Virus record (IMG/VR): IMGVR_UViG_3300048904_000202
Span: 132,007 to 164,476 of that record
Origin: a virus
Taxonomy: Duplodnaviria > Heunggongvirae > Uroviricota > Caudoviricetes
DNA length: 32,470 nucleotides
Strand: one strand, 5' to 3'
In this document: positions 1 to 32,470 of the stretch, in pieces
Position numbering within the stretch: the first letter of the stretch is position 1
How the letters are laid out: every line of letters starts with the position of its first letter
Notes under the pieces: generated by a model
Database searches by the model: none
What the model saw: the letters and a program-made list of their open reading frames with translations, nothing else
What the model was told of the DNA's origin: nothing
Position numbers and translations under genes: made by a program

Positions 1-1
1 C

Positions 2-49
2 AAGGGCCGGCGCGGCACCAAGAAGCTGAAAGGCTCCAGCCACGCGTGA
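2..49 (+). CDS. 3' end of an upstream gene (…KGRRGTKKLKGSSHA*), product unknown
   Basis: Open frame 2 ending TGA 47-49, followed by hairpins; only 15 codons visible. Confidence 0.3.
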   Translation, partial: KGRRGTKKLKGSSHA

Positions 50-174
50 TCCCGGCCTGTCCGAAGAATGCCTACATCTTTCGGACAGCCAAGGTGGCCC
101 GTTAACCATATCTGTTTAGGTTAACATCCGGCGCGGACCAGTTAACCTTAACAGACCGCATCTCGTGGACCTCT

Positions 175-210
175 GGGGACCCTTTTCCTGAACGGAACGG
201 GGTCCCTTTT
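175..210 (+). terminator. GGGACCC/GGGTCCC inverted repeat followed by TTTT; possible terminator or DNA-level motif
   Basis: GGGACCC 176-182 pairs with GGGTCCC 200-206, then TTTT. Confidence 0.35.
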
Positions 211-1000
211 CGTATCTGGCTCATGGTACCTACTTTCAGCGTGACGCTCGGGGACCCTTCCGAAATGAGAAGGGGCCGGTGTTCCCGTTCGGGAGCAAAA
301 TAGCCCCGTAGCCGCGATCGAGCAGCATATGCTCCCGTACGGGATCATCACCGGTCACCATCACGCGCTAACTCCCACAGCATCACCCCACCGCCACCAA
401 TATACCACCACGACGCCGGCCGATCTCGCCAAACTGGCGCCCGGCGGCCGAAAAGTGTCCCAAACCGTTTTCTGTCAACAGATTTTGCCTGATTTTTTCT
501 GTCATCGCACCTGAAAAAGTGCCTATTTGCCATATATTTAGCTCCGTGCCACCGCGACGCAATGACCGAGAATGAGCATTAGTAGTCATCACGATTTCAA
601 TTGACACGATTTCGCTTGACCCGGCGAAAATCGAAAAACTGCCGGCCGGCGACCGCGATCGGGCTGAGGTGTCGACAGAAAAGCCTCCTTCTCGGTCAAC
701 ACGGCGAATCGCCCCGAATCAGGTCACGACTCGCGGAAATGCGTGGTTTTCCTCACTGGGAGCGACCGAGAACAACGGTTAGGGGAGGGCACGGGGGCGT
801 GGGGATCATAGCGCCGATCCGCATGGGGCAGGGACGGCGTCTCGACCCTCCAGAGTGGATAATGCCGGCGAGAGAAGCCTATTCGCCGGGATTGCCCGTT
901 CTGGACCCCATTTTTGGCCAAGAATGCGTCAAAATCTACTAAAAACGCTGTAAAAACAGCATTTTAGCCTCCAAAATCGCGTTTTTCTGCCGATTTCGGC

Positions 1001-1135
1001 GAACAGCGGAGGGTATTTTGACCAAGATCGCCGCGAACAGCGGTCGCCATTTTGGCCGGAGGACCCGCGAACAGCCGACGCCATTTTCGCCGCGCGCCCG
1101 GTGAACAGCGGACGCCATTTTGGCGGAGTCATTTT
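1001..1135. repeat. Tandem array, 4 copies, exact 34-bp period, core GAACAGC(G/C)G(A/T)CGCCATTTT
   Basis: GAACAGC starts at 1001, 1035, 1069, 1103. Confidence 0.9.
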
Positions 1136-1205
1136 CGCGCGAGAGCCAGACCGCGCCGCCGCCCGACCTCGCCAAATGGTTAACGCGCTGCTAACTGAGT
1201 ACGAG

Positions 1206-1340
1206 GTAAGGTTAACGAAAACAGCGAGCGCGTTAAGGTTGACGAGTAGTAAGGTTAACGATCCGGTTAAGGTTAACAAATATTAAGGTTAACGATCCAG
1301 TTAGGGTTAACGAGTGGTAACCCTAACGGATATGGTTAAC
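1206..1340. repeat. TTAAGGTTAAC array: three 34-bp units, each made of 16+18-bp subrepeats
   Basis: Units start 1233, 1267, 1301; TTAA-like doublets at 1206, 1233, 1249, 1267, 1283, 1301, 1317. Confidence 0.85.
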
Positions 1341-1356
1341 AAATTCACGGCGAATA

Positions 1357-1436
1357 TTAACTATCTTTCTCGTGGACTCGTGCTGGACTATCCCCTAGAC
1401 CGTGATTGCGCCGATTCGCGGCGCGGGAGACACAAC
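1357..1436 (+). promoter_or_regulatory. Early cassette promoter-leader A
   Basis: TTAA 1357, CTCGTGGA 1369, TGGACT-N17-TAGACC (1373/1396), hairpin GCGCCG-ATTCG-CGGCGC from 1408, SD GGGAGAC. Confidence 0.75.
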
Positions 1437-1805
1437 ATGCAAGTTTTCAAACGCCTTTCCGCCGCACTCAAAGCCGCAGGTGACGGCCCTTATCTCCGTA
1501 TCGGAACCGGTAACGATAAGCTCTACATCGTCGGTATCGAAAGCCATACCGGAATTGAGCTTGTCAGCGAAGTGAAGCCTCCCAAAGGCTCGCAAACAAC
1601 CGGCTCGCGCCTCATTTCCGGGCAAGTTCTTCTCGGACATCTCGACCGGCTGGGTAACGCCAACAGCGCGGCGGCCGCTCGCCTGAATCGGGAACCTACG
1701 TTCCGTCAAGCTGGTCTGTCGCAAAACTTCATGCGCGAAGCTGACCGCGAAGATTACGAGACCATGTGCCAAGCCGAAAAAGCGAAACAGGCGGAGATCG
1801 CGTAA
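1437..1805 (+). CDS. Hypothetical early protein, 122 aa (MQVFKRL…)
   Basis: ATG behind conserved GGGAGAC SD; start re-called from the track ORF 1314..1805. Confidence 0.8.
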   Translation: MQVFKRLSAALKAAGDGPYLRIGTGNDKLYIVGIESHTGIELVSEVKPPKGSQTTGSRLISGQVLLGHLDRLGNANSAAAARLNREPTFRQAGLSQNFMREADREDYETMCQAEKAKQAEIA

Positions 1806-2056
1806 TGTACGTCATCCGTCACAGCATCACCGGCAACGCCATATCGTCGCATCTATTCGAGATGACCGCAAAAGACCTTCGCGAGGCGCAAGCGTCCGAT
1901 ACGTACGATATCGAGGCGAACACGGGCGACGGCGTGTTTCACGAACACGTCACCGCCGAACGCGCACACCGCCATGTCAAACAGGGCCGCATACATTCAA
2001 CGCCGCTCTATATCGACGATCGCGGACGCATCCGCTACGCGCGGGACGGTTACTGA
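1805..2056 (+). CDS. Hypothetical early protein, 83 aa
   Basis: TAATG stop-start overlap with the upstream gene. Confidence 0.75.
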   Translation: MYVIRHSITGNAISSHLFEMTAKDLREAQASDTYDIEANTGDGVFHEHVTAERAHRHVKQGRIHSTPLYIDDRGRIRYARDGY

Positions 2057-2286
2057 TGCAGCGCGTAGAGATCGCACGGGGCGGCGGATTCGCCCTTATC
2101 AGCATCGGTAACGGGTGGGCCTATGAACTGGGCTGCAACGGCGCCAGTGGGACAATTTTCGTCCAAGGTGACGACGCAACCCAGTTTCGCGAGGAATGGG
2201 ACGCGCTGGAGCAAGCGAAGCCAGACACCCACACAACCGCGCTACTGCGCGAGATGTGGGACCGATATGCGGAGATCGCTAGTTGA
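2056..2286 (+). CDS. Hypothetical early protein, 76 aa
   Basis: TGATG overlap; FVQGDDA motif. Confidence 0.75.
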   Translation: MQRVEIARGGGFALISIGNGWAYELGCNGASGTIFVQGDDATQFREEWDALEQAKPDTHTTALLREMWDRYAEIAS

Positions 2287-2354
2287 TTGGCGCGATCGGG
2301 CGACTCATCTGTGGGCTGTTCCTGATACTCATCGCGGGCGCCTTCATTCTCTAA
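2283..2354 (+). CDS. 23-aa hydrophobic microprotein MIGAIGRLICGLFLILIAGAFIL
   Basis: TTG start overlapping upstream TGA, GGAG at 2271, ends just before terminator; paralog at 6423-6494. Confidence 0.65.
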   Translation: MIGAIGRLICGLFLILIAGAFIL

Positions 2355-2357
2355 CCC

Positions 2358-2383
2358 GGCGGGCCACGGCCCGCCTTTTCTTT
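2358..2383 (+). terminator. Intrinsic terminator
   Basis: GGCGGGC-CACG-GCCCGCC then TTTTCTTT. Confidence 0.85.
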
Positions 2384-2399
2384 ACCCGGTAACCGGTCG

Positions 2400-2518
2400 T
2401 TAACCTTAACAAAATCGCCTCAGTCCATTAACCATCTAACTCGTGGGCCATTGTTGACTCCTGCTGGCGATTCAGCGTAGATAACTCCTACACCGATTCG
2501 CGGTGTGGGAGACACGAC
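2400..2518 (+). promoter_or_regulatory. Early cassette promoter-leader B
   Basis: GTTAACCTTAAC, TTAACCAT 2428, CTCGTGG 2440, TTGACT-N18-TAGATA, 9-bp hairpin with ATTCG loop, GGGAGAC. Confidence 0.8.
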
Positions 2519-2659
2519 ATGCAAGTAACTGTTACCATCCCGGCGAGCGTACAGGCCGCCAAAATCGCGGCACGCGCCGCGCCGACCATGGCGGAAGCCG
2601 CTCGCATCTACTGCGACGCTCTGCGTAGCGCTAAGCTGCCTCTCCCGGTGATCCGGTGA
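2519..2659 (+). CDS. Hypothetical early microprotein, 46 aa (MQVTVTIPAS…)
   Basis: ATG directly behind conserved SD; below the ORF-track size cutoff. Confidence 0.75.
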   Translation: MQVTVTIPASVQAAKIAARAAPTMAEAARIYCDALRSAKLPLPVIR

Positions 2660-2733
2660 AGGCCCGCGCTCGCAAGCGGGCGGACCGCATCGCGGCGCTC
2701 TCGCGCTGGATCATGAAGGGACGGAAGGGCTAA
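2656..2733 (+). CDS. 25-aa Arg/Lys-rich peptide MKARARKRADRIAALSRWIMKGRKG
   Basis: GTGA overlap; fills the gap exactly up to the next gene's RBS. Confidence 0.5.
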   Translation: MKARARKRADRIAALSRWIMKGRKG

Positions 2734-2736
2734 GCC

Positions 2737-3207
2737 ATGACCACCAAAAAAGCTCAAAAGGCCGCTGAAATCGCGGAAGCGATAGAATCGCTGCGCAAGC
2801 TGATCAAGCCGGGCGACACGATTTATTGCGTCCTGCGGTCGCGCTCCTCGTCGGGCATGTCGCGGGTTATCGACCTGCTTATTCCCTATCGGGAAGTCAT
2901 TACCGAATATCCGCCACTCCCGGCCGATAAGGCGGAATATCCGGGACAACGCGATTACAACGCAAAGCCCAAAACCAAAGCGGGCAAGCTCCGTATTCGC
3001 TCGATCGGCTGGACCGCTTCGAAAGCTATGGAGCGGACTCACGACTCGGATAAGGGAGGTATTTCCATCGCTGGTTGTGGGATGGATATGGGCTTTGCCC
3101 TCGTTTACGATCTGGGGCGTACGCTTTACCCGAAGGGCGCGAAGGGAAGCGCCCTCAGGGAAGGACAGAAAGACGGCGGGTACGCTTTCAAACACGAATG
3201 GCTTTGA
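2737..3207 (+). CDS. Hypothetical phage protein, 156 aa (KPGDTIYCVLR…SGMSR; GCGMDMGFALVY motifs)
   Basis: Clean ORF, purine-rich RBS, followed by terminator. Confidence 0.85.
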   Translation: MTTKKAQKAAEIAEAIESLRKLIKPGDTIYCVLRSRSSSGMSRVIDLLIPYREVITEYPPLPADKAEYPGQRDYNAKPKTKAGKLRIRSIGWTASKAMERTHDSDKGGISIAGCGMDMGFALVYDLGRTLYPKGAKGSALREGQKDGGYAFKHEWL

Positions 3208-3210
3208 CTG

Positions 3211-3237
3211 GGAGGGCTACGGCCCTCCTTTTCTTTT
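3211..3237 (+). terminator. Intrinsic terminator
   Basis: GGAGGGC-TACG-GCCCTCC then TTTTCTTTT. Confidence 0.9.
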
Positions 3238-3252
3238 GCGCAGAACTCTTCG

Positions 3253-3361
3253 TTAAGGTTAACCGCCGGCCGGAAACCGTTAACCGTCTATCTCGTGGAA
3301 TATTGCTTGACCCGACTCGTGGACTCGGTCTAGACCCTGATTCGCAATTGGGAGACGCAAC
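3253..3361 (+). promoter_or_regulatory. Early cassette promoter-leader C
   Basis: TTAA at 3253/3259/3280, CTCGTGGA 3292 and 3317, TTGACC-N18-TAGACC, TG-ATTCG-CA, GGGAGAC. Confidence 0.75.
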
Positions 3362-3523
3362 ATGTGCCTGACAGTGAAAAAGTCCCGCGACGGTAAGACC
3401 ATCATGGTTTCTCGCAACGGACGGTTTGACGTGTCGCAGCGTGACGGGCGCGGCGACTGGGTTCGCAAGCTCGAACAGGTTTCGCTTGGCGAAGCCGAGT
3501 CGTTCATGCGTTTGCATCCGTAA
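3362..3523 (+). CDS. Hypothetical early protein, 53 aa (MCLTVKKSRDG…), paralog of 4254-4457
   Basis: ATG behind conserved SD; sequence similarity to 4254-4457. Confidence 0.75.
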   Translation: MCLTVKKSRDGKTIMVSRNGRFDVSQRDGRGDWVRKLEQVSLGEAESFMRLHP

Positions 3524-3534
3524 GGGGAGGGGCC

Positions 3535-3690
3535 GTGTTGTTCGCTACTCGCACCAAGCTGGCTTGGTTTACCGTCGTGACGACGTTGCGGACGTTCCGC
3601 CTCGAAGCGGCGGACCTCGCGACCGCGACCGAAACCGCGTCGCATATCATCATTTCCTGTATCGAAACCGTAGTGGAGGTAAAACCATGA
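3535..3690 (+). CDS. Hypothetical protein, ~51 aa (GTG 3535 or TTG 3538)
   Basis: GGGGAGG RBS at 3524-3530; ATGA overlap with the next gene. Confidence 0.6.
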   Translation: MLFATRTKLAWFTVVTTLRTFRLEAADLATATETASHIIISCIETVVEVKP

Positions 3691-3884
3691 TCCAGATCAT
3701 TGAGTCCAACATGTCGCGCCGCACCGTCATCGCGACCGCGCCCGATTTCGCCGCTGCCAAAGCGAAGGTTGAGGCGATGGGTGTCGCCTACATGGAGGAT
3801 GACGCCGATCACGCCGATTGCGCTGACGCCTACACAAATGACGGGCGCGTCATCGCGATTCAGCCCGAAGGGTTCAAGCTGTGA
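3687..3884 (+). CDS. Hypothetical protein, 65 aa (MIQIIESN…)
   Basis: GGAGG RBS, ATGA overlap. Confidence 0.75.
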   Translation: MIQIIESNMSRRTVIATAPDFAAAKAKVEAMGVAYMEDDADHADCADAYTNDGRVIAIQPEGFKL

Positions 3885-4093
3885 AGCTGGAGCCCGTAAC
3901 CGTTCGCCTAGAATTAGATCGGGCAAGCCTTAATCGCTATCTAGGCAACGTCGAAAGCGTGCCTTTAGAGACGGCCGTAGCGGAGCTTTTGGGCAATCTG
4001 CTAGGTGAGTTGCCTTTCTATTGCGAGCGTTGCGGGACGGCGCATCAAGAGGATACCGGAATCAAAGGACGGTTTGAGATCATGGAAAGCTAG
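3881..4093 (+). CDS. Hypothetical protein, 70 aa, with CxxC (CERC)
   Basis: GTGA overlap; ends at terminator. Confidence 0.7.
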   Translation: MKLEPVTVRLELDRASLNRYLGNVESVPLETAVAELLGNLLGELPFYCERCGTAHQEDTGIKGRFEIMES

Positions 4094-4118
4094 GAGGTCC
4101 GCAAGGCCCTTCCTTTTT
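4093..4118 (+). terminator. Intrinsic terminator
   Basis: GGTCC-GCAA-GGCCC stem with extension, then TTTTT. Confidence 0.7.
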
Positions 4119-4133
4119 GGCGGTAACTGGAGG

Positions 4134-4253
4134 TTAACCTTAACGAACGGCCGCGAATCGTTAACCATCTAACTCGTGGACTCAGTGTTGACTCGTGGAC
4201 TCGACTCGGGCATTAAGGTGCTACGCCGAGTCGTGGCGTATGGGAGACACGCA
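4134..4253 (+). promoter_or_regulatory. Early cassette promoter-leader D
   Basis: TTAA 4134/4140/4161, CTCGTGGA twice, TTGACT 4188, six GANTC sites, hairpin TACGCCG-AGTCG-TGGCGTA, GGGAGAC. Confidence 0.8.
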
Positions 4254-4457
4254 ATGAATACCGTTCGCAAGAGCCCCGATGGAAACATCATGATCGTACA
4301 GCGTCCTAGCGGCTATGCCGTCTCGACCCGTGCGCCGCACTGGAACCCCGGAGATTCCATTCGCATCATCGGCGTGCAAACGCTGGAATGGGCAACGGTC
4401 GCAAAAGGCTTGGACCTCAGCGCCGCAACCGCCATGTTTGACAAGCTGGCAGCCTAA
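4254..4457 (+). CDS. Hypothetical early protein, 67 aa (MNTVRKSPDG…), paralog of 3362-3523
   Basis: ATG behind conserved SD; start re-called. Confidence 0.8.
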   Translation: MNTVRKSPDGNIMIVQRPSGYAVSTRAPHWNPGDSIRIIGVQTLEWATVAKGLDLSAATAMFDKLAA

Positions 4458-4469
4458 GGAGTCCTAACA

Positions 4470-5027
4470 ATGCCTGAGTTCATCGCGGATACAGACGGGA
4501 CCGTAAATGGCATGTCGTTTGACGACCTGTCAGACATTTTTCAGGGCTACGTTGAAGCCATGCTTTTCACCGAAACTTGCAGCGGTATCAGCATGGTCGA
4601 TTGGAACGACCCGAAAAACGTCGAGGATGTCGAGGAAGGGCGCGCCGATGGAAGCATCCCGACCGACGCCGGATGGGGCGACATTCATCCCAACTCGGCG
4701 GAGCGCATGCAACTCGATTGCTTCAATTTCGAGGTTGAAGCTCGCGACCTGTTGGCGCAAGCCTATCGCCATACCTTTCCAGCCCGCACGATCGGCGACG
4801 GGACGTTGCCTGATAGTCACCGCGAAGCATGGGACTATGACGCGAAAGCGGCCGGCCGCGACTTTTGGTACACCCGCAATGGTCACGGTGTCGGTTTCTG
4901 GGATCGTGGACTCGGCGACATTGGCGACAAGCTAGCGGAGATTGCCCGCAAATATGGAACGGTAAACGTGTCGTTCGGCCCGGATGAAAGCTCACCGACC
5001 GGTTACGGATACGTCTACGCGGAATGA
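4470..5027 (+). CDS. Hypothetical phage protein, 185 aa, acidic, DFWYTRNGHGVGFWDR motif
   Basis: AAGGAG RBS, clean ORF, terminator after. Confidence 0.85.
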   Translation: MPEFIADTDGTVNGMSFDDLSDIFQGYVEAMLFTETCSGISMVDWNDPKNVEDVEEGRADGSIPTDAGWGDIHPNSAERMQLDCFNFEVEARDLLAQAYRHTFPARTIGDGTLPDSHREAWDYDAKAAGRDFWYTRNGHGVGFWDRGLGDIGDKLAEIARKYGTVNVSFGPDESSPTGYGYVYAE

Positions 5028-5033
5028 AGGGGA

Positions 5034-5062
5034 GGGGCTGGGCAACCGGTCCCTTTCTCTTT
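5034..5062 (+). terminator. Intrinsic terminator
   Basis: GGGGCTGG-GCAA-CCGGTCCC then TTTCTCTTT. Confidence 0.75.
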
Positions 5063-5077
5063 GCTGGTATGCACTCA

Positions 5078-5206
5078 TTAACGTTAACGAACGTGTCCGA
5101 TCTGTTAACCAAACAAAAAGAGGTCTAACTCGTGGACTCATGTTGACTCAGCACGTGGACTCGTCCATCACTTTCCTACGGCGACTCGCGCCGTGGGAGA
5201 CACAAA
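5078..5206 (+). promoter_or_regulatory. Early cassette promoter-leader E
   Basis: TTAA 5078/5084/5105, CTCGTGGA 5129, TTGACT 5143, 9-bp hairpin with ACTCG loop, GGGAGAC. Confidence 0.8.
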
Positions 5207-5332
5207 ATGCGTATTACTTTCGAGGTGAAACCGGGTAACAAGCTGGGCAAGCGGATCGACCGCGCCGACAAGCGCGACCGTCGCGAGCAGCGCCGGGCGA
5301 AGGAAGCCCGCCAGCGTTTCTTTCACGCCTAA
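5207..5332 (+). CDS. 41-aa arginine-rich peptide MRITFEVKPGNKLGKRIDRADKRDRREQRRAKEARQRFFHA
   Basis: ATG behind conserved SD; stop abuts the next RBS. Confidence 0.75.
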   Translation: MRITFEVKPGNKLGKRIDRADKRDRREQRRAKEARQRFFHA

Positions 5333-5345
5333 GGAGGGCGACACA

Positions 5346-5831
5346 ATGGAAGCTCAGTTCCGCAATATCGACATCAAGGGACCGCAGCGCGTCAAGTTCC
5401 AGTGGCGTCGCGAAACGCCACGCGATGAAACGTCCGACCGTCCAGACGAACGCGATGATGGTTTCTGGCCGTCGCTCAACCCGGAAGAAGCCGGCTATAT
5501 CGGCGACGCCGAGCCGTCCGACGTTGATGGCGCTGCACAGCAAGCCCGCTACGACTCTGCGCTGGCAGCCGCTGAAAAGCGTATGGAAGCATGGGAAAAT
5601 GACGAATGGGAGTTCGTCGGTGTCGTCGCCGTCGCGGAAGTCGCTATCCCTATTGGTGGTGGGTCCTACGCCCTCCACACGTTCCGCTCGCCGGGCGTTT
5701 GGGGCGTGGAAAGCGATGCGGGAGATTATCTTGACACGCTCTATGTAGAGCAAAAGGCCGAGTTGCTTGCACAACTCCGCACGCTGGGCGCGGCGCTTGG
5801 TCAACCCGCCGACTTCGACGAGGAAGGCTGA
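5346..5831 (+). CDS. Hypothetical phage protein, 161 aa, acidic (EWEFVGVV…GVWGVESD)
   Basis: AAGGAGG RBS, terminator after. Confidence 0.85.
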   Translation: MEAQFRNIDIKGPQRVKFQWRRETPRDETSDRPDERDDGFWPSLNPEEAGYIGDAEPSDVDGAAQQARYDSALAAAEKRMEAWENDEWEFVGVVAVAEVAIPIGGGSYALHTFRSPGVWGVESDAGDYLDTLYVEQKAELLAQLRTLGAALGQPADFDEEG

Positions 5832-5838
5832 AAGGCGA

Positions 5839-5862
5839 GGGGGCGGGGAAACCCGCCCCTTT
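5839..5862 (+). terminator. Intrinsic terminator
   Basis: GGGGCGGG-GAAA-CCCGCCCC-TTT. Confidence 0.8.
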
Positions 5863-5867
5863 CGTGG

Positions 5868-6006
5868 TTAACGATAAAGGCCTACAGGTTAACCTTAACA
5901 AACCGACCTAAATCATTAACCATCTGACTCGTGGAATTATGTTGACCCGACTCGCGGACTTCGCCTAGACAGGTATTGTACCGATTCGCGGTGCGGGAGA
6001 CACGAA
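5868..6006 (+). promoter_or_regulatory. Early cassette promoter-leader F
   Basis: TTAA 5868/5889/5895/5916, CTCGTGGA 5928, TTGACC-N18-TAGACA, hairpin TGTACCG-ATTCG-CGGTGCG, GGGAGAC. Confidence 0.8.
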
Positions 6007-6426
6007 ATGCATAACGCCAAAATTCAACCGGCTTGGGCTCAATTCATCAAGCGCGACCAAACGGAAAACCGCGTCGCGTTCGTCGCCGCGCTCCTGATGG
6101 AACGCGTTCCACTGGCGCAATCTAAGCGAGCGATCGAGAAAGGGGATGATTTCAAGCTTAGGTCGCATATCGCCGAGGGCTTCGCCGTCGAGTTGTCGCG
6201 GCTTGCGCGCGCCATTAAGCGCCACGCTGAGAATGCGTGCAATCGCGAAGTGTCGGAAGCCGAGGAAGCGCGCGACGCCAAGAATCAGGCCCGTTTCGCT
6301 GCGATTGCCTCAGCGCTTGGTTTCGAGGCCCGCACCGGCGGCGATCCTCGTGGCGCGTGCGCCTACTTGATCGATCCAGATGACCGGAAGGGGGATGGCT
6401 GGGGCGAAGGCTGGGCGGTCTATTGA
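6007..6426 (+). CDS. Hypothetical early protein, 139 aa (GGDPRG motif)
   Basis: ATG behind conserved SD. Confidence 0.85.
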   Translation: MHNAKIQPAWAQFIKRDQTENRVAFVAALLMERVPLAQSKRAIEKGDDFKLRSHIAEGFAVELSRLARAIKRHAENACNREVSEAEEARDAKNQARFAAIASALGFEARTGGDPRGACAYLIDPDDRKGDGWGEGWAVY

Positions 6427-6494
6427 TATCCGCCCTAGCGCGCCTTTTCGGCGGACTTTTCCTAATCCTACTGGCTAGCGCCTTTCTGCACTGA
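6423..6494 (+). CDS. 23-aa hydrophobic microprotein MISALARLFGGLFLILLASAFLH
   Basis: TTGA overlap; 14/23 identical to 2283-2354; precedes a hairpin. Confidence 0.65.
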   Translation: MISALARLFGGLFLILLASAFLH

Positions 6495-6504
6495 GCCCAA
6501 ATCT

Positions 6505-6532
6505 AGGCCGGCGCCAACGCGCCGGCCTTTCT
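6505..6532 (+). terminator. Probable intrinsic terminator
   Basis: AGGCCGGCGC-CAAC-GCGCCGGCCT then TTCT. Confidence 0.7.
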
Positions 6533-6623
6533 ATGTGCCTGCCACATGGGTTAACACAGCACCATGAACTATTAACCAGATTTGTTCGTAGACTGGTAAG
6601 GTGACAAGCCATAAACTGGGCGC

Positions 6624-6800
6624 ATGGAAACGACGACTCACCACATAACAGCGGCCTTGCGGGACAAGCGCATTGCGCAGATCATGAAAAGAGAAGGCTT
6701 CGACTATCTCGGCGCTTACCGCCGCGATCAAGCAAGGCAGGCTGTCAACGCCACGCTACGCGCTGCGCCACGTTGTGCCTCAATCAACATGTGCAAATGA
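6624..6800 (+). CDS. Hypothetical protein, 58 aa (METTTHH…), probably leaderless
   Basis: No SD, but TAGACT-N17-TAAACT (6589/6612) places the start site at about the ATG. Confidence 0.5.
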   Translation: METTTHHITAALRDKRIAQIMKREGFDYLGAYRRDQARQAVNATLRAAPRCASINMCK

Positions 6801-6807
6801 CGTGCTA

Positions 6808-6889
6808 CTCGTGGAAGATACGTGGAATATGACTTGACCGAATCGATACGACTCGTCTATAAACGAATCACTGATTAGGGAGACACGAC
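6808..6889 (+). promoter_or_regulatory. Early cassette promoter-leader G (divergent copy)
   Basis: CTCGTGGA 6808, TTGACC-N18-TATAAA, three GANTC, GGGAGACACGACATG. Confidence 0.75.
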
Positions 6890-7183
6890 ATGACCAACGC
6901 AATGCCCGCTTTCACTGTCCTAGTTAACAAGCTGGCTATCGGTCGCGTTAGCGCTGTATCGCACGCACAAGCGATGACCCGTGCCCGCGCCCTTGCCCGC
7001 GCCGCTGGCCACGCCCGGTTCGAGATCGAGGCGGAAGGCAACGTCACCCTTGACCGCGCCGCACGCACCAATTTCAGCCGCTCCGATACGTCCTATAGCG
7101 CGGGCCGCGCCCCCTACGCCACGCCGGGCTTTGAAGAGCGCCGCGCTGCTATGATAGCAGCCTATAAGGCGGGCGCGCTCTAA
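6890..7183 (+). CDS. Hypothetical early protein, 97 aa, Ala/Arg-rich
   Basis: ATG behind conserved SD; strong terminator after. Confidence 0.8.
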   Translation: MTNAMPAFTVLVNKLAIGRVSAVSHAQAMTRARALARAAGHARFEIEAEGNVTLDRAARTNFSRSDTSYSAGRAPYATPGFEERRAAMIAAYKAGAL

Positions 7184-7204
7184 GCCACACACCCGACGCC
7201 ACAC

Positions 7205-7240
7205 AGCGCCGCCTAGCAGCCCAGCTAGGCGGCGCTTTTT
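7205..7240 (+). terminator. Strong intrinsic terminator closing the early array
   Basis: 13-bp perfect stem AGCGCCGCCTAGC/GCTAGGCGGCGCT plus T run. Confidence 0.9.
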
Positions 7241-7538
7241 CGTGCCCGTGTTCATTAAGGTAAACGATTCGTTAACTATAACGACACGATCGCGCTTAGC
7301 GACGCGTTAGGATTGTGCGTCGCTAACCTCACCGCGCGGCGCGACAGTATCACCAAAATTCGCTTGGCAGGCGCGTCCTAGGGAGAGCCTAGGGGACCCA
7401 AAGGGGTATACCCTCCGTTAACCAAACCGGCCCTCTAGGCGCGCGCCTAATGTAATAGAGGTCGGAATTTCAGAACTCTGCCGAGTCAAGTTTCGCTCGA
7501 CTTTTCCGTCCGATGGTGTTAGTATCTCTGTCCATGGT

Positions 7539-7849
7539 CATCACGGCCATCCCATCACTCGCAAAGGGACCCACGGGGGACCCATCCCGCACATCACGGA
7601 CAAATCGAACCCCGTCAATTTTGTACACCCATATCGACAAATTCAGAACTGTGATCCTCGCAAGCGGATCGCAGTTTTCTCACCCACAGGGTGAGGAGAA
7701 CTCTACCCGGCCGTCGAATTGGCATCACGGCGAAATGAGTAGGGGACCCATCGACGGTACGTCATCACGGCAGACTTCGAATGGGTCCCATTGGCGGTAT
7801 CACATCACGGCCAGAGGATAGAGGTCTCCTCGGCAGTATCACATCACCG
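7539..7849. repeat. CATCACGG direct repeats, the last four with ~40-bp period, interleaved with GGGACCC
   Basis: CATCACGG at 7539, 7592, 7723, 7763, 7803; CATCACCG at 7842; GGGACCC at 7566, 7577, 7743 and reverse at 7783. Confidence 0.75.
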
Positions 7850-7940
7850 CGAGTGATGAGCGATCGAACCGTCAGGCTTGTCCAGCTTGATACCCTTCAT
7901 CGCAGCGACCGGCCGAGCCGGCGCAATCACGGAGTCTCCC

Positions 7941-8690
7941 GTGTCCAAGCCCAAGCAGAAGTTCTTCCCCACCGAACCGCAGCACAAGGAAGCCCAGCAG
8001 GCCGTCCTAAAGCTGCCCACCGAGGAAATCCCGCTCAAGCCGCGTAACGCGACCCAGCGCTTCTATTTCCGCTCCTGCCAGAACATCAACTACCCCTACG
8101 TCATCGGCCACGGTCCGGCCGGCGGCGGTAAGACCCACGGGCCAGTGATTGCGGCGATCAACGCTCTCCGTGCCGGAGAGATTCAGAAGATCATCATCAC
8201 GCGCCCGATGGTCGGCGCCGGTGGTGAGGACTTGGGCACGCTTCCGGGCGGCGTCGTCGAGAAAGTGGCACCGTGGTGCATCCCGATCCTCGACATCCTC
8301 AAGGAGCATTACACCCCTGCACAGGTCGCGTCGCTGATCGAGCGGGAGATCATCGAGATCGCGCCACTCGCGCTGATGCGTGGCCGCACCCTCAAGAACG
8401 CCTACATCATCGTGGACGAAGCGCAGAACACGACACCCGAGCAGATGGAAATGATGCTCACCCGGCTCGGCGAGGGCAGTCGCATGTTCATCACCGGCGA
8501 CGAGAAGCAGCACGATCGCGAATATGCGCTGCCGGGTCTGGTCGACCTGCTGCGCCGCCTCGAACGCTATCCGAACGACGATTTCGCCATCCACGGCTTC
8601 CGCAAGTCGGATTGCGTTCGTCACCCGGCGATCCAGAACGTGTTGAACATGTATGCGGGCGAACCGGTCGGCATGGCGGTGGCGGCATGA
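7941..8690 (+). CDS. phoH: PhoH-family ATPase
   Basis: Walker A GPAGGGKT, IIITRP, RGRTL, DEAQN, GDEKQHD; GTG start behind GGAG at 7931. Confidence 0.95.
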   Translation: MSKPKQKFFPTEPQHKEAQQAVLKLPTEEIPLKPRNATQRFYFRSCQNINYPYVIGHGPAGGGKTHGPVIAAINALRAGEIQKIIITRPMVGAGGEDLGTLPGGVVEKVAPWCIPILDILKEHYTPAQVASLIEREIIEIAPLALMRGRTLKNAYIIVDEAQNTTPEQMEMMLTRLGEGSRMFITGDEKQHDREYALPGLVDLLRRLERYPNDDFAIHGFRKSDCVRHPAIQNVLNMYAGEPVGMAVAA

Positions 8691-9115
8691 CCGGAGAGCT
8701 TCGACATAGCCAAGCGAGCCAGCAGGGCGAGCTTCCTGTCATTCACGCGACCGTCATGACGCAAGGGGAGGGCGGCCACCCGGCCGCCTTCCTTCGCGCC
8801 GGCTGCCAACTGACGACTGAGGCGCCGCCATCCCGGCCAAAGGATAAGCTGGCGATCGTCTGTGCCAGCATGGACCACGCGGACAAAGTTGCCCGTCAAT
8901 ACGGGATCACCAACGCCCAGCGCAGGAATGAGGATGTCATGATCCTCGTGCCCGGACAGGCCGTCGTGGGCCACCGCTTCCACACCGTCCTCGTGACGGA
9001 CTGGTTCAACTTTCACCAGAAACATGCTGGCGAGAGCCGCCGCGCCTCCTTGCAGGAGTGGATCGAGGTAGACCTTCGCATCCGCGTCGGTACCGGAAAG
9101 ATCATCTACCTGTGA
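8687..9115 (+). CDS. Hypothetical protein, 142 aa
   Basis: ATGA overlap with phoH. Confidence 0.65.
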   Translation: MTGELRHSQASQQGELPVIHATVMTQGEGGHPAAFLRAGCQLTTEAPPSRPKDKLAIVCASMDHADKVARQYGITNAQRRNEDVMILVPGQAVVGHRFHTVLVTDWFNFHQKHAGESRRASLQEWIEVDLRIRVGTGKIIYL

Positions 9116-9393
9116 GCGTCAAGACCTGCATCATCGCCGAGCATGACATTGCCTGCCAGCAGCTTCGCCGAGAACTCGCGATCGGACCGGCCGGTGCATC
9201 ACTCGTCCACGCCAACCCTTACTTCCACGTCCTGACGCCGGGCGAGATGCCGTGTGCCGTCATGTACGATGAGGTGATAATCTTCGAGAGCGTGGACGAG
9301 AAGATTGCAACCTGCCCGCGCCACGAGGACTGGTTCGAGACTTGCATCCGCACCCGGATGACGCGAGACGCCCAGATCGTGATCGTCAAATGA
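9112..9393 (+). CDS. Hypothetical protein, 93 aa
   Basis: GTGA overlap; resembles the C-terminal half of the preceding ORF in layout. Confidence 0.65.
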   Translation: MSVKTCIIAEHDIACQQLRRELAIGPAGASLVHANPYFHVLTPGEMPCAVMYDEVIIFESVDEKIATCPRHEDWFETCIRTRMTRDAQIVIVK

Positions 9394-9605
9394 ACGATCC
9401 TTGCCGCATCGTGGAGATCAAGGAAGTCTCGGCTAAGTGCTGTCCGTTCTGCGGCCGACAAGACATCCGCACGTTGCGGACCAAGGAAAACATGTGGGCT
9501 ACGATCTGCTACCCGTTCGAGGACGGTTGCGGTGCCCGCACCGATTACCATTTCAGTGCTTGGTCATCACGCGCCGCGTGGGACCGCCGGGTGGACCCTA
9601 CTTGA
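9390..9605 (+). CDS. Lar-family (restriction alleviation-like) zinc-binding protein, 71 aa
   Basis: CPFCG … C … GCGA … AAWDRR pattern typical of the Lar family; ATGA overlap. Confidence 0.65.
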   Translation: MNDPCRIVEIKEVSAKCCPFCGRQDIRTLRTKENMWATICYPFEDGCGARTDYHFSAWSSRAAWDRRVDPT

Positions 9606-9639
9606 CATATTCCAGAACCTGTGTTAGTTTAACTGACAC
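9602..9639 (+). promoter_or_regulatory. Sigma70-type promoter with overlapping palindrome
   Basis: TTGACA-N17-TAGTTT; GTGTTAGTT-T-AACTGACAC at 9621-9639. Confidence 0.7.
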
Positions 9640-9960
9640 TGGTATCTGACCGAGATGGGGCTGGCGCGTAGTCGGCCTTCCATCTTGTGGACGAGACGAC
9701 AGGGTTGATGGATGGCAGCGGCTTCTTTGGTCGGTTGCCGCATCGTCCGTAGAGGAGTCGGTTCGGGCGTTCGTCCGCACGGCTCGGTCTCCAAACCTCC
9801 TTGCGTTCATGAACGGCATCACGGCCTGATCCGGTATTCGGACTGCCTGACCTTCGAGTGAGGTCACGAAGGGCGGTCCACCCCAAGGGAGCCTAGGGCA
9901 CAGGCGAAAGCCCCTGTCCGGTCGAAGCTCCCGCCCCATTCTTTCTGTCCAGCGCCCGTC
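9640..9960 (+). ncRNA. Candidate structured non-coding RNA or very long structured portal leader
   Basis: At least 7 hand-identified helices, GAAA tetraloop, no credible + strand ORF, own promoter. Confidence 0.45.
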
Positions 9961-10082
9961 ATTGCGCCTCCTTCCCGGCTTATGCCCTTGTGCCGGGGGA
10001 CACGAACAAGGGCCGTCTCCCTAACCTGCCCGGCTGCGCGTCTCCATCCGCGCGCCGGGCACTTTTTACGGACATCCTTCCC

Positions 10083-11894
10083 TTGGCCTCCGCCCCGCCC
10101 GAAAAGATCACCAAGAAGCAGGCCAAGTCATATCAGGCGCGGCAGGCGGCCTACGCGGCCAAGCGTTCCAAGCAACAGCTTGCCGATCTCATGCCGGCGT
10201 TCGTCAACTGGGACTATACCAACTGGCGCGACATCTGGCGCTCGATCCGACACGCGATGATCGGTGAAGTCGCCATCAAGCAGCAGGGCAAAATGTACCT
10301 GCCGCAGCCCGAGGGGATGGATGACGGCCAGTACGCCGCCTATCTCGATCGCGCCGTCTTCTACAACATGGTCTATCGCACGGTCACCGGACTCACCGGT
10401 GCCATCTTCCGTCGCGATCCGCGCCTCCTCAAAGCCAGCACGAACCTGACGGCTCTCACCAAGCGCGTTTCGAAGGACGGCCTCTCCCTCAATATCTTCG
10501 CCAAGGTCGTGGCGCAGGAAATGCTCTCGGTCGGCCGCTTCGGCATTCTGGCCGACAAGGCGGCATCCGACAGCCTCACGGCCAAGCCGTACCTCGCGGG
10601 ATATACCTGCGAGAACATCTTGGACTGGACGTGGACCGAGATCGACGGCCGCAACGAGTACGATTACATCTTGCTGCGCGAGTTCATCATGGACCGCCGC
10701 ATGTGGATCGCCGAGGGGAAGCAACTCGTCTCGAACCCGAGCTACGGTCAGCTTTTCTGCGCGTACCGCTGCCTTCGCCTGATCTACAACCCGGAGTTCG
10801 ATCGCTGGGAGTACATTCAGGAATATTACACCCGTGGCAACGAAGACGCGGACCTGACGGAAGACCCGGAGATCACGCAGCCGCTGATCTTTGGCGTGCC
10901 GATGAATCGCATCCCGTTCAGCTTCTTCAACGCGACGACCAACCTTGGCGACATCGAGAAGCCGCCGGTCCTCGACATCCTGTCGCTGAACCTTTCCCAC
11001 TACAAGACATATGCTCAGCTTGAGCATGGTCGCTTCTACACCGCGAACCCGGTCTACTGGGTGTCGGGGTCACAGGAAGACGACGAGTATCTGATCGGTC
11101 CATCAGTCGTCTGGGAAATTGGAACCAACGAAAAAGCAGGCCTCATCGAGTTTAATGGGCAGGGGCTCAAGTCGCTCGAAATCGCGCTCTCCACCAAGGA
11201 GACACAGGTCGCATCACTCGGCGGCCGGCTCATCGGCGACGCGGCAACTGCCGGTCAGTCCGACAATCAGATCAAGCTCAAGGATCGCAACGAACAGTCG
11301 CTGCTCCTCAACGTCACCACCGTCATCAACGAGAATTTCACGTTCCTGCTCGGCATCTTGGCTCAGTGGATGAACGAGAATACGGACGGTCTGGAGTTTC
11401 GGGTCAATCAGGACTTTCTCCTCGATGGCGCAGCAGCCCGCGAGTTCCGCGCCGTGGCGCAGATGTACGCGGACGGCATGGTACCGATCGAAATCTTCTA
11501 CGAGTATTTCCTCAAGAACGAGGTGATCCCCGATTACGTCGATCTGGAAACCTTCAAGAATCTCCTCGAAGACGCCAATCAGTTCCCGAACGATCCGGAC
11601 TTCGAAGCTCGCGTCGAAGGGTACAAGGACGCCGCTTCGAAGGTTTCCTCGGAGACCCAGATCAAGGTGGCCGAGATCACTGCCGGCGCGGCGACCGATG
11701 TGGCGGAAGCCAATAACGACACCAAGGTCGAGTTGCAGGAATCGCAGCAGCAGCACGACGCGCAGCAGAACGCCCAGCAGCGCAAGACGGACGAGAAGGT
11801 CGCCAAGAATCAGCCTCGGATTCCTCCGGTACCGACGCAAGGGCGACAGGCTCTCCAGCGCGATGCCACCAAGCCGGCCGGCGGGACCAAATAA
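10083..11894 (+). CDS. Portal protein (DUF4055-like); start uncertain (GTG 9990, TTG 10083 or ATG 10191)
   Basis: YLPQPEGMDDGQYAAYLDRAVFYN…RTVTGLTGAIFRRDP portal-type N-terminus; first gene of the head module. Confidence 0.85.
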   Translation: MASAPPEKITKKQAKSYQARQAAYAAKRSKQQLADLMPAFVNWDYTNWRDIWRSIRHAMIGEVAIKQQGKMYLPQPEGMDDGQYAAYLDRAVFYNMVYRTVTGLTGAIFRRDPRLLKASTNLTALTKRVSKDGLSLNIFAKVVAQEMLSVGRFGILADKAASDSLTAKPYLAGYTCENILDWTWTEIDGRNEYDYILLREFIMDRRMWIAEGKQLVSNPSYGQLFCAYRCLRLIYNPEFDRWEYIQEYYTRGNEDADLTEDPEITQPLIFGVPMNRIPFSFFNATTNLGDIEKPPVLDILSLNLSHYKTYAQLEHGRFYTANPVYWVSGSQEDDEYLIGPSVVWEIGTNEKAGLIEFNGQGLKSLEIALSTKETQVASLGGRLIGDAATAGQSDNQIKLKDRNEQSLLLNVTTVINENFTFLLGILAQWMNENTDGLEFRVNQDFLLDGAAAREFRAVAQMYADGMVPIEIFYEYFLKNEVIPDYVDLETFKNLLEDANQFPNDPDFEARVEGYKDAASKVSSETQIKVAEITAGAATDVAEANNDTKVELQESQQQHDAQQNAQQRKTDEKVAKNQPRIPPVPTQGRQALQRDATKPAGGTK

Positions 11895-12079
11895 TGTCGA
11901 CGCCGGAATACGAGATTCACTTGAACCACGATCGCTACGCGTCGCTGTGGGGCGGAAGTGACTCGGATTCCGAAAGCGTTCCGTTCGGCGAGGATGATAC
12001 TGAGATTGCCCGTCTCATTGAAGAAGAATTGGGTCCCTCGCGGCGACGCGGGCGGGCACGTAAGGTAGAGTCACGATAA
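11894..12079 (+). CDS. Small protein, 61 aa, acidic N-terminus and basic C-terminus
   Basis: TAATG overlap with portal. Confidence 0.6.
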   Translation: MSTPEYEIHLNHDRYASLWGGSDSDSESVPFGEDDTEIARLIEEELGPSRRRGRARKVESR

Positions 12080-12090
12080 CTTTTTTGGCG

Positions 12091-12136
12091 TTAAGGTTAA
12101 TTTTCCCTTGACTTCCACGAGATGGTCCAGTATGAT
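12091..12136 (+). promoter_or_regulatory. Strong sigma70-type promoter with TTAA-N7-TTGAC overlapping the -35
   Basis: TTGACT 12108, N17, TATGAT 12131; TTAAGGTTAA upstream; TCCACGAG (reverse CTCGTGGA) in the spacer. Confidence 0.85.
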
Positions 12137-12142
12137 TTACGC

Positions 12143-12378
12143 CATCTTTGATCTGATAGAGGTTTAGCCGGGGTCCGGCTTATCTACCCTGTCGATCCAT
12201 CCCAAAATCAGATGTTGGCCCACCTTGTAGGGCAACGACGCTCCGGGGGAGCGGTCTAACAGAATCCCCCACCCGAGATTTCGGACACCTCCGACGTGTC
12301 CAGAATGAAATCCTCCGGAGGGTCCGGAGGTAACGCATGTCTGCGTTTTCTCCAGTCCCTCGGTGAGGAACTTCAATA
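12143..12378 (+). ncRNA. Multi-hairpin 5' leader or ncRNA upstream of the scaffold gene
   Basis: At least 8 short perfect hairpins in ~235 nt, four with GG(G/T) triloops; the last one covers the SD. Confidence 0.45.
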
Positions 12379-13164
12379 ATGCCAATCATCAATTTCGACT
12401 CTCTTGAGCAGGTCCCCGAGGGGCTTCGCGAGGGTGCCAAGCCCGACGACCAGACCGGCAAGTACGTGGTCAACGTCGTGCTGAACAGCAAGCTGGACGA
12501 GTTCCGCGAACGTAACGTGGAGCAGGCCAAGAAGCTGGAAAAGCTGGAACCGCAAGTTCAGCGTCTCACGTCGATCGTGGGTGAAGACCCGGCCGCGTTC
12601 GAGAACGAACTGACCCAGCTTCGCGATATCCACAAGCGCGTCAATGATGGCGAGTTGAAGACCAACGACCAGATCGAGCAGGCCGTGCAGGATCGCGTCA
12701 AGGCGGTCAAGGACGGCTACGAAGAGACCAACAAGGCAGCGCGCAACGAGGCTCAGACCTTCAAGCAGCGCGCCGAGACGCTCCAGCAGAAGCTGGATCG
12801 CACGCGCATCGACAAGGAAGTCACTTCCGCTGTCATCCAGCCGGATAGCGGCGTCCGTCCCGAAGCACTCCCGGACGTTCTGGAGCGCGCCTACCGCCTG
12901 TTCAAGGTCGAGGATGAGAAGATCATCCCGAAGCAGGGCGAGGCGACGGTCTTCGGATCGAACGGCGCGGACCCGATGACGCCCAGCGAATGGCTGGTCA
13001 AGCTGCGTACCGAGGCTCCCCATTACTTCAAGGGGAACAACGGCGGCGGCGCGGCCGGCGGAGCGGACAAGATTGGCGGGTTCACCCGCAAGGAAGTCGC
13101 CGGACTGTCGGCGGCTCAGAAGCTCGCTCTGGCGAACGATCCCGCGACGGGCGGCAAGCGCTAA
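12379..13164 (+). CDS. Capsid scaffolding protein, 261 aa
   Basis: Coiled-coil-rich, C-terminal PHYFKGNNGGGAAGG; position between portal and major capsid. Confidence 0.75.
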   Translation: MPIINFDSLEQVPEGLREGAKPDDQTGKYVVNVVLNSKLDEFRERNVEQAKKLEKLEPQVQRLTSIVGEDPAAFENELTQLRDIHKRVNDGELKTNDQIEQAVQDRVKAVKDGYEETNKAARNEAQTFKQRAETLQQKLDRTRIDKEVTSAVIQPDSGVRPEALPDVLERAYRLFKVEDEKIIPKQGEATVFGSNGADPMTPSEWLVKLRTEAPHYFKGNNGGGAAGGADKIGGFTRKEVAGLSAAQKLALANDPATGGKR

Positions 13165-13181
13165 GGCGCTCGCCGCTCCTC

Positions 13182-13281
13182 AGTCTGGGTTGGCGTCGGA
13201 TCACACGAGATTGCCCCGGCTTTCGGCCGTCTGTCGGGGTTAGTTTAATCAACCTCTAGACGGCCAAAGTCAACCCAGACT
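13182..13281 (+). promoter_or_regulatory. Structured capsid mRNA leader: 13-bp stem enclosing an H-type pseudoknot
   Basis: 13182-94/13269-81; S1 13214-20/13233-39; S2 13225-32/13258-65. Confidence 0.6.
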
Positions 13282-13300
13282 CTACAGGAGTAACCTTTTC

Positions 13301-14227
13301 ATGCTGACTCTTTACGAGGCATCGAAGCTGGTCGATGGGGACCTCAAGCGTCAGGCGATCATCGAGATGTTCGCCGGCTCGACGGACCTCATGGCGGCGA
13401 TGCCGATCATGGACATTCCGGGCAACAGCTATAGCTACGCTCAGGAAGCGAAGCTGCCGGCCGTTGGCTTCCGTGGCTACAACGGCGTCTATCAGTCGTC
13501 GGTCGGCGTCGTGAACAACGAGAGTGAATCGCTCCGCATCGCGGGCGGCGAACTCGACGTGGACACGGCTCTCGTCAAGACCCACGGCATGGGCGTCCGC
13601 ACCCGCCACGAGGCGATGCAGGTCAAGGCGATGGGTCAGACCATCACCGCCGGCTTCATCAACGGCGATAGCTCGGACGGCGTCTCGTTCGACGGTCTTC
13701 GCGTTCGTGTCCGTGGCAACCAGCTTCTGGCGGCCAACATGGACACGCCGACTGTGTCGGGCGCGCTGAGCCTCGCCACCCTCGACGAAGCGATCGACCG
13801 CGTCGACAGCCCGACGCACATCATCGTGTCGAAGCGTATGCGCAACCTGCTGTCGCAGGCGTCGAAGGACCGCGATGTCGCGGGCAACCTGTACTTCGGC
13901 AAGGACGACTTCGGTCGCCGCGTCGCCTTCTACAACGACCTGCCGCTCCTCATCACCGAGGACGACCAGCACGGCAACAAGATCATCGACTTCAACGAAG
14001 CCGGTCCGGACGCCGCTGGTTCCACGCAGTCGCTGTACGTCGTCTCGCTCGGCGAAGGCAAGATCATGGGTCTCCAGAACGGGATCATGGAGGTCAAGGA
14101 CCTCGGTGAGATCGACGCGGCCCCGGTCTACCGTACCCGCGTCGAGTGGCTGATCGCCATGGCCGTCATGCACGGCAAGGCTGTCACCCGCGTTTGGGGC
14201 ATCACGGACGCAGCGGTCACCCGCTAA
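13301..14227 (+). CDS. Major capsid protein, 308 aa
   Basis: AGGAG RBS, strong codon bias, GFRGYN and GGELDVD capsid-type motifs, position. Confidence 0.9.
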   Translation: MLTLYEASKLVDGDLKRQAIIEMFAGSTDLMAAMPIMDIPGNSYSYAQEAKLPAVGFRGYNGVYQSSVGVVNNESESLRIAGGELDVDTALVKTHGMGVRTRHEAMQVKAMGQTITAGFINGDSSDGVSFDGLRVRVRGNQLLAANMDTPTVSGALSLATLDEAIDRVDSPTHIIVSKRMRNLLSQASKDRDVAGNLYFGKDDFGRRVAFYNDLPLLITEDDQHGNKIIDFNEAGPDAAGSTQSLYVVSLGEGKIMGLQNGIMEVKDLGEIDAAPVYRTRVEWLIAMAVMHGKAVTRVWGITDAAVTR

Positions 14228-14236
14228 GTCTGGATG

Positions 14237-14266
14237 GTGGGGGAGGCTCTACCGGGTCTCCCCACT
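14237..14266 (+). other. 13-bp hairpin without U tail after the capsid gene (mRNA stabiliser or processing site)
   Basis: GTGGGGGAGGCTC-TACC-GGGTCTCCCCCAC. Confidence 0.55.
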
Positions 14267-14319
14267 GACCCTCCCTCCACCAACCCGCACATCCCCAAAT
14301 CGGAAAGGATATTTTCGCC

Positions 14320-14775
14320 ATGGCGAAGATGAACTCGAAGTATCGTTACATGTACGATGCAGCGCCGTCGATTGCGCTCATCACCAAGGACGGCGTCGCC
14401 AAGACGGCGACCTTCAACGGCGTGACCCACACCCTCGACAAGCTCGAAGGCTGGTGGAACACGGCCGGCGAAATCGCGGACGGCGTCTTCGCCATCGCGA
14501 TCAACGTCGATGCCCTCGACCACACGACCGGCGACGAGACCTACACGCTCGCTCTGCAAGTCGGTGACAATGCCTTCGCGCACAGCGTCACCACGCAGTC
14601 GATCGCCGTCACGGCACCGGGCCAGTATGTCCTCCTCGTGGACATGCCCACGATCGTTGCGTTGCTCGGCGCGAACTCGCCGACCAGCCTGCGCCTCGTC
14701 GCAACGCTGGCGGGCACCACGCCGTCGTTCACCGGCTACGCGTGGATCGCCGGTCAGATCATCGACGGCCTCTAA
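14320..14775 (+). CDS. Minor capsid / head decoration protein, 151 aa
   Basis: Beta-rich, follows the major capsid gene, strong codon bias, AAGGA RBS. Confidence 0.7.
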   Translation: MAKMNSKYRYMYDAAPSIALITKDGVAKTATFNGVTHTLDKLEGWWNTAGEIADGVFAIAINVDALDHTTGDETYTLALQVGDNAFAHSVTTQSIAVTAPGQYVLLVDMPTIVALLGANSPTSLRLVATLAGTTPSFTGYAWIAGQIIDGL

Positions 14776-14784
14776 GCTGATCTC

Positions 14785-14813
14785 CGGACGGACCTTCGGG
14801 TCCGTCCGTTTTT
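14785..14813 (+). terminator. Intrinsic terminator
   Basis: CGGACGGACC-TTCG-GGTCCGTCCG-TTTTT. Confidence 0.92.
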
Positions 14814-14840
14814 CCCGACCCAGCTAGAAGAGAACCAGAC

Positions 14841-15251
14841 ATGTCCAGCATCGATCCCAACATGATCTTCGTCTACTCGCCGAGCGGCGACGCGGCCGAA
14901 GTCTCCAAGGCCAACGCCCGCGACCTCGTGTCGCACGCGGGATGGGCCTACGAAAAGCTCGTCGCTGCCGCAACGCCGGCTCCGACCCCCGCACCGGCTC
15001 CCACGCCGGCTCCTGCTCCCGCCCCGGTGACGCCGTCGGCTCCCACGACCGAAGAAGCTGCCAAGCCCTTCACCACCGTCGAGGAGTTCGCTGCACTGAC
15101 CGAGAAGGCCGACATGCAGGAGTATATCACCAAGCACTTCCCGGACTTCAAGATCGACGGCCGCGCCAACCGCGACAAGCTGGTCGCTCAGGCGATCGAA
15201 CTCGCCAAGGGTGAGACGGTCGAAACGGTCGACGAGGACGAGGCCGAGTAA
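14841..15251 (+). CDS. Two-domain virion-associated protein with Pro/Ala/Thr linker, 136 aa
   Basis: TPAPTPAPAPTPAPAPAP linker; codon bias like the structural genes. Confidence 0.75.
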   Translation: MSSIDPNMIFVYSPSGDAAEVSKANARDLVSHAGWAYEKLVAAATPAPTPAPAPTPAPAPAPVTPSAPTTEEAAKPFTTVEEFAALTEKADMQEYITKHFPDFKIDGRANRDKLVAQAIELAKGETVETVDEDEAE

Positions 15252-15385
15252 TGGGCGTCGCTTGGATGTCGCAGTACGAGGCTGACAAGCTGAATGGCAC
15301 GTCCAAGCCCGCTGCTCAGGTCACCGCCGGTATCGCCCACCAACGTGTGGTCGTCCCCAAGCCGGCAAAACCCAACCGCAAATAA
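15251..15385 (+). CDS. 44-aa protein MGVAWMSQYEADKLNG…KPNRK
   Basis: TAATG overlap; followed by terminator. Confidence 0.6.
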   Translation: MGVAWMSQYEADKLNGTSKPAAQVTAGIAHQRVVVPKPAKPNRK

Positions 15386-15408
15386 TCCCCCAGCCATCCG
15401 GCTGATAG

Positions 15409-15440
15409 GCGCTCGGCAGGCAAGCTTGCCGGGCGCTTTT
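15409..15440 (+). terminator. Intrinsic terminator
   Basis: GCGCTCGGCAGG-CAAG-CTTGCCGGGCGC-TTTT. Confidence 0.75.
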
Positions 15441-15459
15441 GGTTTCAGGAGCCTCGAAC

Positions 15460-15966
15460 ATGGACATCATCGTCGAAGACGGCACTGGCATCGTCATCGC
15501 CAACTCGTACCTGTCCACGGACGAGGCTGACGACCTGCTGTCGATCAACATTCACTCGACGTGGGCTACCCTCGTAGACGACGACAAGGAAAAGCTTCTC
15601 ATGTACGCGACTCGTGTACTGGATGAGCGTTGCCGCTGGAATGGCGTCAAGACCTTCCCGACTTCGGGCCTCGCATGGCCGCGTATGCGCGTTCGCGACA
15701 AGGAAGGGAACCTCGTCGAGGACAATATCGTCCCCCTCGCGGTGAAGTACGCGACCGCCGTCCTCGCAAACCACCTCATCACCAACAACCCGGAAGTCGC
15801 CAACACTTCGGCAAACCTCACCCAGATCGAGGTCGATGTCATCCGGATCAAGTTCGACGTTTACAAGGCGACCGAGAAGTATCCGGACGAGATCAAGTTC
15901 ATCCTCGACGGCCTCGGCACCTTCCGCAGCGGCAAGCGCACCACCGGCCGCATCCAGAAGTGCTAA
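15460..15966 (+). CDS. Head-tail adaptor (DnaT-like domain family), 168 aa
   Basis: IIVEDGTG…ANSYLS…LAWPR…VPLAVKYA pattern; AGGAG RBS. Confidence 0.75.
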   Translation: MDIIVEDGTGIVIANSYLSTDEADDLLSINIHSTWATLVDDDKEKLLMYATRVLDERCRWNGVKTFPTSGLAWPRMRVRDKEGNLVEDNIVPLAVKYATAVLANHLITNNPEVANTSANLTQIEVDVIRIKFDVYKATEKYPDEIKFILDGLGTFRSGKRTTGRIQKC

Positions 15967-15969
15967 GCC

Positions 15970-16350
15970 ATGGCTAACCTCAAGACTCTGATCGATCAGC
16001 AGATCGCCAACGCCTTCAACAACATTCTCGCGCCGGGTGGCCTCACGGTAGAGATCACGGTGCGCTTCCTCGTGTCGAACGGGGAATGGGACCCGGTGAC
16101 CGAAGAAACGAACCCGATCTACAATGACGTGCCCAAGGTCACTTGCGTCCTCGCAAAGCCGGGCTCGACGGACGTGAAAGATCACGGTGTCAGCCTCACG
16201 GACGGCAAACTCATCATCCCCGGAACATTCATCCCGCAAGAACCCGACACGGACACCGACCGCGTGATCCTGAACGGACGGGAATGGAACATCCGCAAGG
16301 GTGTCGGCGTGCCGGGGCAAGGCGTCTATATTCTCTATGTGAACCTGTAA
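15970..16350 (+). CDS. Head closure / head-tail joining protein, 126 aa
   Basis: Size and synteny; beta-rich. Confidence 0.65.
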   Translation: MANLKTLIDQQIANAFNNILAPGGLTVEITVRFLVSNGEWDPVTEETNPIYNDVPKVTCVLAKPGSTDVKDHGVSLTDGKLIIPGTFIPQEPDTDTDRVILNGREWNIRKGVGVPGQGVYILYVNL

Positions 16351-16351
16351 C

Positions 16352-16837
16352 ATGGCGCGCTACGTACAGGGCGCCGAAGCCGCACACGCAGCGGCCCTCA
16401 AACAGATCGATGATCTGGAGAAGCGCTTCCAGCAGAACATCGAGCTTCTCGTCCGCGAGGTCCATGAGTTCATCACGTCCAAGACCCCGGTTAACACCGG
16501 TCAGGCCGTGCGAAACATGATCTGGGTACGCGGAGAGGGGCATTCGATCGTGCTGGACGCCTTGGGCTCGGGCGCTCCGGGACCGACCAACAGCATGACG
16601 CTGGGATCGGAACCCCGACGCGCCGAGAACGAAGCCGATGCCAAGAACACGATCGCCGGTCTGAACCTCTCAAATCCATTTGGCGTCTTCACACTCCAGA
16701 ATAACGCGCCGGACATCGTCGGGCTTGAACTCGGCGTCTTGCCGGGCCCGCCTCTCACACCACGTTCGCCGCAAGGCATGTTCGGCTTGGCTTCGCACTA
16801 TTTCTCGTCCAAGATCGAAAGCAAGGGCATCCTGTAA
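16352..16837 (+). CDS. Neck / tail-completion protein (HK97 gp10-like), 161 aa
   Basis: KTPVNTGQAVRNMIW and NNAPDI resemble the TPVDTG/NNAPY motifs; synteny. Confidence 0.65.
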   Translation: MARYVQGAEAAHAAALKQIDDLEKRFQQNIELLVREVHEFITSKTPVNTGQAVRNMIWVRGEGHSIVLDALGSGAPGPTNSMTLGSEPRRAENEADAKNTIAGLNLSNPFGVFTLQNNAPDIVGLELGVLPGPPLTPRSPQGMFGLASHYFSSKIESKGIL

Positions 16838-17295
16838 TGAGTTTCGAAAGCCAGCGCAGCTACCTTGGGTCCCGCATGAAGCAGGTCGACACCGGCCTGC
16901 CGATGGCTTTCCCCAATGTGAAGTTCGACCGCCCCAAGGACGCGCCTTACGGCGAGTTTCACATCATGGGCGGCGATTTCTATTACAAGGAAATCATGGG
17001 AGCGAGCCCAACGGCCGGCATGGTCCGGGTGAAGGTCTGCTATACTCCGATGCTCCAGATGACGATCTGGATTCCTGAGGAAGGAAAAGAAGGCCCGGCG
17101 ACACGCGCCGCCGACGCTCTGCATCAGCGCTTCGCAAATCGTCAAGGGTTCGACGACAGCGGCGACTTCTATCGCTTCAAGACGGTGCAGCCGATCACGC
17201 CGCAATCCACCAAGCAGGGATGGAAGGCGTACATCTTCCGCATCCCCTTCACCCGAGACACGATCGAGGAAGTGCCCATCGGCTTGACCCTGTAA
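16837..17295 (+). CDS. Tail terminator-like protein, 152 aa
   Basis: Synteny before tail tube; AFPNVKFDRP N-terminus; TAATG overlap. Confidence 0.65.
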   Translation: MSFESQRSYLGSRMKQVDTGLPMAFPNVKFDRPKDAPYGEFHIMGGDFYYKEIMGASPTAGMVRVKVCYTPMLQMTIWIPEEGKEGPATRAADALHQRFANRQGFDDSGDFYRFKTVQPITPQSTKQGWKAYIFRIPFTRDTIEEVPIGLTL

Positions 17296-17392
17296 TGGGT
17301 CAACTCGCGGAATAGCAGTTCGCGGGCACGTAAACGCTTTCGCTATATTGACAAGTAACGATAACGCTGCCATCGTGGAGTGTTATTCTCCC

Positions 17393-17421
17393 TTGACAAT
17401 CTACCCACTTTCGTTTACCAT
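17393..17421 (+). promoter_or_regulatory. Sigma70-type promoter for the tail tube gene
   Basis: TTGACA-N17-TACCAT; second TTGACA at 17348. Confidence 0.6.
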
Positions 17422-17487
17422 TACGCTCTCTTTCCGCCCCATCTGCTGGGCGCATCGCTCCCACGCACCTGAGAGGGCTCATACCAC

Positions 17488-19314
17488 ATGGCACGCAAGC
17501 TGTTTGCGGACTCGAACCGCGCCTCGCTCCGCGAGATCATCGAAGACAACAACGACTGGGGTACGACCCCCGCCGCCGGTGTTTCGCGCGCCCGCCGCTT
17601 CACGCAGTCCTCGATCGTCGTCTCGAAGACGACCGCCGAGAGCGCCGAAATCCGCGACGACCGCATGGTCTCCTCGATCATCGAAACCGCCGCTTCGTCG
17701 GGCGGCGAAATCCAGTGGGAGTTCGCGGCCGGCTCGCAGGACGGCGATTTCCAGCGCGTCCTCATGTCCTACTGGTCGCGCCCGATGGGCTTCGACGTGT
17801 TCCGTGGACAGGTCGTGTCGATCGTGGCCAACAACCAGTTTGCCATCTCCGGCGCCGACGATTTGTCGCCCTATTTCACGGCATCGCGCCGTGTGAAGCT
17901 CGCCGGCTTCGTCAACCCGGCGAACAACGACTATCTCCAGATCAGCGGCGTCGCTTTCGCGGGCGGCGTTACCACGGTCACCGTCACCGCCACGACGCTG
18001 GTCGCGGAGGCCGGCACCGCGTTCACGACCGTCTATGACGCGAATGACGTGGTCCTTCTCAAGTCGACCGCGATCCGCTTCGGCAACACCGCCAAGACGA
18101 TCGACTCGAACGGCGCCAACGCGTTCGCGGCGGCTATCGCCGCCAAGCAGCTTGTCCCCGGCCAGCGCATCTTCGTCGAAGGTGTGGGCTACGAGGCCGG
18201 CACCATCACGCTCGACACGGTTCTGGACGGCGAGACCGTCACGATCTCGGACGGCGTGAACACGTTCGCGTTCGAAGCGCAGAGCGACAGCGATATCGCC
18301 GATGCCGACGCGTTCACCTTCGCGATCGGTGTTGACGACACGGCGACCGCCGTGAACCTCGCCGCCAAGATCAACGCGATCCGCGTCACCGGCGACCTCA
18401 ACGTCTCCGCGACCTCGGCTCTGGGCGTCGTTACCGTCACCAACCTGAACAAGGATGGCGGCTCGATCAGCACGACCGACGCCGACATCACGGTCGTGGA
18501 TTTCGCGAACGGAGACGCAACGCTCGGTGGCTTCTACACGATCGTCAGCCTGACCGACGACAAGATCGTCGTTGATCGCGACGTGCCCGTCCTCGCGGCC
18601 GGCAAGCATGTCACGATCAAGGGCTCGATGATCCGCAATCCGGGCTCCTCGGCCGACATCACGCCGCAGTCGTTCTCGCTGGAGACCGGCTTCCACGACG
18701 TGAGCCAGTATTTCAAGGCGGACGGCCTGCGCGCCGGCACGCTGGCGCTGGACGTGTCGTCGGGTGCGATCATCACCGGTTCGACCACGACCATGGGTCG
18801 CGACACCACCCGTGCGAACACGGAAGTGTTGGCGGGCGCCGGCTACACGCCGATCGACGCGGCGGCCACCGAAAACATCTCGGCAACCGCAAACGTCGGC
18901 CAGCTTTCGGTCAATGGTGCTTCGCTGTCGACCGCGATCCAGTCGATCAAGTTCTCGATCGAAGGCAACCTGCGTGAGCAGCGCGCCGTGGGCTCGAAGT
19001 TCCCCGAAGGCATCGCGGCCGGCCGTCTCAAGATCACCGGAACGATCGCGGCTTACTTCGCGGACGGTACGCTGTTCGACAAGTTCCTCGCGCACGAGAC
19101 GACCTCGCTGTCGTTCCCGTTCGTCGACCCGGACAAGAACACCTACTACTTCACGATCCCGGCGTTCAAGATCACGTCGGACCCGATCTCGCCGGGCGGT
19201 CTCGATCAGGACGTTATGGAGAACATGCAGTTCTCGGCGTTCCGCGACGTGGCAACCAAGTGCATGATCCAGATCGATCGCTTCTCGTCCACCGCGCCGG
19301 TCACCGCGCTGTAA
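17488..19314 (+). CDS. Major tail tube protein, 608 aa, with central beta-rich insertions
   Basis: DSNRASLREIIE…GTTP and SAEIRDDRMVS N-terminus; KITGTIAAYF C-terminus; strong codon bias. Confidence 0.85.
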   Translation: MARKLFADSNRASLREIIEDNNDWGTTPAAGVSRARRFTQSSIVVSKTTAESAEIRDDRMVSSIIETAASSGGEIQWEFAAGSQDGDFQRVLMSYWSRPMGFDVFRGQVVSIVANNQFAISGADDLSPYFTASRRVKLAGFVNPANNDYLQISGVAFAGGVTTVTVTATTLVAEAGTAFTTVYDANDVVLLKSTAIRFGNTAKTIDSNGANAFAAAIAAKQLVPGQRIFVEGVGYEAGTITLDTVLDGETVTISDGVNTFAFEAQSDSDIADADAFTFAIGVDDTATAVNLAAKINAIRVTGDLNVSATSALGVVTVTNLNKDGGSISTTDADITVVDFANGDATLGGFYTIVSLTDDKIVVDRDVPVLAAGKHVTIKGSMIRNPGSSADITPQSFSLETGFHDVSQYFKADGLRAGTLALDVSSGAIITGSTTTMGRDTTRANTEVLAGAGYTPIDAAATENISATANVGQLSVNGASLSTAIQSIKFSIEGNLREQRAVGSKFPEGIAAGRLKITGTIAAYFADGTLFDKFLAHETTSLSFPFVDPDKNTYYFTIPAFKITSDPISPGGLDQDVMENMQFSAFRDVATKCMIQIDRFSSTAPVTAL

Positions 19315-19319
19315 TCGGG

Positions 19320-19348
19320 AGAGGGCGGCCAAAAGTGCCGCCCTCTTC
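19320..19348 (+). terminator. Hairpin after tail tube gene, weak U tail
   Basis: AGAGGGCGGC/GCCGCCCTCT. Confidence 0.5.
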
Positions 19349-19574
19349 ATACGAGAACAACATTTAAAGCATATACCAGCGCTTCCACCTCATGGCGCTG
19401 ATGAGGTCCACGATTGGGCCGACACTCCGCGCATGATCGCGGTCTCCCAAAAATCCACAGTTTGGCCGGTCCCGAACCATCCGGCCTATCCAGCTTCCCG
19501 ACCTAGTTCGCTGGCGAACCGTGGGTGCCGTTGTCGGGACGGCACCCACACCCTTTTCCCGACAGGAATCCCTC

Positions 19575-19982
19575 ATGAACATCTACGAGCAGTTTGCCTC
19601 GGACGGCCTCATCGACGAGGCAAAGACCTTCCCACTCTCGGAAAGCGCTGAGATCACCATGCTGCCGACCGGCGGCGAGAAGGCGCGCCGCGCTTTCGAG
19701 AAGATGATGGAGCCGTATGGCCCCCGTCTCAATGCCGGTGGCAAGCTGACCGACGAGGAGAACAAGAAGCTCAACGCCCGCTTCTACGCCGAGTACATCG
19801 TCAAGGGCTGGAAGGGCATCAAGGGCAAGGACAACGAGGAGATCACCTTCTCGAAGGAAAACGCCCTCGCGCTGTTCACCGATGAGAAGCTGGCCGGCTT
19901 CTTCGCCCTGATCATCCGCATGTCGCAGAACGACGAGGGCTTCAAGGCCGCTGCCGAAGCGACCGACGAGGGAAACTCCTAA
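19575..19982 (+). CDS. Tail assembly chaperone (gpG-like), 135 aa
   Basis: AGGA RBS, position between tube and tape measure, slippery site at 3' end. Confidence 0.8.
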   Translation: MNIYEQFASDGLIDEAKTFPLSESAEITMLPTGGEKARRAFEKMMEPYGPRLNAGGKLTDEENKKLNARFYAEYIVKGWKGIKGKDNEEITFSKENALALFTDEKLAGFFALIIRMSQNDEGFKAAAEATDEGNS

Positions 19983-20392
19983 GCTACCTTCGTTGGAGCC
20001 AGAAGCCGACTGCAAAGAAGGCTGACTGGCTCCGCAAGGTAGCGGAAGAGCAGGGAGGCACATTCAAGACACTGGACGATGAGCCCACGCTTGGCGCTCA
20101 TCTCCAGTGGATTTGGAAGGCCTTCACGGACCTGAATTATCGCCGAGGCGCCAGCATGGCTGGCCCGCTGCCCTTCGCGTACGCGGACATCGAAGCGTAC
20201 TGCAACCTCAAGGGCATCTACCTTCTCGGGGAACGCGAACGCCTTCTCCGTCTCCTCGACCCGCTCGATCGCGAGTGGATGCAGAAAGCCTACGAGGAAA
20301 ACGGGCGCGGGTCCACCGCCCCGCCACCACCACCCCCAAACCACAGTCCACCGCGTGATCGCGGCAACCGCCAACGCACAAAGCAGGTGTAA
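19970..20392 (+). CDS. -1 frameshift extension of the tail chaperone (gpGT-like)
   Basis: G GGA AAC at 19970-19976 in register; -1 frame is open (LLSYLRWSQ…WIWKAFTDLNYRR…) up to the tape-measure start. Confidence 0.8.
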   Translation, partial: GKLLSYLRWSQKPTAKKADWLRKVAEEQGGTFKTLDDEPTLGAHLQWIWKAFTDLNYRRGASMAGPLPFAYADIEAYCNLKGIYLLGERERLLRLLDPLDREWMQKAYEENGRGSTAPPPPPPNHSPPRDRGNRQRTKQV

Positions 20393-23300
20393 TGAGCGTC
20401 GAACAACACGGCTTGAAGTTTGTCGTCGATACGGCTGACGTTGCGAAGGGTTTTCGCGACTACAAGTCGGCTGTCGATGGCGTCTTCGCGTCGCTGGACA
20501 AGTTCGAAGCCCACGTCGCCAAGACGATGAAGGGTATTGCTAGCGCGTCCAGCAACAAGTCCGCGCTCAATGCCTTCAAGAACGCCCTCCAGTCGATTTC
20601 CGATGTGAAGATCAGCGCGTCCACCGTTCGCTCGGTGGGCGCGCTGTCGGCTGCCATGAAAGATTTCCGCGCGCCGTCCGAGGGACAGTCCGCGAACCTT
20701 CGCGCATTCAGCCGCGCCCTCGGCACATTGCCGGACCTGACCAGCGCTTATCGCACGATCAAGTCGATCGACGATCTCAACATCGCGATGCGTGGATTCA
20801 AGGCGCCGCCCGCGTCGCAGGCCGCCAACCTCATTGCGCTGGGTAAGGCGCTGGAGAATTTCGGTCCGCGCCTCAAGGCGCTCGCCAACATCGGCAACCT
20901 CGCCGGCAATATCGCCGCGATCAGTTCGCTTGGCGTCGCCCTCGGCCGCCTCAAGCCACCCACTGCCTCGCAGGTCACCAACCTCGGCAATTTCGCGCTC
21001 GCCCTTCGTAGCTTCAACTTCGGCAACCTGTCGGGGACCGCGAACCTGTTCGCGACGCTCCGTGGTATCTCGGACTTCAAGGCGCCGAGCGCTGCCCAGA
21101 CCCGCGCGCTGGTGAATTTCGCGCACGCGGTCGGCCAGATCAAGGTGCCCTCGAACGCCTCGGCGCTCACCTCCTATCTCAACTCGATCAGCAGCGCCGC
21201 CGCAAAGGCGCAGGGCGCTGTCGTGCGCTTCCACGGTGGCATGGGCTCCGGTGGCGCGTCGTTCAGCAAGTTCAGCAGCGGCGTACACAATTCCCGCCTC
21301 GAACTCATGGGCCTCCAGAACGCGTTCTCGGGGACGTTTCAGGTTGGGTCGCTGCTGCGCTCGCTGATCGGCGGCCTCACGATCGGCGAACTTGGCCGCG
21401 ACTTCTTCGAAGCTACCCAGAGCGCCAACCAGTTCCACGCGTCCATGATGGTCGTCACGAACAACCTGCAAGAGCAGGAAGCAGCGTGGCAGCGAGCGCA
21501 AAATGCCGCTGACCACTACGGCGTCGACCTCAAGACCTACTCGGACGGCTTCGCAAAGTTCGCGGCGGCTGTCCACGAGTCGGGCGGCTCCCTCAAGGAA
21601 TCGACGAAGATTTACGAGGGCTTCCAAACCGTCATCACGGCTATGCATCTCGGGACCGAGCAGCAGCAGTCGGTTGGCCTCGCGCTGCGCGAAGGTATGG
21701 ATCGCGGCTACGTCTCGACTCAGATTCTGACTCGTCAGCTTGGTCTCGTCCTGCCGGGCGCCATGGCCACCGCCCAGAAGGCGTGGAAGGAAGCAAATGG
21801 CGAGCAGTCGAACTTCTTCGATGCGCTCAAGAAGAAGCAGGTCGACTCGATCTGGCTCTTCGACAAGCTCGCCGAGAAGTATCAGCGTGACTACGGTCCC
21901 GCCCTCGCGCAGGCGCTGGAGTCGCCGGTTCAGCAGTGGGCGATTCTCAAGAACCGTGTGACCGAGTTCATGCAGGAAGTGGCCAAAGCCGGCGCCCAGA
22001 AGGGATTTGCCGAACTCATCGCCAAGATTTCCAGCAAGCTCGATCCGGCGCACATCAAGAAGTATGCCGACGCGATCGGTAAGGACCTCCACAAAGCTCT
22101 CCAGAAGACGGGAGAGATGATCGATTGGTTCACGAACAACTGGGACAAGATCAAAGGTCCTTTGCTGACGGCACTCAAGCTGTTCGGCGAATGGATGGTC
22201 GTGACCGCAGCATTCGACATCGGCCGTCATCTGACGCGCCCGCTGATCACGTTTGCCGGTCTGTTCACCGGTGAGAAGAACATCCTCACGTCGCTGAGTA
22301 CCTTCAAGAAGCTCCTGATCGACATCAACGCCATCAAAATGACCAGTATGTTCGGTGGCCTCTTTGCCGGCGGATTGCAGACGGTTGGTGCCCTTTCGAC
22401 GGGACTCAACAAAATCCTTGGGATCGGTCCGAAGATCGCGTCCCTCGGTCCGGCAATCAAGGCCGGACTGACGACGCCGATCGAGGGACTTCTGACCACG
22501 GTCGGAGCCGTTGCCGGAGCGATTGCTGTCGGCATCGGAGGCGCGTTCGCGATTGCGGTGAACGTCGGCCGTCAGGCCGGCGTGCAGATGCAGCATGATC
22601 AATACACCACCGGCGAAATCATCAAGGGCGGCTTCCTGCTCGTTGGTGACTTCATTGCCGGTGTGTGGGGCAAGACGGTTAGCTACCTCGACAAGGCCGC
22701 CCAGTGGGTTGGTAGCGCGATCGGCGTGCCATTCGCAAACGCCGCCGACTTCATCGGCAAGGCGTTCTTTAGCATCTATTATGTGTTCAAGAAGGTCGGC
22801 GAACTCCTCATCGGCTCCGCGCAAGCGATCGGTGAGTCGATTGGTATCTTCATCGGCTCGAAGATCAGTGCGTTCGTCAAGATCGGACAGGGCGATTTCA
22901 AGGGCGCGTACGCTGATCTCAGCAAGGGTATCGGCTCTTCACTCGCCGAAGGTTTCAAGAACCGCCTCGGAAATTTCCAAGTCAATGCAGCCGACTTTCA
23001 GCGCTCGGCGGAAGAAGCTGGTCTAGGCGCGGATGCCTTGCTGGCCAAGATGGGTCAGCGCGGCCGTGGCAAGCGCGTTGGACCGCCGCCCGCACCGAGC
23101 CTCGTTAGCCCGTGGACCCCGGCCGAGGGCGATCAGGACGGACGAGACTCGCACTATCAGGGCAACACCGGCAACGACAAGAAGAAGAAAGGTAAGAAGG
23201 ACAAGGCGTTTAACGACCTCAAGACGGCTGAGGACGGGTTCGACGCACTGTTCAAGAAGCTCGATCAGGACGACCCGGTGGCCAAGCTGCTGGACGGCTG

Positions 23301-25602
23301 GACCAGCACGCTCATGGATGCATCGAAGTTGATGCTCAACAAGGGCGGCTATCTCGATGCGATCAAGACGGTCGGTGACAAGTCCACGGACTCGGCCGCG
23401 AAGCTCAAGGCTTTGGAGGACCAGCTTCGCGCGGGTAGCCTCAACAAGACTGCCGAAAAGGCGTTGGCCGCTCGTGGCATGAACAAGGACGACCTCATCA
23501 AGGAACTCGACGAGGCGTACATCTCGCTCCAAGAGAAGATCAAGGAGACGTTCGCCAAGACTGCCACCAAGGCCCTCCAGCGCGACCTCAACGTGTTGAA
23601 GAAGCTGGGCGAGGACGACGCCGTGATCAAGGTCCGCGTCGAGTTCACGGACGACTACCTCAAGGAAGCCCAGCAGTTCCTCAACCCGGACGCCTTCAAG
23701 GCGCTCATGCCGACCATTTATGGCGTGAAGGACGGATCGGTCTCGGCCGCGACGGCAACCGGTGCGCTCGTGACTGCGCTCCGCAATGGCGGCGCTGCGG
23801 CGGGCTATTCGAAGGAACTCATCGACAAGCTGACGCTGTCGCTGGAGCAGACCGCGCGCGCAACCGACTACAAGACGATGAAGGCGAAGGAAGAGATGAC
23901 CTTCGGCGCGGTCGCTCTGCGTCAGCGCCGCGAGGATATCGCGACTTCACTGCTCGACGAGAACCAGCAGAAGGCCCTCGCGTCGACCAAGGAAGCCGTC
24001 AACGCGGCGCTCGAAAAGGGCATCAAGCTCTCGCAGGCGCAGGTCGATGCCTATTACGCTCAGGTCGAAGCACTTGAGAAGATGAACGACGCTCTGGCTC
24101 GCCAGAAGGAGTTCATGGAGAACAACGGCATCCGCCAGTTCATGGGCGACGGACAGTCGTTTGGTGAGATGGTCAACCATCTCGATAAGGACTTCTTGGG
24201 ATCGCTCAAGGACCAGCTTTCGAGCCTCGGAACGACCGGTAGGTTCTCGTTCAAGGCGATCTTCGACACCGTCCAGAAGGGCCTCATCGATTGGGCTGCC
24301 CAAGGCGTGACCGAACAGTTCCTCGGCTTCCTCAAGCCGGGGTACAAGCAGCAGATCGCCGCCGGTCAAAACCCGTCCATCTTCGGCGGCCTTCTCTCGA
24401 AGGTCACCGGTCAGAAGTACGAAGCGTCGCCGGACAAGAAGGCGATGCTCGGCCTGACGCCCTCGACGCCCATGTACGTCGCGATCGTTGATGCGAACAC
24501 CGGCATGACGACCTTCGGTTTGAATCCGGCCTACAACGCCGGCAAGCCGACGCACGCGGGTAACGCCGGCACGGACATCACGCAGTTCAATTCCGCGCTA
24601 CCGTCTCTCGGCGGCTTGACGGATGCAGCGACTCCGGGGGCGAATACCCCGGCAGGGGCGCTGCTCCAGTCGTATCAGGCTGTGTCGCCGACGCTGGCGG
24701 CCGACTTCCAGACGAAGATGGCCGGGACGTTCCCGCAGCTTGCCCAGCAATTCTCTTCGGCCATGGCCGGAACGGGTGGCGTGGCGGGCGGAGGCATCAC
24801 GGGCACCGCGACGGCAATTGCGAACGCGGCCAACGATAACGCTGGTCCGTCGCTCAACATGACCAACCTCCTCCACAACCACCCGGATGGCGCCGCTGGC
24901 GACATGACGGGCGGCGTGCAGGCTGCCGCCGCCAAGGCCGGTGGGCTGGGCGGACTTGGTGCGTTCGCGCCAATGGCCCTCCAAATGGGCGGCATGGCGT
25001 TGTCGCAGCAGGGAGGCGCTCTGGGCGCCCTCGGTGGCTTCATGTCGGGCGGCCTGCCGGGCCTCGCTGGTAAGCTCATCGGCGGTAAGGTTGGCGGGAT
25101 CATCTCGCAAATCGCGCCGCTCCTCGGCATGTTGATTCCGGGCCTCGGTGGCATGGGCGCATTGGGTGGTTTGTTCGGTGGCGCTGGTGGTGGTCTGGGT
25201 GGTCTCTTCGGAGGCCTGTTCGGCGGCGGTGGTGGTGCCGGCGGCGGCCTGCTGTCGCTGCTCGGCGGTCTGTTCGCCGAGGGCGGATATTCGGACGGCG
25301 CGGCGGTTTCCACCCGCCTGATCTCGCCGGCCGCGTTCCGCAACGCTCCGCACTATGCGGAAGGCACGCACAACACCTCGGGCATCCCAGCGATCCTGCA
25401 CGATAACGAAGCGGTCATCCCGCTGTCGCGCGGCCGTAAGGTTCCTGTCGAAATGACCGGCGGTGGCTCGAAGGGGACGGTGGTGAACAACAACTTCAAC
25501 ATCAGCACCCCGGATGCGGACTCGTTCAAGCAGTCGCGCCAGCAGCTTGCCACGCAGTACCACGTCATGGCGAACCGCGCCTACGCGCGCAACAATCGCT
25601 AA
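20392..25602 (+). CDS. Tail tape measure protein, 1736 aa
   Basis: Long helical Ala/Gly-rich ORF; C-terminal FAEGG…PAILHDNEAVIPL; synteny. Confidence 0.95.
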   Translation: MSVEQHGLKFVVDTADVAKGFRDYKSAVDGVFASLDKFEAHVAKTMKGIASASSNKSALNAFKNALQSISDVKISASTVRSVGALSAAMKDFRAPSEGQSANLRAFSRALGTLPDLTSAYRTIKSIDDLNIAMRGFKAPPASQAANLIALGKALENFGPRLKALANIGNLAGNIAAISSLGVALGRLKPPTASQVTNLGNFALALRSFNFGNLSGTANLFATLRGISDFKAPSAAQTRALVNFAHAVGQIKVPSNASALTSYLNSISSAAAKAQGAVVRFHGGMGSGGASFSKFSSGVHNSRLELMGLQNAFSGTFQVGSLLRSLIGGLTIGELGRDFFEATQSANQFHASMMVVTNNLQEQEAAWQRAQNAADHYGVDLKTYSDGFAKFAAAVHESGGSLKESTKIYEGFQTVITAMHLGTEQQQSVGLALREGMDRGYVSTQILTRQLGLVLPGAMATAQKAWKEANGEQSNFFDALKKKQVDSIWLFDKLAEKYQRDYGPALAQALESPVQQWAILKNRVTEFMQEVAKAGAQKGFAELIAKISSKLDPAHIKKYADAIGKDLHKALQKTGEMIDWFTNNWDKIKGPLLTALKLFGEWMVVTAAFDIGRHLTRPLITFAGLFTGEKNILTSLSTFKKLLIDINAIKMTSMFGGLFAGGLQTVGALSTGLNKILGIGPKIASLGPAIKAGLTTPIEGLLTTVGAVAGAIAVGIGGAFAIAVNVGRQAGVQMQHDQYTTGEIIKGGFLLVGDFIAGVWGKTVSYLDKAAQWVGSAIGVPFANAADFIGKAFFSIYYVFKKVGELLIGSAQAIGESIGIFIGSKISAFVKIGQGDFKGAYADLSKGIGSSLAEGFKNRLGNFQVNAADFQRSAEEAGLGADALLAKMGQRGRGKRVGPPPAPSLVSPWTPAEGDQDGRDSHYQGNTGNDKKKKGKKDKAFNDLKTAEDGFDALFKKLDQDDPVAKLLDGWTSTLMDASKLMLNKGGYLDAIKTVGDKSTDSAAKLKALEDQLRAGSLNKTAEKALAARGMNKDDLIKELDEAYISLQEKIKETFAKTATKALQRDLNVLKKLGEDDAVIKVRVEFTDDYLKEAQQFLNPDAFKALMPTIYGVKDGSVSAATATGALVTALRNGGAAAGYSKELIDKLTLSLEQTARATDYKTMKAKEEMTFGAVALRQRREDIATSLLDENQQKALASTKEAVNAALEKGIKLSQAQVDAYYAQVEALEKMNDALARQKEFMENNGIRQFMGDGQSFGEMVNHLDKDFLGSLKDQLSSLGTTGRFSFKAIFDTVQKGLIDWAAQGVTEQFLGFLKPGYKQQIAAGQNPSIFGGLLSKVTGQKYEASPDKKAMLGLTPSTPMYVAIVDANTGMTTFGLNPAYNAGKPTHAGNAGTDITQFNSALPSLGGLTDAATPGANTPAGALLQSYQAVSPTLAADFQTKMAGTFPQLAQQFSSAMAGTGGVAGGGITGTATAIANAANDNAGPSLNMTNLLHNHPDGAAGDMTGGVQAAAAKAGGLGGLGAFAPMALQMGGMALSQQGGALGALGGFMSGGLPGLAGKLIGGKVGGIISQIAPLLGMLIPGLGGMGALGGLFGGAGGGLGGLFGGLFGGGGGAGGGLLSLLGGLFAEGGYSDGAAVSTRLISPAAFRNAPHYAEGTHNTSGIPAILHDNEAVIPLSRGRKVPVEMTGGGSKGTVVNNNFNISTPDADSFKQSRQQLATQYHVMANRAYARNNR

Positions 25603-25610
25603 CGCCGGAG

Positions 25611-25650
25611 GGTTAGTTTCACTTGACATTATAGTCGAGGTTAACTAACC
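25611..25650 (+). promoter_or_regulatory. Promoter-like TTGACA flanked by inverted repeat GGTTAGTT…AACTAACC
   Basis: TTGACA 25623; 8-bp arms at 25611-18 and 25643-50. Confidence 0.5.
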
Positions 25651-25731
25651 CATCAGACCCATCTTTATCCCGTTCCACAGAGATTGGCGACGCGATGCGC
25701 TTCGCCGATCCAGCCCCTTTCTGGACGATCG

Positions 25732-26340
25732 ATGCCGCTTCCTGATTTCCATAACGTCATCTTTCCCGAGGATATTTCCTACGGGAGTTCCGGCGGTCCC
25801 GGATTCAATACCTCGGTCATCGAGCTTGCCTCGGGGGCGGAGCAGCGCAACGTCAACTGGAAACAACAGCGCGCCGAATATGACGTATCTCATGGCGTGA
25901 AGACACGCGACCAGATGGAGCATCTGGTGGAGTTCTTCACGGCACGACGCGGCAAGGCATACGGGTTCCGCTTCAAGGACTGGATGGATTTCACCATCGA
26001 TCGTCAGGCGCTCAACCTGACCACCGGCCTCACGGGCACGCGCCAAATCTACAAGCGCTACGAGCCCGAGACGGATTACTTCTTCGATCGTCCGATCACC
26101 AAGATCATGCCGGGTACGGCGTCGATCTGGATCGACGGCGCCCTTGTCGGCGACCCGGACTCCATCCTCGATTACGACACCGGCATCATCACGGTCGGTA
26201 ATGGCTCGGTCTGCGAGATCGAGTGCGAGTTCCACGTTCCGGTTCGCTTCGACACCGACACGATGAAGATCAGCCATGACGATTGGGAACAGATGTCGTG
26301 GCCGTCGATCCCGTTGGTCGAACTCAAGGCGCGCATCTAG
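25732..26340 (+). CDS. Distal tail protein, DUF2460 / TIGR02217 family, 202 aa
   Basis: FPEDISYGSSGGPGFNTSV…GAEQRNVNW…FFTARRGKAYGFRFKDW. Confidence 0.92.
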   Translation: MPLPDFHNVIFPEDISYGSSGGPGFNTSVIELASGAEQRNVNWKQQRAEYDVSHGVKTRDQMEHLVEFFTARRGKAYGFRFKDWMDFTIDRQALNLTTGLTGTRQIYKRYEPETDYFFDRPITKIMPGTASIWIDGALVGDPDSILDYDTGIITVGNGSVCEIECEFHVPVRFDTDTMKISHDDWEQMSWPSIPLVELKARI

Positions 26341-26342
26341 CC

Positions 26343-27746
26343 ATGAAAACGATCTCGGCCGCGCTGGACGGTCACCTGAATCTTGAGGTCACTACGCTTT
26401 GCACCTGCTGGCGCATCGAGCGCACGGACGGTGTGGTGCTTGGCTTTACCACGCTCGATCAGGACATCTTCTACAACGGTGTGAACTACGAGAGCCAGTT
26501 CGGGTATAGCCGCACCGCGCTGTCAGGTGGCTCCGACTTCTCGGTCGACAACATGGACGTGAACGGGGTCCTAGATTCCGACACGATTACCAACGAAGAC
26601 CTCCGCAACGGTGCCTACAATTTTGCCCGCGTCTTCGTCTTTTTGCTCAATTATGAAGACGTGAGCCAAGGCGAGCTTCCACTTCGCACCGGCTGGTTCG
26701 GCGAAGTGTCGACGACGCAGCGAGGTGAGTTCACCGCCGAGCTTCGCGGTCTCAATCAGGCGCTCAGCCACAACACCATCGAAGTGTTCACGCCGGAGTG
26801 CCGCGCCGACTTCTGCGACAAGCGGTGCAAGCTCAAGCGCTCGGACTTCATGCGTCGAGCGTCCATCCAAGCACTGAGCGGCAATAGCCGCACGACATTC
26901 CGGGCAACCAACCTGCCGTCTGTGCCCGGCGTAACCAGCGTTGGCGCCCATCGTGTGTGGGGTATCCGCATCCTGCATACGGGAACCGGGGTCGCTCATG
27001 GAGGGATCGCCGAGGTCAAGTTCTACGACCAGTCACTGGACGAGATCGAGGGCGGAGAAGCCAACGCTACCAGTTCAGATGTTGGTCATCGCCCGTCCGC
27101 CGCGCGCGACGGCAAGACCACAACGTGGTGGCGCACCGCCGATCTCAATTCTTCGACTCCGGCTGAGGAACAGATTGAAGGCCAGATTTGGTACACCAAG
27201 TGGTCCAGTCCGGTCGATGTGAAGGAGATCATGCTCACAGCATGTCCGGACATCGGAGACAATCCGATCCGGTTCGAACTGATCTACGGAACCGTCCAGT
27301 TCGAAGACGATGACATCGCACACGATGAAATCACTTGGTCCGATGTCCAGCCGTTTGCCATGACGTGGACGACCGCCGGCCAGAACGCGATCTGGGGCGT
27401 GTCGCAGACCGGTGAAGACCCGCTGAGCTTGCCTCAATCGCTGTCGTCGATCCCCCCACCATTCACCGGAGCATCGACCTACATCGGCGGCACCGTGACG
27501 TTCCGTACGGGACACAACCACGGCAAGACCATGGAGATCAGCGGACTGGATAACAACAATTTCATCACCCTGTTCGAGGGGATGCCGTTCGAGTTCCAAG
27601 TCGGTGACGTGTTCGACATCGTACAGGGCTGCAACAAGGACCCTGAGACGTGCAAGCTCTACAACAACATCATCAACTTTCGAGGTGAACCGGATGTACC
27701 CGGACAAGACGAATACCTCAAATATCCAGATGCTCCCACCGGGTAG
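26343..27746 (+). CDS. Baseplate hub / minor tail protein, DUF2163 (TIGR02218-like), 467 aa, with inserted domain
   Basis: TTLCTCWRIERTDG…GFTTLDQDI; C-terminal GCNK…C…NNIINFRGEPDVPG. Confidence 0.9.
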   Translation: MKTISAALDGHLNLEVTTLCTCWRIERTDGVVLGFTTLDQDIFYNGVNYESQFGYSRTALSGGSDFSVDNMDVNGVLDSDTITNEDLRNGAYNFARVFVFLLNYEDVSQGELPLRTGWFGEVSTTQRGEFTAELRGLNQALSHNTIEVFTPECRADFCDKRCKLKRSDFMRRASIQALSGNSRTTFRATNLPSVPGVTSVGAHRVWGIRILHTGTGVAHGGIAEVKFYDQSLDEIEGGEANATSSDVGHRPSAARDGKTTTWWRTADLNSSTPAEEQIEGQIWYTKWSSPVDVKEIMLTACPDIGDNPIRFELIYGTVQFEDDDIAHDEITWSDVQPFAMTWTTAGQNAIWGVSQTGEDPLSLPQSLSSIPPPFTGASTYIGGTVTFRTGHNHGKTMEISGLDNNNFITLFEGMPFEFQVGDVFDIVQGCNKDPETCKLYNNIINFRGEPDVPGQDEYLKYPDAPTG

Positions 27747-28158
27747 AGACGATGTAGTGGACGCGGCGCGGACGTGGCTAGCGACGCGTTGGGTACACCA
27801 AGGACGTAGCGAGATGGGCATCGACTGTGCTGGTCTTGTCATCAAGGTCCATCACATGCTCGGGCTGCCTTGCGAGGACATGCAGGGCTACCGACGCACT
27901 CCCAATGCGAACATGTTCCTAGAACATATCCGCCGCCAGTCGAGCCCGGCACGTCAACCGCAGCCGGGATCGCTTGGTATATTCCGGCAAGACCGTTTCG
28001 CGTGCCACGTAGGAATCTTTGGATGGCACCCGCAATGGGACTGCCTTTCTCTCATTCACGCACATGCGGCCCACAAGATGGTGGTCGAGGAACCGTTCAC
28101 GCGGGACTGGTTCTTCCACCTCGTCGAGTGCCGCGACATCATTGGACTTCGGGACTAA
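27730..28158 (+). CDS. NlpC/P60-family tail peptidase / assembly protein, 142 aa
   Basis: ARTWLATRWVHQGR…GIDCAGL (Cys), HVGI (His), LIHAH. Confidence 0.9.
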   Translation: MLPPGRDDVVDAARTWLATRWVHQGRSEMGIDCAGLVIKVHHMLGLPCEDMQGYRRTPNANMFLEHIRRQSSPARQPQPGSLGIFRQDRFACHVGIFGWHPQWDCLSLIHAHAAHKMVVEEPFTRDWFFHLVECRDIIGLRD

Positions 28159-28161
28159 AAC

Positions 28162-31100
28162 ATGGGTCAGCTTGTTCTCACGATTGCCGGCGGCGCGCTC
28201 GGCTCGCTCATCGGTATGCCGCAACTGGGCATGATCGTTGGCGGGGCGATTGGCGGCGCGCTGTTCGGTGGCAGCGGAGCGGGCGGTCCGCGTCTGGAGG
28301 ACAAGACGGTTTCGGCGTCAACGTATGGTGTCGCGATCCCGCGCTCGTTCGGAACCGTGCGAATGGCATCGAACCTGATCTGGACCGATGGCATCAAAGA
28401 GCATAAGTCCGGAGGCGGGAAGGGGATGGGTTCAGGTCAGAAGACCTATACCTACACCTGCTCGTTCGCCGTCGCGTTCTGCGTCGGCGAGATCGACGAA
28501 ATTCTGCGTATTTGGGCCGACACCAAATTGTTGTTTGGCGCGGCCGACATGAACAAGCTCCGCGACGCGCTCAAGAATGGTGCGGACTTCGGAACGCTGC
28601 TCGGCGCCTATCAGCTTGGTAAGAAGAAGAAGAAGTACAAGCTCCGTATTTACAGGGGCTCGGAGGATCAGCTTCCGGACGCACTCATCGTCTCGAAAAA
28701 GGGCGCCGACAGCACGCCCGCTTATCGAGGCCTTTGCTATGCGGTGTTCGAAGATATGCCCCTCGCCGATTATGGCAACCGCATCCCGAATATCTCCGGG
28801 GAGGTAACGCGCTCTAAGTCAGCGAGTCTGCCGAGCCTCACGTTTGAGGATTTGGGCGGAGGCGAGGCGTATCTGCCGAATGCATATTTCGATTGGGACG
28901 CTAACCGCGCCGTCAACGCCGCGAACGGAAATTTCGAGGTTTACTCGTTGCGTACCATGAAAATGATCGCCAAGTTTCCGATGCCGCCGAATCAGTCTGG
29001 TAGCAAGATCGGTTGCTGTCCCGGCGGCGGTCCTGTGGTCATGCAATACGGTGGATCAAACAGTCGAAAGGTAGTGCTTCTCGACGGAAATACTTTCACC
29101 CCTTATCTAACCATGGGACGCACTTCAAACAGTCTCGGTGAGTTTCCATTCACCGAATGCACTGGTGTGCCCGGCGATCAGGGAGCTACCGCGTTCCTTG
29201 TCGCAAACGGTTATTTCCATTGTATGCGCGTCCAGTCAAAGAATTCGTACAGCTATTATTTCGTGAACTTCAACGGATTCGGAGGAAATAGCCTTTGGGA
29301 TTTTAACGGCAACTTCATCAACTTTCTAAGCCGAAACGGAAACGCGCTCACACTGGCAGAGAACGCCGGCTCTACCGATTTTTGCGTCTGGGGCGGTAAC
29401 AGCGATGATTCGGTTTGGGTCGATAAATACACGATCACCGGCGAAGTCGCGAAGATGGACTTGGTAGAAAGTCCCGATTGTGGTCGTGGATTGAAAGAGG
29501 TGTTGACGAGTGTCGCCGACCTAAATCCACAGACGTTCGTCCTCGTACCGCCGAACGGAGGTACGATCCAACAGTTGCTTTACAACGAGACCGACAACAC
29601 GATTCTCGTGACCTGCTTCAACGGAAGCCCGTACATCGCAATCTGGTCGTTGGACGACGCAGCATTCACGAAGGTAATTCCGTGCCCCGGTACATTCCCG
29701 ATCGGCGGCCTCGGCCGCTCGCGCTTGACCGGATACAAATTGGGCTATGCACGCACACAAGACAATCACATCGTCACAATCGATCTCAACACCGGAGATG
29801 CGACCGAGCAATTCTACGCTCCCGCATTCAACCTTTTTGACTCGACGACCATCTGGGACGACGCGACGCAGTCGGTGTATTTCGCCTACCTAGGAAACGG
29901 TAATCATTGGGTCCGTGTGTTCTCGCAGAACCTGCCGCAGGAGGTCACAGTCGGATCGATCGTGTCAGAAATCCTCGACGATACCGGGCAGCTTGATCAG
30001 ACCGACTACGATACGACCGATCTCAACGACATTACCGTGACCGGCTATCTGGTCGGTCGCGAGGCGACGGCGCGTGACATCATTACGCAGCTTGGCGGCG
30101 CATATTTCTTCGATGGCGTGGAGAGCGACTATCAGATCAAATTCGTCAAGCGGGGTGGTGCTTCGAAGGTAACGATCCTTGAAGATCAGATGGGCAACCT
30201 GTCGGACCGCGACGTGCAGCTTCGCGAGACGTTGGCGCAGGAAACCGAAGCGCCCATGCGCGTCACGATCAACTATATGGATCAGGATCGCGATTACCAG
30301 ACCGCAAGCCAGTTCTCCAAGCGCATCGCCAATCCGTTCCCGGCAGTCAACACGCGTCGCGAGGACAAGGTCGAACTACCGATCGTCTTGAACGCCGATC
30401 AGGCCAAGCAGATGTCGGACAAGGCCTTGAAAGCGGCGTGGGTGGGTCGTGTGTCCAACGAATCCGTGTTGCCGTGGCGCTTCCTCAAATACGACCCAAC
30501 CGACGTGGTGACCTACACCATGAACGACGGATCGACCCGCATCAGTCGCTTCACCAAGATGGACATTGGTGAGGACATGACGATCAAGACCACGGGTGTG
30601 AACGATAGCGCAGTAGCCTATGTTTCCAACCTGACTGGCGATTCCGGCTCAGTGCCACCGCAGGTCGCGGGCGACCCGACGCCGGCCGACATCGTCGTCC
30701 TGAACACGCCCTTGCTGCGTGATACCGACGACACCCAAGGCGTAGGTTCCGTCATTTACCTGTCGGCCGTCACTCCGACTGGCCCGTTCGGCGGCGCCTA
30801 TCTCCAGAAAGCGGACACCGGGGAGGATTTCGCAGATATCGGTCCGATCACGAAGGAGCCGATCGCCGGCTATACGGTCAACAAACTCGAACCGACGCGT
30901 TCGTGGGCCGCGATGGACACGACCTCGGTGGTCAAGGTCCTGCTGTACGACAACGTGCAGACGTTGGAGTCGTGCAGCTACGACGAATTGATGGCCGGTA
31001 AAAATCTCGCCATCGTGGGCAATGAGGTCATCCAGTTCCAGACCGCCGAAGTGGACGCTAATGGATACTGGAACCTGACCAATATCCTTCGCGCGCGTCG

Positions 31101-31731
31101 TGGAACCGATCCTTATCTCGACACCCATGCGATCGGCGAGCGCTTCATCATGCCGGCGGTGGATGGGTCGATCATGATCAACACCCGCAACTCAATCGAC
31201 GAGAAGCACGACGAACGCATTCGCGCCGTCGTGTCGGGCGAGACTGTGGACGATAGTGTCGGCCTGACCTACGAGATTGATCCGAACGATCTGCGTCCTT
31301 ACACGGTTGCCAACGTCAAGGTGACCGACCTCGACGCTGGCATCAGCATCTCCTTCGATCGACGCTCTCGCATCACGAACACGCTCACCGATGGCGATCC
31401 TTCCATCCCCTATCGGGAGGGAGACACGGCCTCGGGCAACTATTCCTACGTGTTGTGGTCGACCACGCTGGGAGATGCTGCCAAGCCGTGGGTCACCCCA
31501 ACGGACGGAACCACGTTGCGTACGGGACAAATCGGCGTCGCTGGTTTGGTCGATGGTACTCTATCGATCCTCGATCCGAAGATCGACTTCGCCGATCTGG
31601 GCGTACCAGCAATTGGTGACGGGTTCGTGATTCAGATCGCGCATAACGGCTTCGTCAAAGGCTTCCCGAGCTACCGCTATTTCGAGAAGCAGGGCGACGG
31701 CACTTACGCCGTGACCGAGCTTTTTCCTTGA
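28162..31731 (+). CDS. Central tail / host-specificity protein (GTA gp15-like, phage-tail_3-type), 1189 aa
   Basis: GPRLED…STYGVAIPRSFGTVR, PAYRGLCY…LADYGNRIPNIS, GNEVIQF…LRARRGT. Confidence 0.88.
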   Translation: MGQLVLTIAGGALGSLIGMPQLGMIVGGAIGGALFGGSGAGGPRLEDKTVSASTYGVAIPRSFGTVRMASNLIWTDGIKEHKSGGGKGMGSGQKTYTYTCSFAVAFCVGEIDEILRIWADTKLLFGAADMNKLRDALKNGADFGTLLGAYQLGKKKKKYKLRIYRGSEDQLPDALIVSKKGADSTPAYRGLCYAVFEDMPLADYGNRIPNISGEVTRSKSASLPSLTFEDLGGGEAYLPNAYFDWDANRAVNAANGNFEVYSLRTMKMIAKFPMPPNQSGSKIGCCPGGGPVVMQYGGSNSRKVVLLDGNTFTPYLTMGRTSNSLGEFPFTECTGVPGDQGATAFLVANGYFHCMRVQSKNSYSYYFVNFNGFGGNSLWDFNGNFINFLSRNGNALTLAENAGSTDFCVWGGNSDDSVWVDKYTITGEVAKMDLVESPDCGRGLKEVLTSVADLNPQTFVLVPPNGGTIQQLLYNETDNTILVTCFNGSPYIAIWSLDDAAFTKVIPCPGTFPIGGLGRSRLTGYKLGYARTQDNHIVTIDLNTGDATEQFYAPAFNLFDSTTIWDDATQSVYFAYLGNGNHWVRVFSQNLPQEVTVGSIVSEILDDTGQLDQTDYDTTDLNDITVTGYLVGREATARDIITQLGGAYFFDGVESDYQIKFVKRGGASKVTILEDQMGNLSDRDVQLRETLAQETEAPMRVTINYMDQDRDYQTASQFSKRIANPFPAVNTRREDKVELPIVLNADQAKQMSDKALKAAWVGRVSNESVLPWRFLKYDPTDVVTYTMNDGSTRISRFTKMDIGEDMTIKTTGVNDSAVAYVSNLTGDSGSVPPQVAGDPTPADIVVLNTPLLRDTDDTQGVGSVIYLSAVTPTGPFGGAYLQKADTGEDFADIGPITKEPIAGYTVNKLEPTRSWAAMDTTSVVKVLLYDNVQTLESCSYDELMAGKNLAIVGNEVIQFQTAEVDANGYWNLTNILRARRGTDPYLDTHAIGERFIMPAVDGSIMINTRNSIDEKHDERIRAVVSGETVDDSVGLTYEIDPNDLRPYTVANVKVTDLDAGISISFDRRSRITNTLTDGDPSIPYREGDTASGNYSYVLWSTTLGDAAKPWVTPTDGTTLRTGQIGVAGLVDGTLSILDPKIDFADLGVPAIGDGFVIQIAHNGFVKGFPSYRYFEKQGDGTYAVTELFP

Positions 31732-31756
31732 CTTTCAGGGTTAGCTAGACTAACAC
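31728..31756 (+). promoter_or_regulatory. Promoter-like element with GTTAG-N5-CTAAC palindrome
   Basis: TTGACT-N17-TAACAC; GTTAGCTAGACTAAC at 31740-31754. Confidence 0.5.
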
Positions 31757-31777
31757 CAGCGCCTCATAAGGATATCT

Positions 31778-32470
31778 ATGCCTAACACTCCGATCCTCGG
31801 CATTCCGCAGGTCTCGCCCACGCAAGCGCAGAAAGAAGTCACCATCAACGACGCCATCGTGGCGTTGGAGGCGGCGACCAATGGCAACCTGACGGTGACC
31901 TACGGCACCGAGGTCACCAAGACGCTTTCGGAAGCGCAGTTCACCCGCAACTTCCTGTTCACGGCCGATATCACCACGGCCGACGCGATCTTGCAGGTAC
32001 CGGCAACGATTGCCGGCGATCCGGCCAAGCGCCTCTTCGCGGTTCGCAACAAGACGACGTTCGGGCTCACCGTACGATCGGCGTCGGGGACGGGGGATTC
32101 GATCACGATCCCGAACGGCGAAGCACGCTTGCTCGCCATGGTGGACGACGACGTGATCGTTGCGGCGCAGCCGTCGACTCCGGTAGGCTTCCTTGCGCTG
32201 GCTGAGACACCCGACAGCTATGCCGGCAAGGCCGGACAGTTCCTCAAGGTTGCATCCAGCGAGGACGGTCTTGTGTTCGTGGCTGTTCTCGACACGATCG
32301 ACAATTTTGCCGATGTTGACCTGTCAGGACAGGTCGATGGTCAGGCGCTGATCCGCGTCGGCGGCGTCTGGAAGCCGGGCAATATCCCGTCATCTGTCCA
32401 CACCTTCCTTGCGCTCGATGACGTGCCTGACACGTACGGGGCGGCGGGGACGTTCGTTCGCGTCAATGGT
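31778..32470 (+). CDS. Tail fibre-like protein with DUF2793-type N-terminus (partial, runs off window)
   Basis: MPNTPILGIPQVSPTQAQKEVTINDAIVALE; open for 231 codons to the window end; AAGGA RBS. Confidence 0.8.
   Translation, partial: MPNTPILGIPQVSPTQAQKEVTINDAIVALEAATNGNLTVTYGTEVTKTLSEAQFTRNFLFTADITTADAILQVPATIAGDPAKRLFAVRNKTTFGLTVRSASGTGDSITIPNGEARLLAMVDDDVIVAAQPSTPVGFLALAETPDSYAGKAGQFLKVASSEDGLVFVAVLDTIDNFADVDLSGQVDGQALIRVGGVWKPGNIPSSVHTFLALDDVPDTYGAAGTFVRVNG

Follow-up and report, generated by a model that had tools for sequence, protein, structure and literature searches.

A repeated promoter-leader module in the putative terminal-repeat early region of a Lacusarx-like phage

In T4-like myophages, promoter-early stem-loops (PeSLs), repeats that combine a terminator with a promoter, flank orphan genes (PMC2839356, PMC4122927). 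In Lacusarx and the phiCbK-like siphophages, the position after terL is occupied by a long direct terminal repeat of roughly 10 kb. The repeats of phiCbK were mapped experimentally (PMC3556154), and a 10.5-kb double-coverage region after terS/terL was interpreted as the terminal repeat of Lacusarx (PMC5648845). In PMC9437464, the repeats of this cluster are reported to be dense in predicted CtrA sites, which lie between genes and precede small genes of unknown function, and the TTAA-rich promoters of the phiCbK and Lacusarx repeats are presented as CtrA-controlled; phosphorylated CtrA binds and activates two phiCbK terminal-repeat promoters, and CtrA also binds orphan TTAA half-sites in phiCbK. 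Two further systems are the SPO1 host-takeover module (1998 work, cited in PMC6873191) and the pre-early first-step-transfer region of T5, located in the terminal repeat (as described in PMC3556154).

The DNA analysed here, a window of 32,470 nucleotides, belongs to a large, uncultivated phage of sphingomonad-type bacteria, whose structural genes share about 75% DNA identity with Lacusarx and the Erythrobacter phages L02 and XM05. Seven same-strand cassettes and a degenerate eighth lie at 1357–7240, bounded by terL (stop at 47–49) and PhoH/portal (Table 1). By synteny, the array would be the terminal-repeat early region of the phiCbK/Lacusarx cluster. The non-coding flank before PhoH is possibly the right edge of this repeat, and its GGGACCC and CATCAC(G) motifs likewise lie between array and PhoH in XM05. 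Lacusarx and XM05 also carry a dense box cluster equivalent to that before cassette A, at the equivalent position before the first cassette. The order terL, array, PhoH is common to Lacusarx, XM05 and the IMG/VR loci L087–L093 and L105–L112, and in Lacusarx, XM05 and ten metagenomic relatives each array contains from about 7 to more than 30 repeats of the layout, with at least 8 leaders in Lacusarx, more than 30 in XM05, and 16–20 promoters in the 10 kb 5′ of PhoH in L087–L093. The promoter dialect is specific to each clade. The region looks like one of a kind already known, the first-expressed "host-takeover" region of the relatives.

Table 1. Features of the array and its surroundings (positions in the window).
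Feature	Position	Strand	Contents and basis
terL 3′ end	1..49	+	Large terminase, 573 aa, start outside window; Pfam Terminase_6C E 6e-17 (L104:12335-14053)
Cargo-free leader-like remnant	101..175	+	3 GTTAAC boxes, TTAAC doublet, CTCGTGGAC; leader alignment, motif counts
34-bp iteron-like repeats	999..1124	.	3-4 copies, 5′ of array; repeat search, family D4
TTAAGGTTAAC / GTTAAC box cluster	1179..1340	.	Before cassette A; 7 GTTAAC in ~160 bp; repeat families D10, D12
Cassette A	1335..2375	+	Boxes and leader 1335-1436; ORFs 1437-1805, 1805-2056, 2056-2286, 2283-2354 (A4, 23-aa hydrophobic peptide, TTG start overlaps preceding stop); terminator 2358-2375
Cassette B	2399..3229	+	Boxes and leader 2399-2518; ORFs 2519-2659, 2656-2733 (25-aa basic peptide), 2737-3207 (B3, phrog_12365); terminator 3210-3229
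Cassette C	3252..4121	+	Boxes and leader 3252-3361, hairpin-free; ORFs 3362-3523, 3535-3690, 3687-3884, 3881-4093; weak terminator-like hairpin near 4089-4121
Cassette D	4133..5062	+	Boxes and leader 4133-4253; ORFs 4254-4457, 4470-5027 (D2, phrog_1915, 665 relatives); terminator 5026-5062
Cassette E	5078..5865	+	Boxes and leader 5078-5206; ORFs 5207-5332 (41-aa basic peptide), 5346-5831; terminator 5835-5865
Cassette F	5867..6528	+	Boxes and leader 5867-6006; ORFs 6007-6426, 6423-6494 (23-aa paralog of cassette A's last peptide); terminator 6505-6528
Degenerate unit G′	6550..6800	+	TTAAC boxes 6550, 6572; ORF 6624-6800 (58 aa)
Cassette G	6806..7236	+	TTAAC-free promoter, TTGACCGAATCG ... AACGAATCAC, type common to sister clades; ORF 6890-7183 (G1, conserved last gene before PhoH); terminator 7205-7236
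Non-coding flank	7240..7940	.	GGGACCC / CATCAC(G) repeats, array-PhoH gap; repeat family D15
PhoH-like ATPase	7941..8690	+	First gene past array; Pfam PhoH E 8e-65

Alignment of the leaders (A1) gives a common order: a T-run, GTTAAC(C/G)TTAAC, 16–17 nt, TTAACC(A/G)TCT, CTCGTGGA, 6–7 nt, TTGAC, about 18 nt, a TAGAC-type −10, the leader, and GGGAGAC-N5-ATG, followed by 1–4 small ORFs per cassette and usually a terminator. The motif GGGAGACRC-N-ATG occurs seven times in the window, always on the + strand (1425, 2507, 3350, 4242, 5195, 5995 and 6878), where shuffles predict 0.25; the rest of the 164-kb genome contributes only 3 more copies, all on the opposite strand. The window contains 25 copies of GTTAAC, where 3 would be expected. 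These counts bear out the array of at least seven cassettes with a common promoter-leader that a preliminary description had proposed, and its self-contained units do look like autonomous early transcription units. Its consensus holds for the shared order, but unit A has a degenerate −35 (CTGGAC), an insertion in E separates the TTAACC box from CTCGTGGA, and G has neither TTAAC boxes nor a terminator upstream. The eighth unit is weaker, with two TTAAC boxes and an ORF but neither CTCGTGGA nor GGGAGAC. The leader hairpin ascribed to the units is stable in five of the seven (A, B, D, E and F; −9 to −20 kcal/mol) and absent in C and G, which fold at −1 and −3 kcal/mol. The terminators at 2358, 3210, 5026, 5835, 6505 and 7205 are strong hairpins (−17 to −31 kcal/mol), whereas at about 4093 the fold is no more stable than in shuffled sequence.

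Each leader contains 1–4 GANTC sites (2–4 in six of the seven), which amounts to 19 in 445 nt against 1.2 expected, and the cargo sequence has no such excess. A scan for E. coli-type promoters detected none of the leaders, because the final T is missing from their −10. Nine promoters of an opposite-strand block use a second promoter-leader family whose ribosome site is identical, and therefore the leader serves primarily as an expression signal.

The cargo comprises 19 ORFs of 23–185 aa. As had been claimed, none has a recognisable function: a Pfam search of all 19 returned zero matches, and a PHROG search matched only families of unknown function. The paralogs reported across cassettes are also recovered, since A4 and F2, both 23-aa hydrophobic peptides, are identical at 14 of 23 residues, of which only 3 have the same codon and 11 differ synonymously, and the N-termini of C1 and D1 match (E 3e-4). 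Homologs of B3 and D2 are found in the terminal repeats of Caulobacter phages. The host-takeover label rests on analogy because the cargo has no recognisable function; purely by that analogy, the products might be host-takeover or anti-defence factors.

The gene content of the array turns over quickly between related phages. Cargo-family maps differ widely among relatives, and the B3 homolog is present in L109 and missing from L108, a 95%-identical phage from the sample that also yielded L109. In one clade 74% of homology-block ends fall in promoter modules against 34–41% by chance, and in another 49% against about 24%, an enrichment of about twofold; as a repeated element, however, the leader draws alignments into itself wherever the crossover actually took place. 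The leaders evolve in concert within each genome: they are 52–55% identical within a genome versus 36% between genomes, and those of orthologous cargo in different genomes are 31–41% identical. In a weak signal, nearest neighbours also differ between leader segments. The genes common to the window, Lacusarx and L105–L112 keep one order (B3, C3, D1, D2, E1, F1, G1), and therefore genes in the window's clade have mainly been gained, lost or replaced and little reordered. Three replacement events separate near-identical phages (L108/L109 and L106/L107); in each, a leader coincides with the downstream breakpoint only, and the upstream breakpoint is at a gene junction or within a gene. Three unrelated versions of E2 each follow the conserved E1 peptide, and in Lacusarx the C3 homolog comes directly after B3 with no promoter between. 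Cassettes of the XM05-like clade are duplicated and reordered; for instance, L088 carries duplicates of families 1 and 2, and families 12, 14, 15/16 and 26 occupy differing positions. Families 5, 16 and 17 change place in the L106–L112 clade.

The shuffling reading of the preliminary description is accordingly sustained in part. In the comparison of related genomes that it had proposed, content is far from invariant, block ends are enriched at promoter modules and leaders are concerted, but the order of shared genes is kept within the clade, and breakpoints of recent events coincide with leaders only downstream. In its full form, the array would be a dedicated shuffling platform, with the leader kept mainly as a recombination handle, as proposed for PeSLs, by which whole cassettes would be excised, passed between phages and reinserted. 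The comparison with T4 is apt as to anatomy, as terminator-promoter composites flank orphan genes here as in T4-like hyperplastic regions (PMC2839356, PMC4122927), and the block-end enrichment, the rearranged cassettes of the XM05-like clade, the mobile families of the L106–L112 clade and the concerted leaders all point the same way. Nevertheless, we regard such a platform as unlikely, given the single gene order of the window's clade, the many changes at gene level within a cassette (E2 versions, Lacusarx B3-C3), the position of the left breakpoint in each of the three recent replacements, the use of the ribosome-site leader by nine opposite-strand promoters, and the bias of alignment ends toward any repeated conserved element. 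An integron-like system, in which a short Xer-like tyrosine recombinase moves cassettes site-specifically at a leader sequence, is very improbable. A 205-aa tyrosine recombinase consisting of the catalytic domain only is encoded at 46909–47526 of this genome (G000), and its homologs in Lacusarx, XM05, L02, RXM and 39 Caulobacter phage records largely follow the array-carrying cluster. However, the gene lies 86 kb away from the array, breakpoints share no single fixed site, no attC-like element is conserved across clades, and each cassette carries a promoter of its own, which integron cassettes do not; resolution of concatemers or dimers is a simpler role for an Xer-like enzyme.

The upstream boxes also admit two readings. 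Each unit has a pair, the TTAAGGTTAAC doublet and, about 21 bp downstream, TTAACCAT, which we take to be the CtrA half-site 8-mer of Caulobacter, a known CtrA-regulon motif. In almost all cassettes of four clades, the proximal box stands about 26–27 bp 5′ of the −35, and the intervening sequence varies among the clades; such a fixed distance is the signature of a transcription-factor site. Alternatively, the boxes may not be CtrA sites: some other protein of host or phage would bind them, or their role would be in the DNA of the terminal repeat itself (packaging start, stepwise DNA entry arrest as in T5, or replication), with the promoter position secondary. No exact copy of the canonical CtrA site, TTAA-N7-TTAA, was found in the whole genome, where the favoured spacings are N2, N17 and N23, and the dense box cluster and 34-bp iterons lie just past terL, where packaging would start. 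Moreover, the composite box is almost absent among 185,579 prokaryote genomes, with only one match on a long, apparently chromosomal sphingomonad contig, and no CtrA-like Trans_reg_C protein is encoded in this genome. We consider this alternative quite unlikely, since the constant distance to the −35 and the presumed CtrA-regulon motif oppose it. So do the binding of orphan half-sites and the activation of terminal-repeat promoters by CtrA in phiCbK (PMC9437464).

The preferred reading, to which we assign a probability of about 0.7, is that the array is an early, probably first-expressed region of a Lacusarx/phiCbK-like virulent siphophage. It would consist of eight short transcription units directly after terL, each with a TTAA-type box pair, a host sigma-70-type promoter (TTGAC, about 18 nt, TAGAC-like), a GANTC leader, the fixed strong ribosome site GGGAGAC-N5-ATG, 1–4 small genes and an intrinsic terminator. 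After DNA entry, host RNA polymerase would fire all units simultaneously, and output would be set by a host regulator reading the TTAA boxes; the strongest candidate is CtrA, as in phiCbK, and the CcrM/GcrA methylation state may also be influential. The products would be small host-takeover proteins. Because the same terminator-promoter module of 150–200 bp recurs every 0.5–1 kb, homologous recombination and gene conversion would also act on it, which would keep the leaders of one genome alike and contribute to a hyperplastic region. Plasticity would then be a by-product of a standard expression module and not its purpose.

The repeats of the phiCbK-like cluster (phiCbK, Rogue, Swift, Lacusarx, Cp1R7A-A1; PMC9437464, PMC3556154, PMC5648845) are of the same lineage, at the DNA identity to Lacusarx given above. 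They likewise lie directly after terL, have small-gene families in common with the array, including those of B3 and D2, and share its TTAA-rich intergenic regions and content turnover. The terminal repeat was mapped in phiCbK and read from coverage in Lacusarx, whereas here it is placed by synteny, and the sites of the cluster are TTAA-N7-TTAA, whereas the boxes here are TTAA-N2-TTAA with N17 spacing and TTAACCAT. In the accessible text of the three papers, no description was found of the strict module (terminator, boxes, promoter, GANTC leader, fixed ribosome site) or of clade-specific promoter dialects. SPO1 and T5 resemble the array in a terminal repeat crowded with small genes in many short operons, in a strong host-type early promoter for each operon and, here by analogy, in products acting on host functions. 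They have no sequence relationship to it and no link to alphaproteobacterial cell-cycle regulators, and their functions are experimentally known, whereas the array's cargo has no recognised function. PeSLs belong to an unrelated phage lineage and a different host class. The module here is longer, adding transcription-factor boxes, GANTC sites and the fixed ribosome site; unlike PeSLs, the array is a single contiguous block at the genome end and has many breakpoints at gene junctions. In both, nevertheless, a terminator stem-loop is joined to a strong sigma-70-type early promoter, many copies are spread across a hypervariable region of small orphan genes, and the repeats bound indels and replacements.

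The array in window 1357–7240 repeats one expression module. The motif GGGAGACRC-N-ATG occurs seven times on its + strand, where 0.25 copies are expected by chance, and just three further copies are present in the genome, all on the opposite strand. As derived from an alignment (A1) of the seven upstream regions, the module consists of the T-run of the preceding terminator, a GTTAAC(C/G)TTAAC doublet, 16–17 nt, TTAACC(A/G)TCT, CTCGTGGA, 6–7 nt, a TTGAC −35 element, about 18 nt, a TAGAC-like −10 element, the leader, and GGGAGAC-N5-ATG. Chance repeats were considered as an explanation and rejected. The seven cassettes (A–G) with a common promoter-leader claimed in the preliminary description are borne out by the motif count and the alignment, with refinements. 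In unit A the −35 element is degenerate, and in unit E an insertion separates the TTAACC box from CTCGTGGA. The leader hairpin, part of the unit as first described, is absent from C and G and present in the others. Unit G is also devoid of TTAAC boxes and follows the previous ORF with no terminator at its junction with G′, an eighth and degenerate unit at 6550–6800. At six of the seven internal junctions a hairpin with a T-run is followed by a promoter module within 30–90 nt. The hairpins are strong at five junctions, but the one near 4093 is weak and folds no better than shuffled sequence. A scan with the E. coli promoter consensus flagged none of the leaders; since the −10 element is TAGAC-like, we ascribe this to the narrowness of the consensus and do not count it against promoters.

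An IMG/VR virus contig of 164,476 bases (G000) ends with the window, which makes up its final 32,470 bases. At the DNA level the structural genes show about 75% identity to those of the Sphingobium phage Lacusarx and the Erythrobacter phages vB_EliS-L02 and XM05. Genes B3 and D2 (third ORF of cassette B, second of D) have homologs in Lacusarx, at the right end of its record, and in Caulobacter phiCbK-like phages, within the annotated terminal repeats. The 10.5 kb following terS/terL in Lacusarx have double read coverage, read as a direct terminal repeat (PMC5648845), and the phiCbK repeat, mapped by experiment, starts in or just after terL (PMC3556154). From the synteny with Lacusarx and phiCbK, we infer that the array occupies the terminal-repeat region of a Lacusarx-like phage. 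A terminal repeat is collapsed by metagenome assembly, and G000 starts and ends inside one repetitive gene (window 31778–32470), its first 100 bases recurring 182 bases before the end with no exact overlap. The assembly thus broke at an internal repeat rather than at a genome end, and is uninformative on the termini.

Several features accompany the array at its flanks. Just after terL, at window 999–1340, lie two adjacent arrays with a 34-bp period, made of GCGAACAGCGG...CGCCATTTTGGC units and TTAAGGTTAAC doublets; Lacusarx and XM05 carry a TTAAC cluster at the equivalent position. These repeats may mark an origin, the point where packaging starts, or the site at which the box-binding protein nucleates. 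GGGACCC and CATCAC(G) motifs cluster at both array flanks (window 160–260 and 7380–7860), and likewise upstream of PhoH in XM05; the clusters may mark the boundaries of the terminal repeat. In some relatives, extra genes lie between array and PhoH (L106 15808–19766; L108 14907–17623; L111 6509–6751). They encode an HD_4 (RelA/SpoT-type HD) protein, an HTH protein, a sigma-70 region 4/GerE protein, and a 306–335-aa protein with a weak Trans_reg_C match; none of them is found between array and PhoH in the window's phage.

Positions of genes flanking the array, small peptides, the second promoter family and the recombinase
Feature	Position	Strand	Remark
Large terminase gene (terL)	ends at window 49
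PhoH	window 7941–8690		3′ of array
Portal gene	window 9990–11894		3′ of array
Hydrophobic peptide A4	window 2283–2354		closes cassette A
Hydrophobic peptide F2	window 6423–6494		closes cassette F
E1-type basic peptide	window 5207–5332
E1-type basic peptide	L001 8573–8674
E1-type basic peptide	L106 11793–11894
E1-type basic peptide	L108 10733–10834
E1-type basic peptide	L085 12008–12151	minus
Second promoter-leader family	G000 79388–117647	minus	nine copies, serving nine genes
Tyrosine recombinase	G000 46909–47526 (L141 1480–2097)		205 aa, catalytic domain only, Xer-like

The same design was found throughout the lineage. In Lacusarx, eight leaders or more end in GGGAGACAC-N-AAATG; they have TTAAC boxes as in the window and an A-rich GACCAGAAGAAAAGGCC element in place of CTCGTGGA. 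XM05 packs more than 30 cassettes into the 20 kb between terL and PhoH, each with a terminator, a TTAAGGTTAAC box, GTTAACCAT in most, then GTGGAAAAAGTGCTTGACCGAATC, CCTAGAAAC, GAATCACC, and GGAGAC before the ATG; six IMG/VR loci found via PhoH carry 16–20 promoters of the XM05 type in the 10 kb upstream of PhoH. A fourth dialect (clade-specific version of the module) is used by eight loci found via D2 homologs, whose D2 proteins are 65–79% identical and closer than that of Lacusarx. It comprises a doubled GTTGGAAAAAG, TTGACTAAC, GACTCG, and AGGAGACGAA. Kept in position in all four clades are the boxes, the −35 element, the GANTC sites (those immediately behind the −35 as well as those of the leader), and the ribosome site GGAGAC; the remaining module sequence varies between clades. 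By these comparisons the array design is a trait of the whole lineage. The dialect of the window itself gave a single match in IMG/VR (L084), rejected as a chance match in AT-rich coding DNA, and nine chance matches with no arrays in metagenome contigs; no near-identical relative of the phage was found in either collection. The stretch occurs, whole or in part, in ten metagenome runs from root or soil, among which no RNA run is listed. Against window 1–10000, contigs of four root-metagenome runs gave only short pieces identical to the window, their depth being unable to reveal a twofold terminal repeat, and no variant joints save one with 20-nt sides, which was discounted.

The GANTC sites are concentrated in the leaders: 19 occur in 445 nt of window leader against 1.2 expected, with no excess in the cargo. 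A second promoter family on the opposite strand has −35, −10, GANTC sites and ribosome site as in the array and is devoid of TTAAC boxes; it reads TTGAC, a spacer ending in AAGATTTGTCCTA in most copies, GANTC sites, and in most GAATC(A)GGGAGAC before the ATG. This family serves nine genes with matching signals, and therefore the leader is primarily the standard signal for expression in this phage.

What would read the TTAAC boxes is suggested by their proximal member, TTAACCAT, which is the CtrA half-site 8-mer of Caulobacter. Six of its nine genome copies fall in window 1–7500, where 0.4 are expected. Three copies are positioned 27 bp upstream of a −35 element, other cassettes have near-variants, and the box is also found in Lacusarx, the XM05-like loci and L105–L109 (loci of the D2-found clade). 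The exact canonical CtrA site, TTAA-N7-TTAA, has no copy in the 164 kb; with one mismatch it has four in window 1–7500, no excess over other spacings. The dominant TTAA spacings are instead N2, N17 and N23, with 8, 9 and 6 exact copies, respectively. CtrA is the leading candidate for the reader of the boxes, although one defining feature of CtrA sites, the N7 spacing, is absent. G000 was found to encode neither GcrA nor a CcrM-type methyltransferase nor a winged-helix protein resembling CtrA, so the reader would have to be a host factor. A search of 185,579 prokaryote genomes for the composite box, GTTAASSTTAAC-N15-18-TTAACCAT, gave 28 matches, mostly by chance in AT-rich genomes. One of them, on a long Sphingomonadaceae contig, precedes by about 45 nt the gene for a 434-aa secreted protein that, to our eye, looks TolC-like. 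The matches are too few to tie the box to a host regulon. Another match, L128 (JAYVXT010000122.1, 2468 bases, in a Bryobacterales MAG bin), has four composite TTAAC boxes about 600 bp apart, and is most likely a mis-binned fragment of a phage array of this kind. According to Mascolo et al. (PMC9437464), terminal repeats of the phiCbK cluster, Lacusarx included, have dense intergenic predicted CtrA sites before small genes of unknown function, and phosphorylated CtrA binds and activates two phiCbK terminal-repeat promoters. Binding and regulation by phosphorylated CtrA are shown only for phiCbK gp005/gp018 and Cp1R7A-A1 (PMC9437464).

The cargo agrees with the earlier count of about 19 ORFs with no recognisable function. 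Exactly 19 were counted; they gave no matches in Pfam, none in the PDB by sequence search, and in PHROGs only families of unknown function, and their neighbours in the Atlas are hypothetical proteins of phages. Tandem duplication of one gene was rejected as the source of the array, the cargo being unrelated. Recurrence of paralogs in different cassettes was confirmed by A4 and F2, 23-aa hydrophobic peptides that have 14 of 23 residues in common, with only 3 identical codons and 11 synonymous differences. Selection thus acts on the peptide, and from this comparison within one phage both are real genes. In both, the TTG start codon shares bases with the TGA stop codon upstream (TTGA). In all four clades a cassette opens with an Arg/Lys-rich peptide of 33–47 aa (E1 type), and the slot behind it is always filled by a 160–235-aa protein, of which at least three unrelated versions exist. 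The 19 or so small proteins, several of them conserved across four clades (D2, F1, G1 and the basic E1 peptide included), provide a list for host-takeover and anti-defence screening.

The preliminary description also proposed that the leader is the recombination handle and the array a possible shuffling platform. This is partly supported. Comparison with related genomes, the check suggested in that description, shows that gene content is far from invariant: only B2, B3, C3, part of D2, F1 and G1 are shared with Lacusarx at E below 1e-3, and only B3, C2, D1, D2, E2, F1 and G1, in varying subsets, with L105–L112; when clustered at E 1e-4, C3 is shared as well, by the single locus L112. The window, Lacusarx, L105–L112 and the XM05-like loci have widely differing maps of cargo families, and in some genomes cassettes are duplicated or in a different order. 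A B3 homolog is present in L109 and absent from L108, a 95%-identical phage of the same sample. Of the 138 distinct ends of homology blocks in the XM05-like clade, 74% fall at promoter windows (−110 to +80 of the promoter core) covering 34–41% of the sequence, and in the L106–L112 clade 49% are at promoter modules against about 24%; this roughly twofold enrichment is tempered by the fact that a repeated conserved element draws alignment ends wherever the crossover was. Leaders are 52–55% identical within a genome, 36% between window and Lacusarx, and 31–41% when their cargo is orthologous; they evolve in concert within a genome. Leader segments also differ in their nearest neighbours, a weak result. 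The variable content, the enriched block ends and the concerted leaders fit recombination and gene conversion between leaders, and uphold the earlier proposal in part. However, the common genes are collinear in the window, Lacusarx and L105–L112, and many changes occur at gene level within a cassette. In three events resolved between 95–99% identical phages, only the right breakpoint touches a leader, namely the following one at its 5′ edge (−91 to −136); the left breakpoint falls either at the junction of two genes or 40 nt inside one. The kept order, the gene-level changes, the left breakpoints outside leaders and the pull of repeats on alignment ends speak against a dedicated handle. An integron-type array was rejected, as each cassette has its own promoter and breakpoints occur at no fixed site. 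The genome has no serine recombinase, and its only tyrosine recombinase lies 86 kb from the array. This Xer-like protein is conserved in Lacusarx, XM05, L02, RXM, 39 Caulobacter phage records and Brevundimonas phages. The phages carrying it are regarded as virulent.

The best reading of the sequence is an early gene array at the terminal-repeat position of a Lacusarx/phiCbK-like phage, with cargo that, by analogy, probably consists of host-takeover genes. Host RNA polymerase and a TTAA-box regulator would read the standard modules of terminator, box, promoter and ribosome site, and the array would be hyperplastic partly because modules recombine. That the module is a combined sensor and exchange device, sensing the cell cycle while gene conversion keeps the dialect, is a joint claim that we consider improbable. 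On that view, N2/N17 TTAA boxes and GANTC-saturated promoters would let every early gene read two cell-cycle signals of the host, CcrM/GcrA methylation and a CtrA-type regulator. The lineage dialect would be kept by gene conversion between modules, making new orphan genes expressible on arrival; such genes would be exchanged preferentially between phages with a common dialect, and the cluster's Xer-like recombinase might assist. Returning to the early gene array, it offers a natural case of standardised expression parts in a phage, in which all early genes reuse one design of promoter, ribosome site and terminator, a design that is rewritten as a block in each lineage. The link to CtrA published for phiCbK-type terminal repeats is also extended by it to about 12 uncultivated phages and their root-associated, sphingomonad-type relative described here, with a box geometry that is fixed but not canonical for CtrA and promoters saturated with CcrM methylation sites.

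The array does not show a new kind of system. In the excerpts of the phiCbK-cluster, PeSL (promoter-early stem-loop of T4-like phages) and SPO1/T5 papers, we found no mention of the strict modular anatomy with clade dialects, the N2/N17 box geometry, the GANTC saturation of promoters, or comparative evidence for turnover of cassettes and genes. The CtrA-linked terminal repeats of phiCbK resemble the array in lineage, synteny and half-site motif, but their canonical N7 spacing is absent from it. In anatomy it resembles the terminal early modules of SPO1 and T5, with many short operons of small genes, each with a predicted strong host-type promoter. As in the PeSL of T4-type phages, a terminator stem-loop and a predicted sigma-70-type early promoter are repeated between genes, and the repeats flank small orphan genes in a region whose content varies between relatives.

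Follow-up and report, generated by a model that had tools for sequence, protein, structure and literature searches.

What is the short inverted repeat that recurs in front of early genes of this phage: a signal in the RNA, a signal in the DNA, or both? The window (the whole stretch of DNA analysed, 32,470 nucleotides of the 164-kb genome of a soil phage of the Caudoviricetes) contains seven early cassettes, c1 to c7, which share one plan: a terminator, TTAAC-type boxes including TTAACCAT, a promoter, and small genes with no assigned function, with a terminator-like hairpin at the end of each cassette. A sequence-only reading of the window had proposed that a hairpin with an ANTCG loop precedes each early gene. 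All six sequences that it quoted were found where it had placed them, and the proposal holds for the first gene of five of the seven cassettes, but not for cassettes c3 and c7. In these five, the hairpin has an ANTCG pentaloop on a stem of 6 bp, whose return arm is 6 nt long:

1408–1424, plus strand: hairpin of c1, GCGCCG-ATTCG-CGGCGC; box CGATTCG, with its centre at predicted +8
2490–2506, plus strand: hairpin core of c2, ACACCG-ATTCG-CGGTGT
4223–4239, plus strand: hairpin core of c4, ACGCCG-AGTCG-TGGCGT, with a G·U closing pair
5178–5194, plus strand: hairpin core of c5, ACGGCG-ACTCG-CGCCGT
5978–5994, plus strand: hairpin core of c6, GTACCG-ATTCG-CGGTGC, with one U·G pair

Complementarity extends beyond the core: the c4 hairpin has 7 bp across 4222–4240, and in the DNA of c2 and c5 pairing spans 2485–2511 and 5172–5200, respectively, including GGGAG and GGGAGA of the Shine-Dalgarno sequence (SD). 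In RNA folding, the hairpin was the centroid structure for the copies at 1408, 2487, 4222, 5175, and 5977, with energies from −8.9 to −20.2 kcal/mol; no hairpin was obtained for the copy at 3338 or for the seventh cassette, at 6878. A flanking stem of at least 7 bp is found at 6 of the 438 GANTC sites of the genome, and five of the six are these hairpins; the set is well beyond chance.

The motif had not been recognised as a described one, and it is indeed absent from Rfam: a search of the window gave no matches at the gathering score, and when E values up to 1 were admitted for positions 1300–7000, the only two matches were unrelated and lay on terminators. The hairpin is not itself a terminator, as no U-tract follows it. 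It was also considered as an extended CGANTCG palindrome, i.e., a binding site for a dimeric DNA-binding protein. This was rejected as well: the dyad of the hairpin is the T after N, the dyad of the box lies one base off, and the arm sequences vary.

The location of the hairpin relative to other leader elements is fixed. A scan for E. coli-type promoters returned no sites here, and promoters were therefore assigned from a recurring alphaproteobacterial-type motif, TTGAC-N17/18-TAnAnn. The −10 and +1 assignments are thus predictions that rest on the recurrence of this motif across cassettes. The elements are:

1373–1401, plus strand: promoter-like element of c1, TGGACT-N17-TAGACC
2454–2483, plus strand: promoter-like element of c2, TTGACT-N18-TAGATA
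4188–4216, plus strand: promoter-like element of c4, TTGACT-N17-CATTAA
5143–5171, plus strand: promoter-like element of c5, TTGACT-N17-CATCAC; the ortholog on phage contig L251 has the same −10
5942–5971, plus strand: promoter-like element of c6, TTGACC-N18-TAGACA
1425–1439, plus strand: SD of c1, GGGAGACAC-N3-ATG; the same module starts at 2507, 3350, 4242, 5195, 5995, and 6878

When the five copies are anchored on the loop, the order is the same in each: a −35 element, 17 or 18 nt, a −10-like hexamer, a 6-nt discriminator, a purine that is the first base of the 6-bp stem, and ANTCG, followed by the 6-nt arm, a gap of 0–2 nt, and GGGAGACAC-N3-ATG. The hairpin-to-promoter distance is constant: in all five copies the stem starts at the seventh nucleotide past the −10 hexamer, which is the predicted transcription start. 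Leaders of about 25 nt leave a hairpin no place that is not close to both the start site and the SD, so that its position directly at the 5′ end is in part imposed by leader length.

The five stems differ in sequence, and in the core they pair at all 30 of 30 cells (28 Watson–Crick and two G·U pairs, all non-Watson–Crick pairs being G·U on the sense strand). When three copies from a second phage contig, L258, were added, 47 of 48 stem cells paired, L258 contributing one further G·U pair and the sole A·C mismatch, and four of the six pairs showed two-sided changes. The covariation score of this eight-copy set was 0.673, compared to 0.207 ± 0.065 in shuffled sets, none of 500 of which scored as high; slid controls reached at most 0.167. 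The stems had been called fully covarying, which overstates the case: within this phage, covariation is seen at three of the six pairs of the core, and the inner C-G/G-C pairs are nearly invariant. A model built from the eight copies found the c6 ortholog of L258, on which it had not been trained, with an E value of 0.006, and had no other match in the 164-kb genome. A base-paired structure is thus supported both by the pairing itself and by the compensatory changes among the paralogs and in L258.

Could such repeats arise without any function, as by-products of cassette duplication and of quasi-palindrome template-switch correction at a palindromic site? The copies do group by sequence, c2/c4/c5 on one side and c1/c6 on the other, and turnover is fast, the hairpin being absent from a c6 ortholog whose protein is still 84% identical. 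Against this, pairing is maintained in 47 of 48 cells although the sequences have diverged, at least three of the two-sided changes are independent, and the position relative to promoter and SD is constant in five cassettes and in the second phage. Leader hairpins with differing sequences are, moreover, found throughout the clade. We consider an origin without function extremely improbable.

In L258, the same hairpin is present in four of four cassettes. Its c6 ortholog keeps CGATTCG 11 nt past the −10 element, but has a 6-nt loop, a different closing pair, and a different stem, while the DNA heptamer and its distance to the −10 element are unchanged; the 3′ arm overlaps the GG of the SD. Every c5 ortholog seen has a leader hairpin; in two of them, whose orthology was confirmed by the gene pair, the loops are unrelated to that of the window: CCGGC-ACGGA-GCCGG in L251 and GCCGAA-CGG-TTCGGC in L254. 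About one-third of the relatives' cassettes carry unrelated hairpins of 4–6 bp that start at predicted +1 to +3 and mostly end 2–4 nt short of the SD. GANTC lies in or at the loop, in varying registers, in five of five hairpins of the window, four of four in L258, two of three in L262, and in single cases in L251, L254, and L211. Protein P0010, 76% identical to the L258 protein, is carried by four contigs.

Three pattern scans of IMG/VR revealed no further phage with the hairpin, only a 100% identical fragment of the present genome (L162) and a weak look-alike (L221). Of the 119 IMG/VR matches to CGANTCG-N3-10-GGGAGACAC, all had stems of 0–3 bp apart from two, one of which is a fragment of the phage studied here. 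When IMG/VR and a metagenome set were searched with proteins, only more distant relatives were obtained. Four DNA runs provided no variants for comparison: their matches were either short and unrelated or low-depth fragments identical to this phage. The runs that contain the sequence are root metagenomes, none of them RNA.

The conserved part of the hairpin matches a known type of DNA site. Six of six leader heptamers fit the GcrA box YGAKTCK on one strand (CGATTCG three times, TGATTCG, CGAGTCG, and CGACTCG); the published consensus is TGATTCG/YGAKTCK (PMC4647560). In the 45 nt before GGGAGACRC, GANTC is 15-fold and YGAKTCK 41-fold denser than elsewhere, and the enrichment of YGAKTCK extends to leaders that have no hairpin. 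The box is centred at predicted +8 in the five hairpin copies, with further GANTC sites at −18/−19 and at −27 to −32. In the two remaining cassettes, and in most relatives, a box is kept in the discriminator:

3338–3344, plus strand: box TGATTCG of c3, in the discriminator, centred at about −2 as in relatives, without a hairpin
6864–6870, minus strand: box TGATTCG of c7 (CGAATCA on the top strand), centred at about −3, without a hairpin

As had been claimed, variation of the loop is confined to the N of GANTC, which differs (C versus T) between near-identical c5 orthologs. The fit to the box and the enrichment support GANTC being a selected DNA site.

GcrA boxes are reported to be active at −20 ± 1, −30 ± 2, or +5 to +30, with the PmipZ boxes at +4 and +12 (PMC9976885). 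The phage leaders resemble Caulobacter σ70 promoters that respond to GcrA, such as PmipZ (PMC4647560, PMC9976885), in having a YGAKTCK/YGAKTCG CcrM site a few nucleotides past the start, which in the phage is a predicted one, and additional GANTC sites near −20 and −30. They differ in driving phage early rather than host cell-cycle genes, in that a covarying hairpin has the box in its loop, and in that their methylation and dependence on GcrA are presumed; furthermore, the boxes at −2/−3 (c3, c7, and relatives) are outside the published positions. Neither GcrA nor an N6/N4 methyltransferase is among the proteins of the phage, which would therefore rely on those of the host; we take the host to be an alphaproteobacterium possessing CcrM and GcrA, by analogy with the relatives Lacusarx and phiCbK (PMC9437464). 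The CtrA-box-rich early (terminal-repeat) cassettes of the phiCbK-like phages, Lacusarx, and Cp1R7A-A1 described in that work belong to the same clade and follow the same plan. A PSSM scan of phage genomes reported there found GcrA sites without positional bias, and neither a GcrA positional signal nor leader hairpins were described, whereas in our phage GANTC/GcrA-type boxes are the most enriched leader element.

An invariant loop and two invariant closing pairs on a covarying outer stem are also what would be expected of an RNA operator, in which the G-ANUCG-C loop is the recognition surface of a sequence-specific phage or host RNA-binding protein, on the model of boxB/N antitermination, an ANTAR target, or a coat-protein translational operator. 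Control of read-through would be useful where a terminator-like hairpin ends each cassette, and c5 encodes an arginine-rich 41-aa protein that is conserved in relatives; a PDB sequence search with this microprotein gave no match and no detectable homology. As in the lambda nut boxB, a small stem carries a pentaloop within the early leader of a phage operon that has a terminator at its end, but the loops (AUUCG, AGUCG, and ACUCG) are not of the purine-rich, GNRA-like GAAAA type, and their register is not kept in the c6 ortholog. No N homolog was identified, nor did Pfam and PHROGs assign a function to any of the ten early proteins tested. The ANTAR lead stems from a 35-aa “ANTAR domain protein” annotated in the homologous region of Lacusarx. 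Its match, the sole one, is sub-threshold (16.6 bits versus a cut-off of 27.3), and the first-gene proteins of c2 and c5 in the window gave no match. ANTAR targets are dual hexaloops, and relatives do often have A-first hexaloops, some with G at position 4 (AACGGA, AATGAA, AATGAC), but here there is a single hairpin without terminator overlap, and the loops in the window are pentaloops.

Several observations made above speak against an RNA operator: the only variable loop position is the N of GANTC, orthologous hairpins of relatives have unrelated loops, and the same heptamer is enriched in hairpin-free leaders. Because the loops of relatives are unrelated, and because the c6 ortholog of L258 has the box in the same position without the pentaloop, we argue that the loop is conserved for a DNA signal and not for an RNA-binding protein, and regard an RNA operator as unlikely. 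The proposed dual use of the element is upheld as far as the RNA stem and the DNA GANTC are concerned, while a protein-bound loop is unlikely; the place near +6, the location at the 5′ terminus, and any protective role depend on the predicted transcription start.

Alternatively, the inverted repeat may act as a DNA structure that extrudes GANTC, or leaves it unpaired in the non-template strand of the initial bubble, and so favours CcrM or modulates promoter escape. CcrM recognises its site by strand separation and methylates single-stranded as well as double-stranded DNA (PMC10359602), and the presence of GANTC in or at the loop in several registers in the window, L258, L262, L251, L254, and L211 fits this. 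However, each sense-strand G·U is an A·C mismatch on the other strand, making a cruciform imperfect; 6-bp stems are short for extrusion; and in many relatives the box is outside any repeat. Co-location is, in addition, what would be expected of any necessary site for which room has to be found in a leader of 25 nt taken up mostly by the hairpin. An effect of DNA structure is, in our view, very unlikely. That co-location is itself the mechanism, either with an extrudable or unpaired site physically coupling the methylation state of the incoming phage DNA to early promoter escape through a DNA hairpin or with a protein reading GANUC in the nascent RNA, appears quite improbable.

The long complementarity in c2 and c5 raises yet another question, namely whether the hairpin is a translational gate. 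If transcription started a few nucleotides upstream of the predicted site, an extended stem would hide the SD, as in an RNA thermometer or a factor-opened structure, and would set differing outputs per cassette. In c2 and c5 the stems run into the discriminator and the SD over 11–12 bp (−19.8 and −20.2 kcal/mol; z about −5), and in c1 and c6 the first two G of the SD are engaged in two U·G pairs; the overlap of the L258 c6 arm with the SD points the same way. In contrast, the SD is left free in c4, and hairpins of relatives mostly end upstream of it. The extension occupies the 6 nt between the −10 element and predicted +1, which are probably untranscribed. With the predicted start at the first base of the core, the extension would have no use, a point against the explanation favoured below. 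The TCCTAC arm common to c2 and c5 may, moreover, reflect a single duplication event. A gate of this kind seems very improbable.

A 5′-terminal stem-loop stabilises mRNA, according to Emory, Bouvet and Belasco 1992 as cited in PMC3997798 (ref. 95). The ompA and papA stem-loops share with the phage hairpins a short stable structure at the first nucleotide (predicted in the phage), just 5′ of the SD, that is conserved by structure and not by sequence; they differ in that the phage 5′ end is a predicted one, and in that five phage paralogs have in common a loop that would at the same time be a DNA methylation site.

The explanation that we favour, with somewhat better than even confidence, is that two independent signals are superposed in the same 17 nt downstream of five early promoters of the host σ70 type: a stem-loop at the predicted 5′ end that would act in translation or mRNA stability, and, at about +8, a CcrM/GcrA box. 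At the RNA level, the transcript would begin at the first base of the stem and carry a 5′-terminal stem-loop ending 0–2 nt before the SD. This stem-loop most likely would shield the early mRNA from 5′-end-dependent decay of the RppH/RNase E type, and keep the SD context defined. At the DNA level, CGANTCG, formed by two inner stem bases and the loop, would be a CcrM site of the high-affinity GcrA-box type. Together with the upstream GANTC sites, it would make early transcription dependent on host GcrA–RNAP and on the methylation state of the incoming DNA.

A leader hairpin and what is probably a host cell-cycle promoter signal thus share 17 bases in five early operons. The hairpin is a compact, mutable test object, in which mutations can be directed at the stem (RNA) or at the loop (DNA box) independently, to learn what each adds to early expression. 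It also carries a caution for RNA motif discovery, as a conserved loop on a covarying stem can result from a constraint at the DNA level and need not point to an RNA-binding partner. Were co-location the mechanism, phages would have a novel means of matching early gene expression to the cell cycle of the host. Reading of CtrA, a cell-cycle regulator of the host, is already assumed for relatives of phiCbK and Lacusarx; our results suggest that such phages also read the CcrM/GcrA methylation switch, at the published position downstream of the transcription start.

The viral contig is 164,476 bp long, and the window forms its last 32 kb; among named phages, Sphingobium phage Lacusarx and the Caulobacter phiCbK group stand closest to it. 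Seven cassettes (c1–c7) of small genes with no recognisable function lie between window positions 1300 and 6900, and are built on one common plan, from 5' to 3':

Terminator-like hairpin
GTTAAC-type boxes, TTAACCAT among them
ACTCGTGGA box
TTGAC-N17/18-TAnAnn
Short leader
GGGAGACRC-N3-ATG

The box, ACTCGTGGA(C/A), is located ~10–15 nt upstream of each −35 (window positions 1369, 3292, 3316, 4173, 4192, 5129, 5928, and 6808), and is repeated inside some spacers. The same box occurs in L258, a related metagenome contig, and GTGGAAAA is found in its place in the L211/L254 group of related contigs; it could act as an UP-like element or as an activator site. Upstream of early promoters, GTTAACCTTAAC or GTTAAGGTTAAC is followed by TTAACCAT, a CtrA half-site motif, at these window positions:

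2399-2435
4133-4168
5888-5923
1206-1340

This arrangement agrees with published descriptions of early regions rich in CtrA boxes in this phage clade (PMC9437464); the full TTAA-N7-TTAAC site is absent (0 occurrences) from the whole genome. Two adjoining repeat arrays, seen by eye at 1001-1340 directly upstream of the first cassette, contain 'gaacagcg..gccatttt' boxes and TTAAGGTTAAC doublets, respectively.

The six sequences that the sequence-only reading had quoted as hairpins in front of early genes were all found at the positions it gave. Its proposed structure was the centroid fold of five of them (stem starts at 1408, 2487/2490, 4222/4223, 5175/5178, and 5977/5978), while the copy at 3338 did not fold; no hairpin fold was obtained for the seventh cassette (SD at 6878). 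For three copies, the z-scores of single-sequence folding were not remarkable, since GC-rich 43-mers fold in any case. The positional evidence that the hairpins exceed chance is strong: a flanking stem of at least 7 bp is present at 6 of the 438 GANTC sites in the genome, and five of those six are the leader hairpins. Aligned at the loop, all five copies have the same layout. A −35 is followed by a 17/18-nt spacer, a −10-like hexamer (TAGACC, TAGATA, CATTAA, CATCAC, or TAGACA), and 6 nt; then come a purine, the 6-bp stem, the ANTCG loop, the 6-nt arm, 0–2 nt, and the SD. All 30 core cells are paired (28 Watson–Crick and two G.U), with two-sided changes among the paralogs at three core positions. 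Extrusion of such a hairpin at the DNA level could aid CcrM, which works through strand separation and accepts ssDNA (PMC10359602); we consider this very improbable, given the short stems and the G.U pairs on the sense strand.

In c2 (2485-2511) and c5 (5172-5200), the discriminator (CTCCT and TTTCCT) is complementary to the SD, which lengthens the DNA inverted repeat to 11–12 bp. This complementarity suggests that the hairpin could occlude the SD; such a role is quite improbable, since c4 lacks the extension and the extended part comes before the predicted +1. If transcription starts at the predicted place, the extension has no explanation.

Contigs of related phages were reached through homologs of the first c6 gene. 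One of them, the 4,954-bp L258, has the same promoter type, and each of its four cassettes has a hairpin whose loop contains GANTC. The stem of the c5 ortholog is identical to that in the window, and the loop N is T, not C; in the c4 ortholog, the stem is closed by G-C where the window has G.U, and there is one A.C mismatch; the fourth cassette has the stem TGCCCG/CGGGTA; and in the c6 ortholog both stem and loop differ, the latter being 6 nt long (GATTCG). In the eight hairpins that share one register (five from the window and three from L258), 47 of 48 cells are paired, and two-sided changes occur at four of the six pairs. The exact hairpin type was found in two phages only, and the c5 and c4 orthologs, as close relatives, are not fully independent. 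The covariation score was 0.673, compared to 0.207 ± 0.065 in shuffles (reached by 0 of 500) and at most 0.167 with a slid partner. A covariance model built from the eight copies recovered the L258 c6 ortholog, on which it was not trained, at E 0.006, and gave no additional match in the whole 164-kb genome and 15 further loci. That the hairpins are a neutral by-product is extremely improbable, as neither the near-complete pairing nor a geometry that is fixed in two phages fits this reading well.

The pattern CGANTCG-N3-10-GGGAGACAC, which does not require pairing, had 119 matches in IMG/VR with stems of 0–3 bp, apart from two: a 100% identical fragment of the same phage and one other match. 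An unrelated IMG/VR contig (L221:10511-10535) contains GGCCG-ATTCG-TGGCC immediately 5' of GGAGGGAGA-N7-ATG; it scored 18 bits (E 0.046) with the covariance model and may be a chance look-alike.

The GANTC (GcrA-type) box is independent of the hairpin. All six leader heptamers match YGAKTCK, the published GcrA consensus, whose best site is TGATTCG (PMC4647560). Within the 45-nt stretches that precede GGGAGACRC, GANTC and YGAKTCK are 15 and 41 times denser, respectively, than in the rest of the genome, a count that includes a second, other-strand promoter class without the covarying hairpin. In c3, c7, and most cassettes of relatives, it is the discriminator that contains the box (cGAATCa). A natural experiment is provided by the c6 pair: between the window phage and L258, stem sequence and loop size differ, while CGATTCG and its −10 spacing (11 nt to the G of GANTC) are unchanged. 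The dyads of the hairpin and of CGANTCG are offset by one base, so the stem is not simply an extended CGANTCG palindrome.

Counted from the predicted +1, the GANTC sites fall into clusters at +8, −18/−19, and −27 to −32. These predicted positions appear close to those of functional GcrA boxes, reported at −20 ± 1, −30 ± 2, and +5 to +30, those of PmipZ lying at +4 and +12 (PMC9976885). In the work that established CtrA boxes for this clade of phages, no positional signal was reported for GcrA sites (PMC9437464). The phage genome encodes neither GcrA nor an N6/N4 methyltransferase. GANTC is under-represented in the whole genome (438 observed, ~592 expected from base composition) and peaks in the early region at 14–18 sites per 2 kb, a pattern typical where the host has CcrM. 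The second promoter class, outside the window on the minus strand (G000:C1:79404-117661, at least 11 copies), has the plan TTGAC-N..-TAAGATTYGTCC-TAsAC-GATTCG-N8-ACGAATCA-GGGAGACAC and probably drives middle genes. Its GANTC sites occupy the discriminator, a position at ~−19, and one immediately 5' of the SD; the 5' arms of c2 and c5 (CCTAC) are similar to its −10 (CCTAsAC).

The leader hairpin is, in turn, independent of loop sequence. Cassette c5, recognised by an Arg-rich 41-aa gene followed by a 150–160-aa gene, has a leader hairpin in every relative seen, with differing sequences: CCGGC-ACGGA-GCCGG after the same CATCAC −10 in contig L251, GCCGAA-CGG-TTCGGC in L254, and GCTGC-AACGGC-GCAGC in Lacusarx. 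Across L254, L211, L010, L212, L011, and Lacusarx, about one-third of cassettes have a 4–6 bp hairpin that starts at the predicted +1 to +3 and whose loop is unrelated to GANTC. In L254, L211, L010, and L212 these are mostly hexaloops starting with AA (AATCAA, AATTCC, AACGGA, AATGAA, AATGAC, and AATCAC), and stems flip between paralogs (in L254, CGGCG-AATCAC-CGCCG vs CGCCG-AATGAC-CGGCG). A c6 ortholog with 84% identity at the protein level (L252/L253) has CCG-AAA-CGG only, which points to fast hairpin turnover.

Recognition of the hairpin by a loop-specific RNA-binding protein is unlikely: ortholog loops are unrelated, the register changes in c6, and the loop N behaves exactly like the N of GANTC. 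In its favour are an encoded Arg-rich microprotein and, in Lacusarx, an ANTAR-like match that falls below threshold. The former, a 41-aa protein (window 5207-5332) with a DKRDRREQRRAKEARQR stretch, matches no family and no PDB entry; its L258 counterpart is 93% identical, and it is also conserved in L251, L254, Lacusarx, and contig L260; its gene is always first in the cassette, preceded by a leader hairpin in every relative with a leader examined. The latter, Lacusarx LAV_00214 (L009:5440-5547), is annotated as a 35-aa 'ANTAR domain protein'; its match to Pfam ANTAR covers 22 of 54 positions and reaches only 16.6 bits, against a cut-off of 27.3. No ANTAR match was obtained for the c2 and c5 first-gene proteins, the two window proteins scanned.

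On balance, we favour two superposed signals, a DNA-level CcrM/GcrA box and an RNA-level leader stem-loop. The sequence comparison itself establishes the hairpins with their covariation and the box with its consensus, enrichment, and constant spacing; the start site, methylation, dependence on GcrA, and mRNA stabilisation are inferred. Each layer has a known counterpart, in GcrA boxes downstream of transcription start sites and in 5'-terminal stem-loops, respectively; the hairpin matched no Rfam family, and no description of GANTC-loop leader hairpins was found in the literature. The stem-loop would extend from the first transcribed base to the SD, and would be of the type that protects mRNAs against 5'-end-dependent decay, an effect attributed to 5'-terminal stem-loops (Emory et al. 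1992, via PMC3997798). The loop would appear conserved because a required site that is not freely base-pairable must fit into a ~25-nt, mostly hairpin leader, and would thus be placed in the loop. At the DNA level, the upstream GANTC sites and a GcrA box near +8, methylated by CcrM, would jointly couple early transcription of the phage to the host GcrA–RNAP and to methylation state.

Follow-up and report, generated by a model that had tools for sequence, protein, structure and literature searches.

In Alphaproteobacteria, GcrA and CcrM are the textbook example of an epigenetic cell-cycle module. GcrA rides on sigma-70 region 2 and has YGAKTCG / YGAKTCK as its extended recognition motif, and the host promoters that it activates mostly have one box, not two to six; Caulobacter CcrM is unstable and confined to late S phase. 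To our knowledge, the one link drawn so far between phages and this pair is that some phages carry gcrA or ccrM homologues, and we found no description of GANTC-rich phage promoters in the literature searched. A different host adenine methylase, Dam, governs the mom promoter of phage Mu, which has GATC sites and involves OxyR.

GcrA-activated, CcrM-methylated sigma-70 promoters of Caulobacter crescentus include csM, mipZ and ctrA P1 (PMC4647560; PMC5887438; PMC9976885). Their GcrA boxes have been reported at -30 ± 2, -20 ± 1 and +5 to +30 (PMC9976885; PMC5887438), and the top GcrA motif is TGATTCG, of which CGAATCA is the reverse complement (PMC4647560). The Caulobacter RpoD consensus reads TTGaCgS / GCtANAWC (PMC8144410). 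CcrM sites in host genomes are scarce inside genes and cluster in control regions, and in Sphingomonas sp. AAP5 GANTC is the commonest m6A motif (PMC8067484). As for phage-type genes, a prophage-like 26-gene operon of Brevundimonas subvibrioides is GcrA-dependent (PMC7987155) and phiCbK-like Caulobacter phages encode a GcrA homologue (Gill 2012, PMC3556154).

Here we analysed a window of 32,470 nucleotides from a 164-kb phage genome, in which seven early (class I) leaders, L1 to L7, together carry 24 GANTC sites (2, 3, 3, 6, 4, 3 and 3; Table 1). The presence of this motif, or of the GcrA heptamer, in nearly all early and middle promoters suggests that the phage ties its expression to the epigenetic cell-cycle system of the host.

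Table 1. Predicted early promoter-leaders, their GANTC sites and hairpins, and the two late-type comparators (window coordinates; positions in brackets are site centres relative to the predicted start).
Feature	Position	Strand	Elements
L1 early promoter-leader	1357-1436	+	CTCGTGGA box; -35-like TGGACT 1373; -10 TAGACC 1396-1401; ATG 1437
L1 ribosome-binding site	1425	+	GGGAGACAC
L1 GANTC	1375, 1413		1375 overlapping -35; 1413 in hairpin loop, CGATTCG
L2 early promoter-leader	2400-2518	+	GTTAAC boxes; TTGACT 2454; spacer 18 bp; TAGATA 2478-2483; ATG 2519
L2 GANTC	2456 (~-31), 2469 (-18), 2495 (+9)		2495 in hairpin loop
L3 early promoter-leader	3245-3361	+	TTGACC 3307; -10 TAGACC; ATG 3362; without strong hairpin
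L3 GANTC	3314 (-26), 3322 (-18), 3339 (~-1)		3314 CGACTCG; 3339 top-strand TGATTCG
L4 early promoter-leader	4125-4253	+	TTGACT 4188; -10 CATTAA; hairpin 4221-4241; ATG 4254
L4 GANTC (six)	4155, 4179, 4190 (-31), 4198 (-23), 4203 (-18), 4228 (+8)		4228 in hairpin loop, CGAGTCG
L5 early promoter-leader	5075-5206	+	TTGACT 5143; ATG 5207
L5 GANTC	5135 (-41), 5145 (-31), 5158 (-18), 5183 (+8)		5183 in hairpin loop, CGACTCG
L6 early promoter-leader	5865-6006	+	TTGACC 5942; -10 TAGACA; hairpin 5976-5996; ATG 6007
L6 GANTC	5926 (-49), 5949 (-26), 5983 (+9)		5949 CGACTCG; 5983 in hairpin loop
L7 early promoter-leader	6801-6889	+	TTGACC 6834; -10 TATAAA; ATG 6890
L7 GANTC	6840 (-27), 6850 (-17), 6865 (~-2)		6840 CGAATCG; 6850 CGACTCG; 6865 CGAATCA, reverse complement of TGATTCG
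Representative 5'-UTR hairpin	1406-1426	+	8-bp stem; loop A-N-U-C-G
Equivalent hairpins	2488-2508, 4221-4241, 5176-5196, 5976-5996	+	
Late-type promoter, comparator	12108-12136	+	CCCTTGACT, 17 bp, TATGAT; upstream of scaffold/capsid genes
Late-type promoter, comparator	17393-17421	+	CCCTTGACA, 17 bp, TACCAT; upstream of 608-aa structural gene

All 24 sites had been counted in an earlier, sequence-only reading and were recovered in place; its observation that every leader has a YGAKTCG match on one strand or the other was borne out as well (13 matches in total, including 1412, 4227, 5182 and 6839). The phenomenon proved larger than that reading had claimed. Leader density was 29.7 per kb (over 808 bp) against 2.66 per kb genome-wide, or 24 sites against 2.1 expected from genome frequency. 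Shuffling leader by leader with dinucleotides preserved gave 4.4 ± 1.9 sites and a maximum of 11 (n=2000). Among 256 gapped 5-mers GANTC ranked first for enrichment in the leaders (11.6-fold), with TTNAC behind it, and the two GANTC-densest 2-kb bins of the genome together span ~1995-5994 of the window. Genome-wide, GANTC was the most depleted of the 16 XYNY'X' palindromes (observed/expected 0.45), and the window as a whole held 105 sites against 186 expected. Phage GANTC thus shows the pattern of host CcrM sites, poor in genes and rich in control regions; the densities of 2.3 (coding) and 4.2 per kb (non-coding) are approximate and not relied on, as they come from a crude GC3-based gene caller that mis-calls the early region. 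Because the seven leaders all go back to one cassette as paralogous copies, their 24 sites cannot be counted as independent events; site positions, heptamer context and conservation over diverged phages are stronger arguments than the raw count.

Six of the seven class I promoters, and those of class II, combine TTGAC, a 17-18 bp spacer and CTANA; L1 has GTGGAC. At the sequence level these predicted promoters fit the Caulobacter RpoD consensus, and a strict E. coli-type promoter scan recovered none of them. GANTC recurred on or just past the -35 element, near -18, and just past the -10 element or in the loop of a 5'-UTR hairpin. Counted from the predicted -35 and -10 elements, and therefore possibly off by 1-2 nt, class I site centres lay at -31 (four promoters) or -26/-27 (three), which together cover 7/7, and also at -17/-18 in five of the seven and at +8/+9 in five. 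The -18 position of L6 holds a degenerate GACTT.

The sequence-only reading had tied the sites to early promoters specifically. This restriction did not hold, as about 13 class II promoters, which run leftward on the other strand, also carry GANTC. Their site centres lay at -19 in 6/13 and at +10 to +12 in 11/13, with a further group at -5. GANTC in the predicted promoters of both classes was found mostly within the reported GcrA-box windows; outside them lay a large group of sites, at -5 in class II and at -1 to -3 in L3, L7 and the Erythrobacter phages XM05 and L02, and one site at -23. The class II spacer carries a conserved AAGATTYGTCC, and the exact class II leader motif had no match in IMG/VR. 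In the two late-type promoters GANTC was absent, in the one at 12108 from -35 to -10.

Promoter sites were also biased in their flanking bases. YGAKTCG was matched by 31 of the 50 promoter sites (62%) versus 79 of 388 elsewhere in the genome (20%), an odds ratio of 6.4 with p = 4e-9, a value that overstates independence because the promoters are paralogues. By class, the matches were 13/24 (class I) and 18/26 (class II). The other 11 class I sites mostly read TTGACTC or GTGGACTC and form part of longer motifs (the -35 hexamer and the CGTGGA box); relatives of the CGTGGA box in XM05 and L02 lack GANTC.

In related phages GANTC, for the most part in the form CGAATCA, recurs near -28, -18 and -3. 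The sites fall at -27 and -3 in XM05, at -28, -18 and -3 in L02, and at -28 and -17/-18 in the Sphingobium phage Lacusarx; IMG/VR relatives show a like pattern and roseophage DSS3P8 a partial one (-19 or -28). L7 is the leader copy closest to the XM05/L02 type. Lacusarx has a variable central N at its -18 site; in XM05 and L02 it is fixed (GAATC) and conserved as strongly as TTGAC. The pattern has been kept across phages of Sphingomonadales and, in part, Rhodobacterales despite remodelled promoters, and the closest cultured relatives infect Erythrobacter, Sphingobium and Citromicrobium.

Five of the early leaders share a 5'-UTR hairpin whose loop-closing pair uses the G of GANTC. In their alignment 97.5% of cells were paired and three of the eight pairs had changed on both sides, and G-U pairs in the stem point to an RNA-level structure. 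The hairpins of L2 (2485-2511) and L5 (5172-5200) pair with the ribosome-binding site too and, with it included, fold at ~-20 kcal/mol (z ~-5). The central N of the loop varies while the G, A, T and C of GANTC stay fixed. Since they double as the loop of an RNA hairpin that covaries, these five GANTC sites are under a second constraint. The paired central bases of the class II arms (T/A four times, G/A twice, T/C and C/A once each) do not covary, and the arms therefore behave as two separate sites and not as a maintained RNA helix. N4-type hairpin promoters were considered and rejected, given the strong ribosome-binding site directly 3' of the hairpin, the TTGAC and -10 elements upstream and the G-U pairs.

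The sequence-only reading had also invoked the GcrA homologues of phiCbK-like phages, a link that failed from both ends. A six-frame Pfam search of the genome found no gcrA (PF07750), and a custom HMM of 110 alphaproteobacterial GcrA sequences run against all six-frame ORFs gave a best E of 0.18. The phiCbK early promoters that we inspected contained zero GANTC, so that we rejected GANTC promoters as a general property of CbK-like phages. The phage likewise had no match to the DNA methyltransferase families PF01555, PF02086 and PF00145, to Sigma70_r2 or to MucR. Because the searches turned up no phage gene for a methyltransferase, GcrA or a sigma-70-family factor, GANTC could be read only through proteins of the host. 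Pfam and PHROGs searches of the early proteins for a regulator returned families of unknown function only. The phage GTTAAC elements were compared by eye with CtrA boxes (TTAA-N7-TTAA), which were rejected as the spacings do not fit. GcrA itself was present in 101 of 151 sampled alphaproteobacterial genomes (a sample without taxon labels that includes the unpublished G034), and a GcrA motif pattern scan of genome contigs returned 120 loci, mostly alphaproteobacteria by name, with no named sphingomonad.

Whether the GANTC sites serve as GcrA boxes, through which host RNAP-sigma70-GcrA reads CcrM-methylated DNA, is in our judgement an even call. RpoD-type promoters, mostly GcrA-box positions, the heptamer bias and conservation favour this part of the sequence-only reading; its early-only scope and the phiCbK link have fallen away, and the sites at -5 to -1 count against it. 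The GANTC sites, most of them CGANTCG or CGAATCA, would be functional parts of host-type (RpoD/sigma-70) phage promoters. Host CcrM would methylate promoter GANTC, and GcrA would bind the boxes, aiding RNA polymerase in promoter location and opening. By carrying two to six boxes each, the promoters of the early class (I) and the middle class (II) could compete better for host polymerase, and their activity would vary with template methylation and with the cell-cycle stage of the host.

We infer the use of host RNAP-sigma70, methylation of phage GANTC, GcrA binding and a temporal 'timer' alike. The timer, on with methylated parental DNA and off with unmethylated progeny, is pure conjecture; the absence of GANTC from the two late-type promoters fits it. 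With Caulobacter CcrM unstable and limited to late S phase, most of the DNA packaged by a 164-kb phage that replicates fast and brings no methyltransferase may be unmethylated. More ambitiously, a clade of large lytic siphophages of Alphaproteobacteria, comprising Lacusarx, XM05, L02 and this phage (and partly the DSS3P8-like roseophages), might lack both methyltransferase and GcrA and still have its whole early and middle programme wired to host CcrM/GcrA as a methylation-dilution clock that senses cell-cycle stage, a proposal that we regard as rather improbable. In this scheme GcrA-RNAP would be drawn to methylated parental DNA; on unmethylated progeny DNA the early and middle promoters would fall silent, and expression would pass to GANTC-free late promoters.

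It is unlikely, to our mind, that GANTC is incidental to a duplicated cassette in which RNA polymerase and sigma read an extended -35 (TTGAC-C-GAATC), the spacer and a discriminator/start region (CGAATC-A, with A as +1), these elements having spread by duplication and methylation being irrelevant. All copies are paralogues, GAATC is fixed in XM05 and L02 and as conserved there as TTGAC, several class I sites amount to TTGAC or GTGGAC plus TC, and the -3/-5 group occupies the discriminator and start region, whose sequence counts in any promoter. Left unexplained, however, are the recurrence of one 5-mer or heptamer at three or four places per promoter in both orientations, a variable central N between fixed G, A, T and C (the Lacusarx -18 site and the hairpin loops), the avoidance of this palindrome above all others elsewhere in the genome, and the GANTC-free late-type and phiCbK promoters.

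Another DNA-binding protein could read CGAATC(A/G) or CGANTCG and either activate the early and middle promoters or, as a repressor, shut them off; it might come from the phage, injected or made early, or be a host factor different from GcrA. The heptamer is short, conserved, repeated and operator half-site-like, the cassettes hold further conserved boxes without a known reader (GTTAAC pairs, CTCGTGGA and the class II spacer element), and most early proteins belong to no known family. We nevertheless hold such a reader to be distinctly unlikely, because the promoters that fire first must rely on host proteins only, the motif is common to phages of two host orders with differing early gene sets, and the exact match to the GcrA heptamer would be a coincidence. 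Very improbable is a role at the RNA level alone, in which the A-N-U-C-G-loop hairpin stabilises mRNA, binds a protein or controls translation and GANTC is the loop's DNA image: the conserved 8-bp stem and the folds of L2 and L5 speak for it, but it accounts for 5 of the 24 sites only, the sites between -35 and -10 are untranscribed, L3, L7, XM05 and L02 keep the site without the hairpin, and the class II arms show no covariation; the RNA-level and GcrA readings are not mutually exclusive.

If the GcrA reading is true, lytic phages with GANTC boxes in their own promoters would be a new viral readout of host physiological state, and could supply a simple replication-coupled early-to-late switch. 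With ~20 to 60 strong promoters per phage, varying in box position, number and heptamer, they would form a natural set for position-dependent GcrA action. XM05, L02 and Lacusarx are all cultured, as are their hosts, so that the idea can be put to a direct test.

Compared with the GcrA promoters of Caulobacter, the predicted promoters of this phage are likewise of RpoD type, with GANTC in the -35/-10 spacer or just past the start, the heptamer YGAKTCG/TGATTCG, and a motif rare in genes and dense in control regions. They differ in belonging to a lytic phage with a probable sphingomonad-type host, in having two to six sites each where one is the rule, and in the extra class at -5 to -1. The Brevundimonas subvibrioides operon also comprises phage-type genes, whose expression there depends on host GcrA; unlike the present case, it is a single operon, found by transcriptomics in a resident prophage that appears non-functional, and has no array of GANTC-rich promoters described. 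As proposed here, and as in Mu mom, phage promoters would be tied to host adenine methylation at short palindromes, whereas mom involves another methylase and motif, a repressor that is blocked, and a single late gene in place of whole early and middle classes. phiCbK is a large siphophage like this one and distant kin (portal 37% identical), with an early region of small genes and GTTAAC-type boxes. In contrast to phiCbK, which has its own GcrA and inspected early promoters free of GANTC, this phage has no gcrA and promoters filled with GANTC, and the two appear to use one host module in opposite ways.

Recounting the seven early promoter-leaders (L1–L7), each of which precedes the ATG of an early gene, gave 24 GANTC sites (2, 3, 3, 6, 4, 3 and 3 per leader) and at least one match to the GcrA heptamer YGAKTCG in every leader (13 matches altogether), in agreement with the sequence-only reading. 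The resulting density of 29.7 GANTC per kb in the leaders versus 2.66 per kb in the genome is, like all simple statistics here, inflated by cassette paralogy. Dinucleotide-preserving shuffles of each leader contained 4.4 ± 1.9 sites, with a maximum of 11 in 2,000. Among the 256 gapped 5-mers of the form XYNZW, GANTC showed the highest leader enrichment (11.6-fold), ahead of TTNAC, which covers the −35 and GTTAAC boxes. Genome-wide, GANTC was the most depleted of the 16 palindromic XYNY'X' patterns (observed/expected 0.45 under a first-order and 0.82 under a third-order Markov model), and the whole window held 105 sites versus 186 ± 13 in shuffles. GANTC is therefore generally avoided in the phage yet concentrated in its control regions, as is likewise described for the CcrM sites of alphaproteobacterial genomes in a statement quoted in PMC8067484.

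The leaders are copies of one cassette (class I). It runs from the terminator of the preceding unit (four were called by scan) through paired GTTAAC boxes, a CTCGTGGA box, TTGAC, a spacer of 18 bp (17 bp in L1) and a −10 of CTANA type (TAGACC, TAGATA, TATAAA and similar) to a short 5′ UTR, the ribosome-binding site GGGAGACAC and ATG. At sequence level the predicted −35 and −10 elements match the Caulobacter RpoD consensus TTGaCgS/GCtANAWC (PMC8144410). Because they do not fit strict E. coli hexamers, a simple promoter scan using those hexamers found none of these promoters. Relative to predicted transcription starts, and with the T of TTGAC counted as −35, the GANTC sites fall into the positional classes listed in the table, with a few more upstream within a CGTGGA-CTC box. 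In some class I sites GANTC is a by-product, arising where TC follows TTGAC or from the CGTGGA box; the Erythrobacter phages XM05 and L02 have GGTGGAG and CTTGGAC, respectively, in place of that box, and neither is GANTC.

Positions of the class I GANTC sites (relative to the predicted start) and of other features (window coordinates)
Feature	Position	Leader or sequence	Remark
GANTC on or just after −35	centre −31	L1, L2, L4, L5	
GANTC on or just after −35	centre −26/−27	L3, L6, L7	
GANTC before −10	centre −17/−18	L2, L3, L4, L5, L7	
GANTC before −10	centre −23	L4	additional site
GANTC after −10	centre −1/−2	L3, L7	
GANTC downstream	+8/+9	L1, L2, L4, L5, L6	hairpin loop
Extended hairpin	2485–2511	L2	
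Extended hairpin	5172–5200	L5	
GTTAAC pairs (examples)	2399–2435, 3258–3285, 4133–4166, 5083–5110, 5867–5920	GTTAACCTTAAC, then RTTAACCATCT	
GTTAAC array	1179–1340	eight AAGGTTAACGA-like repeats	just ahead of first cassette
Direct repeats, ~34 bp	~995–1130	four of GCGAACAGCG-N5-6-CCATTTTGGC	directly upstream of GTTAAC array
23-codon hydrophobic frame	2284–2355	LIGAIGRLICGLFLILIAGAFIL	
23-codon hydrophobic frame	6424–6495	LISALARLFGGLFLILLASAFLH	
620-bp non-coding stretch	7256–7877	CATCACGGC-like units, GGGGACCC/GGGTCCC motifs	between early block and phoH
GGGGACCC motifs	170–260		near window start
GGGGACCC motifs	7380–7400		after early block
Late-type promoter	12108–12136	CCCTTGAC, 17 bp, TATGAT	before structural genes
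Late-type promoter	17393–17421	CCCTTGAC, 17 bp, TACCAT	before structural genes

The +8/+9 GANTC forms the loop (A-N-U-C-G) of a hairpin with an 8-bp stem. In an alignment of its five copies, paired cells make up 97.5%; three of the eight pairs are changed on both sides and several are G-U, so the hairpin is taken to form in RNA, at the predicted start of the mRNA. The stems of L2 and L5 reach the GGGAG of the ribosome-binding site (approximately −20 kcal/mol, z approximately −5), and translation of the first genes of these two leaders may need opening of the hairpin. GANTC in this loop is under an independent RNA constraint.

The GTTAAC pairs lie approximately 40–90 bp upstream of each early −35. 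Such boxes, including ATGGTTAACAAATT, are also present in XM05, L02 and the Sphingobium phage Lacusarx, and the early promoters of Caulobacter phage phiCbK have a modified box (GGTAACCTTTTGTTAAC). CtrA was rejected as a reader of these boxes in our phage on account of unfit spacing. The four direct repeats look like iterons. Two cassettes end, immediately before their terminators, in similar hydrophobic frames, and a comparable small frame occurs in intergenic DNA of XM05. The non-coding stretch after the early block may be an origin or packaging region; XM05 has a similar region of 650 bp before its phoH, with a dense GANTC run at its start.

The sequence-only reading had assigned the GANTC sites to early promoters, but the sites are not confined there: approximately 13 minus-strand promoters at 79–118 kb of the genome (class II, putatively middle) carry them too. 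These have in common a second cassette in the order CTTGAC, 17 bp containing AAGATTYGTCC, TA(G/C)AC, GANTC, approximately 10 nt, ACGAATC(A) and GGGAGACAC, with GANTC centred at −19 in 6, at −5 in 9 and at +10 to +12 in 11 of the 13. The genes downstream mostly belong to no known family; one encodes a Nudix protein. Although the two downstream sites are able to pair as RNA, no covariation links their central bases (T/A four times, G/A twice, T/C once and C/A once), and each behaves as a GANTC site in its own right. Other isolated promoters with GANTC clusters lie at 14.4, 46.8, 50.3, 62.6, 106.7, 109.3, 112.5 and 127.2 kb of the genome, and some remaining clusters are tRNA T-arms. Late-type promoters form a third class (YYCCCTTGAC, 17 bp, TATGAT/TACCAT), and both of those in the table lack GANTC.

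GcrA prefers TGATTCG (PMC4647560) or, more broadly, YGAKTCK/G (PMC5887438). YGAKTCG on either strand was found at 31 of 50 promoter sites versus 79 of the 388 other sites (odds ratio 6.4; Fisher p = 4e-9, computed on non-independent copies). In class II the most frequent heptamer is CGAATCA, which reads exactly TGATTCG on the opposite strand; CGAATCA also occurs in L7, and TGATTCG on the top strand of L3. Eleven class I sites have no YGAKTCG match (TTGACTC, GTGGACTC). GcrA acts as a monomer that is already on sigma-70 region 2 before promoter binding, and it reaches boxes centred at −30 ± 2, −20 ± 1 or +5 to +30 via a flexible linker (PMC5887438, PMC9976885). This agrees with how GANTC sites vary in number and place here. 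The published GcrA windows do not cover the sites at −5 to −1. These fall within the discriminator and, as the predicted +1 is an A directly behind CGAATC, may just as well serve as a discriminator or start-site element.

The phage record (164,476 bp, 60% G+C, rated complete by CheckV) ends with the window as its last 32.5 kb (132007–164476), and may be circularly permuted, in which case the physical end of the genome would lie near where the window begins. The GGGGACCC motifs in the window resemble repeated GGGGACCC units at the phiCbK left end (positions 1–1000). When cultured relatives were ranked by portal protein, the nearest were Erythrobacter phage XM05 (68% amino-acid identity), Lacusarx (66%), Erythrobacter phage vB_EliS-L02 (65%) and Citromicrobium phage RXM (58%), so that a member of the Sphingomonadales is most likely the host; DSS3P8-type roseophages (approximately 45%) and the phiCbK group (37%) are farther out.

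XM05 has approximately 28 small early genes, almost each preceded by a cassette of the form CTTGACC-GAATC-GGTGGAG..CCTAGAAAC-GAATC-A..GGAGACAG..ATG. All 20 aligned promoters have GANTC at −27, and 18 of the 20 have it near −3; these columns equal TTGAC in conservation, and GANTC density stands at 12.7 per kb in early-block intergenic DNA versus 1.8 per kb across the structural block. Approximately 30 L02 promoters carry CTTGAC-GAATC-A (−28) and AAAC-GAATC-A (−3), some adding a −18 site. In Lacusarx TTGAC-GAATC-A stands at −28, and its second site, at −17/−18, varies in the central base (GACTC, GAGTC, GAATC). Three IMG/VR lineages with portals 62–71% identical show a like pattern (5–7 GANTC per kb upstream of the portal gene versus approximately 2 downstream), and several early promoters of the more distant DSS3P8 have one CGAATC(A/G), at approximately −28 or −19. 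The dominant heptamers in relatives, CGAATCA and CGAATCG, both fit YGAKTCG. In phiCbK the terminal-repeat early promoters (GGTAACCTTTTGTTAAC..CTAGGGT) contain no GANTC, and the first 50 kb show no positional GANTC peak. The trait is thus conserved among the sphingomonad phages and to some extent outside their clade, while the remaining promoter sequence has drifted. It is not something that G+C-rich promoters of alphaproteobacterial phages bring with them in general.

A phage gcrA gene, suggested as a check, was not found: a six-frame search of the whole phage gave no match to GcrA (PF07750), and a custom HMM from 110 GcrA proteins of alphaproteobacterial loci gave no significant one (best E 0.18). 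Six-frame searches likewise found neither Sigma70_r2 nor MucR, nor any DNA methyltransferase of the three main families (PF01555, PF02086, PF00145), and none of the early proteins could be assigned to a family with a known function. Reading of the earliest-firing promoters must consequently fall to proteins of the host. In a Sphingomonas, GANTC is demonstrably methylated by CcrM (PMC8067484), and the GcrA/CcrM module is conserved in Alphaproteobacteria except lineages such as Rickettsiales (PMC3885167). GcrA was present in 101 of 151 genomes of an unlabelled alphaproteobacterial sample that included one unpublished genome.

Positions, heptamer context and conservation make promoters built for reading through the host GANTC/GcrA system the best available explanation, one to which we give about an even chance. 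The core of the CcrM–GcrA proposal is thereby retained. The epigenetic early-off timer attached to it we consider improbable; replication would dilute methylation and so provide its mechanism, and the GANTC-free late-type promoters fit it. In Caulobacter, CcrM is unstable and restricted in the cell cycle, and it may not keep pace with phage replication. A literature search found no paper describing GANTC-rich phage promoters, and GcrA and methylation both go unmentioned in the L02 genome paper.

The appeal to phiCbK-like phages proved misleading: our phage has no gcrA, and the early promoters of phiCbK are devoid of the GANTC in which those of our phage are rich. What the phiCbK early promoters (positions 2300–9500) have in common is GTAA-N7-TTAAC followed by CTAGGGT, one mismatch from the CtrA box TTAA-N7-TTAAC, which would suit a phage infecting swarmer cells. 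A known precedent for phage-type genes that depend on GcrA is a prophage-like operon of Brevundimonas (PMC7987155).

Follow-up and report, generated by a model that had tools for sequence, protein, structure and literature searches.

We have analyzed a stretch of 32,470 nucleotides (the window) that makes up the final 32.5 kb of a 164,476-bp viral contig, rated as complete by CheckV. The genes of interest follow each other in the order PhoH, small ORFs, a gap, portal (phrog_145, DUF4055), scaffold (phrog_206) and major capsid (phrog_212). The same order is found in Sphingobium phage Lacusarx, Erythrobacter phage vB_EliS-L02 and Citromicrobium phage RXM, large phiCbK-related siphoviruses that carry their terminase genes at the opposite genome end (PMC5648845). 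The gene before the gap (9342–9605, + strand) codes for an 87-aa Zn-ribbon protein (CxxC...C) with weak Lar-like similarity (PF14354, E 0.006; phrog_599, E 2e-4), and it is not the same gene from relative to relative. The portal gene (10083–11894, + strand; phrog_145, E 8e-103) starts with a TTG at 10083 preceded by a weak ribosome-binding site, the start having been set by aligning the portal N-terminus with the ATG, GTG or TTG starts of the relatives. Between the Lar-like gene and the portal gene a gap of about 478 nt (9606 to 10082) is non-coding. Its ORFs, on both strands and including one of 113 aa on the minus strand (9598–9939), gave no translated similarity in the relatives and no Pfam or PHROG match.

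An initial annotation, made from the sequence alone, had placed in this gap, directly before the portal gene, a structured non-coding RNA of about 300 nt that has a promoter of its own and lacks a credible + strand ORF. The position holds in every relative, always on the same strand as the portal gene, and the lack of coding capacity is borne out by the unconserved ORFs. The annotation had also failed to match the RNA to tRNA, tmRNA, RNase P, SRP or intron cores; ARAGORN found neither tRNA nor tmRNA, and a search of the whole window against Rfam 15 gave no match at gathering score. The best Rfam matches in 9400–10200 were SorX (12.7 bits) and a lncRNA model (11.8 bits), both sub-threshold and by E-value noise, and among ten relatives again none was above threshold, only sub-threshold sRNA-like matches appearing.

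The promoter, TTGACA-N17-TAGTTT, is of the sigma-70 type and lies on the + strand at 9602–9630 (-35 box 9602–9607, -10 box 9625–9630). As had been proposed, it belongs to the element: a TTGAC(A/T)-N17/18 promoter occupies the equivalent place in all 19 distinct full-length leaders (the window included) even though the gene in front of it varies, and the one of the window is among only three perfect TTGACA-N16-18-TAnnnT sites of the 164-kb genome. In the relatives the promoter comes straight after the preceding stop codon; in the window the TGA of the Lar-like gene falls within the -35 hexamer itself. An A/T-rich GTTATTTT-type element abuts the -35 box in most relatives (L001–L003, L145, L165, L166) and in Lacusarx precedes both the portal and the scaffold promoters (L002 4430–4450); the portal promoter of the window is free of it. 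Another strong promoter, at genome position 128925, has a probable small ORF downstream and no comparable leader.

Transcription is predicted to start near 9636–9638. At the other end of the gap we found an intrinsic terminator (10027–10067, + strand) with a GC-rich stem of 13 bp interrupted by one bulge, the loop UCUCCAUC and UUUUU at 10063–10067. The hairpin folds with -27.1 kcal/mol (z -5.1), and only 15 nt separate the end of its U-run from the portal start codon. The predicted RNA would therefore measure about 430 nt (about 9637–10067), so that the size of 300 nt was an underestimate in which CU motifs, a hairpin or pseudoknot and the terminator had been overlooked. A simple promoter/terminator scan likewise overlooked both signals, because the -10 box is non-consensus and the terminator stem is bulged. 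In the relatives a GC-rich hairpin lies about 10–30 nt upstream of the portal start. A strong hairpin followed by four or five U, with stem sequences unrelated to each other, is found in the 15 full-length type A/B leaders and in a truncated one (L014), always 10–25 nt ahead of the start codon, while in the four RXM-like leaders the hairpin is present and the U-run absent. A run of 4–5 U is short, and termination efficiency is not predictable from it.

The relatives were collected by a portal alignment search that gave 64 IMG/VR loci, 22 metagenome loci and 5 genome loci. The leader was present in every relative with a portal identity of at least 56%, with the exception of L014, where the 3' module only is kept; in portal relatives at 23–45% identity a homologous leader was not found. 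From the -35 box to the portal start the leaders measure 235–545 nt. A leader RNA profile had matches upstream of portal genes and nowhere else, with a single one in the genome of the window. The same restriction was seen with R1, a covariance model of a two-hairpin domain described below, built from a seed of 12 sequences: it recovered also Lacusarx, L147 and L144, all outside the seed, and matched only upstream of portal genes, once per genome. R1 gave no match in the RXM-like leaders or at the distant portal loci, nor in 150 other sphingomonad genomes, the sole match there being on a phage-like contig of Sphingobium sp. MK2. Scanning IMG/VR for the DNA pattern GGTGG-N12-17-CTGTCTCCTCC returned 68 stretches and no new member; by nhmmer, the true members among them were already in the portal search set and the others were chance matches.

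Three subtypes can be told apart, and the 5' two-thirds of the leader are very different among them. Two-hairpin domain, pseudoknot and terminator unite the L017-like with the Lacusarx-like leaders. In the four RXM-like ones, CUGGUGACC/GGUCACCAG closes a 5' domain of another kind, behind which come two hairpins whose loops show CUCCUCC. Common to all subtypes are the promoter, CU-rich CUCC motifs and a hairpin adjoining the start codon. In L014 (2365–2494; IMGVR_UViG_3300020045_013255) only the pseudoknot, UGUCUCCUCC and the terminator precede the portal gene; there is no recognizable promoter, and apparent opposite-strand ORFs stand in place of the promoter and the 5' domains. Either a deletion occurred naturally in this leader, or the assembly is chimeric.

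Two observations had been named in advance as counting against a structured RNA, folding no more stable than that of shuffled sequence and a lack of covariation, and they came out differently. The stretch 9640–9960 is not unusually stable (MFE z-score -0.71 on the + strand and -0.11 on the - strand), shuffled sequence doing equally well, and the whole predicted RNA (9637–10067) reaches only -1.65. Single modules score better, with -3.4 for the 5' hairpin, -2.2 for the two-hairpin domain and -3.0 for the 3' module, and covariation, the stronger test, was clearly positive. Near-continuous pairing had been claimed; about half of the helices proposed hold, and several are wrong.

Starting from the 5' end, AGATGG/CCATCT (9653–85) was confirmed as a stable 5'-proximal hairpin (9651–9686, + strand, -22.8 kcal/mol). 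A helix of unrelated sequence folds near the predicted start site in most relatives, not in all. Downstream is a GAGAC motif (9693–9697, + strand; the GAGACCAC block of the relatives) with a possible long-range partner, GUCUC, at 10015–10019. RNAalifold paired these columns in 10 of 11 sequences, both sides being invariant and hence giving no covariation. A hairpin at 9718–9741 (+ strand) with the conserved hexaloop UUGGUC (9727–9732) is better supported: in alignment A8, 77% of the cells were paired against at most 44% in slid controls, with compensatory changes at five of six pairs. Of the pairing formerly drawn at 9689–9748 the inner hairpin thus survives in another register, and the outer helix GGACGA/TCGTCC found no support (z -0.69). 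What follows is variable among the relatives and includes both the proposed helix GAGTCG/CGGCTC (9755–85) and a first CU-rich tract, UCUCCAAACCUCCUU (9788–9802, + strand).

The best supported part is the two-hairpin domain (9839–9937, + strand), which consists of hairpin 1 (9840–9879) and hairpin 2, with an outer helix 9887–9892/9927–9932, an asymmetric internal loop and then an inner hairpin with a GAAA tip. The domain scores 42 bits in the window under model R1, from which the outer helix of the window's hairpin 2 is offset by one position, and all 15 type A/B leaders, folded singly, give the same two-hairpin shape. In alignment A7 there were compensatory changes at 22 of 27 pairs and 92.5% of the cells paired against at most 51% in slid controls, figures somewhat inflated since A7 was fitted to R1. 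For hairpin 2 with its internal loop (15 sequences), 93.5% of the cells pair, sliding the partner brings this down to 54% or less, and compensatory changes are seen at 9 of 12 pairs. The internal loop is near-invariant in the relatives (UGGUA opposite GCUCGAA) and reads CUA opposite GGUCGAA in the window. A GGU:GCU pairing inside it, predicted by MFE, was rejected as it showed no compensatory change at all. Here the initial annotation had been right about TGACCT/AGGTCA (9848–66), which is helix 2 of R1 and has covariation support, and about ACAGG...CCTGT with its C-GAAA-G tip, the window's extended form of the conserved inner hairpin. Its GGCA/TGCC (9815–47) and GGGCGG/CCGCCC (9871–9936) compete with the pairs supported by homology, GGA 9840–42/TCC 9877–79, GCCT 9845–48/GGGC 9871–74 and GGGAGC 9887–92/GCTCCC 9927–32. 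Owing to its many G:U pairs the fold is specific to the + strand, which argues for an RNA and not a DNA element.

The 3' part begins with a CU-rich, anti-Shine-Dalgarno-like motif, CCUCCUUCCC (9967–9976, + strand), with matching motifs at the same place in L164 and Lacusarx. Next comes a hairpin or, probably, an H-type pseudoknot (9974–10013, + strand), formed by S1 (9974–9979/9992–9997) and S2 (9984–9990/10007–10013). Read by eye, S2 covaries among the relatives (GGCU/AGCC, GGUU/AACC, GGCC/GGCC, AGGCU/AGCCU, and GCCCUUG/CAAGGGC in the window) and S1 switches from CGG/CCG to AGG/CCU. The second CU-rich motif, CGUCUCCCU (10014–10022, + strand), is the counterpart of the relatives' UGUCUCCUCC block, which is kept in 17 of 20 distinct leaders (truncated L014 counted) and weakened in the window, Lacusarx and L147. 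The 3' hairpins are flanked by CU-rich CUCC motifs of anti-Shine-Dalgarno-like character.

That the structure is due to chance in a GC-rich spacer, or that the gap hides a protein gene, would agree with the low z-score of 9640–9960 and with the presence of the 113-aa minus-strand ORF. Against it, the leader blocks are conserved across phages whose portal proteins share only 56–68% identity, the covariation exceeds every control and the gap ORFs are not conserved. We consider this explanation refuted by the comparative data and give it next to no credence. From its promoter, non-coding sequence, covarying structure, terminator and exclusive linkage to the portal gene we take the element as a new family of structured leader RNAs, placed at the head of the portal transcription unit in Lacusarx-like (phiCbK-related) sphingomonad phages. 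We have found no description of such an element in the literature, and neither Rfam nor the papers on Lacusarx, vB_EliS-L02 and RXM contain it; the Lacusarx paper predicted promoters and terminators for each module and described no leader RNA.

Regarding its role, the reading that fits the data best is the regulatory portal leader that had been offered as one option in the initial annotation, given the terminator that ends 15 nt before the start codon. More precisely, we favor, with middling confidence, a leader that acts in cis as an attenuator, holding down portal expression and setting free a discrete RNA. Host RNA polymerase would start at the strong promoter at 9602–9630 and produce the non-coding RNA of some 430 nt, which would fold into the 5' hairpin, the UUGGUC-hexaloop hairpin, the two-hairpin domain and the hairpin or pseudoknot between CU-rich tracts before the polymerase reaches the intrinsic terminator. 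No further promoter fits between the terminator and the start codon, so that portal mRNA would come by read-through only. With the U-run so close to the start codon, portal transcription must pass the terminator, which implies attenuation in the type A/B leaders. The attenuator, the TTG start and the weak ribosome-binding site together would keep the low-copy portal protein scarce, and the scaffold and capsid genes would be served by their own unattenuated promoter at 12108. This layout fits a design with portal protein low and scaffold and capsid protein high. The folded domains would probably set or modulate the read-through and stabilize the RNA, the terminated 430-nt product presumably building up as a discrete species.

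Some observations refine this picture. That L014 keeps only the 3' module beside the portal gene argues that this module serves portal in cis. In the four RXM-like relatives, where no U-run is present, the element must be a 5' UTR. Inspection of alignments and folds showed no conserved antiterminator pairing competing with the terminator stem, so that a regulated read-through is no more than a possibility. In addition, a strong promoter running into a terminator would be wasteful if low portal expression were all that mattered, which hints that the RNA has a job of its own. The modest MFE z-scores, the short U-run and the great divergence of the 5' two-thirds among the subtypes also weigh against the attenuator reading.

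A close known parallel is the late leader of lambda (PR'-tR', 6S RNA), where likewise a promoter heads the virion genes, a short non-coding transcript ends at an intrinsic terminator and the structural genes behind it depend on read-through. The arrangement expected of a lambda-type Q unit, a short leader between a promoter and an intrinsic terminator ahead of the virion genes, is the one found here. The portal leader RNA differs from 6S in being more than twice as long and in having conserved covarying domains, and only the portal unit stands behind this terminator, scaffold and capsid having a separate promoter. The Q models PF06530 and PF03589 had no match in the 164-kb genome, although a too-diverged Q protein could escape them.

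That no Q-like antiterminator protein is detectable would also suit a different mechanism, in which the two-hairpin domain acts in cis like the put RNAs of HK022 and modifies the polymerase to read through the leader terminator and later ones. In HK022 the order at PL-putL-tL is promoter, structured RNA, terminator and genes, and putL and putR are, like our domain, two-hairpin RNAs between promoter and terminator at the head of an operon. The domain and the U-run terminator also go together, both being present in the 15 full-length type A/B leaders and missing from the four RXM-like ones, but this co-occurrence amounts to only two or three evolutionary events, and L014 has the terminator without the domain. 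There is neither sequence nor Rfam model similarity to put RNAs, nor evidence of polymerase modification. Long-range antitermination would moreover be unnecessary, since the structural module has promoters of its own (12108, 17393). We find put-like antitermination improbable.

The scaffold gene bears on another proposal. It is served by a separate TTGACT-N17-TATGAT promoter at 12108, behind which lies a conserved leader of about 240 nt that contains no terminator (window 12108–12378). Long blocks of this leader are near-identical in Lacusarx, among them a CCUCCGGAGGGUCCGGAGG hairpin and CCUCGGUGAGGAA over the ribosome-binding site, and from its sequence it looks like a second conserved structured leader among the head genes. 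More promoters (e.g., the one at 17393) and terminators subdivide the structural module. The initial annotation had suggested a link with head assembly after the model of the phi29 packaging RNA, bound at the portal during DNA packaging. Portal-gene adjacency and the fact that both are structured phage non-coding RNAs are the sole points in its favor; the pRNA of phi29, a terminase-less phage with protein-primed replication, binds the connector, but its gene is not known to lie beside the connector gene. With the scaffold gene having an analogous promoter and leader, the adjacency reflects the transcription of head genes and not an RNA binding site. We have found no pRNA match in Rfam, no homology to the phi29 RNA and nothing that ties the leader RNA to the capsid. 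Packaging here is terminase-based, the relatives having classical TerS and TerL at the other genome end (PMC5648845). We regard a packaging RNA as very improbable.

The internal loop of hairpin 2 might be the binding site of a ligand or of a phage protein (the portal protein itself, for instance), and binding would switch termination or translation. The high conservation of this loop (UGGUA opposite GCUCGAA) within a covarying helix and the position ahead of a terminator suit such a riboswitch or protein-binding leader. So does the ability of CAAGGG (10007–10012) in the window to pair either with 9985–9990 or with the start-codon region CCCUUG at 10080–10085, around the portal TTG. However, no known aptamer matched, the 5' domains differ among the three subtypes with the RXM-like type lacking the internal loop, and the start-codon pairing is not kept in most relatives. 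A switch of this kind therefore appears quite doubtful as an explanation of the family. The 5' strand of the window's hairpin, GCCCUUG (9984–9990), duplicates the portal start region, and the alternative pairing of CAAGGG could work as a translational switch in this particular phage. As a family feature, pairing of the pseudoknot 3' strand with the start codon was discarded: we have seen it only in the window, L164 and the L011/L015/L017 group, and it is absent in L001, L010, L014, L016, L022 and Lacusarx.

A more serious competitor of the attenuator is a riboregulator acting in trans. Here an Hfq-type regulator, either the terminated RNA itself or a fragment of about 80–110 nt processed from its 3' part, would be the main product, which is conceivable although we lean against it. 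Its exposed CU-rich tracts would pair with ribosome-binding sites of host or phage mRNAs, a part of the proposal that we find equally uncertain. The RNA would be a mimic of host alpha-R8 (MmgR/SisA-D), SorX or cuckoo-type sRNAs, with portal read-through as a by-product or second output, and this too we take as a minority possibility. The strong promoter followed by a strong terminator does define a discrete RNA, and the 3' module, a hairpin, a CUCC-rich linker and a terminator with U-tail, has the architecture of alpha-R8 RNAs (MmgR in Sinorhizobium, SisA-D in Caulobacter; suhB, RF00519) and of SorX (RF02784). In the window the alpha-R8 order is reproduced by the hairpin at 9984–10013, CGUCUCCCU at 10014–10022 and the terminator at 10027–10067. 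The alpha-R8 family is Hfq-associated and acts through a 10-mer with anti-Shine-Dalgarno signature (PMC12559287). True copies with the same layout exist in the hosts: four genes of the alpha-R8/MmgR family in the assembly of Sphingobium sp. MK2 (L169, L171, L173, L175) and one in an Erythrobacter MAG (L170) score above the Rfam cut-off, all with the core GCCUUUCAGGC-AUCCUCUCC-N-terminator.

The scores of the leaders themselves are all below gathering. For SorX (46.6 bits) there are full-length sub-threshold matches in L164 (36.8) and L147 (32.5), the window staying at its 12.7 bits; for suhB/MmgR (41 bits) the best are L164 (27.8) and L010 (27.7), and the only match in the window's genome is one of 15 bits at an unrelated terminator. 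The suhB model also matched sub-threshold in 13 out of 14 control genomes and, within the phages themselves, at unrelated terminators, so the resemblance may be generic. A related phage has a full-length sub-threshold suhB/MmgR-like match of 28 bits far from its portal leader (G153:C1:95739-95824, in the record of L019), perhaps a further sRNA-like terminator unit of the early region. Besides, alpha-R8 is a free-standing gene of about 75–80 nt with its own promoter, whereas here the module closes a leader of about 430 nt and has no promoter directly upstream of it, and the motif, UGUCUCCUCC, differs from the AUCCUCUCCUAAAAC of the host copies.

Cuckoo RNAs (CcsR, ar14/NfeR1) have 2–4 adjacent hairpins, each with CCUCCUCCC in its loop (PMC4615179). 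The RXM-like relatives, with their adjacent pair of hairpins and CUCCUCC loops, are nearer to them than the window, where the CU tracts lie mostly between hairpins, the full CCUCCUCCC is not reached, only the terminator loop UCUCCAUC bears a short CU motif and Rfam gives no match. These same RXM-like members lack the U-run, which speaks against a trans-acting product, and the constant fusion to the portal gene is left unexplained by it. When the two CU tracts were scanned for duplexes with the phage genome, no specific target came out, only GC-rich noise. We have treated the sRNA resemblance as one of working principle and not as family membership.

The element sits at the entry to the virion-assembly genes in a whole clade of large phages that infect environmentally important sphingomonads, and for three of its members both phage and host are in culture. 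To our knowledge, covarying structured RNAs of several hundred bases are rare in bacteria and phages, and new biology has come out of most of them. Should the 3' module be a mimic of host anti-Shine-Dalgarno sRNAs, this would be a lytic phage borrowing the riboregulatory grammar of its host; if there is no mimicry, the leader would be a clean new model for setting the ratio of portal to scaffold to capsid at the RNA level. We would go further only tentatively and suspect that either of two bolder proposals might apply. The clade may have fused a new RNA domain, large and structured, to a host-like anti-Shine-Dalgarno sRNA module (alpha-R8/SorX/cuckoo type) before the portal gene, which would meter portal and at the same time supply an abundant Hfq-dependent riboregulator or mimic that, late in the infection, reprograms translation in the host, or the two-hairpin domain may be a new fold of factor-independent, put-like antiterminator.

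Two of the relatives come from bacterial assemblies. An RXM-type leader and portal gene (L165) are found inside a 3.7-Mb Erythrobacter MAG chromosome record (OZ245896.1, 263.5–268.2 kb). This may reflect a prophage, or else the joining of a phage contig to the chromosome during assembly. L164 is a Lacusarx-like phage genome present as contig NODE_7 (143.9 kb, coverage 128x) in the assembly of the isolate Sphingobium sp. MK2, and it provides a direct host link and a possible carrier-state culture.
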